A DNA stretch of 49,175 nucleotides, filler included, from Jimgerdemannia flammicorona (taxonomy: Eukaryota): assembly GCA_003990765.1 (NCBI GenBank). It is 2 parts of 2 records of this genome, joined end to end, with 100 filler letters (N's around TTAATTAATTAA, not from the genome) between each part and the next. Parts side by side here need not be neighbours in the genome. Positions count along the whole stretch, not along the records: positions 24,639 to 49,175 come from RBNJ01000963.1; 1 more part is not named here. One strand, written 5' to 3'. The notes beneath the pieces were generated by a model. It saw nothing but the letters and a program-made list of their open reading frames with translations. It made no database searches and was not told the origin of the DNA. Of the stretch, positions 1 through 49,175 are shown piece after piece. The position numbers were made by a program, and so were the translations under genes. Numbering within the stretch: the stretch's first letter is position 1; each line of letters starts with the position of its first letter.

Positions 1-117
1 CAAATGGCAAAGTCTAAGTAAAAATAAAAAAAAAAAAAAAAAAAAAACAAATTCCCCTACTTCACCCAATTTTTGACCAATTCAATGCTTACTACTATTT
101 ATCTCCAAAGGAAATTT

Positions 118-292
118 CAGGGGGTATCTCAGCATCCTCAGTATCCTCAGCATCCTTAGTATCCCTGGTATCTCTAACATCCTTGATATTTCTAATATCT
201 TCAGCATCTCTGGCATTTCTGGCATCTTTGGTATCCCTAGCATCTCCAGTATCTCTGGCATCCCCAGCATTCCCAACTTCAGCATCCTTGTC
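118..292. repeat. Degenerate 9-bp tandem repeat (CAGCATCCT-like)
   Basis: Seen: cagcatcct/cagtatcct/ggcatctct units repeated about 18 times; explains low-complexity ORFs 82..285 and 183..554. Confidence 0.8.
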
Positions 293-299
293 AGTTTTG

Positions 300-997
300 A
301 AATTACCTAGAATAGATGAAGGTCAGATGAATCTGGGTCAATCTAGGATATATTTTAGACTTAGAGAATTTCAGTTTGAACAAAATGTAGCAAAAGTCAG
401 TAACATATTTTTTAGCCAATGTATAAGCTCTCCTATTTACACTGATCAAGACATGATATCTGTTTTACTCTGCATCATTAAACATAAAGACAGTATACCT
501 CAAAATCTAGAGGCTTGTTCTATAATTTGGCTTATAGTATTGGAGTTCTGCTAGAGTTTAATATAATGATAGTGTTTTACTCAAATCAGCCATATGGTTC
601 AATAGTTATTGGGTTTTGAATAGTTTATCTCTGAGTATTTGTCACAGAACCTTGGAAGCTGTGCACTGCTATAACAATTTTTTTGGAAACTTAGGGAAGA
701 AAAAAAATCTTTAGATATTTTATATATTTGATAGCTGATTTTCATATTATGTCTTAGTTTTTAAATATTTGATAGAAGTTTGGCAGATATAGTATCCTTT
801 CTTCAGGTTTTTTTTTAACTAAAGAATTGCTCTTTTTGATTTGTACTGGTTGACTCCTAGTTCAGTTTGGTTTATTATCTAAAGAATTTACTAGGATTCT
901 AGCTCCTAAGATGAATTTGAACTGGCTTGAATCAGTCACATATGTAGTTGGCAAATTTGAATCAGATTCAAATTTTCCTAACTCAATTAGAGTACTA
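300..997 (-). mobile_element. Possible decayed hAT-like DNA transposon end
   Basis: Seen: the segment ends in TAGAGTACTA (reverse complement TAGTACTCTA), resembling the TAGTGCTCTG terminus of the hAT at 4624, and abuts the Gypsy fragment. Minus-strand translation only vaguely resembles a hAT C-terminus (inference). Confidence 0.3.
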
Positions 998-1007
998 GAT
1001 TCTAAAA

Positions 1008-3302
1008 CTCTTCTACCTCATTACTTTTGAGAGTAATGGTGAATTGGGCTTCTGTAGCCACTATGGCCTCTAGTACATTCATATGACAGACTGACAATTT
1101 CTTAAAGTCTGAGACTCTGGTATACTCTAAGTTAGAGATTGACCAAGATGTATACCTAAAGACCTAATGGAACTTTTTAGCTATCCTCAATTCATATACA
1201 TATATCTATAGGGGTGGTATCTTGTATCTCCTGGAGACAGGTCTGAGAGAATTTCTAGCAAAGGAGGTTTCCTATTTTATATTCCTGCTATATCCAGGGG
1301 CATTTGGTACCAGTAGTGATCCTTGTCTCTATTTTATAATAGTAGAAGATAAAGTGATAAGAGTTACCAGTATCCAGGTTAAGGCTATAAATCCTTCTGG
1401 TATAGATCCTCATGGCTCTCCTATGTCTTGGAATATTCTTTCTTAAACTGAGAATTCTTGGTGGTTTCTGGACCTTGAGGTTTGGCAAATAGTAGGCATT
1501 TGTTTATAGTGAGTCTTTTGAACTATTTTGGGATTTTGTGAGTCTTGTTTGAGTTGCTGCTGCTGCAGTTTCTTGGTCCTTCTTATATTTCTTGAGATAT
1601 CTATCTTGTAGTCATTATGACTTATACTAGATGAGTTATATTATATAATCTTCTTATGTTCTGATCTGATAGCTTATAAGAAAAGGCTATCTTCTGTGAT
1701 AATGTCACCATTCTAAGATTACTATTATATCTTTCTCCTAAATAAGAATCTTCTCTTGAATATCCTTATTCATTGGTTCAGTCTGAAAAGTTTTCTGATC
1801 CCATAACCTCTAGTAGGGGGTCAAAAAGTAGTATTTATGGGCTAGTGTTTTCCTTATATATTTTGGCACAATGGTGGAGGATCACTCCCTTTATATAGAG
1901 TAAGGGCCTGATTCTGATCTTGATCAATCAGTTGATAGTTCAAACTCCTTGACTTCAAAAGTCTCATAGAAGAGTAGTTACTGATACTATATCTCTTAGA
2001 GAATGATCCAGACAGATTGTCTGCTGGTCACAGGACATGCTGTTATGATTCATAGACTAGAACCTCATAGATGGTCATTATATTTTACTTCTCTTATATA
2101 TGTTCATAGTACTTCTTAAGTCTGTTCCTATATACCATAGTAGGCAGTATAGTCTCTGAGAGTTTTCTAAGCCAGAAGGCAGTTCCCTTAATATCTTACA
2201 CATAGAAGAGTTCTTCCCATTTAGGCTCCAGTTTTCATAACCACAAGGCTTCTACTATATTTCAATATAGTAAAACCTTTTCTCCAATTTGAATGGGTTT
2301 TAGGGTCTTGTGATTCTTTTCTACATTCTTTCTTATTAGTACTTGTAACTTGATGTAATCTTCTGCCTTCTTCTTGATTTGGTATAGTCTCCAGATTTCT
2401 GAGTCAATCTATCACTAAGTTAGGTCTAGATTTATGGCTGAGGTTTCATCAGAATCTTCTTCTCCAAAGAGCAGTTCTCTTGAGATAAAGTATATACTCT
2501 GTGACTATATATCTTGTAGGATGGAGAGGACAGTTAAGGGATAGTTATCCCAATTCTCATATGTGTCTGAGATCTTGCTCAGAATGTTCTTGAGAGTCTT
2601 ATTGGTTCTTTCTGTCTGTCCATTTCCTTAAGAGTAATATACAGTAGTCTTGATATGCTGAATCTTGTATTTCTGATATATTATCTCATAAAATCTGTTG
2701 ACAAATTCTGTACCACAGTCTGTGGTGATTTGCCTTGGTGTCTTATAGCAGTAGATGATTTCTCAGTATAGGAAGTCAGTAATAGAGAGAGTATTGGCTT
2801 CTTGTAATACTCCTGCTTCTATCTATTTAGTAAAGAGATTTACAATAACTATAATATAATAGTTTCCTGATAGAGTTACTGGTAGTGGTCTAATGATATC
2901 TATTGCAATGTGGTAAAAGGGGATAGGTTTGATTCTTGATCATCTGGATGCCTGATCTTACTGATCTTATTTCTGTTTTTTGGCACTTATCATACTCTTT
3001 GACAAATTGGCACAGGTCTTCTTCTATCTTAGACCACTATATAATTCTTCTTACCTTGTCATATATATTGATTTCTCTTAAGTATCCTTATTTGTATACT
3101 TCCTTCATTACTTAATACTTCTTATATTTGGATATAATAAGCTTTTCTTCTTTTCTGAGTATAGTTTTGTCTAGTTTGAATTGTTTTCAAGTCTGGTTGA
3201 TAATAGTGATAGTCTAGGGTTCAAGATGGTTGAGCATCTTCTACTACCCAAGATAGCTAATTAATCCATAGTATAGCTCCTTATTTATATTAAATAGTCT
3301 TG
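1008..3302 (-). mobile_element. Truncated, more decayed copy of the Gypsy-1 family (integrase, 3' internal region, partial LTR with ORF3)
   Basis: Seen: colinear similarity to 14946-17247 (e.g. tcttctacctcattacttttgagagtaatgg vs tcttctacttcttcactattgagagtaatag). LTR boundary at about 1729; differences are mostly transitions. Confidence 0.9.
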
Positions 3303-4649
3303 GCATCAATAAGCTCTTGATAATAATATAAGGACTATATGAGCTATGCTGAAGTATATAAATATACATATATCATAATATCTTCTAGAGAGCTAAGTAT
3401 ATATAATGAAGTTATAACTAATTCTGATAGCAAGAAATGGAAACAAGTGATGGATGAGGAATATAATTCACTTATTAAGAATGATATATGAGATCTCATT
3501 TCTCTTCTATCTAATCATCAAGCAATCAGATTCAAGTAGGTATATAGGATAAAATGCAATGCAAATAGTGACATAAAGTAGTATAAAGCTCATTTTGTTA
3601 TCAAGGACTACTTGCAAGATCATGGCATAGATTATGATGAAATATTTTTATCAGTATTCAAGCTTACTTTACTTAGAACACTCCTTGCAATCAGTATGCT
3701 ATACAACCTAAAGATCCATCAGATAGATATTAAGACAGCTTTCTTAAATAGTGATGTAGATACTGAACTATATATTCATCAACCACAAGAATATAAACTA
3801 TATGACAACTAGAATGGTGAGCTTATATGCAAACTATATAAAGAATTATATGGTATTAAGCAAGTATCACACCTATTAAATAAAAGGATTGACAAACATC
3901 TCCTTAACAATAGATTTAAGTAATGTAAAGCAGACAATTACATATACATCTAGTATTATGATGATGGCATAGTATTCATTAGTATATAAGTTGATGATAT
4001 AATTATCATAGCTAGCAAGAATAGGCTTAATAGAGTAAAGAAAACTCTATACCAAGAATTCAAGATGATAGACATGGGCAATACATCCTTCTTTTTGGAG
4101 ATATTTATTATATATAATAGGAATATATATACTATATATCTCTCATAAGAAACTTATATCAAAGCCATTCTCAAATATTAATTGCAAGCCTGTTGGCACT
4201 TCTATGGATACTTCTATAAAATTAAGAAAGCCCAATAATATGTCTAAGAAAGATAATAATAATGCACCTGCCAAAAATAGTACTAAAGACAACAATAATA
4301 TTCCCTATTAACAAGTAGTTAGTTTGCTTATATATTTAATACTTAGAATAAGGTCTGATATATCATATTATGAATAAGGTAGTATAGTATTCCTCTTACT
4401 ATAATAACTCATATTGGAGTACTATTAAAAGAATTTTTAGATATCTTAAGAGTATAGCATACTATATGCTCACTCTTAGTGATATTGAAATAAGCAGGAG
4501 CAATGGCATCTAGCTATCTAGCACTTGTAATGCCAATTAGACCAGAGACTTAGATGATCACTGGTCTATAACTAGATATCTCTTTCACATTAGTAAAAGG
4601 TCCATAATCTTGTAGCAAACATGTAGTGCTCTGCAAATCTGATCTGATT

Positions 4650-4992
4650 AACCTGAAACCCAACCCGTAAAACAGTCAACCCAGAATTAGACATCACCTG
4701 TCTTTAACTTAACCCAGAATTATATGTTACCCATCTTTAACCCAACCTGGAATTATATATCACCTGTCTTTAACCTGACCCAGAATTGTATATTACCTGA
4801 TCCAGAAAGATACATTACCTATCTTTAACCTGATCCAGAATTAAACATAACCCATCTTTAACCTAACTTGGAAATATATATCACCCAACCTATTATTTAC
4901 CCTTAATCCAAACCTGGATCTGACCTCTGAATCCAACCCTGAACCTAACTTCTAAACCTGACCCTGAACCCAACCCTCTGAACTCTGCCCTG
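4650..4992. repeat. hAT subterminal ~37-bp tandem array (left)
   Basis: Seen: repeated aacc(t/c)(g/a)acccagaatta....tcacct(g/a)tcttt units, decaying into AACCCTGA units. Confidence 0.85.
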
Positions 4993-5029
4993 AAAAAATG
5001 ATTTAGATAATATTTGGATTATATTTAGA

Positions 5030-7331
5030 GCAATTGGAAGTAAAAAATATCTGAAGACCACCAAGAATCTAAACACATATATGTACAAATTGTATTTATA
5101 CATACATATATAAGCTGTTTCAATGTTCAGTTACCAGCTTACCAGCAATAGAAAAAATACATTCAGATAGAACAGATATCGCTGAAATAGCAAGATAATC
5201 ATGAGCTATTTATGAAAGATTAAGATAAACCAACTGATTTCACTGCCACCAATCCAGTATATCTATATGAGGATCAGCTGGATTCTCTGACAAATAACTG
5301 AAATAGAGAAATATAAGTGAAAATTAACCAAGCTAACCAAAAAACTTAAAAACAACACCTACTATTCAAGCTCATCATCCACATTGACATGCTGTTTCTT
5401 TTTATATATTGAGTTGATAAAATCATCAGCATCATGGGATATTGAGAGTATAATGACAGCATTAACAGGCTTATACTCTTTTTTCCAGATATATTCCATC
5501 TGATTCTTCTATTTATCAATTAAGGATTTTTTCCATTGCTCATAATGGAAATAACATATGTTGATATATAGATCTAAGGCTGAAGCTATACTATATAATG
5601 GTGTTGTCTTACAGTAATACTTTAGAAGTTTCATATGTGTATTCTCAGCAGTGGTAAGTATTATCTATAAAAAATAAATAAAATTACTTTTAAAATCATA
5701 TATATATCTGATTAAAATATTCACCAGTTTGATATATATCAACAACATCTTCAAGATAATCACATAGCCAATTAAATAGTAGAATAATGGCTACTATTAT
5801 AAGATACTTTGAAGCTGACATCATGGTTGTCACTTTGGCAAAAGGCTCAAGAAATTGACAAATCAATTCAAATTGTTATCATGCATCTTCAGATATATTG
5901 CTCATTTGCTTATCTATGACACACAATATATCCAAGCCCTATTTGGATATAATATCAATTTATTTAGTACCAAAATACTTCTAAATCATATTCCAAAATC
6001 TATATAAATAGATTCAAAATCTTATCTTATGAATCTCCAGAGCATGTACTAATATTTCATATGTAGAACTCTATCTTATCATAATATTTAAGAGAGGCTT
6101 CAAAATGGGAATTCTGGAGGATTCACAGACCTTCACTAGTTGTGCTTGTCATTATGCTGAATTTTTGATCTTCTTTATCAACTCCCATAGCTTTCCAATG
6201 GGCTTGCTAAGAGAACTAAGAGCATCATGAATGACAAGATTTAACATATGCCTGAAACAGTATATATGAGTGAGCAGATGATGGAGATTCTCAAATAGAG
6301 TATTGTTGTTACTGGCATTGTTACACACAATAGCAATAATTTGATTGTCACTAGGCAATAAATCATCTATTACTAGCTCCAGACTTTTCGCAAGATTGGC
6401 ACCTGTGTGTATTATTTCACTGATATTCACAAAGTCTAAGATAATGTCATGTATCTTCCAATCACTGTCAATCCAATGAGCTGTTATTCCAAGGAAGGCC
6501 TTAATGTTAACATCTAATATCCAACAATCAAGTATAAGTAACACCTTCAACTTGAGCCCTGCTAGCCTTACTTTCACTTGAGTCTGCAATAGTTTGAATT
6601 TCTTTCAAATAACTCATGAAATCATATCGATGGAAGGGCCAGATTAGGGTATAATATGGAAGGAGATACTTGAAGCCAGTATTTTCGATAGTAGAAAATG
6701 GCTGATATCCAGTGATAATGAAGTTGGCAATTAACTGATGGAAATTTTCATCACTTAAAGTCTTACTAGTGTGTTCCTATTTGTAATAATAAAATTTGAT
6801 AAATTATTTTTCTAATAACCTCCTAAGTACTTCCTGAATTCCATTCTATCTATACTTACAATATCATCTTTCTTAGACCAGCGAGGATTCTCAGCACACT
6901 AGAGAGGTAAGAGTATGACATTGTGATGATTTCAGAGATATTGTTTAAGATTGTTGATATTGCTATCCTTCGATATATAGCTCCAAGTCATGCAATGGTT
7001 GCAACTAATGAGCTTACTTTGTAAATTCTATTTGAATAGAGAGATATGAGACTATATTAGAACCTCAACCACTTACAACTGACCACCTACCCTTACAACT
7101 GATGAGACCAACTACCCTTATGAATGCAACCATTAGCACAATATATAAAACTACCTTTGTGGCATGATTCCACACCCAGCTATCACCAGGTTTTGTTTTT
7201 ATTTTTATTCTCATACTTATTAGTGATAATGAACTAGTGGAGATATCTGATATATTCTCTGATATATTCTCCAATATATCATCTGATGGTTCTGAGATTT
7301 CTCCTAAATGTACTTCTTGATCTTTAGACAT
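5030..7331 (-). pseudogene. hAT transposase pseudogene (BED-type Zn finger, DDE catalytic core, C-terminal dimerisation domain), probably intron-containing
   Basis: Seen: SWVWNHATK...ISCNHC (BED-like), LILDCWILDVNIKAFLGITAHWIDSDW and IVCNNASNN (hAT catalytic core), LDWWQ...AHDYLAISAISVLSECIFS (dimerisation domain). Stops present. Confidence 0.88.
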
Positions 7332-7696
7332 TTTGAAAAGTGTTTGATGATGGTAGAGACTGAGAGCTTGAGTGGGAGGCTGAGAGCTGGAAAGTGGCTA
7401 GGAAGTGGTGAGCTAGAGAGTGGCAAACTAGGAAATGAGCTGGGGGCAGTGAACTAGAGGGCAGGGAGTTGGGGGGAGGTGGCAAGCAGTGGGAAAAGCC
7501 AGGAACTGTGGGGCCTAGAATAGGAGTCAGCAAGCTGGGGGATAGTGAGATGGAGAGCAGCAAGGTGGTGGCATAAGGTGCAATAGCCAATGATCAATTA
7601 TGGATAGAGAATGGATGAATAAATACATATGGGTGGTGAACTGGTACCCATTACATAACTGTAAACAACAAATATACTTTGGAGATTCAGCATATT

Positions 7697-8183
7697 CTAT
7701 ATGATTCAGCATGTTCTGTATAAGCCCCGATTGAGTAAGGTTTGTAATGATGTTTGAGCAAGATTTGTTGTACATTTGAGTGAGATTTGCAGTAAGATTC
7801 AAGCAAGATTTGCAAGCAAGATTAAAGTGAGATTTGCAAACAAGATTAAAGCAAGATTGGCATATAAGATTAAAGTGAGATTGGTATAAGCCAGGCTTTG
7901 CAAACCTTGTACTTATAAGTCTAGACAAGCTTAGTCACAAGCTGATATAATATATATATAAGCTGATATCACATAATATCAGCTATTGGCTGAGCTTGTA
8001 AGTGCAAAGCTTGCAAAGCCTGGCTTATTCAAAATCTTGCTTTAATCTTACTTGCAAATCTCACTTAAACCTCACTGCAAATCTTGCTGCAAATCTCACT
8101 CAAATGTACCACAAACCTTACTCAAATGTCATTACAAACCTCACTCAATCAGGGCTTATGCAGAACTTACTGAATCATGCAGA
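7697..8183. repeat. Long imperfect inverted repeat (hairpin 1) inside the hAT
   Basis: Seen: 7697-7919 is the approximate reverse complement of 7996-8183 (atgattcagcatgttctgtataagccccgattgag vs ctcaatcagggcttatgcagaacttactgaatcat). Confidence 0.85.
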
Positions 8184-8184
8184 T

Positions 8185-8386
8185 AGGAGTGGAATACAGT
8201 GAGGAAAGCTCTGGATTGCAAGCATAAGCATAAGCATAAGTATAAGCTTTGCTCTGCTCAGTCTGACAAGCTAATAATAAGCTAATATCATGTGATATCA
8301 GCTATCAGCTGAGCAGAACAAAGCTTGTGCTTACACTTATACTTACACTTACAATTCGAAGCTTTTCTCACTATGTTCTACTCCTC
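8185..8386. repeat. Imperfect inverted repeat (hairpin 2) inside the hAT
   Basis: Seen: aggagtggaatacagtgaggaaagc pairs with gcttttctcactatgttctactcct; (GCATAA)n pairs with (TTACAC/TTATAC)n. Confidence 0.8.
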
Positions 8387-8717
8387 TTGCATTCTACTCC
8401 TCTTGTATAACCCTCACATATTCCTCTATCTCCCTTACTCTCATTCCTCAGATTGCAAATAATATGCAATTTAGAAATGGGTTTCAAAAGAGATTTTGAA
8501 GAGATTCCAAAAGAGATTTCAAAGAAATTCTGAAAGAGCTTCTGAAAGAGATTTCAGAGAGATTCCAAAAGAGCTTCTGAAAGATATTATAGCTTTTGAA
8601 CATTTAAGATATTAAAAGCTTACTTTCACCTCTCATTCTTTTTGTCTCATCTTTCACTTTACCTTGTTCTTTGCTTCACCTCACTTAATTCACTGCTATA
8701 TTGAGAAAATATAGATA

Positions 8718-10010
8718 TGACTGCCTGACCAATAAGTATTTACTTGGTCCCCCCCAAGCTCAACATGCTTCAGCTCACTGTCCCAAAGCTTGGTGCCCTA
8801 AAGATATCTAGCTTGCCAACACCCAGCCTGTCAAGCTTGCCAACACCCAGCCTGCTGAGCTTGCTGACACCCAGCCTGCTGAGCTTGCCAACACCCAGGT
8901 TGCCAAGCTTGCCGACTCCCAGCTTGCCAACCCTCAGCTCTCTGATCTCCAGCTTGACCACCAGCTCGCTGCCAGTCTGCAAGCATAAGGTCCACCACTA
9001 GATCCCAATAACATAGCTCAAAAAAGTTAGTTTTTTTTTTTTTTTCTTTTTAAATCAATGTCTATATTTTTTTCCTAATAACATTTAAAATATATATATC
9101 CTCCAGCTTCTAAGCCTGGGCCAGAGTGCAAATCTTGCTACAATTGCCATTTTTATCATCAAGTTTGCCCAAGCACTATCTGAAAGCATTGCCAAACCAA
9201 TTTCCCAGATACCCCAAATCTCACAGAGAAAAGAGCTTATAAATTGAACATTAGACATACTTTCACTACAGCCAATAAATGCATTAAGAAAGTACATGAT
9301 GACCAACTGAGGCAAGAAGTCATAAGAGTGATAGAAAACTATGTGAAAATTGTGGAATGTTTGTCATACCACACTGGCTTCAAGGTGAATGCTAAAGTAT
9401 AGAACAAGCAAGGTTATTCAGATGGAATTGTCATCATGGATGAACATGAAAAAACTGCTGGCCATATTTGAACAAGTACTAGTGAAGAATGACAAAATGC
9501 TTTATATATAACTAATAGATAACAGGCTTGTGCATTTTATTGAGAGGGATAGTAGTAGAGGAGATGGAGAGGTGGGAGAGGTCAGTACTGGTAGAGGGGT
9601 CAGTGCTAGTAGAGAGGTTGGTGGAGAGGTTGGTACAGGGGAGGTCAGCATGGAGGAGGTCAGTGCAGGGGAGGTTTGCATAGAGGAATATGGAGAGATC
9701 AGTGTGGGGGAGATTGGTATAGGAGAGATCAGTACAGAGGAACATGAAGAGGTCAGTACAGGGGAGGTTGGCATGGAGGAACATGGGGAGGTCAGCATAG
9801 GAAAGGTTGGTACAGAGAAACATGAAAGGTCAGTGCAGAGAAATACAGAGAGGTCAGTGTAGAGGAACATGGAGAGATCAGTGCAGAGGACAAAATAAAG
9901 GTTGATATAGAGGAGTTTAGTACAGAGGAGGATATAGAGAAGGATATAGAGGAAAGTGGTTTGGAATATGAGAAGGAGGAGGATCAGTTGGTTTATAGCA
10001 ATAAAGAGTA
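8718..10010 (+). pseudogene. Putative second (cargo) gene of the hAT: repeat-rich N-terminus, Cys-rich middle, acidic 15/24-bp repeat C-terminus
   Basis: Seen: 24-bp repeats at 8810-8960, an intron-like GTTAG-polyT at ~9026, a frame reading ECKSCYNCHFYHQVCPSTI*KHCQ...LRQEVIRVIENYVKIVECL from ~9100 with sparse stops, and E/G-rich repeats 9550-9990. Confidence 0.45.
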
Positions 10011-10169
10011 AGATCTGTTCACACCAGTAAGTTTTTTATTTTTCTGATTTACTTCCTATTTATTTCCGATTTCATTTTGATTTCTGATTCCTAATTATAT
10101 TTCTGTTTGTTTATTCTAAATATATATCTTAGATGTATAATATATTTTTTTTGGTGCCTTGTAGCTTAA

Positions 10170-10400
10170 AGGTGGATTAAAGACAGATTATATATAATTC
10201 CAAGTTGAGTTAAAGATGGGTGATATATGTTTCCAGGTCAGGTTAAAGATGGGTGACATTTAATTCTAGGTCGGGTTAATAACAGATAACATATAATTTT
10301 GGGTTGGGTTAAAGATGGGTGACATATATTTCTAGGTCAGGTTAAAGACAGGTGATATATAATTCTGAGTCAGATTAAATATGTCCATAGGTCAGCTTAG
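10170..10400. repeat. hAT subterminal ~37-bp tandem array (right), inverted relative to the left array
   Basis: Seen: repeated ggtcaggttaaagatgggtgacat....ttct units. Confidence 0.85.
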
Positions 10401-11255
10401 GTTACGATATACTACAAACATGAAAGCAATTCTCTGTTATAACCTCATCTATATAAGCTAAATATCAGGCATTGTTATTGGTATAAAGGAAGTCATTTGG
10501 CTTTATGAACTACTAAAGGAGCTCGTTTCACTCAGGAGAATTTTACACTAATTAAGAAAAATAACCAATTGATGATAGCACTCACCAAGAATCCAGTATA
10601 CTATAGCAGAATGAAACATATCAATATATAGTACTACTTTGTTCACAAATACATAGAAAATAGTACTATATACTTAGAATATATCCCCATAGAGTATATA
10701 ACTGTCAATTTACTTACTAAAGTCCTTCTAAGGCCGAAATTTGAGCAATGCATTAAAGGAATACATCTTATACCAGCTCTCAATTGATCACTAGATACTT
10801 TTCAGACAATTAAAAGTCTCATACTATATATACATTAGTTATATTCCTCATCCACAAGTGGATTATATAGATAATATTATATTGTATTTTGGTAAATATT
10901 TTGGATATTTTGGAACACCTTTTGATTTGTAAAAATACCTTAAATATAGGATTTTATATTTTAGTATTTGGGTTACATAAAGTTCTAGCTCTTTTTTTAT
11001 ATATGTTATGTATTATTCTTTTTTTTTTTTCTAGTTTGCATTCTTTTTTTTTTTAGTTTTTTTTTTTTTTTTTTTTAGATACAGTTGATATTCTTTTTTT
11101 GTTTTGGCATATATATCTTGTTGAGTGGGAGTATTGGGATAGTAACTTAATATATCAATATATAATTGGTAATTTCATCAATCTTACATTATTTATCAGT
11201 AATATGTGAAATATATATCCTATGTAAACTCAATAAAAATATCTCTCTTTCTAAT

Positions 11256-13245
11256 ACTTTGAATTTATCCAAAACTTTGCTCTTAGCTAATAGGAAATAT
11301 ATATATACCTTATATATATAGTTATTAATAAATATGATAAAATATCTCTTTTCTCTATAGGAAGTAGTATATATTAGACTATATATATTCATATAAATTA
11401 AATCAAATATACTGAATATAAATTTCATCTACTTCTCAAATAGATATCAGAATACTTTATTTACTATACAATTCTTATAAAAATTATCATTAGAGTATAT
11501 TATTAGTAATTCTTATATATATCTATTTCTAATCATATATCTATTTCTAATTATCCTTTCTAGGCTTGATTTTCCTATATATCTCAAGTATTGATGACAT
11601 ATATTGAATATATCAGACATAGTTATCATATATACAGAGGTCTTTATATCACTTGGCATGTCATTTATTATATAAAGATTACCTCATTTTAATACTATTA
11701 TGATCTCTTTATTATTCTTCAAAATATATACTATTGCTTTCATCAGATATATATATATATCTTTATTACTATAAGCCATCATTTTACTAATTAAAAAGAG
11801 ATTCTTTCTTATCTTTAGAGCATATAATATATTCTGGAAAGTATCAGTAAGCTCTATAATATTCTTATAGAGATATATATTAATATTTTCTCTTTCTTGA
11901 GTATATATAATATTGTTATCACCTAACTTGATAAGTATAGGATATGTATTTGAATGGCTCATATATTAAGAATCATTCTTAGTGAACTATTATATATTAT
12001 ATAGTATCTGAATCTATAAGCCAAATAACATTATTATTAGCAGTATTAATGCTCTTGCTAACTGTAGTCTTATCAGTAGATATATATAGATATTGCTTAT
12101 ATAAAAAATATACCACCATTATTATCAGTTTTGGCAATATTTATATTATACTATTCTTTGCTATTATATATATTTCTTTGTACCCCTCCTATATTACCAA
12201 TGCTGACTTTTATACTTATTTTCATTATTCTTCTTAATATATATTTATACTTATTATAGTAATGGTAGTTTTTGTTGAACTTAGTGAACTTATATTTCTG
12301 ATCTTATTGATATTTCTTATCTCATCTGCATGATCTGTAGAATACTTTCTCATTATTATTATTACTATAATTTTCTTGACACATCTTTTTATTGATGAGC
12401 CTTGTTGTTATATAGGTATAGTTTCCAAGTTTTCTATTCTTATATATGGCTGCTACTATAATATTATATATCTTGGGAAGACCTCATATAAGGGCCAGAA
12501 TCTTGTCTTTATCACTGATATACTTTACTGATATATTTAGAGAATTTACCTAATTCATCAGATTATTAACATAATTGACATATTTATAGATACTCTCTTT
12601 GAGTTTAATTTATAGATAGAATAGTTGAGATTTTAAGTAAAATCAATTTAATAAGAATACTTATATATAATGATTATATAGAATCTCTTATATATTATAG
12701 GCTATTATAGTATATATTATAAGCTTTGTTTACTAGTTTAAAATGTAAAAGTGATCTCTCATAATACTTAGTGATATTTATAATATAACCTTAAATCTAT
12801 ATCTGTGATTTCATATACTCTACCAAGCTATATTTCTTTAGAAGATTACTCATATAGAATACTCAAATAGTATAATTCTTACTTAAAGATAGAAATTGAC
12901 CTCTTGGCTGTATTTATATTTATTATAAAAACTATGACCATTGTATCTATTCTGAGAGTATCTATACCTACTGTATTTAGTGTACTTATATTAATTCCTT
13001 AGTTTGTTGTATGATATCTTAGTATAGAGTCTTAGAGAGATATTTCTTATTAGCTGCTAAGTAGAGCTTATATATGTATAACCTTTATTATAACTTAGTA
13101 GAGTAGGGAGTAGAGATGAAAAGCAGAAGATTATTGTTTATTATTCCAGATAAAAATATTTATATATTGAGTAATGTAACTTAGTTATATATATATATAT
13201 ATATAAGTCATATTATTGAAATATCAAAATAATAAGAATTTCAAC
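11256..13245 (-). mobile_element. Ty1/Copia relic A (5' LTR ~13084-13245, gag, protease, GAG-pre-integrase, start of integrase)
   Basis: Seen: KRYFIIFINNY..KVYIYFLLAKSKVLDKFK (Copia integrase) and FQNILYALKIRKNLFLISK (Copia protease region); inverted homology to 13592-14128 and 22919-24226. Extremely AT-rich. Confidence 0.8.
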
Positions 13246-13591
13246 TGAGATCATTGCTTGGTTCAGAAGTTTGCTGCTAATATAGATAAAAAGAGAGATA
13301 TCTACTATACCTCTGGAGAAAAAGGTTACTATTCCTAAAAATATATAAGTAAAATCTCTAGTAAAGCAATACTATTAAAAACTGTAAACAGACTAATATT
13401 ATCACCTTAGAAGAGATTGAAGAATCAGATAAAGAGTAAGAATAAGAAGTCTATTCTGCTTAGATATCTAAGAAGAATATTCATAAGGAGTCTTATAAGA
13501 GACTATTAAGAAGATCTAAAAAGAACTCAGTTGAAAGACTTATAGAAAAATAACTAGAAATAGGTATAGAAATTGAAATCAGATCTGAGGA
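13246..13591 (+). mobile_element. Small Gypsy gag fragment (decayed CCHC knuckle)
   Basis: Seen: VQKFAANIDKKRDIYYTSGEKGYYS resembles VQRFAAATEEHNITCFRCGEEGCY of Gypsy-1 gag. Confidence 0.5.
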
Positions 13592-14128
13592 TGTTGAAAT
13601 TTCTATTATTTTAATATCTTAATAATATGACTTATATATCTATAACTATGTCATCTTTGAGTTATATTTCTTAATACATAAATATATATTATCTAGAATA
13701 ATAAATAATACTCTTCTGCTCTTCTCCTCTACTCCTTACTCTACTAAGTTATAATAAAGATTATAAGCCCCACTTAGTAGCTAATAAGAAATATTTCTCT
13801 AAAACTCTATATTAAGATATTGATATAGATGAACTAAGGAACCAGTATGAGTATACCAAATATAGCAGATGTGGGTACTTCTGTAATGGGTACAATGGTC
13901 ACTATTTTTATAGTAAACATAAATATAGCCAAGAGATTGATTTCTATCTTTGATAATAAGAACTATGTCATTTGGATATTCTATATAAGTAATTTTCTAA
14001 AGGAGTACAGCTTAGTAGAGTATATGAAATTACAAATATAGATGCAAGATTACAATATTACAAATGATCACTAAGTATTATAAGAGATTATCTTTATATT
14101 ATTGAACTAACAAATAAAGCTTATATAT

Positions 14129-15675
14129 TGTCACATAGTGGTCACTGAGTCCTTAAAATATGCCAGATTCTCTTCAAGGTATATCTCTTAGACTAACTCA
14201 AGTTTGTTATAAGCAAGTTCTTATTGGAGTACCTTCCCAAGGTCTTATAGTCCTCAAACTTCTTATCTTTAACTGTCTTGTTATCTCTTAGATTGCTTGC
14301 AAGGAAGTATATATAAGTGAAACCAGAACTAACTTTATTTCAGAGGAAATAAGAGGGATATTTATACAAAATACAATTCAATGGTTGCTAAGATATAAAG
14401 CTAAATATAAATTCCAATAACTAAAACTACTAAGTTCCAGAGTCGGTACTGATGGTTGTACAGGTTTAGGATACTGGCATTATTTAGTGTCACATAAAAA
14501 TGCCAGTGCTGGAACAATTTTGCATCACCTCAGAATACCAGTACTGGTATTATCTAGTGTTACATGAGAATACCAGTGCTGGTATTATCCAGTGTAACAC
14601 AGAACTTAGAGCAGAAAGTTCAGGACCATGGGAGCTTCATCATCATCATCACTGAAGGAGATGAGATCTGCAAATTCATCATATAGGTCACGCATTTTGC
14701 GTACTTTGCATGTTTCAGGTATATCATATGGGATGATGTCATCAATGACATCATCACATTCAGCTGTGGTGGGGAAATCGGGGACAAGGTCTGGAGCTCT
14801 CCAGTCTATGAGGTTCTTTTCCACAAAATAAGGAACAAATGTGGGGTCTTGGAGAGATCTAACCCAGATGCTTGGGCCTTAGAATACTGAGATCAATCCT
14901 TGTAGGAATTGGTCTGGGTTGTCCTGAAGGATAGGGTGCCAGAAGTCTTCTACTTCTTCACTATTGAGAGTAATAGTGGACCAGGCTTCTATAGCCACCC
15001 TGGCTTCTAGTGCATTGATATGGTAGAATGATAGGTCTTTGAAGTCTGAGACTCTAACATACCCCAAGTTGGGGATCAACCATGGTGCATGCCTGAAGAT
15101 CTGATGGATCTTCTTAGCTGTCCTTGTTTCATATATATCTATGGGAGTGGCATCTTATAGCTCTTGGGTGCTGGTTTGTAGGAACTCCTGGCAGAGGAGG
15201 TTTCCTATTTCGTACTCCTGCCATATTTGGAGACATTCAGTAGCAATAGTGATCCTTGTTTCCATTTCACAGCAGTAGAGAATGAAGTAATAAGGGTCTG
15301 CAGTACCCAGGTTGACACTAGGAGTCCTTCTTGAGTGGGTCCTCATGGCTCTTCTGATGTCTTGGAACATCCTTTCCTCGACCGAGATACCTTAGTGATT
15401 CCTTGACCTTGAGGTTTGGTAGGCAGCAGGTATTTCGTTTGTAGTAAGTCTTTGAGCTATTTTGGGATTGGTGGTTCTTGTTGGTTGCTGCTACTGCAGT
15501 TCCTTGATCCTTCTTTAATATTCTTCAGGATGCTTTTACTGTGGTCACAATGACTCACAGTTGGTCATCATTGCTCATCTCATATGATGTATGATCTTCT
15601 TGTGCTTCAATCTGATGGCTTACAAGGAAAGGCTGTCTCTGGTGCTAATGTCATTATTCTGGGGTCACCATTACA
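14129..15675 (-). repeat. Gypsy-1 3' LTR
   Basis: Seen: TGT...ACA termini; direct repeat of 21373-22918; internal ~32-bp repeats at 14440-14605. Confidence 0.95.
14606..15433 (-). pseudogene. ORF3 copy in the 3' LTR (ORF pieces 15155..15370, 14879..15079 and 14606..14824 are in one frame)
   Basis: Seen: a single frame broken by TAA stops that are consistent with C>T; acidic C-terminus EKNLIDW...DDDDE. Confidence 0.7.
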
Positions 15676-15987
15676 TCTTCCTCCTAAATAAGGATCTTCC
15701 TGAGTGTCCTTATTTATTGGTCCAGTCTTGAAAAATTTGCTGATCCCATAACCTCTGGCAAGGGGTTGAAAACTGGTGTTTATGGGCTGGCATCTTCCCT
15801 TTGTATTTTGGCATGATGGTGAAGGGTCACTCCCTTCATATAGAGCAAGGGCCTGATTCTGATCTTGACCAATCAGTTGATGGTTTAACTCCTCTGACTT
15901 CAAAAGTCTCATGGATGAGTAGTTGCCAGTGCCATATCTCTTAGAGAATGGTCCAGACAGATAGCCTGCTGGTCATGAGATATGCTG

Positions 15988-17234
15988 TTATGATTCGCAG
16001 ACTATAACCTCATGGGTGGTCATTATATTTTGTTTCCCTTATATAGGTTCATGGTACTTCTTGAGTCTGTTCCTATGTACTGTGGTAGACAGTATGGTCC
16101 CTGAGATTTTTCTAAGCCAGAAGGTAGTTTTCTTGATATCTTGTATATAGAAGGGTCCTTCCCATTTGGGCTCCAGTTTTCATGACTATGAGGCTTTTAC
16201 CATATTTCGATACATAGAACCTTTTCTCTGATTCAGATGGGTTCTAGGGCCTTATGATTCTTTTCCGCATTCTTCCTTGTCAGTGCTTGTGACTTGGTGA
16301 TATAATCTTCAGCCTTCTTTCTGATTTGGTGTAGTCTCCGGATTTCTGCATCAACCTGTCTCCAAGTTAGGTCTAGATTTGTGGCTGAGGTTCCATCAGA
16401 ATCTTCTTCTCCAAAGAGCAGCTCTCTTGGAGTAAAATGTGTGCTCTGTGACCATATATCTCATAGAATAGAGAGGGCAGTTGGGAGATAGTTATCCCAA
16501 TTCTCATATGTCTCTGAGATCTTTGCTAGGATGTTCTTGAGAGTCTTGTTGGTTCTCTCTGTCTGTCCATTTCCTTGAGGGTGGTATGTGGTGGTCTTGA
16601 TGTGCTGGATCTTGTATTTCTGATACATTATCTCATAGAATCCATTGACAAATTCTGTACTGTGGTCTGTTGTGATTTGCTTTGGTGTCTTGTAGTGGCA
16701 GATGATTTCTTGGTGTAGGAAGTCAGCTATAGAGAGGGCATTGGCTTCTTGTAATGCTCCTGCCTCTATCCATTTGGTGAAGAGGTCTACAATAACTATA
16801 ATATAGCAGTTTCCTGATAGTATTACTGGTAGTAGTCCAATGATATCCATTGCAATGTGGTGGAAGGGAATAGGCTCAATTATTGATGATCTGGGTGCCT
16901 GGTCTTGCTGATCTTGTTTCTGTTTTTGGCACTTGTCATACCCTTTGACAAATTGGCACAGGTCTTCTTCTATCTTGAGCCACTACATGGTTCTTCTTGC
17001 CTTATCGTATATATTGGTTCCTCCTAAGTATCCTTGCTCATGTACTTCCTTCATTACTTGATACTTCTTGTGTTCAGGTATTACTAGCTTTCCTCCTTTT
17101 CTGAGTGTAGTGTTGTCTAATTCAAACTATTTCCAAGTCTGGTTAATGATAGTGATTGTCCAGGGTTCAAGGTGGTTGGGCATCTTCTGCTATCCAAGGT
17201 AGCTGATTAATACATAGTATAGCTCCTTATTCAT
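15988..17234 (-). pseudogene. Gypsy-1 integrase in its own ORF (HHCC, DDE core, GPF C-terminus, no chromodomain seen)
   Basis: Seen: ATG at 17234, 25 nt after the RNaseH stop and in a different frame; MDIIGLLP...VDLFTKWIEA...TTDHSTEF...YHPQGNGQTERTN; KLEPKWEGPF; one frameshift near 16215. Confidence 0.88.
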
Positions 17235-17259
17235 GTTGAGTAGTCTTGATGGGAGTGTT

Positions 17260-20200
17260 TCAGGGTGTCCTTGAGAGTGCATCAGTATTGGTGTTGGTCT
17301 TTCCTGAGTGGTGCTTGACAGTACAGTAATACTCTTACAGCCTGTAGATCTATCTGGCATATATTCCTTTGGGGTTCAGAGTGTAGAATAGCCAGGCAAA
17401 AGCAGAATGGTCCGTTTGAATAGTGAAGTGTTTTCTGACTAGGTAGTAGTGGAACTTGTCTACTGCCCAAACTACCACTAAGCATTCAAGCTTATATGAC
17501 TCATAGTTCTGTTCCACTCTGTGGGTACCTCAGCTTACATAGGAGATGACATATTCATGTCTATCTTTCTTCTGAGCTAGGACTGCTCCAAGTTCTATAG
17601 TACTTGCATCTGTCTGCAGGATGAATTCTAGGTTCCAGTCTGGTCTTCTGAGAATGGGTGCTTGGGTCAATCTGGTCTTGAGTTCATTGAAGGTTTCTTG
17701 GTGCTCCTTGGTCCATTCAAATTTGGTCTCCTTCTTCAGTAGCTCATAGATAGGTGCTGCAATGTTGGAGTATCCTTTGATGAATCTTCTGTAGTAGCTG
17801 GACAGTCCAAGGAAGGCATAGACTTCTGTAGTTGTTCTGGGTCTTGGGTAGGCTGCAAAAGTCTTGATCTTCATGGGGTCTCTGTGGATTCCAGTCTGGT
17901 TGATGAGGTGTCCTAGGTAGGCAATTTCTTGAGCTGCAAACTTGCATTTCTTAGGCTTGATATAGAGGCCATGCTCCTTGAGCCTCTTGAGGGCTAGCTG
18001 TATGTGATTGACATATTCCTGTGTAGTGTTGCTGAAGATGATCACATCATCAACATAGACAAAGAGCTATTTTCCAATCTCATTGCTGAAGACTTTATTC
18101 ATCATTCACTGGAAACTTGCTGGGGCATTGCACATTCCAAATGGTATTCGCAGATAGATATAGGTAGCATCAGATGTGATGAAGGCTGATTTCTCACTGA
18201 CATCTTAAGTGAGACCGATCTGATGGAAGTCTGAGAACAGATCAAAGGTGGTGTAGTATTTGGCTTCACTTCCAAGGGTGGTAAGAATTTCTTGAATATT
18301 TGGCAAGGGCTGTCTATTCTTCTTGGTGATGGCATTGAGTTTCCTGTAGTCAATACAGAGTCTTGGTGCAAACTCTCCAGGCTTGCTTCCTTTCTTCGGA
18401 GCAAGGACAATGGGTGAGGCCCAGGGGCTGATAGCTTGCTTGATGATCCCGGCTTCTTCTATTTCCTTGAGTTCGGCTCACAGCCACTCTCTGTAGGCAG
18501 GTGGTATGGGTCTGGCTTTCTGATAGATAGACTTGGTATCACCAGTGTCAACTTCATGGTAGTACTTGGGTTCTTGATTGTGGATATTCCTAAAGTCTGT
18601 AGCAAGTACTTCTTTGTTCTGGTACAGGATCTTGAGAAGTTGTTCCTCTAGGGGAAAGTTTTCTCCAATGATATATGTGTGCTTGTTCTGGTCCTTGTCT
18701 TTCTTGTGCTCAAGTTTAGTAATCTTGGTAGTGGTATAGGCTCCTCTTCCAGTAGATCCAAAGCCTTGTTCTTCTCTCTTGATCTTGATAAGTTCAGTGG
18801 CTTCTATGATCTTGGGCTTCTTGATTTTGTGGATCAGCATCTGGCCAATCCTGTCATACTTCTTGACTTCGAAGGGGGTGGTGTGTTTGTGATTTCTGAC
18901 TATGAGAAAAATCTTGCCAGTGTAATCAGGGTCAATTACTCCTCCTTCAACTGAGATTTTGCTTTTGGCCAGACTACTCCTGGTCTTGATAATTCTGGTA
19001 TGGTTTTCTGGCAACTTGACTCCAATTCCAGTGCCAAGTAGGATAGTGGTCTGTGGTTTGAGGGTAGCATTTTGGATGCTGGCAAGGTCTATTCCTATGG
19101 CTCCTTCAGTCTTGTATTCTGGGATCTTGGCTTCAGAGTGAAACTTCTTGACCTTGAGGGTGATGTCTGATTCTTGTTCCTCCTCATTGTCACTGTCAGC
19201 TTGAAGCTCTGGGGGCTGGTCATCTTCTTCAGCTTTCCTTTTTGCTTCAGCAGCTTCTTGCTTGTGTTTCTGTTGGTGGATTTTCCTGACTTCACTGATA
19301 CAGGACCAGCAGTCATTCAGGTGTTCAGAGCAGTATATTCTAGTACCATGGGGGCATCTTCCTTGAGGGACATACCCATCAATGATCTTGTTATACCACT
19401 GCTCATCTGTGAGCTTGAATGTCTTGTTCTTATTCTTATTCACCAAGTACATGAAGACCTCTGTGTCTTCTTCATCTCCTTCCTTCATGTCTGGCAGAAC
19501 TCCTTTGTAGACATTGATAGAAACTCATACCTTTCTTCCTCTATAGTTGATCTGCATCTTCTGGGCATTGAGGTCAATGATGGCCTTGGCCTTGTGAAGC
19601 CATTGGTTGCCAATAAGGATGTCATAGTTGGTGGTGCTTGTAACAATCACGTCTACTAGGATGATAGCTCCTCTTATCTTAATGGGGACTTCTTGGATTT
19701 TGCCAAGGGGGGTAGCTCGTATACCATCTGCTATAATATAGACCATTTTGGTGGACTCCTCAATGTCCCAACCTAGGCAGTCAATTGCCTTCTTGCTTAT
19801 GAGGCATCCTCCAGCACCAGTATCAATGATGGCATCAAAGATACAGTCTTCGATCTAGCAGAGGATATAGGCTAATGTCTTGTGCTGGTCTTCGGATTCT
19901 TCATCTGAGTTCTCAGATTCTTCTTGTGCATTGTGAGCTTCTATGATCTTGTACTCTTGATTCTTAGCAGTAGTTATAAGTTCTACTCTTAACTGCTGTC
20001 TGAAGGCAGGGACTTCAGCTAGCTGCCCAAAAGTGGCATTGACCTTCTGTTCTTTGAGATCCTTGTAGATGTCATACTGGTGGATCTTGGTCTTGTGCAG
20101 CTTCTGTTCCTTCTTGCTCTCGCTTTCTCCTGAGACTGGAGTAGTGCCTTCGATAATTTGGCACACAGCTTTGTCTAACTCCCTGTCTTGATCAATCTCC

Positions 20201-21291
20201 TTGGGTTGGGTCTTGCTTTGAATAGTGACAGCTGGAGTCTTCTTTGGTCTTCCAACTGGCTTGCTGTTGCTCTTCTTGTCATAGGGCTTGGACCAGGTTC
20301 TGGTACCTTCAGTAGCAGGGTAGAATTCAAGCTCTTCATAGTATTCTTCATCATCAGTATCACTGACCTCCTCAATGACTACTGCATTGGTTTGTTCTCT
20401 GGTTCTGCTAGTATTGCTTGGTTGGGCTTTGCATCTCATTTTGGTCATGCAACTCTTTACATAGCAGCCTTCTTCTCCACATCTGAAGCATGTGATATTG
20501 TGTTCTTCTGTAGCAGCTGCAAATCTCTGCACTGGTCTCCTGTTGGCGCTTCAGACTTCTCTAACAACATCACTGAGGTGTGCAGTCATCTTGGTGAACT
20601 GCTTGGTAAGTTCTTCCACTGGGTCAGCTTTGGCTGTCTTGGGGGTAGGTGGGGTTGGTTGTCTGTTTACAACTGTGGCAGGTAAGATACTAGTTGGCTT
20701 TGATGGCTCCATCTTGATGCCAGTTATTTTCTCCATTGAGTGTTCAGCAGGGTGTCTGGCAGTCCAATATCTCTGTGCAAAGACCACTTTCTGATCAAGG
20801 GTCAGTACAGCTGGGGTAGACCAGATTGCTAGGGCAATTTCAGAGTAAACTCCTTTGAGGAAGGTTGAATCCACTATTTGTTCCTTGAGGGCATCATCAT
20901 AGCCAGCCAAGACAATCTGGTGGCAGATTCGGTTATAGAATAAGTTGGGATCTTCACTAAGTTCTTGGCAGATAGTATTGAGTTGATCTTTGAGAGCTTG
21001 CTTGATCTCTTCGGTATAATATGTTGTTCTGAGGAAGGTCTTCATGTTGGTAAGTTTGACTGCATCAGCACCAGCAATAGTGACTGCATTAAACTTGTCT
21101 CTGGCAGGTCCTCTGAGGCTAACTGGTAGAAGGGCCAATTGAGCATCCACACCAAGGGCTCGTACAGTGGCGAATTGTTCAAAGTTTTCAATGAAGGTCA
21201 GGATTGACTCTTTAGTAGTATATTCATAGAATGTGGGGGGATGCATTTCCATCTTATCTTGAATTCTTGCAGGGGTGACTCTTGTAGTCAA
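17260..21291 (-). pseudogene. gag-pol: Gypsy-1 Gag-Pol (capsid, CCHC knuckle, aspartic protease, dUTPase, RT, RNaseH) in one frame with in-frame stops
   Basis: Seen: ORFs 20551..21291, 19855..20532, 19525..19746, 18478..19488 and 17530..18045 are all in frame; motifs CFRCGEEG, IIDTGA, RLCIDYRKLN, YVDD, LQTDAS, TDALSRTP*. Confidence 0.93.
18749..19164 (-). CDS. dut: Trimeric dUTPase domain within Gypsy-1 Pol
   Basis: Seen: dUTPase motifs I-V: AIGIDL, TRSSLA, GGVIDPDYTGKI, DRIGQM, REEQGFGSTG. Confidence 0.92.
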
Positions 21292-21372
21292 AGTAGTTGT
21301 TGTGGGAGTTGTTTGTTTTTCAGCTTGAAAGTGAGGGATTCATCTTGAATCACCAGCCAATGGGTACCAAGT

Positions 21373-22918
21373 TATCACATGTGGTTGCTGAGTCCTTCAA
21401 ATATGCCAGATTCTCTTCAAGGTATATCTCTTAGACTAACTCAAGTTTGTTATAAGCAAGTTCTTATTGGAGTGCCTTCCCAAGATCTTATAGTCCTCAA
21501 ACTTCTTATCTTTAACTGTCTTGTTATCTCTTAGATTGCTTGCAAGGAAGTGTGTATAAGTGAAACCAGAACTGACTTTATTTCAGAGGAAATAAGAGAG
21601 GTATTTATATAAAATACAATTCAATGGTTACTAAGATATAAAGCTAAATATAAATTCCAATAACTAAAACTACTAAGTTCCAGAGTCGGTACTGATAGTT
21701 GTACAGGTTCAGGATGCTGGTATTATTTAGTGTCACATCAAAATGCTGGTGCTGGAACAATTTCACATCATCTCAGAATACTGGTGCTGGCATTATCCAG
21801 TGTTACATGAGAATACTGGTGTTGGCATTATCCAGTATAATACAGAACTTAGAGCAGAAAGTTCAAGACCATGGGAGCTTCATCATCATCATCACTGAAG
21901 GAGATGAGATCTGCAAATTTGTCATGTAGGTTGCATGTTTCACATACTTCGCATGCTTCAGGTATGTTATACAGGATGATGTCATTGATGATGTCATCAC
22001 GTTCAGCTGTGGCGGGGAAATCAGGGACAAGGTCTGGAGCTCTCCAGTCTATGAGGTTCTCTTCTATAAAATAAGGAACAAATGTGGGGTCTTGGGGAGA
22101 TCTAACCCAGATGCTTGGGCCTTAGAATACTGAGATCAATCCTTGCAGGAATTGGTCTGGGTTGTCCTGAAGGATAGGGTGCCAGAAGTCTTCTACTTCT
22201 TCACTGTTGAGGGTGATAGTAGACTGGGCTTCTGTAGCCACCCTGGCTTCTAGTGCATTGATACAGCAGAATGATAGGTCTCTGAAGTCTGAGACTCTAA
22301 CATACTCCAAGTTGGGGATCGACCATAGTGCATGCCTGAAGATCTGATGGATCTTCTTAGCTGTCCTTGTTTCATATATATCTATGGGAGTGGCATCTTG
22401 TAGCTCTTGGGTGCTGGCTTGTGGGAACTCCTGGTAGAGAAGATTTCCTATTTTGTACTCCTGCCACATTTGGAGGCATTCGGTAGCAATAGTAATTCTT
22501 GTTTCCATTTCACAACAGTAGAGAATGAAGTGGTAAGGGTCTGCAGTACCCAGGTTGACACTAGGAGTCCTTCTTGAGTGGGTCCTCATGGCTCTTCTGA
22601 TGTCTTGGAACATCCTTTCCTTGACTGAGATACCTTGGTGATTCCTTGACCTTGAGGTTTGGCAGGCAGCAGGCATTTCATTTGTGGTAAGTCTTTGAGC
22701 TATTTTGGGATTGGTGGTTCTTGTTAGTTGCTGCTACTGCAGTTCCTTGATCCTTCTTTTATATTCTTCAGGATGCTTGTACTGTGGTCACAATGACTCA
22801 CAGTTGGTCATCATTGCTTATCTTGTATGATGTATGATCTTCTTGTACTCCGATCTGGTGGCTTGCAAGGAAAGGCTGTCTCTGGTGCTGATGTCATCAT
22901 TCTGGGGTCACCATTACA
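21373..22918 (-). repeat. Gypsy-1 5' LTR
   Basis: Seen: direct repeat of 14129-15675; left end reads TATCAC (TG>TA mutated). Confidence 0.95.
22122..22676 (-). CDS. ORF3 (184 aa open, unknown function) inside the 5' LTR
   Basis: Seen: uninterrupted 184-codon ORF, conserved in the other LTR and in the 1008-1500 copy; resembles the Gypsy-2 ORF at 45724-46239. Confidence 0.7.
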   Translation of the reverse strand: MPAACQTSRSRNHQGISVKERMFQDIRRAMRTHSRRTPSVNLGTADPYHFILYCCEMETRITIATECLQMWQEYKIGNLLYQEFPQASTQELQDATPIDIYETRTAKKIHQIFRHALWSIPNLEYVRVSDFRDLSFCCINALEARVATEAQSTITLNSEEVEDFWHPILQDNPDQFLQGLISVF

Positions 22919-24226
22919 ATATATATAATATATACTATAATAGTCTATAATATATGAGAGACTTTATACAATTATTATATATAAGCATTCTTGTCAAATT
23001 GATTCTATCTGAAATCTCAGCTATTTTATTTATAAATAAAACTTAAGAAGAATATCTATAAATATACTAATCACAGTAATAATCTGATAAATCAGATGAA
23101 TTATCTAAATATACTAACAAAGTATATTAGTAATGAAGACAAGATTATGGCCCTTATATAAAGCCTTCTTGAGATATACAATATCATAATAGTATCTATA
23201 TATAATAGTAGAAAACTTATAACCTATATCTATATAACAATAAGTCTCATCAATAAAAAGATATATTAAGAAATTACAATAATGAAAAAGTATTCTATAG
23301 GTCATATAGATGAGATAAGAAATACCAACAAGATCAGAAATATGAGTCTACTAAGTTTAATAGAAACTGCTATTACTATAGTAAATATAAATATATGCTA
23401 TTATAAGAATAAGGAGAATGATGAAAATAAGTATAGAAGTCAGTATTAGTAATATGAGAGCAGTAAAAAGAAATATAATAGTAAAGATCAATATAATATA
23501 AGTACTACTGAAACTGATGATAATAATATCATATATACTCAAGAAAGAGAAAATATTAGTATATCTCTATAAAAATATTACAGAATCTGTTACTAATTTT
23601 CAGGACATATTATATACTCTAAAGATAGAAAAAAATCTCTTTTTAATTAGTAAAATAATGGCTCACAGTAATAAAGAAATATATATATACTTATTGAGAG
23701 TAATAATATATAGTTTGAAGAATAATAAGGAGATCATAATAGTGTCAAAATGAGATAATCTTTATATAATCAATAGTATACTGAGTAGTATAAAAACCTC
23801 TATATATATGTATAATAATAATATCTAACATATCTAACATATAGCATCAATGCTTGAGATATATAGAGAAATTGAGTTTGGAAAAGATGATTAGAAATAG
23901 ATCTGTATAAGGATTACTGATAATATATCTTGATGCTAATTTATATAAGAATTATATAGTAAATAAAGTATTTCAGCATCTATTTAAGAAGTAGATGAAA
24001 TATGTATCCAGTATACTTGATTTAATTTATATAGATATAGTTGGTTCAATATATACTACTTTTTAAAGAAGAGATATTTTATTATATTTATCAATGACTA
24101 TATATAAAAAGTATATGTATATTTTCTGTCAATAAAGAGTAAAGTTTTAGATAAATTCAAAGAGTTCAAAGTAATTATTATGAATAAAACAGAACATAGA
24201 ATATATATTATATACTCAGATAATAG

Positions 24227-24538
24227 TGTGACGGTACAGCCAGATTTGGAAGAAGGAAATAGGGAATAGACACTTGATCGCACCCATTCCCAAAGTAGTA
24301 TAGCATTATAGTTAGCAGTCCTCGATTTCGACATTGTCTAATTTCTTAGACATTGTCTAAATTTTAGACATTATCCAAATCAAATATCCCGATTTAGTAT
24401 AGTATTTAGACATTGTCCAAATGTTTCGACAAAGTCCAAATGACTCATTTATTACTTAGCCACCCTCTCATAGCTAGCAAACTTGTATAAATAACCCAGT
24501 ATCTTTGAGTGAATAAACCTCAGATCAAAATAGTTCAA
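24227..24538 (+). mobile_element. Start of a younger LTR (Gypsy-2-related), truncated by the contig end
   Basis: Seen: begins TGTGAC within Copia integrase; retains CpGs; shares AACTTGTATAAAT and GAGTGAATAAACCTCAG with the Gypsy-2 LTR (~46555-46600). Confidence 0.65.
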
Positions 24539-24638
24539 NNNNNNNNNNNNNNNNNNNNNNNNNNNNNNNNNNNNNNNNNNNNTTAATTAATTAANNNNNN
24601 NNNNNNNNNNNNNNNNNNNNNNNNNNNNNNNNNNNNNN
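24539..24638. other. Artificial contig spacer (44 N + TTAATTAATTAA + 44 N = 100 bp)
   Basis: Seen directly; the 12-mer places stop codons in all six frames. Confidence 0.95.
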
Positions 24639-25534
24639 TTTTTTTCCGCCCTCGCGATAGGGGGCTCGTCTTCATATTCTCTGGTATTCGGGACCTTGGC
24701 GCACCTACTGGCTCTTCTCGAACGACCTGCTCCGGTCGCCCGACTCGCCAGCTGTACTTGGCCTGCCCAACGGACGTGCAGGAGCGGTGTGCGAGGCTGA
24801 GACATTCAGGTCTGAGGCGGGTGAGGGGGAGGAGCGGTGTAATGGGGATCATGTTCATCGCCAACACCCAGCGCAACTGGGACACTGTACCCGAGAGCGT
24901 CAACCTTATCCTGTCCACTAACATCATCGTGTTTGTCATGGTCGCCATCACATTCGATCTGGGCGGCAGGTTCTACTTTCAGCGCAGCCACATCAACACC
25001 CTTTACTGTCACCCTTGCGGTCACCAACGTCATGTTACTCTTGACTGTTGTCCTACACCAGCTTCCAGAGACCACCGCGGAGGGAACAGCGTTAAGCAAC
25101 GTAATGCGCACCGTTTGTCCTCTCGCTCTGTTTTTTGCTTATTGTTATGCATTAGTCCCGTGATTAGGATGAAGATAGGTGGAAATCCCGAGATACACTC
25201 AGGGGGTAGTGGCTGTAGTAGTCTGGTGAGAGATACACATGCGCAAAAGAAAGGGTTTCGGTAACTTGGAATCCATAATTAACATGAATATGTATTGACA
25301 GATACCTCACACTGCTCGGGCTACTCGACCTGGTGACCGAGGTTGGAGGCGAGCACTAGGTAGGTCGTGGCCCCTCGTCCTCCTGCGGTCCTTAGTCATT
25401 ATGCGGTCCTTCGTCGCCCTGCGGTCCTGCGGTTCCTCGCCGCCCTGCATTCAATCGTCATCCAGCGGTCCGTCGTTGTCTTGCGGTACATTGTCGTCCT
25501 ACGGTGTTCCATGTCCCGCAGTCCCTTGTCCATC

Positions 25535-25869
25535 ATTGTCCTGCGGTCCTGTCTGGCAGGTTCATTTTCGGCCTCAACAGGTTCCAGCGCGACGCTTTGT
25601 TGGCAAAAAGATCCGACGTTTTTCAGGCAATGACCACCTTTCCTTCATCTGCACAGGGAATTTATTAGCTAGGAAACGCGTCAGATAGGTGACGAGCACC
25701 TTTGTAGTTATTTTTGCAGGTAAATATGCAGGAGGGGTGGATAACATCAAATACATATCATTCAAAAGCTGTATCATTTGCTAAAGTTATGAAATGTGTG
25801 TGGCGTAGAGGTATTATGGATAGCATAACGATGTTCAAAGCTCGCCGCATGGATGTGTGTTGACTAAGT
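25535..25869 (+). repeat. Direct repeat copy 1 (~330 bp), also present at ~28575-28972
   Basis: Seen: gtcctgtctggcagg...aaagatccgac...gggaatttattagctaggaaa...gcatggatgtgtgttg shared, with indels. Confidence 0.9.
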
Positions 25870-25994
25870 TAGCCAAGTATTGAAATTTTTGCAGGCATAT
25901 ATTTGCGTGCGTTACAGACTAAGGGGATAATGATTGATATACTACTATTTGGATATCTGAACACGAGAAGGTACGATGCCATCTGATACAAAAA

Positions 25995-25999
25995 TAAAT

Positions 26000-26030
<31 letters not shown>

Positions 26031-26048
26031 GACCGAGAAACAAACAAA

Positions 26049-26137
<89 letters not shown>
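25995..26137. repeat. (AAT)n microsatellite followed by a ~90-nt poly(A) tract
   Basis: Seen directly. Confidence 0.9.
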
Positions 26138-26138
<1 letters not shown>

Positions 26139-26356
26139 GCTATTTAAGAATTCTGCATGGTGGCCTGTTCCATCCACGCCCATTCTGGCAGTATGGCCCA
26201 GCGACAGGAGTACATATAGCACATAACTTTGCATTCTCTAGCAACTAGCCACCCGAACTATACTACGTCACGCACGCAACCGGCGGCTTGAACAATACCC
26301 TGGTAGACAATCTCATGCACGTTCCCTATTTACACGACGCCCCCGCACGCATCCAT

Positions 26357-26950
26357 TCAAGCGACGACATTAGCATTAGCAACCTTGTCGGCGACGCAAG
26401 CATGGTTATTGTTGACGCAGTAAAATCCTCGCACAGGTTGGCGGCGACATGCATAGGCGAAATTGCAGCATTTCTGGTTGGCGCTGTTGCATGCAGCGTT
26501 GTAGTCGACCACGCAAGGAGCGCAGGCACCGCAAACGATAGGCCCCTAAGCCATAGGGGTACCCATATCCGTAGCCGTCCCATCGCTTGTCGTGAACGGG
26601 GGTCATGTCGCGCTTTTTGAGGTATCCGAGGCCGGCGCAACCGAGTCGCAGGTTCCAAGACAGCCATAAAGGAATTGACCGCAGGGGAAACCGCAAGCAC
26701 CGAGACCGTCGATAAAGAGTCCGTTAGCTGCGAAGGCACCGCAGGGGAAGCAGCAACCGCGGAGTTTGCACGCGTCATCGAGACCGCTCATTCAGGTCGC
26801 GAGTCTGGGCCTCGCTGGTGGGATGGCAGACGCTTAAACACATCGTCATTCTTCTTCTGCATTATAACCAAACCCGGACGCTGAGCTGGCGAACATACCT
26901 TCCACCAGGGCTACCGAAAGAGTCGTGAAGCCTGGAGTGTGATGAATCCT
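26357..26950 (-). pseudogene. Frameshifted gene for a secreted Gly/Cys-rich protein with Kex2-type KR sites
   Basis: Seen after frame correction: hydrophobic leader, intron GTATGT...TAAG (26898-26833), SAIPTSEAQTRDLNER, GCCFPCG/GACGFPCG repeats, YLKKR, HDKRWDGYGYGYPYG, CGACAPC...NNNHACVADKVANANVVA*. Confidence 0.6.
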
Positions 26951-27325
26951 TAGGCAGATAGTTTGCGACCTGGTAGGCGCCAAAGGGGGTGAATGACAAA
27001 TTTGCAGACAGGCGGTCTCTACATTTCCATTATAATAAATTCCACAAACAATCTGAGGATGAGTGGAGATTAGGCCAAGATAGTGAAAGATGGCGGTGGA
27101 TAGTTCTGGCTCTGACTGACCTTATTAACTTTGGCGTCCCGACCGACATGACGAGAATGGCTAGACCCACATCGCTCTCACTGGCTACAAAAAGACCCTG
27201 GTGCCGACCCGAATGTCATATTGAACAGTTGTCGAGTACTGGGTATTTCCTGTGGATACCAAAGACAAGGACGGTTGGACTGCGCAGTTATAATGTCATT
27301 GCCCCCTCCGCCTCATTGAGGTGAA

Positions 27326-27500
27326 GTGTCGCGAACGCGTGAACTCGAAAAATGTTGACACAATCGAAGAATGTTGATGCGAACGCTGGACTCAAAGAAT
27401 GTTGGCGCGAACGCGTGGACTCAAAGAATATTGCCGCGAACGCGTGAACTCGAAGGATGTTGACGCGAACGCGTGGGCTCGAAGGATCTTGACGCGAATG
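27326..27500. repeat. ~27-bp tandem repeat (GCGAACGCGTGAACTCGAAGGATGTTGAC-like)
   Basis: Seen: about 6 degenerate units. Confidence 0.8.
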
Positions 27501-28574
27501 GGGGACACACTGTTCTGGACAAAAACAAACTGCCAACAGTGGGCTTGGGAAAAGGCAGTCCAGACCGGCACATTTTTAAAGTTGGCTTTATTCTTTTAAA
27601 TAATTTTATTTCTAAAATATATATAATTATGTATATTACAAAACGGTTGACAACGACCCAGTCGGAATCTAGTCGGAAACGGCGGGTTTCGCCCTTGCTT
27701 AAGGGGCTCATCAGTTGGCTATAAAAGCAACCAAGACCTACCGTGGGTGCAAGTAAGCTCTCACTAGAGAACTCCATTGCAGAGCCACTGGCGGCCCAAA
27801 AATGTGAGTACTTCGGTCAAGTGTAAAATAGTGCTCAAAGTGAAGAAATAGTTTAACTACTTATCTTAACAGTGAGTTCAACCTGCCGCAAGGAGTTCGA
27901 GGTATTTATCGGGTGTCCGATTTTTTGCGCCATCTCATTGGTGGTGACGTCTTTCAATTAAAACTGTGACGAATTACAAAGCCACAGAACCACGCCACAA
28001 TAGTACCAATCGAGAATGTGCGTAAAACCATCTTATACAATTGCCTATGAGTGTGTAAAACTGAATTTCTATTGTTGTTTTAAGTGATCTAAATTCAATA
28101 TAGTGATATAGAATATACTACTATTATTAAATGACATTATACAGTCGTTGTTCTATAAAGCTGTAAGAAGACTATTATATAGTTACTACCTTAACAGGAC
28201 CCGTGCATAGTGAAAGGTCCATGTTCACGGTGTTGGATTGTCTGGTCCAAATGCAGCACTATAGTCCCGTAGAAGTCGACGCCCAAAATGGTCGACCGAG
28301 CAGGGTTTATGTCCTTCGTCTTCCAGGCCGTCACGGGATTCGTGTAACCAGAATATGGAGATCCTTCCGTGCTTAGACTTGGGTGCAGGGGTACTCTTAG
28401 GGAAATTCGGCAAAAAACGTGTGGTTGGATCCTTTAGGAATAAGTATGAACGGTTGGGTGTAGGTGCCTGCGCCAGCTCTTGCTTGGGAATAATTGTCTG
28501 ATGATTGGGAATTCTATGGCTAATACGAAAAGGTTCAGGCATATAAACGTCGCATTCGTCTTGTAGTATATACA

Positions 28575-28972
28575 TTGTTGTCCTGCAGTCCTGTCTGGCA
28601 GGCCCATTTTTGGCCCAACAGGTTCCAGCGCGATGCTTTACATAAGAAATTCGTTAGCAAAGACGTCGCAAAAGATCCGACATTTTTCAGGCAATGACCA
28701 CCCTTCCTTCATCTGCACAGGGAATTTATTAGCTAGGAAATGCGTCAGATAGGTGACAAAGAAGAAGGCACCTTTGATATCTATGTAATTACGTAACGTA
28801 GTTATTTTTGCAGGCAAATATGCAGGAGGGGTGGATAACATGCGTTCTCAGATATATATATATATATCATTCAAAAGCTGTATCATTTGCTAAAGTTATG
28901 AAACGTGTATGGCGTATTATGGCTAGCATAATGATGTTCAAAGCTCACCGCATGGATGTGTGTTGGCTAAGT
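28575..28972 (+). repeat. Direct repeat copy 2
   Basis: Seen: homologous to 25535-25869. Confidence 0.9.
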
Positions 28973-28979
28973 AGCCGCT

Positions 28980-30090
28980 CACAACAGTTCCGACATACAG
29001 AGGATCCAGCTCGGTCAAGGCCATGTTCTGCTTCAGAGACTCAGCTAGGGCGCGTGCCTCCTCGTCGCCGATGCCGTTGTCTGAACATGAATAAGGGATG
29101 GATGAGCAAACACGCACAGATCGTTAGCTTGATTCCATCATGCAGCCGCACACAATGCTTCACACAGTTCTGACATACATTCGAGATTCGGCGTGGCCAA
29201 GGTCGTGTTCTGCTTCAGAGACTCGACTATGGCGCGTGCCCCCTCGTAGCCGATGCTGTTCCCTGAACATAAACAGGGGATGGATGAGCAAACACGCACA
29301 GATCGTTAGCTTGATTCCATCACGCAGCCGCACACAATGCTTCACACAGTTCCGACATACCTCCGAGATTCAGCGTGGTCAAGGTCGTGTTCTGTTTCAG
29401 AGACTCGGTATGGCACGTGCTTCCTCGTCGCCGATGCTGTTCCCTAAGCATAAAACAGGGGATGGATGAGCGAACATGCACATATCGTGAGATTAATCCC
29501 ATCGCGCAGCTGCACACCATACTTCCCAGTTCCGACATACTTCGGAGATCCAGCGTGGTCAAGGTCATGTTCTGCTTCGAGACTCGGCTAGGGCGCGTGC
29601 CCCCTCATCGCCGATGCTGTTGACCAAACATGAACAGGGGATGGATGAGCGAACACGCACAGATCGCGAGCTTGATTCCATCGCGCAGCTGCACACAATA
29701 CGTCACACAGTTTCGACATACAGAGTCGTCAAGGTCGTGTTTTGCTTCAGTGACTCAGCTAAGGCGCGTGCCCCCTCGTGGAGAAAAGAGGATGGATGAG
29801 CAAACACGCACAGATCGTGAACTCGATTCCATTGTGCAGCTGCACACAATGCTTCACACAGTTCCGACATATGTTCGAGAGTCAGCATAGTCAAGGTTGT
29901 GTTCTGCTTCAGAGACTCGGCTAGGGCGCGTGCCCCCTCGCCGCCGATGCTGTTCCCTGAACATGAACAGAGGATGGATGAGGGAACACGCACAGATCGT
30001 GAGCTTGATTCCATCTCACAGCTGCACACAATGCTTCACATACTTTCGACATGCTTTCGAGATTCAGCGTCAGAGACTCGGCTAGGAACA
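28980..30090 (-). pseudogene. RI-like/NLRC3-type 28-aa LRR array, one 84-bp exon per ~181-bp exon+intron unit (~7 units)
   Basis: Seen: NSIGGEGARALAESLKQNTTLTTLDL repeats, each followed by a GTATGT donor and preceded by a (C/T)AG acceptor; some units partly deleted. Confidence 0.85.
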
Positions 30091-30460
30091 ATTTCACGAC
30101 TTCGACGTGCCCACAAACCGCGGCATAGCACAGCAGCATCCATCCCTTCTTCTTGGCGTTAGCGTCCGCCCCGAACTCAGCCACGAGCAGCCTCACGACT
30201 TCGATGTACCCTCAATTCGCAGCCATGTGCAGTAGCGTCCATCCGTCAATGTTCTTGGCATTGGCGTCCGCCCCGAACACGGCTATGAGTACGATTATGA
30301 ACTCGACATGCCCGCTTTCTGCGGCGCGGTGCACTGGCGTGTTATCTTTCTTGTCCTTTGCATCGGCGTTTGCTTTGAATTCGAATACTAGTAATTCGAA
30401 CACGTTTATGTGGCTTTTCTCGGCAGCTAGGTGCACCGGAGTCCGACTTGGCTGTCCTTC
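30091..30460 (-). pseudogene. Ankyrin repeats (~4)
   Basis: Seen: TPVHLAAEKSHINVFELLV, NTPVHRAAESGHVEFI...GADANAKNIDGWTLLHMAA, CYAAVCGHVEVVKL. Confidence 0.9.
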
Positions 30461-30589
30461 AATTCAACTTTGGCGTTGGGTTGATTGAGTAGTGATTGGA
30501 TCAATGGCGATGAACAGCGGAAGAGAAAGATCAATTTGATCGACCGCGAATTTGTAATAACATTGATTCCAATACTCCGTTTTATTTTT

Positions 30590-30860
30590 GTTCTTCTCAA
30601 CGCCATCGCCTGTTCTATAGCAACTTAAACCTTCTTTTGTGCTCTTTTGTCGCCAGCTTCTGCAGCTTTCAAGTGCCTTGTCTAAGTCAACGCCACTCTT
30701 CCTTCCTCGTAAAAAACAACAAGGGTTAACTGCGCTTCTATATGTCCATTCATCCCAGATTTAGTGCACCACTCATTCTGCTTCTCTAGATCATTTGCAA
30801 CGCCGAAGCCTACACTGTAACATAGTGCAGTATAAAACTGTATCTCCGAATCGTTCCACA
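30590..30860 (-). pseudogene. Sel1-like (TPR) repeats, frameshifted
   Basis: Seen: QFYTALCYSVGFGVANDLEK..EWCTKSGMNGHIEAQ and LKAAEAGDKRAQ. Confidence 0.7.
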
Positions 30861-30899
30861 TGCCGATAGCGGAATTTCATCATCGCCAAACTGGGGAAG

Positions 30900-31800
30900 T
30901 CACGTAGTCACGGAACCTTGAATGAGTTCATTTAGCCAACTCTGTTGCCAAAGTTTGTGTAAATTGTTCTCTGTAGATAATGCCAATGTAGTTATTTGAT
31001 CCAAAGACCTCTTTGCGAGCGCTGCTGAAAAGGGAATCTCAAATACCCTTAACTGGCCAAGCAACGATTTAAGACTATCATCCAGGTAATCAAAGCTATA
31101 CTGGATGCGGGTGTCAACCGAATCGTAACGATCTCCAAAAATATCTGTTGCACTCCGTAACCGGTCGCTGAAGTTGCCGTTGAATTGGTCAACAAGTTCC
31201 ATGCAGTTGTTGAGATACCTCCAAGACGAATCGATAATAGATGACCGCCTGCGAGACGACTAATATTCATTGCATTATCATTGTTGATGTTATTTAAACG
31301 TTGATATGCCCATTGCCGGAAAACCTGCACGCTGTCATGTGGTTCTAAGCCATTCAACTCGATAAATTCCTCATTAGGCCAGCCAAGTGCAATTCTTGAT
31401 GTCGCGAGAATTTTGATGTTCTTCAAAGATATCGCATCCTTTTTGGTCGCTGGGTCTCCTTGTTCGGTTGCGTGTCTGAGATCTTCCATATTTTCAAGAT
31501 AAACCAGCATAGCCCCTCCCCGTTCTAACTTGGCCATCACTGTATTTTGTCGAATTTTAGGATCCCGAGACTTTTCGATGTCGATGTTGAGAAATCTGGC
31601 AATTGTTGAGATTACTGAACCAGAGCTTGGGTTTCCAACAAGGGATATCACCAAAACTCTGCCAGAGTCGAATTTATTGGCCGCTTGAACTGCCAATGCC
31701 GTTTACCCATTCCACCAAACCCGCGAATGGTGATATAGCGAGTTTTCTGTCACTCAGTAGTTCTTCCAAATTTTGAAGCTGCTGACGTCCCATATGTGTT
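30900..31800 (-). pseudogene. NB-ARC/STAND ATPase B
   Basis: Seen: YITIRGFGGMGK[T]ALA (Walker A, 1-bp deletion), MLVYLENMED (Walker B), KILATSR, ELNGLEPHDSVQVF, AGGHLLSIRL (GxP-like), SFDYLDDSLKSLLGQLRVF (winged helix). Confidence 0.85.
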
Positions 31801-32599
31801 GGCGTTGCCAAAATTTATGTCCGTTACCGGTTGGTTCCCATTGCCGACTTTAGTTTGGTGAATGAAAAGCATCTTTGTCAGTGAGCGATTCCTATTAGTT
31901 TCCCCGGCGCATATTCTATACAAAATTTCCGCAGTATTTGAGGGCTATAGATAATGTCTAGCAGTTTGTGTATTCAAATAAGCAGTTAGATGGTGGTATT
32001 ACGAGTTTTCATTTTTTCTAAAAATCGTCGCTCAGGGAGTGGAATAGACTGCAACTCACTGAGGGAGATTCTGCCCTAATTATAAAGCGCGTCTTCTCCA
32101 GACCAGACCGCAAAGTCTCCATGGATTTCTTCATCAGACCAATATTCTTTTTGGCATTTGTGGTAGATCGTTTGGCGAGATTGGTATCGGTATGATACAC
32201 ACACAGTATGACGGCGATTTCTTTTCTGTCACAATCGGTATAATGTGCTCCATGCAGAACTTAGGAAAGCTATTGTGATGCTTTACAACCAATCCACCAA
32301 ATAAAATTTGCTTCTGCACGCCATCAATTTTGCGTTGGCACCAGAAATGTCGACAATTTCGTAGTATTGTACGCCATAAGTCTTGTTCTTCACTTCACTA
32401 CGTACATGGTCTTGGATACTTCGGAGTTGCCATTCGAGCACCATGGAAGAAAAATCAAAAGATGAAAAAAAAGTGCACAGAGGATAATTGAATGACCGCA
32501 TTTCATTTTCATTACTCACCATGTTTTGATGGCTTGGTAAAGCCAATTACAAACGTGTCCTCATATACGCCGAGTATCAGCAAAGTCAGTCGCAGTTTC

Positions 32600-33640
32600 A
32601 TCACAGAATTGTACTCTCTCACACCTTCCCTAACAGCGACATGGATCTTGTATTCATCATCTCTTTTCGACAACAACTTCATATCGCATAGTTGCTGCAG
32701 GGTTTCATTACTACAATTACCCTTTCTGATGACGAACAAATGAAGTTGACAAAATAACATACGAAAGCGAGAACCCTTTCAGCGATTGGTCCGGTAAAGA
32801 GAGAACACATACAAAGTAGCAGGCGGTGCTGGGTTGGAAGCTCGCCGATGGTTGTTGGAAACGGGGTTCGAGGCTTTTACTGCCATGTGAGCCATCCGCG
32901 AGCATTGTACTGAAGTTTTCAAGAGCGAGTTTTTTAAGTGATGCACCCTGATGTTGTGGTTTGCTGATGGCTTGACCAAGGATTCCAAAAAGTGGATACC
33001 CGCCTACGGTCGTGTAGCAACTGCATGATATTTGCTTTCTTCTCCATCCTTTGCCTCACTTGCGGAACAAGATTTCGAATGAACAACCTGACGCCTCTCT
33101 CAATGTCCAAGTCAGTAAAAACCATCGAGAGTCATCACGCCCTCCTCTGCTATCCACCATAGTCGCTGGTGCGATGTCGCAAGATTCTTACTGAGATCCC
33201 TAGTATCGACATAATTTTCTGAAGCCAGTTTACCAATGCTACAGCGTCTTCATCGCCTTTGACATGTGCGCGCTTCAAGACATCGGCTTGATCAAGGACC
33301 AACAAACTCGTCGGATGAGGCTGTGAAAGTCATTACCGAAATCTTCCTGGAACATGACTTGACTCAGACGCTGAAGATATTCGATGACCGATACCTCATA
33401 CGAAGGATCGAATCGCCAAGCGAAGATCCCACCGGGGAAGAGATACGCCATCCACCTAACTGCCTTCTCAGCCAACGTCGTTTACCTTGACCGGCAATAC
33501 CTTCAATGATGCACATAGGACGAGTTTGTGTCCCTCTTTTGCCATGCGCTTCAAAACGTGGGTTATCCCGATAAGCTTCTCCTTGCGTCCGCAAAAAAAT
33601 CGCGTGAAAGAGATCTCTTCGAGGTTGTTAGGGGGCATTT
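32600..33640 (-). pseudogene. NB-ARC/STAND ATPase A
   Basis: Seen across frameshifts: NNLEEISFTRFFCGRKEKL, CIIEGIAGQGK[T]TLAEKAV..LFPGG, LVLDQADVLKRAHVKGDEDAVAL, RILATSH, GVRLF, VGGYPL, LQQLCDMKLL...YKIHVAVRE. Confidence 0.8.
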
Positions 33641-33699
33641 GGGCTTCGATCGTGGGCTTGCCCGACTCGCACTTGAACGCGCCATCATCCTCCCGAAAC

Positions 33700-33930
33700 G
33701 TGGATGAGTAGAGCAGAGCACCATGGCACCGGGGAAGTAGTCGTGTTGTCGGGTGTCTTTTGGGTCTTTCATGGAGGCGCGCGTTTCCAACATCACCTTT
33801 TCGGCTGTGCAGCCGCTGGCAAGGCACTGATAGAATTTGTACTCGAATTTCCGGGTGGGCAGGGGGCAGTGTGAACCGATGGTGTATGGAATGCCGTTTT
33901 CAACCAGGTCTCGGGCGACATGACGAGTAT
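33700..33930 (-). pseudogene. C-terminal half of a CHAT (caspase-like) domain, upstream of NB-ARC A
   Basis: Seen: TRHVARDLVENGIPYTIG...FEYKFYQCLASG..AEKVMLETR...FPGAMVL, which fits the post-catalytic-Cys CHAT consensus (my pattern match). Confidence 0.65.
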
Positions 33931-34390
33931 CTCAACGGCGACCACGACCTCGATGCCATCCCCTGGGAGTACGCTTGGGGAAACAACACGCCTCTGTCGA
34001 ATAATGCGGAGCTGAAAAACCATGGGCATTTGACCAACAAGTTCGTTTACAGACAGAAGATTCCTCAATTATCGGAACTTCAGCGACTTCCACTGCGCAT
34101 AGTCACCGTCGTACCGGACCCCATCATCCCGCCGAGCGATCCCAACGCGAACCAATTTCCATATGTGATGCATACGAGAAAAATAATCGAGCGTTATTAC
34201 TGCAGCCGACCGTCGACCAAATATACGAGTTGCTTAGGAGAAATCCTGAGATGGCCACGGTGCTTCATTTCATGGGACACTGTAGATCGCAGAACAACGG
34301 TGCGAGGGCACTCATCTTTGAAGATCAAGATACAGGCGGCCCCGACTTCGCTGATGCGTTGCACCTTAAGCGTTTCTGTCTGCCTGTAGA
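33931..34390 (+). pseudogene. N-terminal half of a CHAT domain, in inverted orientation
   Basis: Seen: LDAIPWEYAW, PLRIVTVVPDP, PTVDQIYELL, VLHFMGHC (catalytic His motif), ALIFED; ends at AT-rich relic DNA. Confidence 0.8.
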
Positions 34391-35998
34391 TTTCTTAAGA
34401 TCTTTTATAAGATTGTCAGTATCAATGAACAGAGTATCTCATCTACTATAGATCTTATGTATACTATATATTAAGAATCTCTTAAGCTAAAGAAACTCAA
34501 TATTAATCTACTTATTATTAAAGTGATCAGTAGCTACTATCTCAATAGTAGAAATATACATAGTATCTCTTTATAGCCTCTATCTTAATAAACTAAATAT
34601 TCTTACTTAATCTCTTACAAATATTACTTGTCTTTATATATTATAGATATAATTAAAACTATTGAAAAGTATTTTGTTGATAATAATAATACTATTTTTT
34701 AAGATTATAATTATCTATACTTTAGTCACACTTTGTTATAGTATATTTTTATATTTTTATATTTTTTCTCTAGTTTTTTCTTATCTTTTCTTGAATATTC
34801 AACAATATTCTACTATCTTCTAAATACTTAGAAATCCTCTCTTAGTACCAAGACTTCATTAGAACATTTTTATCTTTTCTTAGTATAAAGTATCTTATCT
34901 TAGCTAGTTATAAAATCTTTTAAAACATTATAGAACTTTATATATTAGTTATTTTTGCTAAGAACTACTTTCTTGGTTTTTTTTTATCTCTAAGATCCTT
35001 CTGAATCTTTCTTTCAGATCTTGTATAAATATCTTCTTTTTCTACTTAAATAAAGCTTAGAATACTTTCTTTAGAAATTCTTCAAAATTACTTAAATCTA
35101 TAAGTATCTCTTTAAGCTACTTTAGGTCTACTAGAACTTTTCAGATTTAGTTACTTTTTTAAAGAAACTAGAACTATTATACTTAAGAGTTAATTTTTAT
35201 TACTTCTTTATAAATATCTCTAAGCTTTTCTTAAAAGAAGATTAATACTTTCTGAATTTATAGTTATAGATTTTGATCTATTTATAAAATTCTTCTTTAT
35301 TACTTTAGTATTACTAAATTTTATTTAAATTTATTAATATTAAATAGCTAAAGATAGTTACTACTATTTTTAAATTAGTTATCAGATTTTTAATATTATA
35401 TTTACTAAAATTATATAAGTATAGGAGTATATATTAAGAATTTCAAATATTTTAAAGTTTTAAATTTCTCAGAAATAAGTTATTTTTTATTTAATACTTA
35501 TATATGTTTTTTATAAATATAAATATAGTAAACTAATATATATCTAATTTAGACTAGCCAAGTTGGCTTAGATATATAAAATAATTAAAACTAAACTAAA
35601 GTGACTCAGATATAATTAAAACTATATTATATTATATAATTATTTTATATAAATTACTAAATAGCTTTAGTTATTTTTTTTTTTAAAAATCAAACTATAT
35701 TTATAGCTATATATAATATATATAAAAGAATATCTCTTAAGTTTAAAGAATACCTCTAGCTGAAGGTTATATATAGCTAATATTGTTAAAGATTTTAAAT
35801 CCTTTAACCAGAAGTTTTTTTTATAAAATAATTCTTGAAGCTAATTAATATATAAAATCTGAACTATATGATCTTCTAACAGATATTTGTAGATATCAGT
35901 CTCAGAGACTAACAAAGAGCTTATATATAATCAATACTATTAAAATATATGAGAAGACTGTATACTTATAGTAACAGAATCATAGATAGTATAGTAAT
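34391..35998. other. Extremely AT-rich, CpG-free relic DNA (unidentifiable decayed TE)
   Basis: Seen: abrupt compositional switch at ~34390, TA-rich, no ORFs in the track. Confidence 0.55.
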
Positions 35999-37423
35999 TA
36001 TTATAAAAAGAAAGATATCTTATTAAAGTTACATAGGTCATATATTTTATATATCACTGATGAATGACATAAATCTGATAGAATGGTATAAGTCACATAT
36101 TGATATATTGAGTTGTCATCACAATACTCCCACTCAATGAGATATATAATCTCAAAAAAAAAAAAATACAAACTAGAATAAAAATAATATAACATATATA
36201 AAAACTAGAACTGCATATAACTCAAAATTACTATTATAAAATTCTATATTTAAGGAATTTTTACAGATTGAAAAGTATTCTGAAATTATCCAAAATATCT
36301 ATAAAATCTACTTATAGATGGAAGATATAGTAAGAATGTAAAATATAGATATAAATAATATAAATACAATAAGAGAGGCTTTTGAGAGTCTGAAAAATAT
36401 CCTATAAATAACTGTTAGATTGATATATTCCTCATAAGACCTATTTCTTGAATGTATAGCTCAAAATTCAGCTTTAAAAGGACTTTTATAAATGAATTAG
36501 TGATCATATACTCTGTAGAGATATATTCTAAGTATAAAGTATTATTTTCTATACATTTCTATATAAAATGATATTATATATTAATATATTTCATTTTACT
36601 ATAATGTACAGAGTTCTTGGTAAGTGCAATTGTAAACTAGTTATTCTGATATAGCATAGTACTCTGTTTTTGAGTAAATCTAAGTTCTTTTAATAGTTTG
36701 TAGAGCCAAATAGTTTCCTTTATTATTAATAATAATGCCTAGTACTCTACCTATATTGATGATATTATTATAGATGATTACTTGTATATTTGCTATGATA
36801 TGATAGACTCTTGGTCACTAATGTGAAAGAGATACCCAGTCATAAATCAGTAGTTATCCAGATTACCTGTCCAATTAGTATTATATATATTAGATAGTTG
36901 AATGGTATTGTTATTACTCCTACTCAATCTGCTAAGATTGAGTATATAGTATATCATACTCTTAAGATATCTGAGAATTCTTTTAATAGTGCTTCAATAT
37001 ATATTATTATAGTAGGAGGAATATTGTGCCCCCTTATTCATAGTATATAATATATCAGACTTTATTCCTAGTATGAGATATATAAGAGAATCAACTATTT
37101 GCTAATATGGTATATCTTTGGTATTGTTTTTAGCTAGTATACTGTCATTATTCTCAAAAGTAGTATCTAGCTTTCTTAACTTTACAGAAGTATCTATAGA
37201 AGTACCATTTATTAATATTGAAATATTTGAGAATTGTTTGAGTATATATCACTTGCAAGAGGTACATATATAACATATATATTTCTATCATATATGATAG
37301 ATATTCCCAAAAGGAAGAATATATTACTCATATTTATTATTTTGAATTCTCAGCATAGGGCTTCTTTAACTTCATTAAGCCTATTCTTACTAGTAATAAT
37401 AATTATATTATCAATCTAGATAC

Positions 37424-38711
37424 TGTAACAAATCAAGACATACTACCCAAATTATACCTTAGCCAGATAATATGAACAATTAGCCAAGATGATGTAAATA
37501 CATAGTATAGTAACTGACAACCATTGCTGTAGAAAACCATATAAATAGCCAGACATATCAGAATGGGTCTGTTTATCTGTACAGACTCTGTACACTGTAC
37601 AGACTACTGTATAGATTCTGTACACTATACAGACTCTATATATCTACCATAAGTAGCAAACTTATAATTAGCTATATAGCAACTAGATAGCAACCAACTT
37701 ATATAAATTACTCCAGAGACAAGAGTGAATAAACCTCAGTCCAAAAGTTGAATACAAACTAAAGCAAAAGTCAATTGTCTGGTACACTTAGGAGAAATAT
37801 CTGCCAAAAGCCACTTGATCTAGAAAGAATTGCAATACTTAGGAGATACACCTGCCAATGAGCTACTGCCAAGAAGTTATGAGCTTGGTTCTCTTCTCTT
37901 CCACTCCAGTCCACTTTCTAATATAAAGAACAAGTCTGTTTTTAGTTCACTTGCCAGATAAGCCTGAAGATTTGTTGCTCAAGTTCAAGGAAGAACTTCA
38001 CCACCATTTCTCAGAAGACTGCTAATTCAGGAAGAATCCACATTATCCACCATTTTTGAGTTATCCACATTTTCAGAGAACCCATGCCATCTAAGTAGTA
38101 TTTCCAGTTGAAGTCAAACCTGCAACATCTGAGTTATCTGAGTTATCCAAATTATCCACTGTCAAGTTATTCATTATTCCCAGTGAGTCCGAGAAGAACT
38201 TGCAACCAGTATAATTCCCAGCAAACCATCCCAGGAAGAACTCACACTATCCTCTATTTCCAGTGAGCCAAATTGAGTTATCTGCCAGAAATCGCATACT
38301 TTTGGAGATCATCACACTATACAGAGATCGCCCATCACTCAAGAAGGAGAACTGCTAAATTGCTAGACCATTATACAGAGATCATTACACTATACAAATT
38401 GTAGTATTCTCAGTTGACCCAAATAAGAAACTTGTTGTGCTATATATGAATTCTACCAATTTCCAGTTGATCCAAGAAGGAAATCCATTTACACCCAAAT
38501 CACCCCTATATCCAGAGAACCATCCCAATTAGAAAATCAACATACAAATCACTTGCAGATATCTAACTTTGACTATTATACCACTAAACACCAAGGACCT
38601 CAGAAATCTTAAAATATTTTATTGCTTTTGGACAAAGTAACTGAGGGCTCAAGCCAAACTACATCAACCCCCAACCTTGTAATTTGCCTCCATTGAGCTA
38701 GGTATATTACA
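37424..38711 (+). repeat. Gypsy-2 5' LTR
   Basis: Seen: direct repeat of 46279-47571; internal TGTACAGACTC tandem repeats. Confidence 0.95.
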
Positions 38712-38949
38712 TTTGAGGACTCAACTGGGAACATTTCAAAATTGATGTGACTTTTCAGCTCACAAGAACTCATAGTCAAACTGGATACATTTGATACAAT
38801 ACCAACCTCTACTACTACAGGAGAACCAGTTATCACCAGCATCTGGACAGAAAGAGAAGTAATTACATCAAGACTTACCAACTACCCAGCATCAGAAGAT
38901 TCCCAACCAGAAGGCAGTACAGCCTGAAATCTTCAATCAGATCAATCAG

Positions 38950-41900
38950 ACAATATAGGCAGCCCTGCTAAAGATTTCAAAGAACTTGTACAAAAACTAG
39001 AAGATTTTATCACATGAACCCAAGACCTTACAACTAGATACCCCATATCAGTTCCACTAATCTCACCAATAGAATCTTTACCACAACCCCTTGCAGAGTT
39101 AGAAGTAGCTCCTATAAGAATACTTAGGCTTATTCTACTTTGTCTGAGGTCCAGAACACCATCCTCAAGATACCCAAGCACCCACATCTCCAGTGACAAT
39201 TCAGAAAGTGAATCAGAATCAGAGTCCAAACCAGAACTAGAATCAGAAGAAAGTGATGATGAAATAGCCACCTTACTGCCAACCTTTGCAGAATACCCAG
39301 AGGAAGACTCCAGAGAATTTCTTGATAGAATTGAAGGAATTGCAGCCTTGAGGAATCTCTCAGATGAAAGAAAAATCACCATCTATAAGGCTCAGCTTAG
39401 AGAACCAGCTAGAGGAATTTTCCATTGAATAGTAAATAACCCAGATTCAGAACTAGTGAGACAGATATAAGCAGCAATGCCTTATGAGCTAGAATATGAG
39501 GCCATGGTCCACTGGCTTATTGAAAAGTATGCAGGAAATGAAACCCACCATAAGGCTCAAGAATCCATCATGGGGATGAAGATAAATCTCAGAGAATCAC
39601 TCAGAGCCTTCTTCACAAGAATTCAGAAGAGAATACATGCTGCCAGGTTCAATGCCACCAACCAGGACATCATAGGTCCAATGACCTTCATGAATGGAAT
39701 TCCCCCAAACATTGTCCAGTATATCCACACCCTAGGTATTAAAAGGTCCAAAGAGCAAGTGGATATAGCCCAAGGATTCTTCGATGTCAGACAAGGAACT
39801 ACCTAGAGTGATCATGATAAGAAAAAAGATAAAGAAGACATCCTGGTCAAAGCCCTACAAGGACTCCTTCAAGGACAAGAAAGATCTGAAGAAAGAAGGC
39901 CAGCCAAGAAAGGAAAGAAGGACAGAAGTGAAATCTAAGACCTTAGCTCCAAGTTGGACCAATTGGTTGGATAGATTGAAAAACTCACTACACACAAAAA
40001 TTGGGGCTACCAAGATAACAGAGGATACCCATTACAGAGGAGCCAAGGTTATCCACCAAGAGATAACAGAAATTATCAGCAAGAAGAAAGAAGATATCCA
40101 GTCCAAGACAGAGCCCAAGTCCAATGCTTTCACTGTAGACAATTCAGGTACTATGCTACTGAATGTGACAACAAAAGAAGTAACCAAAGGAACTCAGAAT
40201 CATCAAACCAAAGGAATGACACCCAGTACAAGAAGACTGAAGCCCATCCTGTTAAATATTTTGAGGAAGTAAGTAACAGTGAAGACTACAGTGACCTAGA
40301 CTTACATATACCCTACTAAGGTCACTACCCAGAAAACAGTCTATCCAGTGGAGAAAAGAAAGAGATCTGTAGGAAGACCATCCAGGAATGTCAGCAGAAG
40401 AGTTATCCAAGAGGAAGATGAAGAACATGAGGAAGAACAAGTAGAAACACCTCTCCAAACTCCCTCACCTTTTGTCCCTGAGACAAATAAGTTGCCACCA
40501 GAAGATGAAGAAATGGAACAAGAAGAACAGGAACCTGCTGCCCCAAAGTCAAAGAAGAAATACACTCTGAAGACTATGCCTAGAGACATTTACAATGAAG
40601 CCTGGCAGAAGATTCAAGAAGCCAAGATGAAAGTTCCTCTCCTGCAGTTCCTGTAACTAATACCAGCTGGAGTCCAAAACAAATTATTGAGAACAACCAG
40701 GTCCAGCACTGGCCAAGTTCCAATCCAGCAAGAACCAGTTCCCATCTCTGTCCAAGCAGCCAAAAGGTATGTCAGCACCTATCTATATAGAGATATTGGA
40801 GGACAAAAGGTGAAGATCCTCATAGATACAGGAGCAGCTATCTGTGTCATTGCCAAGTGATTCTTGGACACCCTCCAATGGCCCATTGATGGACCATCCA
40901 ACCTCAGTATCATAGTAGCAGATAGAGCCCAAACTCAACCCTTTGGAGAAGTATGAAATATCACCATCTCTCTTGGATACATTCAGTTCTCTATCCCCAA
41001 AGCTGTTGACACAGGAGCTATCACCTATGACATAATTCTTAGCACCAACTGGATAAAGGAAATGAATACAGTTGTTGATATCAGTCAACAAGTACTCAAG
41101 TTTGACTACTAAGGCAAGAAGTACAGAGTTAAGATGACCAGCTATGAGCAATCAATGAAGAAGAAGAAGGTCACTATTCAGGAGGAATATGCCAGCAGTG
41201 AAGAATCTACTACAGAGGAAGAAGAAGAATCTGAAGATGAAAATGATTCCAGACTCAATCTTTGAATTAACCTGGTGGATGACAGACCAGAAGACAATGT
41301 GTGGGCCAAGAACACTATCCCCATCACCATTGGAGCTATTGCAGGGGAAATCAAAGGATGCTCTATCTGCCTCAAGAGACACAATTGTCCCAAGCATTTC
41401 TCCAAGATCATGGGAACAAGGAAATCACCTGGTACAGCCTGTCCAGAGTGCAGAAAAAAGAAGAAGAAATGCAGACATGTCCTAGAAACACCTGCAACCA
41501 AAGCTGCAGAGGTGCAAGCAATTTGGGGTCAAGAATTATCTAAAAAAGAAGAAACTTCTGACCAAGAAGTTCCTGAGCAAGAAGCACCCAAAGAAGAAGA
41601 GGTCCCCAAACTCATTCCCTGGGATAACCCTTGCTAGACACTATCTGAAGATAATGACTCTTGGAATATAGAAGAAGGACCCAGTACAATCACTGTTATC
41701 CCAAAGAAAGAAACTCACCAAGAAAAGGCTTTTAGGCTAGAAAGATGTCCACACTAAATGGTCTTTCACTCTCCTCAAGACTACTGCTATCAGTACCATT
41801 TACTAGACCAATAGGAGAGATAGAGACCCCAGAGACCAGAACCCTCAAATATACTTATACAGTTAACTACCTTCCAAGAAGTTACCACTAAGTTGCAAAG

Positions 41901-44663
41901 CTGATTCAGGGGACAAGGCTTCTTCACCCAGACAGAAATATATCCCTTGTCTACTCTTCCACCCACTTATGACTAAGATGAGTACCAATTCCCAAAACAA
42001 TAAGAGATCAATAACTGGGAACATTACTTCTGAGCAATGGGATATTGCAACCATGGAAGACACCCAGACTGCCAAGACTGCAGGCATCAGAAGATCTATC
42101 TCAGTTATGATGTTGTAGTTCACACCTTGAAGAGAGAAGATAACTAAAGCTAGATCTAAAAAAGTCAGACCAAAAAGCCAGGAAGGAGGACCCTCAAGAT
42201 CTATGATTTAGGAGAAGATATCCTAACCCTCATCAGATATGCAATCCACCAAGGATGGGCAGAAGATGCCACCAACTTCATGGAAACCCTTGACCCTATA
42301 GAAAGAAGGGGAATCAACTATCTCCAAGACCCCTCTACTGGAGCTAGATGGCCACACCTCAACCTTAGAGCTTGGAGGCTCTCCACTAGTGGAGCTTCAG
42401 CCTTAGGAAAGCCTGAACTCAGTAAGGACATTGCCCAGTATGCCCTGCTGCACCCCAAGGCCAAACCCCTGACCAAAGCCCACCCAGAGGATGTAGGATA
42501 TGATCTTCACAGTCTGGAGGATGAATTCATCAAGCCTGGAAAGACCTTTATGATCAGAACTGGACAAGCCATGCAGCCACCTCAAGGAACTTACATACAA
42601 CTGACCTCAAGGTCTGGATTGGCCAGACAAGGAATAACTGTGGAAGGAGGAACCATTGACCCAGGATATATAGGTGAAATCAAGGTTATCCTATACAACA
42701 GCAGTACAGAATGGCACCAAATCATTAGAGGACAGAAGATTGCCCAAGCAGTCTTCATGAAGGTCAAGACCCCACAGTTACAAGAAGTCTCTGAACTAAC
42801 TGAAGGAACAAGATAAGCCAAGGGATTTGGAAGTTCAGACAGGAAGAAAGTACATCTCCTTCAAGTCAACCACCTCAAGAGGAATATTCCCCAGCAAGTG
42901 TACTGGCAACCAGTCAGACTACACAAGAATCTCATCCTGAAGTCTAGAGAACAAACTACCTTCAAAATCTTTGCACCACCTGACCCCAGAAATCTTTTCT
43001 TCAAACCCAAGGAAGATATCCCACACCTGGATATAGAGGGACATACATTCCCTGACAAGATGAATCCAGTATACTCCTGAGCAACCAACCAAAGTTGGGA
43101 GACCATCATCTTGCCAAAAGGAACCATCATAGGACATCTGATGCCTTTTCTCAACTGAACTCATAGAGAAGTTTATGAACTAAACCTATCAGGAAATGAC
43201 AAAAGGTCCCAGAAGAAAGGTAAGGCCCCTCTGCGACCCAGGAGACAGTGAAGCCTTCCACCAATATTGGAGAAGAATTGACACCTCAACAATAGCAACA
43301 ACTAGTAGAACTTCTCAACAAATATCAAGATATCTTCACCACTGATTATGGCAACCTGCCATACAACCCATTATATCACTACAGCATAAATACAGGAAAT
43401 GCAACACCCATCCAGCAGAAGCCCTATAGAATACCCCATCACTTGAAAACATTTGAAAAGGAGTACATTCAAGAACTTTTAGACAATGAAGTCATCCGAC
43501 CCTTTACCAGCCCTTGGACCAGCCCTATACTTATTGTATCAAAGAAAGGAGGATAGAGACTTTGTGTAGATTACAGGAAACTCAATTCAGTCACTGAAAA
43601 GGATGCCTACCCTTTGCCCAGAATTGATGACCTTTTGGACCAGTTACAAGGTGTCAGATACTTCAGCAGTATGGACCTCTTTACAGAATTCCATGAGATC
43701 CCCATAGACTCCAAGGACATTTAAAAGACAGCCTTCCTTGCTCTGGGAAAACTATTTGAATACCTCCAAATGCCCTATGGACTCTGCAATACACTCTCCA
43801 CCTTTCAGAGGATGATGAATTCGGTCTATGCCCTCTTGATCTACCACTGTCTGATTGTATATATGGATGATTCCAACATCTATTCAGCAAATTTTGAAGA
43901 ACACCTACACTATCTAGAGGAATTCTTCAAGCTCACCTGCAAGAACCACTTGAGATTGGATGCAAAGAAATGCTACTTTGGGAAACAGAATCTTGAATTC
44001 CTTGGATTCATAGTTTCAAAAGAAGGAACCCATGCAGACCCAAAGAAAACTGAGAAGATCAACAATTGGCCAATACCCAAGACTCCAAAGGAAATACTAT
44101 CATTTCTGATGCTAGTATCCTACTATAGAAGGTTTATCAAGGACTTTGTCCAAATCGCTGCCCCAATCCAAATCCTTCTCAAGAAAGGAGTACCATTTAA
44201 GTAGACGAAATTACAAGAAACAGCCTTCTAAGAACTCAAGAACTGCATGACTATAGCACTAATTCTTATGTGCCCCAATCTACAGAAGCCATTCATCTTA
44301 TATATAGATGCTTCCAAAGATGGCCTTGGAGCAGTTCTAGCCCAAGAAGGACCTAACCAACAACACTATGTGATAGCTTATATAAGTAGAGCTACCAATC
44401 AGCAGTAGATGAATTATGGTAGCACCAAACTGGAGTGTCTTGCAGTCATATGAGCAGTCACCCTGTTAAAGCATTACCTCATTAGAAAAAGGTTCACTCT
44501 GATCACAGACCATGTAGCTCTCAAATGGCTATTCAATCACAAGGAACCCACTAGAATCCTAGTCTGCTGGATCCTTATTCTTCAGGATTACAAAATCACC
44601 ATCATCCACAAAGCAGAGAAAGCTCACAACAATGTTGATGTACTTTTCCACCAGCCCCAATAA
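38950..44663 (+). pseudogene. gag-pol: Gypsy-2 Gag-Pol (capsid, knuckle, protease, Cys-rich spacer, dUTPase, RT, RNaseH)
   Basis: Seen: LPTFAEYPEEDSREFLDRIE, CFHCRQFRYYATEC, ILIDTGA, LCVDYRKLN, MPYGLCN, YMDD, YIDASKDGLGAVL, HNNVDVLFHQPQ*. Start position approximate. Confidence 0.92.
42435..42840 (+). CDS. dut: dUTPase domain within Gypsy-2 Pol (one stop near motif V)
   Basis: Seen: DVGYDL, SRSGLA, GGTIDPGYIGEI, GQKIAQAV, R*AKGFGSS. Confidence 0.92.
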
Positions 44664-45727
44664 ATCAGAGGAAGGGTGTCTCAAGGAACTATACTCTAAA
44701 GGAAGTCCCTGTGACCATCAAGGAATAAGAAGATCTCATCTGACAAGAACACCAGAAGGCCCACCAAGGACAGACGAATGTAGAAGAGAAGCTGTGAACA
44801 ATATACCAACATTGGTCCAACCTTAGAACACAAGTCCAAGATATCATTCAGAAATGTGACATCTGCCAGAAGTATCAAGGGAAGAAGAACTATCAAGCCC
44901 CTCTGCAACCAATTCCCCCACCTACTCACATCTTTCAAAGATGGGGAATAGATGTAATTGGACCTCTACCAGTTACACCAAGAAGAAATAAATACATTCT
45001 TATATTTGTGGAACATCTGACCAAATGGCCTGAGGCCTTTCCAATGGAAATTTCAGATGCCTTAACCATTGTAGGTCTCCTCCATGAACTCACACTCCAA
45101 TATGGACCCCCAGAAGAACTCATCTCTGACCGAGGCACAGAATTTATCAACAATATAATCATAAGTTATGCTTGAATTCACAAGATCCACCTCAAATAAA
45201 CCACATCATATTACCCTCAAACCAATAGTATGACAGAAAGAATGAACCAGACCATCAAGAAAGAACTTGCCCGAGTCAATCCTACCAACTGGGACCTCTG
45301 CTTACCTGAGATCCTATGGGAAATTTGGAATACCCCTGCTGTCTCCACCAAACAAAAGCCATTCAAAATAATGTTTGACAAGAAAACCAGAACTGCTGAC
45401 CATGAGAATCTTGGAGATCTCTTCAAGAAGGTGGAACAGTTATGTAATCAAGCCCAAGATCAGATTATCAAAGCCTAAGAAAGACAAAAGAAGTACTATA
45501 ACCAAAAACAGAAGGATTAGAAGATTAAGATTGGAGATCAAGTACTAGTATGGAGAAGTATAATTGAAATAAATTTTGCTGCCAAACTGGAACCCAAATG
45601 GAAAGGACCTTATCTTGTACATAATATCAGAGGAACCAGCATCTATTTAAGAAGTATGGATAGATGAACCCTGAGAACACCAGTACATATTAATCATCTC
45701 AAACTATACTTTCCCTCTACACCATGA
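44660..45727 (+). pseudogene. Gypsy-2 integrase in its own frame
   Basis: Seen: one frame from 44660 to the stop at 45725-45727; HQKAH...CDIC, WGIDVIGPLP, ISDRGTEF, TERMNQTIK, KLEPKWKGPY; no chromodomain seen. Confidence 0.9.
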
Positions 45728-46239
45728 GTTAAAGGATTGATCAGTGCCTCCAGACATTAGTCCTCAGCTCCTTCCAAGCCCTGCTAGTTCCTCTACTCCA
45801 ATTTGGCCAAGCTAATGGAAACCCCCTTCAGAGCATCCAAGTTCATCAAGAAAATCTCACCCTGGCCAGGTGCCTACTACAAATCCACCAACTGCAGGCC
45901 TATTATGCAATTGGTGAACAATTGCAGAACCTTCCAGCTCTAGAGCAGACCTACATCAGGAACACCACCAGTCTGACCAGAAGAGACACTACCACTGCAG
46001 ACAGACTATACACCATTTACAAACAAAATATCACAGCTCTGACACAGACACAGTTCTCCCTGAATGACATTCAAGGAATGAATCCTACTACCTATTTGAG
46101 TCTCATCAATATTGTCGAAATCCTATTCCCTGAAGAAGAAGAAGAGCTCATAGAATGGAGTGACCCTAGCACAGACAATGAAGATGATAGAATAGGTATA
46201 GATGCAGAAGCAGTCTATGCTTATTGGGATGATGACTGA
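45724..46239 (+). CDS. Gypsy-2 ORF3 (~171 codons, one early TAA), unknown function
   Basis: Seen: ATG at 45724 overlaps the integrase TGA; in frame with ORF 45922..46239; acidic tail; ends just before the PPT. Confidence 0.72.
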
Positions 46240-46278
46240 AGAACAGTCTGGGACAGACTATCCTTCAGTGGGGGCTGA

Positions 46279-47571
46279 TGTAACAAACCAAGACATACTA
46301 CCCAAATTATACCTTAGCCAGATGACACAAACAATTGGCCAAGATAACATGAATACATAGTATAATAACCAGCAATCATTGCTGCAGAAAACCATATAAA
46401 TAGCCAGACATATCAGAATGGGTCTGTTTACCTATACAGACTCTGTATACTGTACAGACTCTGTATACTATATAGGTCCTATACACTATACAGGCTCTGT
46501 ACACCTGCCATAAGTAGTAAACCTATAATTAGCCATATAGTAACTAGATAGCAACCAACTTGTATAAATTACCCCAGAGACAAGAGTGAATAAACCTCAG
46601 TCTAAAAGTTGAATACAAACTAAAGAAAAAGTCAATTGTCTGGTATACTTAGGAGAAATGTCTGCCAAAAGCCACTTGATCTAGGAAGGATTGAAACACT
46701 TAGGAGATACACCTGCCAATGAGCTACTGCCAAGAAGTTGTGAGCTTGGTTCTCTTCTCTTCCACTCTAGTCCACTTTCTGATACAAAGAATGAGTCCAT
46801 TTTTGGTTTGCTTGCCAGATAAGCCTGATGATTTGCTTCTCAAGTTTAAGGAAGAACTTTGCCACCATTTCCCAGAAGACTGCTGATTCAGGAAGAATCT
46901 GCATCATCTGCCATTTTTGAGTTACTGTATTTCCAGAGAACCTGTGCCATCTGAGTAGTATTCTCAGTTGAAGCTGAACCTGTAATATCTGAGTTATCTA
47001 AGTTATCCAAATTATCTGCTACCAAGTTATTTGTTGTTCCCAGTGAGCCCAAGAAGAACTCACCACCAGTATAATTTCCAGCAAACCATCTCAGGAAGAA
47101 CTCATGCCATCCTCTATTCCCAGTGAGCCAAATTGAGTTATCTGCCAGAAATCGCATACTTTTGGAGATCATTGTACTACACAGAGATTGCCCATCACTT
47201 AAGAAGAAGAACTGTTAAATTGCCAGACCATTACACAGAGATCATTGTGCTACACAAATTGTGGTATTCCCAGTTGACCCAAATAAGGAATCTGTCATGC
47301 TACACATGAATTCTACCAATTCCCAGTTGACCTAAGAAGGAAATCCATTTACACCCAAATCGCCACTACACCCAGAGAACCATCCCAATTAGGAAATTGA
47401 CATATAAATCACTCACAGATATCCAGCTTTGACTATTATATCACTAAACACCAAAGACCTCAGGAATCTTAGAATATTTTGTTGCTTTTTAACAAAGTAA
47501 CTAGAGGCTTAAGCCAAACTACATTAATCCCCAACTTTGTAATTTGCCTCCATTGAGTCAGACACATTACA
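46279..47571 (+). repeat. Gypsy-2 3' LTR
   Basis: Seen: direct repeat of 37424-38711. Confidence 0.95.
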
Positions 47572-47781
47572 ATATTGATGAAGACTATACTGTCATTATC
47601 ATAGTATGTATATACAATTATCTACTTTGCAACAGGTGAATTTATCATCAAGGAGATGTTTATTAATTCTTTATTTCATAATCACACTACTTGCTTAATA
47701 CTATATAATCCTTTATATAATTTGTATATAAGCTCACCTTTTTCATATCCTTATAGTTAATAGATATATAGTTTAGTACCA

Positions 47782-49175
47782 GCACACATGTAACTTCTTT
47801 TGCTCAAACCACCTAGAGTGAGCTAAGCCATACAGACATCTTTCAGCAAAAGACAATACTTTTTCAAGTTTTTATTTTGAACATACTGGTGTACATCATG
47901 TGGCAGGAGTCTATCTATAAGGTTCAATAAGTTTCAGTAAAAACTGTCAAGTTTTGATAACATGACTAGTTAAGGTTCCTCTAGCTCTGAGCATCTGGAG
48001 AGGAGGAGACCTGGTCTGGATATTCCCAAGAGCTTTGCAGCTGTTGCAGTAGCTAGTATGGCTGCTGGAGGGGCTGGTGGTCAGGAGAGGTCTGATGGAA
48101 TTGAGTCCTGATATACTATGGTGGGAAGCAGGAGGGCTGCAGCCAGGTCTTTGGAGGTGGGGCAGGAGGGGTGTAGTGTTGACAGAGGGAGGGATCAGGT
48201 GATGGGTCAGGTGATAGGTCAGGTGACTGGTAGGAGATGAGTCTAGTGATGTGATACTGGGGACTGGTTCTTCTGGGCTGGTGGCTGGAGAGAGGACTAC
48301 TGGTGGTACAGCTATAACTGGTGAGGCAATTGCTAGTATTTCTGAGACTAAGAGAAAGGTGACTCTGGTAGCTGAGATAGGTGAGTTAGTGGTGAGGCCC
48401 TTCTTTAAGAAATTGGTGTCAATATAGGTAGTCTTGGTGAACTTCCTGGGATTGGTAATGTCAGCTAGAGAGGTTCTGAGGCTGGTGGGGGAGAAAGTGG
48501 CTGGGGCAGAATCCTTGAAGTTCATCTCTTTGGCAGAGGCTATGGAGATTGGATTTATGGAGGAGGATACAATAGTGAAGGCACTGGAGAAGAGGTTGAC
48601 TGTCAAGAGTGTCTGAATTGAGATGGCAAGGTGTTTGAGGTGGGACCTGTATACTATTTAGCTGGTGGTAGAGGGTTTGCCAACTCTGGATAGATAGGAG
48701 ACCATGGGAGTCAGTGAAGGTGGGCTCTTGCTATTGTCCGGCAGCTAGAGGTGAGAGGATTGCATGGATTAGAGGATTGCTGGAGGAGGGTATTCTCTTG
48801 GAGGAAGGGGTCAATGTTCTCGGTGGGGACTTTAATATGGTTAGGGATCAGCAGCTGGATAGGACTGATGGTGGGCAGGGTACTGGAGGTCGAAGTGGAG
48901 GTCTGGATGCTTGGGAGGAGGTGGAGATGCTGAGCTCCTTGGGGGATATGGGCCGAGAGAGGTGGGGTGACAACAGGGTCTACACGTATTGGGTAAATGG
49001 CCTGGGCATGAGGATTGACTGGATTTTGATGGCAGAGTGCTGGGGGCCGGATGTTTGGAGGGCATTGGAAGTAGAGTAGTGCCCATGGTCTGATCACTGG
49101 GGACTGTTGGGACAGGGGCAGTTTGGGGGGAGTGGAGATGGACCCGGACATTGGCACCTTAACTCCTCCCTGCTG
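47782..49175 (+). mobile_element. L1/Tx1-like non-LTR retrotransposon: decayed ORF1 joined to an APE endonuclease (runs off the window)
   Basis: Seen: KSFAAVA and an RRM-like ORF1 segment (48434-48700); APE motifs SCYCP, VLGGDFN, YTYW...RIDWIL, WSDH, then GPGHWHLNSSLL. Confidence 0.85.

Follow-up and report, generated by a model that had tools for sequence, protein, structure and literature searches.

A probable graveyard of NLR-type receptor genes in the fungus Jimgerdemannia flammicorona

Modules of the locus and their surroundings

The window, that is, the whole stretch of DNA analyzed here, comprises 49,175 nucleotides, filler included, joined from two parts of two records of the Jimgerdemannia flammicorona genome (GCA_003990765.1). 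Modules typical of NLR-type (STAND NTPase) receptors were identified between positions 28,979 and 34,448, and repeats adjoin them on both sides:

28670..28976, no strand assigned: dispersed repeat adjoining the LRR array
28979..30085, minus strand: RI-type LRR array of 7 units (TRF, unit alignment, PDB phmmer, Pfam)
30077..30448, minus strand: relic B, about 3.7 ankyrin (ANK) repeats (Pfam and tblastn); relatives have many more
30454..30924, minus strand: relic B, Sel1-like repeat region and linker to the ANK repeats, aligned to the Sel1 parts of P0003, P0097 and P0009
30921..31872, minus strand: relic B, NB-ARC B with a short N-terminus before it and a helical region after it (homologue alignments)
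31930..33194, minus strand: decayed DNA between relics A and B, where the remainder of NB-ARC A may lie
33195..33716, minus strand: relic A, linker and putative NB-ARC A, with four frame changes (custom profile hits)
33680..33922, minus strand: relic A, C-terminal third of CHAT (profile positions 245-324, E 1.2e-7)
33937..34448, plus strand: relic A, N-terminal two-thirds of CHAT (profile positions 79 to about 244, frames +1 then +3)
34450..37423, no strand assigned: AT-rich repeated DNA (18-32% GC), sitting where CHAT residues 1-78 are expected

The earlier note on this DNA had described a CHAT, NB-ARC, NB-ARC, Sel1, ANK and LRR series on the minus strand. Its inventory and order are essentially right, in that all six types lie in the region and the region is NLR-related; the single gene does not stand. 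The strand assignment holds from the C-terminal third of CHAT to the LRR array and fails for the N-terminal two-thirds of CHAT. On the minus strand, stop-free frames reach at most 217 aa, no long open reading frame runs across the modules, and the open frame with intact splice sites expected of a functional NLR gene was not found. No module is free of disabling lesions, which comprise an inversion, frameshifts and stops as well as truncations and the loss of splice sites. The stops in the relics include TGA, TAG and TAA, and reassignment of a codon would therefore not restore the frames.

The modules sit in a transposon-rich, gene-poor part of the genome, between old retrotransposons. Two LTR retrotransposons with RIP-like CpA-to-TpA decay flank the cluster; their LTR pairs are 92.7% and 87.7% identical, a divergence that indicates long neutral residence. 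In self-BLAST, the dispersed repeat matches 25606-25874 (79.9% over 314 bp), and the AT-rich DNA has inverted matches to 10578-11054 and 3981-4594. The indices at 35-36 kb are of the RIP type (TpA/ApT 1.3, substrate index 0.5). For the NLR relics themselves, decay by RIP was rejected: between 29 and 34 kb the indices do not have RIP character (TpA/ApT 0.35-0.65, substrate index 1.2-1.4), and C>T and G>A changes make up just 34 of the 84 differences of the LRR units from their consensus.

The CHAT–NB-ARC relic and the NB-ARC–Sel1–ANK relic

Relic A appears, from its sequence, to derive from a protein that joined a CHAT protease to an NB-ARC ATPase. The main evidence is a home-made profile from 41 CHAT-NB-ARC-TPR proteins, whose hits are individually weak (E-values of 1.2e-7 to 3.5e-3) and collinear. 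On the plus strand, 33937-34131 corresponds to profile positions 79-135 (E 2.6e-3) and 34203-34358 to positions 167-214 (E 3.9e-6); this piece also contains a caspase-like His motif, HFMGHC (34266-34283), and is covered by collinear tblastn matches from many CHAT-NB-ARC-TPR proteins. The C-terminal piece of CHAT matches P0048 in tblastn (E 3.8e-8), and its nearest ESM Atlas cluster is named 'CHAT domain-containing protein' (0.78), a sub-threshold match that serves as a lead only. The linker and NB-ARC A follow at profile positions 311-368 (E 4.7e-4), 385-426 (the P-loop helix, E 1.2e-3) and 451-488 (Walker B LLVLDQAD, E 9.5e-5). The P-loop, GIAGQGK/TTLAEKAV, is interrupted at the slash by a 1-nt frameshift near 33480, and Walker B reads SLLVLDQAD at 33308-33195. 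Neither CHAT (PF12770) nor NB-ARC A was reported by the Pfam scan, and no homologue emerged when the P-loop fragment of STAND A (68 aa) served as query.

An inversion of about 0.5 kb (33937-34448) splits CHAT between the part with the catalytic His and the C-terminal part. Profile positions 79-214 lie on the plus strand and 245-488 on the minus strand, with the hand-over only 15 bp apart. Divided over two strands, the domain is not the contiguous unit with a His/Cys dyad that defines a CHAT protease; the region of the Cys coincides with the boundary between the inversion and the AT-rich DNA, where no Cys is identifiable, and AT-rich repeat DNA takes the place of the first 78 or so residues. 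Past Walker B, neither the custom profile nor Pfam recognized anything in relic A, any repeat sensor included.

The segment between the two relics, described before as an unknown stretch of about 500 bp, in fact measures about 1.26 kb (33195-31930) and has no significant match. No Pfam match was found there, the custom profiles gave only noise (best E 0.047 for family B, at 33192-33121; none below 0.41 for CHAT-NB-ARC), and the frame 32720-33055 has no ESM Atlas match. A GLPL-like motif, TVGGYPLFG, was read by eye near 33000 on the minus strand.

Relic B reads as a former stand-alone NB-ARC-Sel1-ANK receptor, an assignment based on sequence comparison. The 217-aa frame of NB-ARC B (31052-31702, minus strand) matches 86 proteins at E<=0.001 (best 8.9e-39, 52% identity). 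Pfam gave no match on this frame itself; its NB-ARC membership follows from similarity to relatives that carry Pfam NB-ARC (PF00931) and from the Walker B, sensor and GLPL-like motifs. One A is lost from the P-loop, RGFGGMGK/TALAVQA, and the frame breaks between K and T, leaving no Walker A (GxxxxGK[T/S]) in an open frame. The sensor motif ILATSR is present, and GGHPLS is altered to GGHLLS. In Walker B (LVYLENMED), an Asp that is invariant in all eight aligned relatives has become Glu; Pro141, equally invariant, is deleted, as is a conserved stretch of 8 residues.

The Sel1 region aligns to the relatives' Sel1 repeat (e.g. P0003 residues 418-474) in a block interrupted by a TAG stop (30684-30682) and by internal deletions; its direct Pfam score for Sel1 (PF08238) stays below the gathering cut-off (E 0.043, 14.9 bits vs 30.7). 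The ANK repeats are recognized by Pfam as Ank (PF00023) at 30215-30463 (E 2.5e-16, 59.3 bits vs a cut-off of 21.1) and Ank_2 (PF12796) at 29924-30211 (E 1.3e-07), both on the minus strand, and are 54% identical to those of P0003 in tblastn. An in-frame TGA (30214-30212; AAN-stop-GYIEVV) lies inside a conserved ANK helix.

Frameshift-aware alignment, a check proposed in the earlier note, was run on relic B with three guides (P0097, P0003 and P0009) and placed repeated shifts and stops. At least seven frame changes were found, at about 31750, 31704 and 31213 in the NB-ARC part and at about 30905, 30857, 30627 and 30450 in the Sel1 region and linker, where another shift lies at about 30517. The homologue-guided alignments run through frames -3/-2/-1/-3/-2 with DNA and protein coordinates contiguous, and the frame changes are therefore not introns. 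Several of the apparent in-frame stops are by-products of adjacent frameshifts, and about 25 residues are deleted from a conserved block. The decay is not ancient, because the NB-ARC is still 49-54% identical to that of the relatives, a point that counts against the graveyard reading set out below.

The family behind relic B is real, and intact members are present in public contigs. All five full-length close relatives, the four full-length top matches (P0003, P0005, P0007 and P0009) and P0212, are NB-ARC-Sel1-ANK proteins. In the relatives of STAND B, the NB-ARC starts within about 40-60 residues of the N-terminus, and Sel1 is recognized by Pfam (E 1e-10 to 1.9e-8). Just one relative has a name, RUS13303.1, a partial protein of Endogone sp.; the others come from unannotated contigs. 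None of the five has a CHAT or a second STAND, and the Pfam scan revealed no relative with two NB-ARC domains or with CHAT plus ANK; a gene joining CHAT to a double STAND is not supported by the relatives of STAND B. The two STAND modules had also been proposed as paralogues. They share no nucleotide similarity and are not recent paralogues; with no nucleotide repeat common to both, an origin of A and B as duplicates was ruled out. A metagenome scan with an NB-ARC-only alignment retrieved five loci; the one close locus among them (L001, 46% identity) spans 1,138 bp, too little to reveal the DNA downstream. Full-text search found no literature on fungal NLRs combining NB-ARC, Sel1 and ankyrin.

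The LRR array and its relation to relic B

TRF detected a 182-bp period repeated 6.2 times at 28979-30070. Each unit of about 182 bp pairs a phase-1 exon of 84 bp, which codes for a single LRR of 28 residues, with an intron of roughly 98 bp (GTATGT..CTAAC..CAG). The unit consensus, NxIGxEGAxALAExLKxNxTLxxLxL, conforms to the RI-type tandem repeat of 28-29 residues (LxxLxLxxNxIGxxGA). A single 27-aa LRR exon matched 35 PDB sequences at E<=1 in phmmer, with 5irm_A as the best (E 1.5e-9); the database entry is named 'Uncharacterized protein', which we take to be rabbit NOD2. Pfam LRR_6 (PF13516) scores below its cut-off (E 9.2e-4, 19.5 bits vs 23.4), as the model extends over an exon junction, and single LRR exons gave E 0.09 or no match.

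The array is decayed as well. Only unit 5 of the seven (exon 29179-29262) has kept its two splice sites together with an open exon of 84 nt; elsewhere a 5' splice site has changed from GT to AT, one 3' splice site is lost, and unit 2 carries 20-nt and 11-nt deletions. The dispersed repeat cuts the array inside the intron of unit 6, at 28,979, where that unit departs from the unit consensus. Between units, exons are 86.3% and introns 83.7% identical, indicating no extra constraint on the LRR exons.

Two origins come into question for the array: it may have formed the end of gene B, or it may be left over from a third gene that a deletion joined to B. That it is native to gene B is possible, though doubtful. 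On this reading the ancestor would have been NB-ARC-Sel1-ANK-LRR, with each LRR on one 84-bp phase-1 exon, and the ORF-based predictions of the relatives would end at the first intron. The ANK repeats indeed pass into the LRR frame at 30085, in frame and with no spacer, and the two agree in strand and order; this joint lies mid-exon, however, about 31 nt into the 84-nt unit and beside a 21-nt deletion, and resembles an illegitimate deletion joint. Two of the five full-length relatives end soon after an LxLxG-like motif past the last ANK repeat (P0007 ...ELNLKGMLEIS, P0009 ...ELDLKGLLEMHEFT), comparable with an exon end read into the intron in the window (...TLNLES/MSKV), but the resemblance is not significant, shuffles equaling the score in 14.5% (P0007) and 27% (P0009) of trials, and P0003, P0005 and P0212 have no such tail. 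All five come from contigs of 4-7 kb and may have been called without splicing. An LRR family was absent by Pfam from all 20 proteins scanned, and the available part of a survey of fungal NLRs reports none (PMC4986451). The whole-family alignment search (A1) is dominated by generic ankyrin proteins and says nothing on LRR.

A broader proposal goes further: an NB-ARC-Sel1-ANK-LRR ancestor with 84-bp phase-1 LRR exons, hidden LRR exons in the intact family members, and hence NOD-LRR receptors in fungi. We consider this unlikely. NOD-LRR architecture is reported as absent from fungi in the available parts of two studies (PMC4986451, PMC9815663); if the proposal were true, such receptors would have escaped notice because surveys by ORF or by Pfam do not read past the first intron. 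The in-frame ANK-LRR joint is the only lead to this architecture here. One STAND linked to Sel1, ANK and LRR as a novel single architecture, as suggested before, is not supported, the close relatives being NB-ARC-Sel1-ANK.

Interpretation and comparison with known systems

Gene B, and perhaps A, could in principle be functional, with the frameshifts being homopolymer errors of the assembly. At least three, and probably four, of the shifts in B and A (about 31750, 31704, 33480 and 30877) are a single A lost from an A-run, the position GGT-AAA/CG is hit in both P-loops, as systematic sequencing errors would produce, and conservation of the coding sequence is good between shifts. Nevertheless, the TGA at 30214, the 8- and ~25-residue deletions, the Asp-to-Glu change in Walker B, the splice-site losses, the deletions in LRR unit 2 and the inversion of CHAT are not homopolymer indels, and the assembly is not indel-rich (4 gap events in each LTR pair over 1.3-1.55 kb, one of the eight in a homopolymer), which makes this explanation very improbable. 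Weaker still, and already contradicted, is one intact multi-exon CHAT-NB-ARC-NB-ARC-Sel1-ANK-LRR gene with introns at the frame changes: the minus-strand order from the CHAT C-terminus through the LRR array and the real introns of the LRR part agree with it, but frames change where protein and DNA coordinates are both contiguous, stops fall within conserved aligned blocks, two-thirds of CHAT lies on the opposite strand, and no relative has such a combination of domains.

We therefore regard the stretch from 28,979 to 34,448 as most likely a graveyard of NLR-type receptor genes, with two, possibly three, non-functional relics. A 'pseudogene junkyard', the outcome that the earlier note had itself set against one gene, is what was obtained. 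Relics A and B and the LRR array would all once have been on one strand. Their intact ancestors may have been nucleotide-switched, oligomerizing receptors that sensed through their repeats and, in A, used CHAT as an effector protease; the relics probably yield no functional protein today. The region would then be what birth-and-death evolution of NLRs ordinarily leaves behind in a compartment rich in repeats, and the 'double STAND with six domain types' an artefact of taking neighboring relics as a single gene.

Fusion of CHAT to NB-ARC is known from cell-death NLRs of bacteria and, reportedly, of fungi. Relic A appears to share the CHAT-linker-NB-ARC order with CHAT-NB-ARC-TPR STAND proteins such as MBI3159877.1 (Chloroflexota) and HEY1352143.1 (Ktedonobacteraceae), and differs from them in its identity of about 30-38%, the lack of a detectable TPR and the inversion that splits CHAT. 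Fungal CHAT-NLRs are described beside gasdermin genes in the available part of one study (PMC9815663). Here, Pfam found no gasdermin family in 54 frames of at least 90 aa outside the cluster or in 18 frames of 46-153 aa at 24.8-29.2 kb, and no two-gene cluster of protease-NLR and gasdermin emerged among these stop-free frames of the window, a scan that short or intron-split genes would escape.

Relic B resembles its NB-ARC-Sel1-ANK family in NB-ARC identity (44-54%), domain order and the Sel1 block (FYTALCYGVGFGV...EAQLTLA); the copy in the window departs from the family in being broken, in its smaller number of ANK repeats and in the LRR units that come after it. According to the available parts of Dyrka et al. 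2014 (PMC4986451) and Wojciechowski et al. 2022 (PMC9815663), fungal NB-ARC/NACHT NLRs carry ANK, TPR or WD40 sensors. As described there, they have in common with relic B a central NB-ARC with superstructure-forming ANK repeats after it, a variable setting among repeats and highly similar internal repeats, whereas relic B has Sel1 between NB-ARC and ANK, an RI-type LRR array attached and the state of a pseudogene, and its relatives have no recognizable N-terminal effector domain.

The array itself shares the 28-residue unit with the RI-type LRRs of metazoan NLRs and of LRRC34/DRC5 (PDB 5irm_A, 9fqr_MA, 8glv_Ez, 3tsr_E). It differs from them in its fungal context, in 84-bp exons co-duplicated with 98-bp introns, in its decay and in its putative link to a NOD. 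Its layout of one repeat per symmetric phase-1 exon is reminiscent of the LRRs of vertebrate NLRs, where each repeat likewise has an exon of its own.

Adjacent NLR pseudogenes at 28.9–34.5 kb

The region from 28.9 to 34.5 kb consists of NLR pseudogenes lying next to one another. It had been described in an earlier note as a CHAT–NB-ARC–NB-ARC–Sel1–ankyrin–LRR cluster with a possible novel architecture; the cluster of NLR-related domains is largely real, but a single novel architecture is unsupported. On the minus strand of the region no frame stays open for long (217 aa at most without a stop), and GC-poor blocks (18–25%) alternate with blocks of 41–54% across the window.

Components of the region
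33195-34448, both strands, relic A, decayed gene with CHAT and a probable NB-ARC
~30077-31872 (-), relic B, decayed NB-ARC-Sel1-ANK gene
30215-30463 (-), Ank in relic B, Pfam E 2.5e-16
29924-30211 (-), Ank_2, Pfam E 1.3e-07
28979-30085 (-), LRR array, units u0-u6

Relic B is what remains of a single NB-ARC-Sel1-ANK gene. Its 217-aa NB-ARC frame, 31052-31702(-), has no Pfam match and finds 86 relatives at E<=0.001 in a full HMMER search (best E 8.9e-39, 52% identity). The Pfam scan of relatives covered 20 of these 86 proteins. The four full-length top matches (P0003, P0005, P0007, and P0009) carry NB-ARC, one Sel1 repeat, and many ANK repeats, P0212 is a fifth relative with the same domain set, and the more distant relatives are CHAT-NB-ARC-TPR or NB-ARC-TPR proteins; an LRR family occurs in 0/20. 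Only one close relative has a name, a partial Endogone sp. protein, and the named CHAT-NB-ARC-TPR proteins are bacterial (2/10 checked). In tblastn, the alignment to the relatives starts at 31872 with the N-terminus and proceeds through NB-ARC, the helical region, and the Sel1 block to ANK, ending at 30077; it runs through frames -3, -2, -1, -3, and -2. At these changes protein and DNA coordinates are both contiguous, which identifies them as frameshifts rather than introns.

Relic A is the remnant of a CHAT gene with a probable NB-ARC part, and an inversion has divided it. Neither of its domains is detected by Pfam, and both were located with a custom profile derived from residues 1-760 of 41 CHAT-NB-ARC-TPR proteins, which was run against all 2,446 six-frame pieces of the window. 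The matches are collinear yet spread over two strands, a pattern repeated in dozens of separate tblastn HSPs.

Custom-profile matches in relic A
33937-34131 (+), CHAT piece, profile 79-135, E 2.6e-3
34203-34358 (+), CHAT piece with HFMGHC, profile 167-214, E 3.9e-6
33922-33680 (-), CHAT piece, profile 245-324, E 1.2e-7
down to 33195 (-), profile 311-368, 385-426, and 451-488, E 4.7e-4 to 9.5e-5

The strand hand-over lies within CHAT, where the profile up to ~244 is on the plus strand and from 245 on the minus strand, with a gap of 15 bp; a single inversion of 33937-34448 fits this arrangement. At its distal end the inverted piece adjoins AT-rich repeated DNA, which stands in place of residues 1-78. 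The interval 33195-31930, past Walker B, gave no significant match with Pfam, either custom profile, or Atlas, and the two relics share no nucleotide similarity.

Lesions and possible sequencing error

Lesions of relic B were placed by scripted frameshift-aware alignment with three guides. Shifts fall at about 31750, 31704, 31213, 30905, 30857, 30627, and 30450, with a further one at about 30517 seen with one guide only, and there is an in-frame TAG at 30684-30682. A TGA (30214-30212) interrupts a conserved ANK helix; stops of all three kinds are present, and codon reassignment therefore cannot rescue the frame. Among residues invariant in 8/8 aligned relatives, Glu replaces the Walker-B Asp, and a deletion has removed Pro141 with its surroundings. 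Furthermore, ~25 residues are absent ahead of the Sel1 block, the repeat within that block is broken, and ~3.7 ankyrin repeats are left. The presence of ankyrin repeats is certain from the Pfam matches. In relic A, the P-loop (GIAGQGK|TTLAEKAV) carries a frameshift.

In at least three, and probably four, of the shifts a single A is missing from an A-run (at about 33480, 31750, 31704, and 30877), and both P-loops (relic A ~33480, relic B ~31704) are broken at the identical GGT-AAA|CG position, a pattern that either real slippage or homopolymer sequencing error could produce. Against this, only 4 gap events separate the LTRs of each flanking retrotransposon pair, with 1/8 overall in a homopolymer. 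The pseudogene verdict is unchanged in either case, because the inversion, stops, multi-residue deletions, splice-site substitutions, and truncations are not homopolymer-type lesions. The one lesion common to the P-loops of these two unrelated NB-ARC relics, an A lost in GGT-AAA-ACG (G-K-T), could have arisen twice by chance at a slippage-prone site or from sequencing error specific to this context.

Mobile elements and other features of the window

The cluster is flanked by two degenerate Ty3/Gypsy-type LTR retrotransposons, both with a dUTPase domain between protease and reverse transcriptase; in-frame stops interrupt the first one at 19525, 19855, and 20551.

Ty3/Gypsy-type elements
14128-22918 (-), retrotransposon 1, LTRs 14128-15675 and 21372-22918, 92.7% identical
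37424-47557 (+), retrotransposon 2, LTRs 37424-38697 and 46279-47557, 87.7% identical
1006-3302, partial copy

Nearly all LTR mismatches are transitions (104/108 in the first element, 141/148 in the second), and 69/104 and 96/141 of these lie in CpA context. This is a RIP-like signature of repeat-induced mutation, with a bearing on the fungal lineage of the source. RIP indices of the NLR relics are not RIP-like. No gasdermin-like ORF was found by Pfam among the scanned stop-free frames of the window (54 of at least 90 aa outside the cluster, and 18 of 46-153 aa at 24.8-29.2 kb).

Elsewhere, mutually inverted arrays of a 33-bp tandem repeat (4678-4864 and 10177-10383; 4682-4787 matches 10367-10262 at 84%) enclose ~5.5 kb containing a hAT-associated DUF659-like frame (6155-6604, E 5e-4), and the whole may represent a DNA transposon whose repeats are subterminal. 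At 11687-11965 there is a Pol_BBD fragment of Copia type. Two N runs of 44 nt each (24539-24582 and 24595-24638) mark the join between the two records. The stretch 24.6-28.9 kb (46-48% GC) has frames on both strands without a Pfam family and an A-run of 100 nt (26038-26137, 91% A), possibly the poly(A) tail left by a retroposed sequence. The block 48001-49175 is strongly G-skewed (GC skew 0.51), and its Exo_endo_phos fragment (48672-49076, E 7.7e-6) is probably the endonuclease of a non-LTR retrotransposon.

The LRR array and its relation to relic B

Tandem Repeats Finder reports a 182-bp unit in 6.2 copies at 28979-30070, each unit consisting of an 84-bp exon and a ~98-bp intron whose signals are GTATGT, a branch site resembling CTAAC, and CAG. 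The exon product is NSIGxEGARALAESLKQNTTLTxLNLE. A single 27-aa exon on its own is similar to PDB chains with RI-type LRRs (5irm_A, E 1.5e-9), with LRRC34, DRC5, and ribonuclease inhibitor among the 35 matches. Only 1/7 units is intact, the junction unit included.

State of the LRR units
u0, 21-nt deletion, donor GC
u1, donor GT to AT
u2, no acceptor, neither exon end
u3, acceptor lost, 1 nt lost
u4, 1 nt lost
u5, intact
u6, short by 2 nt, intron cut off

In the four units that are complete, the exons are 86.3% identical and the introns 83.7%, so there is no extra constraint on exons. A dispersed repeat (28670-28976, 80% match to 25606-25874) begins exactly at the array end.

At 30085 the last ANK repeat continues directly into the LRR, with the reading frame kept and no spacer between them (VVKLFLAESLTLNLES), and two relatives terminate just past a similar motif, ELNLKG/ELDLKG, both of which point to an array native to the relic B gene. 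However, the tail resemblance does not reach significance against shuffled sequences (p 0.145 and 0.27), such a tail is absent from three other relatives, and the joint sits mid-exon, beside a deletion. In a metagenome scan, no relative had flanking DNA long enough to show the link. Collectively, we consider it rather unlikely that the LRR array belongs to relic B, though the chance is appreciable. A further point against a native array is that two publications report fungal NLRs to be without LRR (PMC4986451; PMC9815663); a 2025 survey included LRR profiles, and LRR-NLRs go unmentioned in passages of its text (PMC12258605).

Follow-up and report, generated by a model that had tools for sequence, protein, structure and literature searches.

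Two dUTPase-bearing Gypsy retrotransposons of Jimgerdemannia flammicorona each carry an extra conserved gene at the 3' end, internal in one and within the LTR in the other

Do two divergent Gypsy retrotransposons that lie in one stretch of fungal DNA each carry an additional gene, and did the two genes arise from one ancestor? LTR retrotransposons commonly carry extra open reading frames, but to our knowledge a role has been established for almost none of them, and descriptions of such frames in fungal elements are scarce. The stretch analysed here (the window) is 49,175 nt of Jimgerdemannia flammicorona (GCA_003990765.1) and consists of two parts joined by 100 filler N, with positions 24,639-49,175 taken from RBNJ01000963.1. 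A first-pass annotation had proposed that both elements, Gypsy-1 and Gypsy-2, have an ORF downstream of integrase, here called ORF3, and that the two products belong to one family.

We found that Gypsy-2 (37424..47557, plus strand) is a decayed element with an LTR at each end, as judged from the LTR pair in a self-BLAST of the window and from an empty-site copy. Its LTRs (37424-38697 and 46279-47557) are 87.7% identical over 1281 nt, and the target repeat occurs without interruption at 3816-4594, which sets the bounds of the insertion. A dUTPase domain (42160..42816, plus strand; Pfam PF00692, E 8.8e-25) occupies the interval between protease and RT, and the integrase (44798..45727, plus strand; Pfam rve, Integrase_H2C2 and MLVIN_C) contains internal stops. 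Gypsy-1 (14128..22918, minus strand), likewise decayed, was delimited by its LTR pair and Pfam pol domains. Its LTRs (14128-15675 and 21372-22918) are 92.7% identical over 1550 nt, its target repeat is also present uninterrupted at 11257-13245, and its dUTPase domain (Pfam E 1.6e-26) is flanked by protease and RT matches. Both elements have the order gag-PR-dUTPase-RT-RNaseH-IN, with RVT_1, RT_RNaseH and rve matched in order by Pfam, and both are dUTPase-bearing fungal Ty3/Gypsy elements. A truncated third Gypsy-1-like copy (1006..3302, minus strand), 80.65% identical to 14943-17248, retains the integrase and, of the ORF3 frame, roughly the first 230 codons. The two elements are akin in gag and in RT (39% identical over 239 aa), and the self-BLAST showed zero nucleotide similarity between their LTRs, which bears out the earlier description of these LTRs as unrelated.

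Published work (PMC2864245) already includes fungal Gypsy elements whose dUTPase lies between PR and RT, as well as fungal elements with an "additional ORF of unknown function" (aORF), so the proposal that the window elements define an undescribed lineage was too strong. PosPlaTy3-5 of Postia placenta has the same PR-dUTPase-RT order as both window elements, and elements of Tuber and Phanerochaete are dUTPase-bearing as well (PMC2864245; PMC6431247). Tmt1 is described as chromodomain-bearing (PMC12581995), whereas Pfam scans of ORF3 and of the C-terminal integrase pieces, and of those pieces only, gave no chromo family in the window elements, in keeping with the earlier statement that ORF3 is not a chromodomain.

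Gypsy-2 ORF3 lies at 45724..46239 (plus strand), where it had been annotated. It runs from ATG to a TGA at 46237-46239 and comprises 171 codons, the lone in-frame TAA being codon 3 (45730-45732). It is on the sense strand, after the integrase C-terminus and before a polypurine-like tract (GTGGGGGCTGA; 46268..46278, plus strand) that adjoins the 3' LTR (46279..47557, plus strand; first bases TGTAAC), and is a sense aORF in the interval from pol to the 3' LTR. The fungal aORF elements described in PMC2864245 are like it in position, orientation, absence of recognisable domains and within-family conservation; this is a comparison by description.

The start of Gypsy-2 ORF3 is fused to the end of pol. 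Translation, and alignment to the intact pol of the metagenome contig L001, place the pol terminator at TGA 45725-45727, and the ORF3 ATG overlaps this stop in an ATGA at 45724-45727. Among ten Gypsy-2-type N-termini, from relatives or copies, nine have T, N, I or S after the methionine; the divergent relative P0014 breaks the pattern with Met-Ala. Since T, N and I codons necessarily start with A, and the S codon in the window is AGT, this fits a pol TGA that was kept although the residue varied. Given the ATGA overlap, we put at even odds that ribosomes reinitiate at ORF3 after terminating on pol, or that ORF3 is read from a subgenomic RNA that starts nearby. Victoriviruses and the hypovirus CHV1 use a comparable stop-restart translation at AUGA or UAAUG in fungal hosts, although these are dsRNA or ssRNA viruses.

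The same junction could instead mark a C-terminal extension of Pol, made by a -1 frameshift across an overlap of 45-50 codons; as a targeting domain, this extension would stand in for a chromodomain. ORF3 is indeed in the -1 frame relative to pol, its frame is open upstream of the start for 51 codons in L001 and 41 in P0010, the three stops in the overlap of the window all match Q, W or H/Q codons of relatives, and Pfam found no chromodomain after the integrase. However, nine of the ten sequences keep a methionine precisely where pol stops, and the lone X XXY YYZ site of the window (45571) is missing from L001, no slippery heptamer being shared. By a rough estimate, about 50 open codons would also occur by chance several percent of the time. 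We consider a Pol extension very unlikely.

In Gypsy-1, ORF3 is wholly contained in the LTR, at nt 243-1070 of 1,547 or 1,548 nt, and it is therefore present twice. These LTRs were delimited by the self-BLAST together with their TG..CA termini, the polypurine tract and copies of the empty site. The 5'-LTR copy (21849..22676, minus strand) has 275 codons with a TAA at codon 185. The 3'-LTR copy (14606..15433, minus strand) starts with ATA and has stops at codons 14, 93 and 185. Since the TAA at codon 185 is common to both, the element most likely transposed with a truncated ORF3. The polypurine tract (AGGAGGAAGA region; 15676..15688, minus strand) adjoins the 3' LTR and is upstream of ORF3, which places the gene in U3 and explains its duplication. 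Both Gypsy-1 LTRs retain TATATAAA (nt 1308) and AATAAA (nt 1337), and both Gypsy-2 LTRs have TATAAA at nt 117 and AATAAA at nt 305/311; these were assigned as putative TATA and poly(A) signals by motif match in AT-rich DNA. The peptides on which the annotation rested are found in both elements, but the Gypsy-1 ORF is embedded in the LTR and is not internal. MMTV sag and HIV nef are likewise coding frames in or overlapping the U3 of retroviral LTRs, although they belong to vertebrate retroviruses and encode unrelated proteins. We know of no fungal example of a U3-embedded gene. Lying past the polypurine tract and inside the LTR, Gypsy-1 ORF3 falls outside the definition of an aORF between pol and LTR, and in this it differs from the fungal aORF elements of PMC2864245.

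Both types of ORF3 have intact relatives. With Gypsy-2 ORF3 as query, a search of 5.8 billion clusters gave 5 relatives (E 1e-69 to 2e-17), and identity was 54-78% in the four that span at least 80% of the query. A search of 1.84 billion representatives with a Gypsy-2-type profile gave 6 matches, and P0005 was common to both searches. Together these are 10 distinct relatives (P0001-P0005 and P0010-P0014), including one distant member. The full-length ones have a common start and a common ...WDDD end. For Gypsy-1 ORF3 we found 4 relatives (P0006-P0009) of 174-271 aa that are 77-93% identical. In addition, L001 encodes dUTPase-RT-RNaseH-IN followed by an ORF3 frame at the equivalent place. The intact relatives of both types and the gene order of L001 argue that each ORF3 is a genuine gene of its element, and we are fairly confident that both are accessory genes, each restricted to its lineage, of fungal Ty3/Gypsy retrotransposons that bear a dUTPase. 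Elsewhere the searches were negative. P0014 as sole query retrieved nothing but itself, Pfam gave sub-threshold chance matches only for the window ORFs and 9 intact relatives, a PDB sequence search with ORF3 gave a single match at E 0.51, and a scan of IMG/VR (query A2) gave zero relatives. A literature search found no paper on the ORF3 protein.

If the ORF3s were instead accidental frames in non-coding 3' or U3 sequence, their relatives would be gene-caller artefacts on repeat copies. The relatives do lack functional names and sit on short contigs of 787-1625 nt, bar two of 11.8 and 13.1 kb, and the Gypsy-1 copy most likely already had a premature stop at insertion. However, frames of 171-183 and 215-271 codons have stayed open, with start and end kept, at 54-58% protein identity, and conservation is uneven along the protein, some blocks being invariant and a linker variable. 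Within the window, Gypsy-2 ORF3 has 1 stop in 171 codons, whereas pol is fragmented into pieces of 48-159 codons. Against L001, pN of Gypsy-2 ORF3 is far under pS (0.26 and 0.81 over 83 codons, pS being saturated). We regard accidental frames as highly improbable.

A check for purifying selection among the window copies yielded values that are uninformative, and these too would suit accidental frames, as they do not differ from the neutral baseline. Broken frames were translated with X at stops. The two LTR copies of Gypsy-1 ORF3, expected to be neutral, already give an omega of 0.38 (Nei-Gojobori), because 109 of the 113 differences between the LTRs are transitions. Comparison of ORF3 with the third copy gave 0.32-0.43 and the integrase control 0.35, neither below the baseline of the neutral LTR pair. 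With this transition bias and a neutral pair at 0.38, dN/dS within the window does not inform on selection. Gypsy-2 pol, compared with L001 in 8 segments, gave an omega of 0.34 in one and of 0.07-0.13 in the other 7. In this genome, a near-pure transition spectrum on repeats together with the near loss of CpG makes simple dN/dS on decayed copies mimic purifying selection. Classical RIP was considered and rejected as the source of the changes: TpA is at 0.74-0.75 of expectation, without enrichment, and CpG is nearly absent.

Acidic tails had been noted on both products, and the charges of seven relatives agree: the last 40 residues carry a net charge of -16 to -18 in the near-full-length Gypsy-2-type proteins P0001, P0002 and P0004, -7 in P0014, and -10 to -11 in three Gypsy-1-type relatives. 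Proteins of the Gypsy-1 type are, in addition, rich in arginine at the N-terminus, with a net charge of +5 to +8 over the first 40 residues in 2 of 3 proteins. No membrane-like segment was found in the 7 intact relatives, where the best 19-residue Kyte-Doolittle means were 0.48-1.17 and nothing came near 1.6, and Pfam at E <= 1 gave no env family for ORF3. Hydropathy and the Pfam scan thus both agree that ORF3 is not a typical env. AlphaFold modelled the Gypsy-2 family with a mean pLDDT of 64.6 (74-82 in the core), six helices and a disordered tail. The Gypsy-1-family model (pLDDT 35.4) is unusable. The idea of a conserved helical accessory factor is supported by the intact relatives and by the helical Gypsy-2 model. 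For each ORF3 the predicted product is small and all-helical, resides in cytosol or nucleus, and ends in a strongly acidic tail.

The structure comparison, like Pfam and PDB, matched no described fold or family. Foldseek gave 0 matches at E <= 0.001 in PDB and BFVD, and in VIA-align no chain out of 48,161 reached a Z of 5, the top value being 4.5. As a weak lead, the assembly domain of HIV-1 Rev scored Z 3.9 and 3.7, far under the level that the tool holds meaningful for helical proteins. Chains with helix-turn-helix DNA-binding domains of the ParB/KorB type (VirB, SopB, ParB and KorB) aligned over 74-88 residues (model 55-142) at Z 3.5-4.1, within the noise stated for the tool, and Spo0J was at Foldseek rank 28 with E 1.6, in the noise range.

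We then compared the two types with each other. A core of ~55 residues falls into a common register by Smith-Waterman, BLASTP and hhalign as well as by eye. The alignment first drawn by eye was thus recovered by programs in its core, but its EEELIEW / EKNLIDW and tail matches are non-significant alone. In hhalign, the Gypsy-1 and Gypsy-2 ORF3 profiles matched at P 0.0046 and 0.0091. The observed score of 24.5 was reached by 0 of 300 column-shuffled profiles (mean 13.5, sd 2.5, max 22.7), and a reversed profile scored 17.0. P0014 gave the same core register against the Gypsy-1 type by BLASTP (E 0.013, a single comparison). The predicted helix order is also alike in both types (long, short, medium), the Gypsy-1 part being read from the model with pLDDT 35.4. 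Equal orientation and an equal place after IN in two related elements point the same way. This evidence is suggestive of homology, and we lean slightly towards the view that both proteins go back to a single ancestral ORF3, their link being a helical core of ~55 residues.

The opposing view is that the two genes are unrelated, through independent capture or de novo origin, and that the likeness of their cores reflects chance together with helical, acidic composition. The hhalign probability was only 4-8%, which tempers the claim of one family that the column shuffles favour. Shuffle tests of the window ORFs were divided as well. The alignment with the 5'-LTR copy of Gypsy-1 stood out (z = 4.2, reached by 2 of 1000 shuffles), but that with the 3'-LTR copy did not (z = 1.65, reached by 73 of 1000). 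Across 15 cross-type pairs of intact relatives, z ranged from -0.47 to 5.05; in 3 pairs no more than 5 of 500 shuffles attained the score, in 8 no more than 25 of 500, and 7 were non-significant. Such shuffle nulls are lenient for helical proteins. The C-terminal halves are dissimilar (9 cross-type pairs, z -0.95 to 2.47, with 21 to 883 of 1000 shuffles reaching the score), and gag, at z = 13 between the two elements, is conserved far better than ORF3. The profile search went against a single family, since its 6 matches among 1.84 billion representatives at E <= 0.001 included zero Gypsy-1-type proteins. A tblastx of one element against the other did not detect ORF3 at E <= 10. The genes also differ in length (171 and 275 codons) and lie on opposite sides of the polypurine tract. 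Separate origins are a real possibility, to which we give somewhat less than an even chance.

In both elements ORF3 occupies the 3' end of the genomic RNA. The Gypsy-2 gene lies between integrase and polypurine tract; the Gypsy-1 gene lies downstream of the tract, has become part of U3 and is copied into both LTRs. Taken as a whole, the explanation we prefer, with genuine accessory genes placed in this way and probably of common origin, has a probability of roughly 0.6. A bolder version is a long shot: an ancient accessory gene common to both elements would work on the element's own RNA in the manner of Rev or CERV, and would have been absorbed into U3 in one branch and coupled to pol through AUGA stop-restart in the other. 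A shift of the polypurine tract might have brought about the absorption, and every LTR, solo LTRs too, would then carry the gene.

As to function, for which the annotation had suggested anti-silencing, transactivation or targeting as candidate roles, the leading candidate, though an improbable one in itself, would be a nuclear adaptor on the element's own RNA or nucleoprotein, of the CERV/Rev class. Such an adaptor might combine a helical binding domain with an acidic, aromatic recruiting tail, to which the Gypsy-1 type would add its arginine-rich N-terminus. An integration-tethering or transactivating factor would be the next most likely role. In Cer1, a Gypsy element of C. elegans, genomic RNA requires CERV for its export from the nucleus; CERV is, like ORF3, a non-env accessory factor of an LTR retrotransposon (PMC10309623). 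CERV has 517 aa, is made from a spliced mRNA and joins upstream coding sequence, whereas ORF3 has 171-275 aa, and from the likeness we infer only a possible functional analogy. The brtn gene of Boty/BcGypsy1 of Botrytis cinerea is described as antisense to gag-pol (PMC7264820; bioRxiv 10.1101/2021.04.13.439636), and this orientation sets it apart from both ORF3s, which are sense to gag-pol.

The window thus holds two conserved, unnamed protein families with a clear anatomy, one with its start fused to the pol stop and one embedded in U3 and duplicated in each LTR. If homologous, the pair would document an LTR boundary moving across a gene, and would make a tractable candidate regulatory factor encoded by fungal retrotransposons. 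In the ESM Atlas no score reached 0.9 or more; an unnamed cluster of 105 aa and a closterovirus coat cluster each appeared in both lists, as leads only.

Two LTR retrotransposons, both decayed, lie in the window: Gypsy-1 (14128-22918, minus strand) and Gypsy-2 (37424-47557, plus strand). The LTRs of Gypsy-2 (37424-38697 and 46279-47557, plus strand) are 87.7% identical over 1281 nt, and both begin with TGTAAC and finish with TTACA. Its target is an AT-rich repeat, and an uninterrupted copy of that target at 3816-4594 fixes the bounds of the insertion. The LTRs of Gypsy-1 (14128-15675 and 21372-22918, minus strand) are 92.7% identical over 1550 nt and both start with TGTAATGG; the purine run AGGAGGAAGA directly precedes the 3' LTR, and an uninterrupted copy of the target is found at 11257-13245. 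These two inverted AT-rich copies serve as empty sites and show that both Gypsy elements sit within an older repeat family. At 1006-3302 (minus strand) a third Gypsy-1-like copy, truncated and 80.65% identical to 14943-17248, holds integrase and part of the LTR ORF; it is cut off at 1006.

Pfam searches gave the same domain order in both elements, protease, dUTPase, RT, RNase H and integrase, with dUTPase E-values of 8.8e-25 and 1.6e-26. By tblastx the RTs are 39% identical over 239 aa, the RNase H domains 42% over 101 aa and the integrase pieces 39-47%, and the gag comparison, in which stops were read as X, gave z = 13 (500 shuffles). Gypsy-1 and Gypsy-2 are distant relatives. The Gypsy-1 pol frame in the 3' copy (15607-15972, minus strand) stays open for about 95 codons past a GPY/F-like integrase motif and enters the LTR for 22 codons; the Pfam searches gave no domain there.

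The first-pass annotation had reported an extra ORF, ORF3, downstream of the Gypsy-2 integrase. We confirmed this ORF at 45724-46239 (plus strand), where 171 codons run from the ATG at 45724-45726 to the TGA at 46237-46239 with a single break, a TAA at codon 3 (45730-45732) in place of the Q of relatives. The pol frame reads ...HLKLYFPSTP and then stops at a TGA at 45725-45727, so that the pol stop and the ORF3 start overlap as ATGA. Because the 3' LTR, with GTGGGGGCTGA directly ahead of it, begins 39 bases past ORF3, this ORF is internal to the element. Gypsy-2-type proteins differ in the residue that follows the initiator Met (T, N, I or S), and a codon beginning with A is required there, or seen in the window, in nine of ten sequences, the exception being P0014, a divergent relative. 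We infer that this pattern fits selection keeping the pol TGA overlapped with the ORF3 ATG in the Gypsy-2 type. Ahead of its start, over the integrase end in the -1 frame, the ORF3 frame also lacks stops for about 50 codons in the relative P0010 and in L001, a metagenome contig (L001 3699-3855, window 45570-45727); where the window has its three stops in this stretch, relatives have Q, W and H/Q codons.

The Gypsy-1 counterpart proved to be a real frame, that of the peptides the annotation had quoted, but its location had gone unseen. It occupies nt 243-1070 of the 1547-nt LTR and thus occurs in both LTRs. The copy at 21849-22676 (minus strand) has an intact ATG and one TAA, at codon 185, while in the copy at 14606-15433 (minus strand) the start has mutated to ATA and codons 14, 93 and 185 are stops. 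ORF3 follows the polypurine tract, and two motifs kept in both LTRs, TATATAAA at nt 1308 and AATAAA at nt 1337, fall in the final, AT-rich third of the LTR. From these motifs, rather than from a mapped transcript, we infer that Gypsy-1 ORF3 lies in U3, and hence at the 3' end of the genomic RNA as in Gypsy-2. Genes inside a retroviral U3, such as MMTV sag and the HIV nef overlap, are the closest known structural parallel to Gypsy-1. With one ORF3 carried in the LTR and the other joined to pol by ATGA, the anatomy is more interesting than had been noticed. The TAA at codon 185 is identical in both LTRs, and relatives have Q there and read through; it was most likely already present at insertion. 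This Gypsy-1 copy thus probably transposed with a truncated ORF3, which suggests that the full-length protein is dispensable in cis.

A search with Gypsy-2 ORF3 against 5.8 billion clusters recovered five proteins (E 1e-69 to 2e-17), four of which cover at least 80% of the query and are 54-78% identical. A profile of these relatives gave six matches among 1.84 billion representatives, five at E ≤ 1e-10 and the sixth, P0014, at 3.7e-4; since one of the six was already among the first five, the distinct relatives number 10. Those of full length open alike with M-T/N/I-Q-R-I-D and close alike with ...Y-W-D/N-D-D. The Gypsy-1 ORF3 search returned four proteins of 174-271 aa at 77-93% identity. In the contig L001 (4101 nt) the dUTPase-RT-RNaseH-IN region is almost intact, and behind it the opening 83 codons of an ORF3 like that of the relative P0004 lie in the -1 frame; the junction there is ATAA, the ORF3 start being lost and the pol stop kept. 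We take both ORF3 types to be real element genes, because copies with just 54-58% identity still have open frames of 171-271 codons and the same ends, unlike non-coding DNA. The family is very narrow and has no name; it has no Pfam family and no sequence relative in the PDB.

We then considered the claim that the two ORF3 types form one family. Every method placed a core of about 55 residues in one register, pairing ...LLQ.HQLQAYYAIG.QL... to ...AADRLYTLYK of Gypsy-2 with ...CLQMWQEYEIGNLL... to ...TAKKIHQIFR of Gypsy-1. The Smith-Waterman shuffle test on the window copies was divided, with one comparison at z = 4.2 (2 of 1000 shuffles reached the score) but the other at 1.65 (73 of 1000). Among 15 pairs of intact ORF3s z ranged from -0.47 to 5.05; in three pairs no more than 5 of 500 shuffles attained the score and in eight no more than 25, while seven were not significant. 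BLASTP of P0014 against the Gypsy-1-type P0007 gave E 0.013 for that one comparison. Profile comparison with hhalign gave P 0.0046 with five sequences against five and 0.0091 with ten against five, but probabilities of only 7.6% and 4.4%. When the columns of the Gypsy-1 alignment were shuffled 300 times the score was 13.5 ± 2.5 (maximum 22.7) and none reached the observed 24.5; the reversed alignment scored 17.0. The predicted helices follow a similar order over the aligned part (H34-69, H72-81 and H86-109 in the Gypsy-2 type; H47-83, H89-95 and H100-113 in the Gypsy-1 type, whose model has pLDDT 35). No Gypsy-1-type protein was recovered by the Gypsy-2-type profile across the 1.84 billion representatives, and tblastx gave no match between the two ORF3 regions. 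The C-terminal alignment first proposed (EEELIEW with ENLIDW, and the acidic tails) was not significant in nine pairs of C-terminal halves (z -0.95 to 2.47; 21-883 of 1000 shuffles reached the score). Weighing a P of about 0.005-0.01 in the pre-specified comparison against shuffle nulls that are lenient for helical proteins, we put common origin slightly above even odds (roughly 0.55), and the case for a single family is only suggestive.

Within the window dN/dS failed as the check the annotation had proposed. The two Gypsy-1 LTR copies diverged after insertion and should give a neutral baseline, yet their ORF3s give omega 0.38 (Fisher p 4e-4), because LTR divergence is almost wholly transitions (109 of 113 differences in Gypsy-1, 144 of 151 in Gypsy-2). 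Neither the comparison of ORF3 with the third copy (0.32-0.43) nor the integrase control (0.35) can be told apart from this baseline. Against L001, Gypsy-2 pol gives omega 0.07-0.13 in seven of eight segments and 0.34 in one; ORF3 gives pN 0.26 and pS 0.81 over 83 codons, and as pS is saturated only pN/pS, 0.32, can be quoted. At non-synonymous sites ORF3 outpaces pol severalfold, and selection on it is better argued from preserved frames than from such ratios. CpG observed/expected is 0.03 and 0.09 in the retrotransposons (38698-46278 and 15676-21371), where CpG is almost absent, and a normal 1.03 in the gene-bearing stretch 25000-34000. TpA is not enriched in the two retrotransposons, and LTR pairs differ almost solely by transitions. 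This pattern looks like methylation-driven CpG deamination of repeats and not like classical RIP.

As the annotation had stated, ORF3 proteins have no membrane segment and their tails are acidic. The Gypsy-2-type tail is strongly acidic with conserved aromatic-acidic motifs at its end; the Gypsy-1 type has an arginine-rich N-terminal stretch and ends ...DLISF.DDDDEAP.ILNFLL. The Gypsy-2 family model (pLDDT 64.6; 74-82 over residues 31-130 save one dip to 58) has an N-terminal helix at 7-18, a proline-rich linker, a five-helix core and a disordered tail. Foldseek found no match in PDB or BFVD at E ≤ 0.001. The best VIA-align Z against 48,161 chains was 4.5, not above noise; scattered ParB/KorB-type HTH domains (Z 3.5-4.1) and the HIV-1 Rev assembly domain (3.9) fall within the range where this tool is uninformative for helical proteins. 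All ESM Atlas scores were below 0.9.

Position, orientation, the ATGA overlap, U3 or internal placement relative to the polypurine tract, and frame conservation are established directly. Gypsy-2 ORF3 would be expressed by termination-reinitiation after pol, or from a subgenomic RNA starting nearby. AUGA stop-restart occurs in fungal victoriviruses, and for this reason we prefer these routes to a frameshift that would fuse Pol to ORF3; the window's overlap has a single slippery heptamer, and L001 does not conserve it. Our first guess at a role, by analogy, would be a nuclear adaptor for the element's RNA or nucleoprotein, as shown in PMC10309623 for CERV of Cer1. Our next guess would be tethering or transactivation by the acidic tail.

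ORF3 belongs among retrotransposon additional ORFs, an established kind. Fungal Gypsy elements with a dUTPase between PR and RT are already published (PMC2864245 and PMC6431247), and the former mentions an "additional ORF with unknown function" for a number of fungal elements. Boty brtn is antisense (PMC7264820; bioRxiv 10.1101/2021.04.13.439636), and Tuber Tmt1 is described with a chromodomain (PMC12581995). Full-text literature searches found no description of the ORF3 protein and no LTR-embedded ORF in a fungal Gypsy element, either of which Repbase-type libraries or the PMC2864245 supplement could hold.

Elsewhere in the window, a run of N at about 24590-24640 gives X in translations of both strands, and mutually inverted arrays of a 33-nt tandem repeat lie at 4648-4918 and 10153-10383. 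Direct repeats of about 182 nt (28907-30070; four to five copies, 64-89% identity) have translations that resemble putative leucine-rich-repeat units, and adjoin ORFs, at about 29.9-31.7 kb, that are putatively ankyrin-like and NTPase-like.
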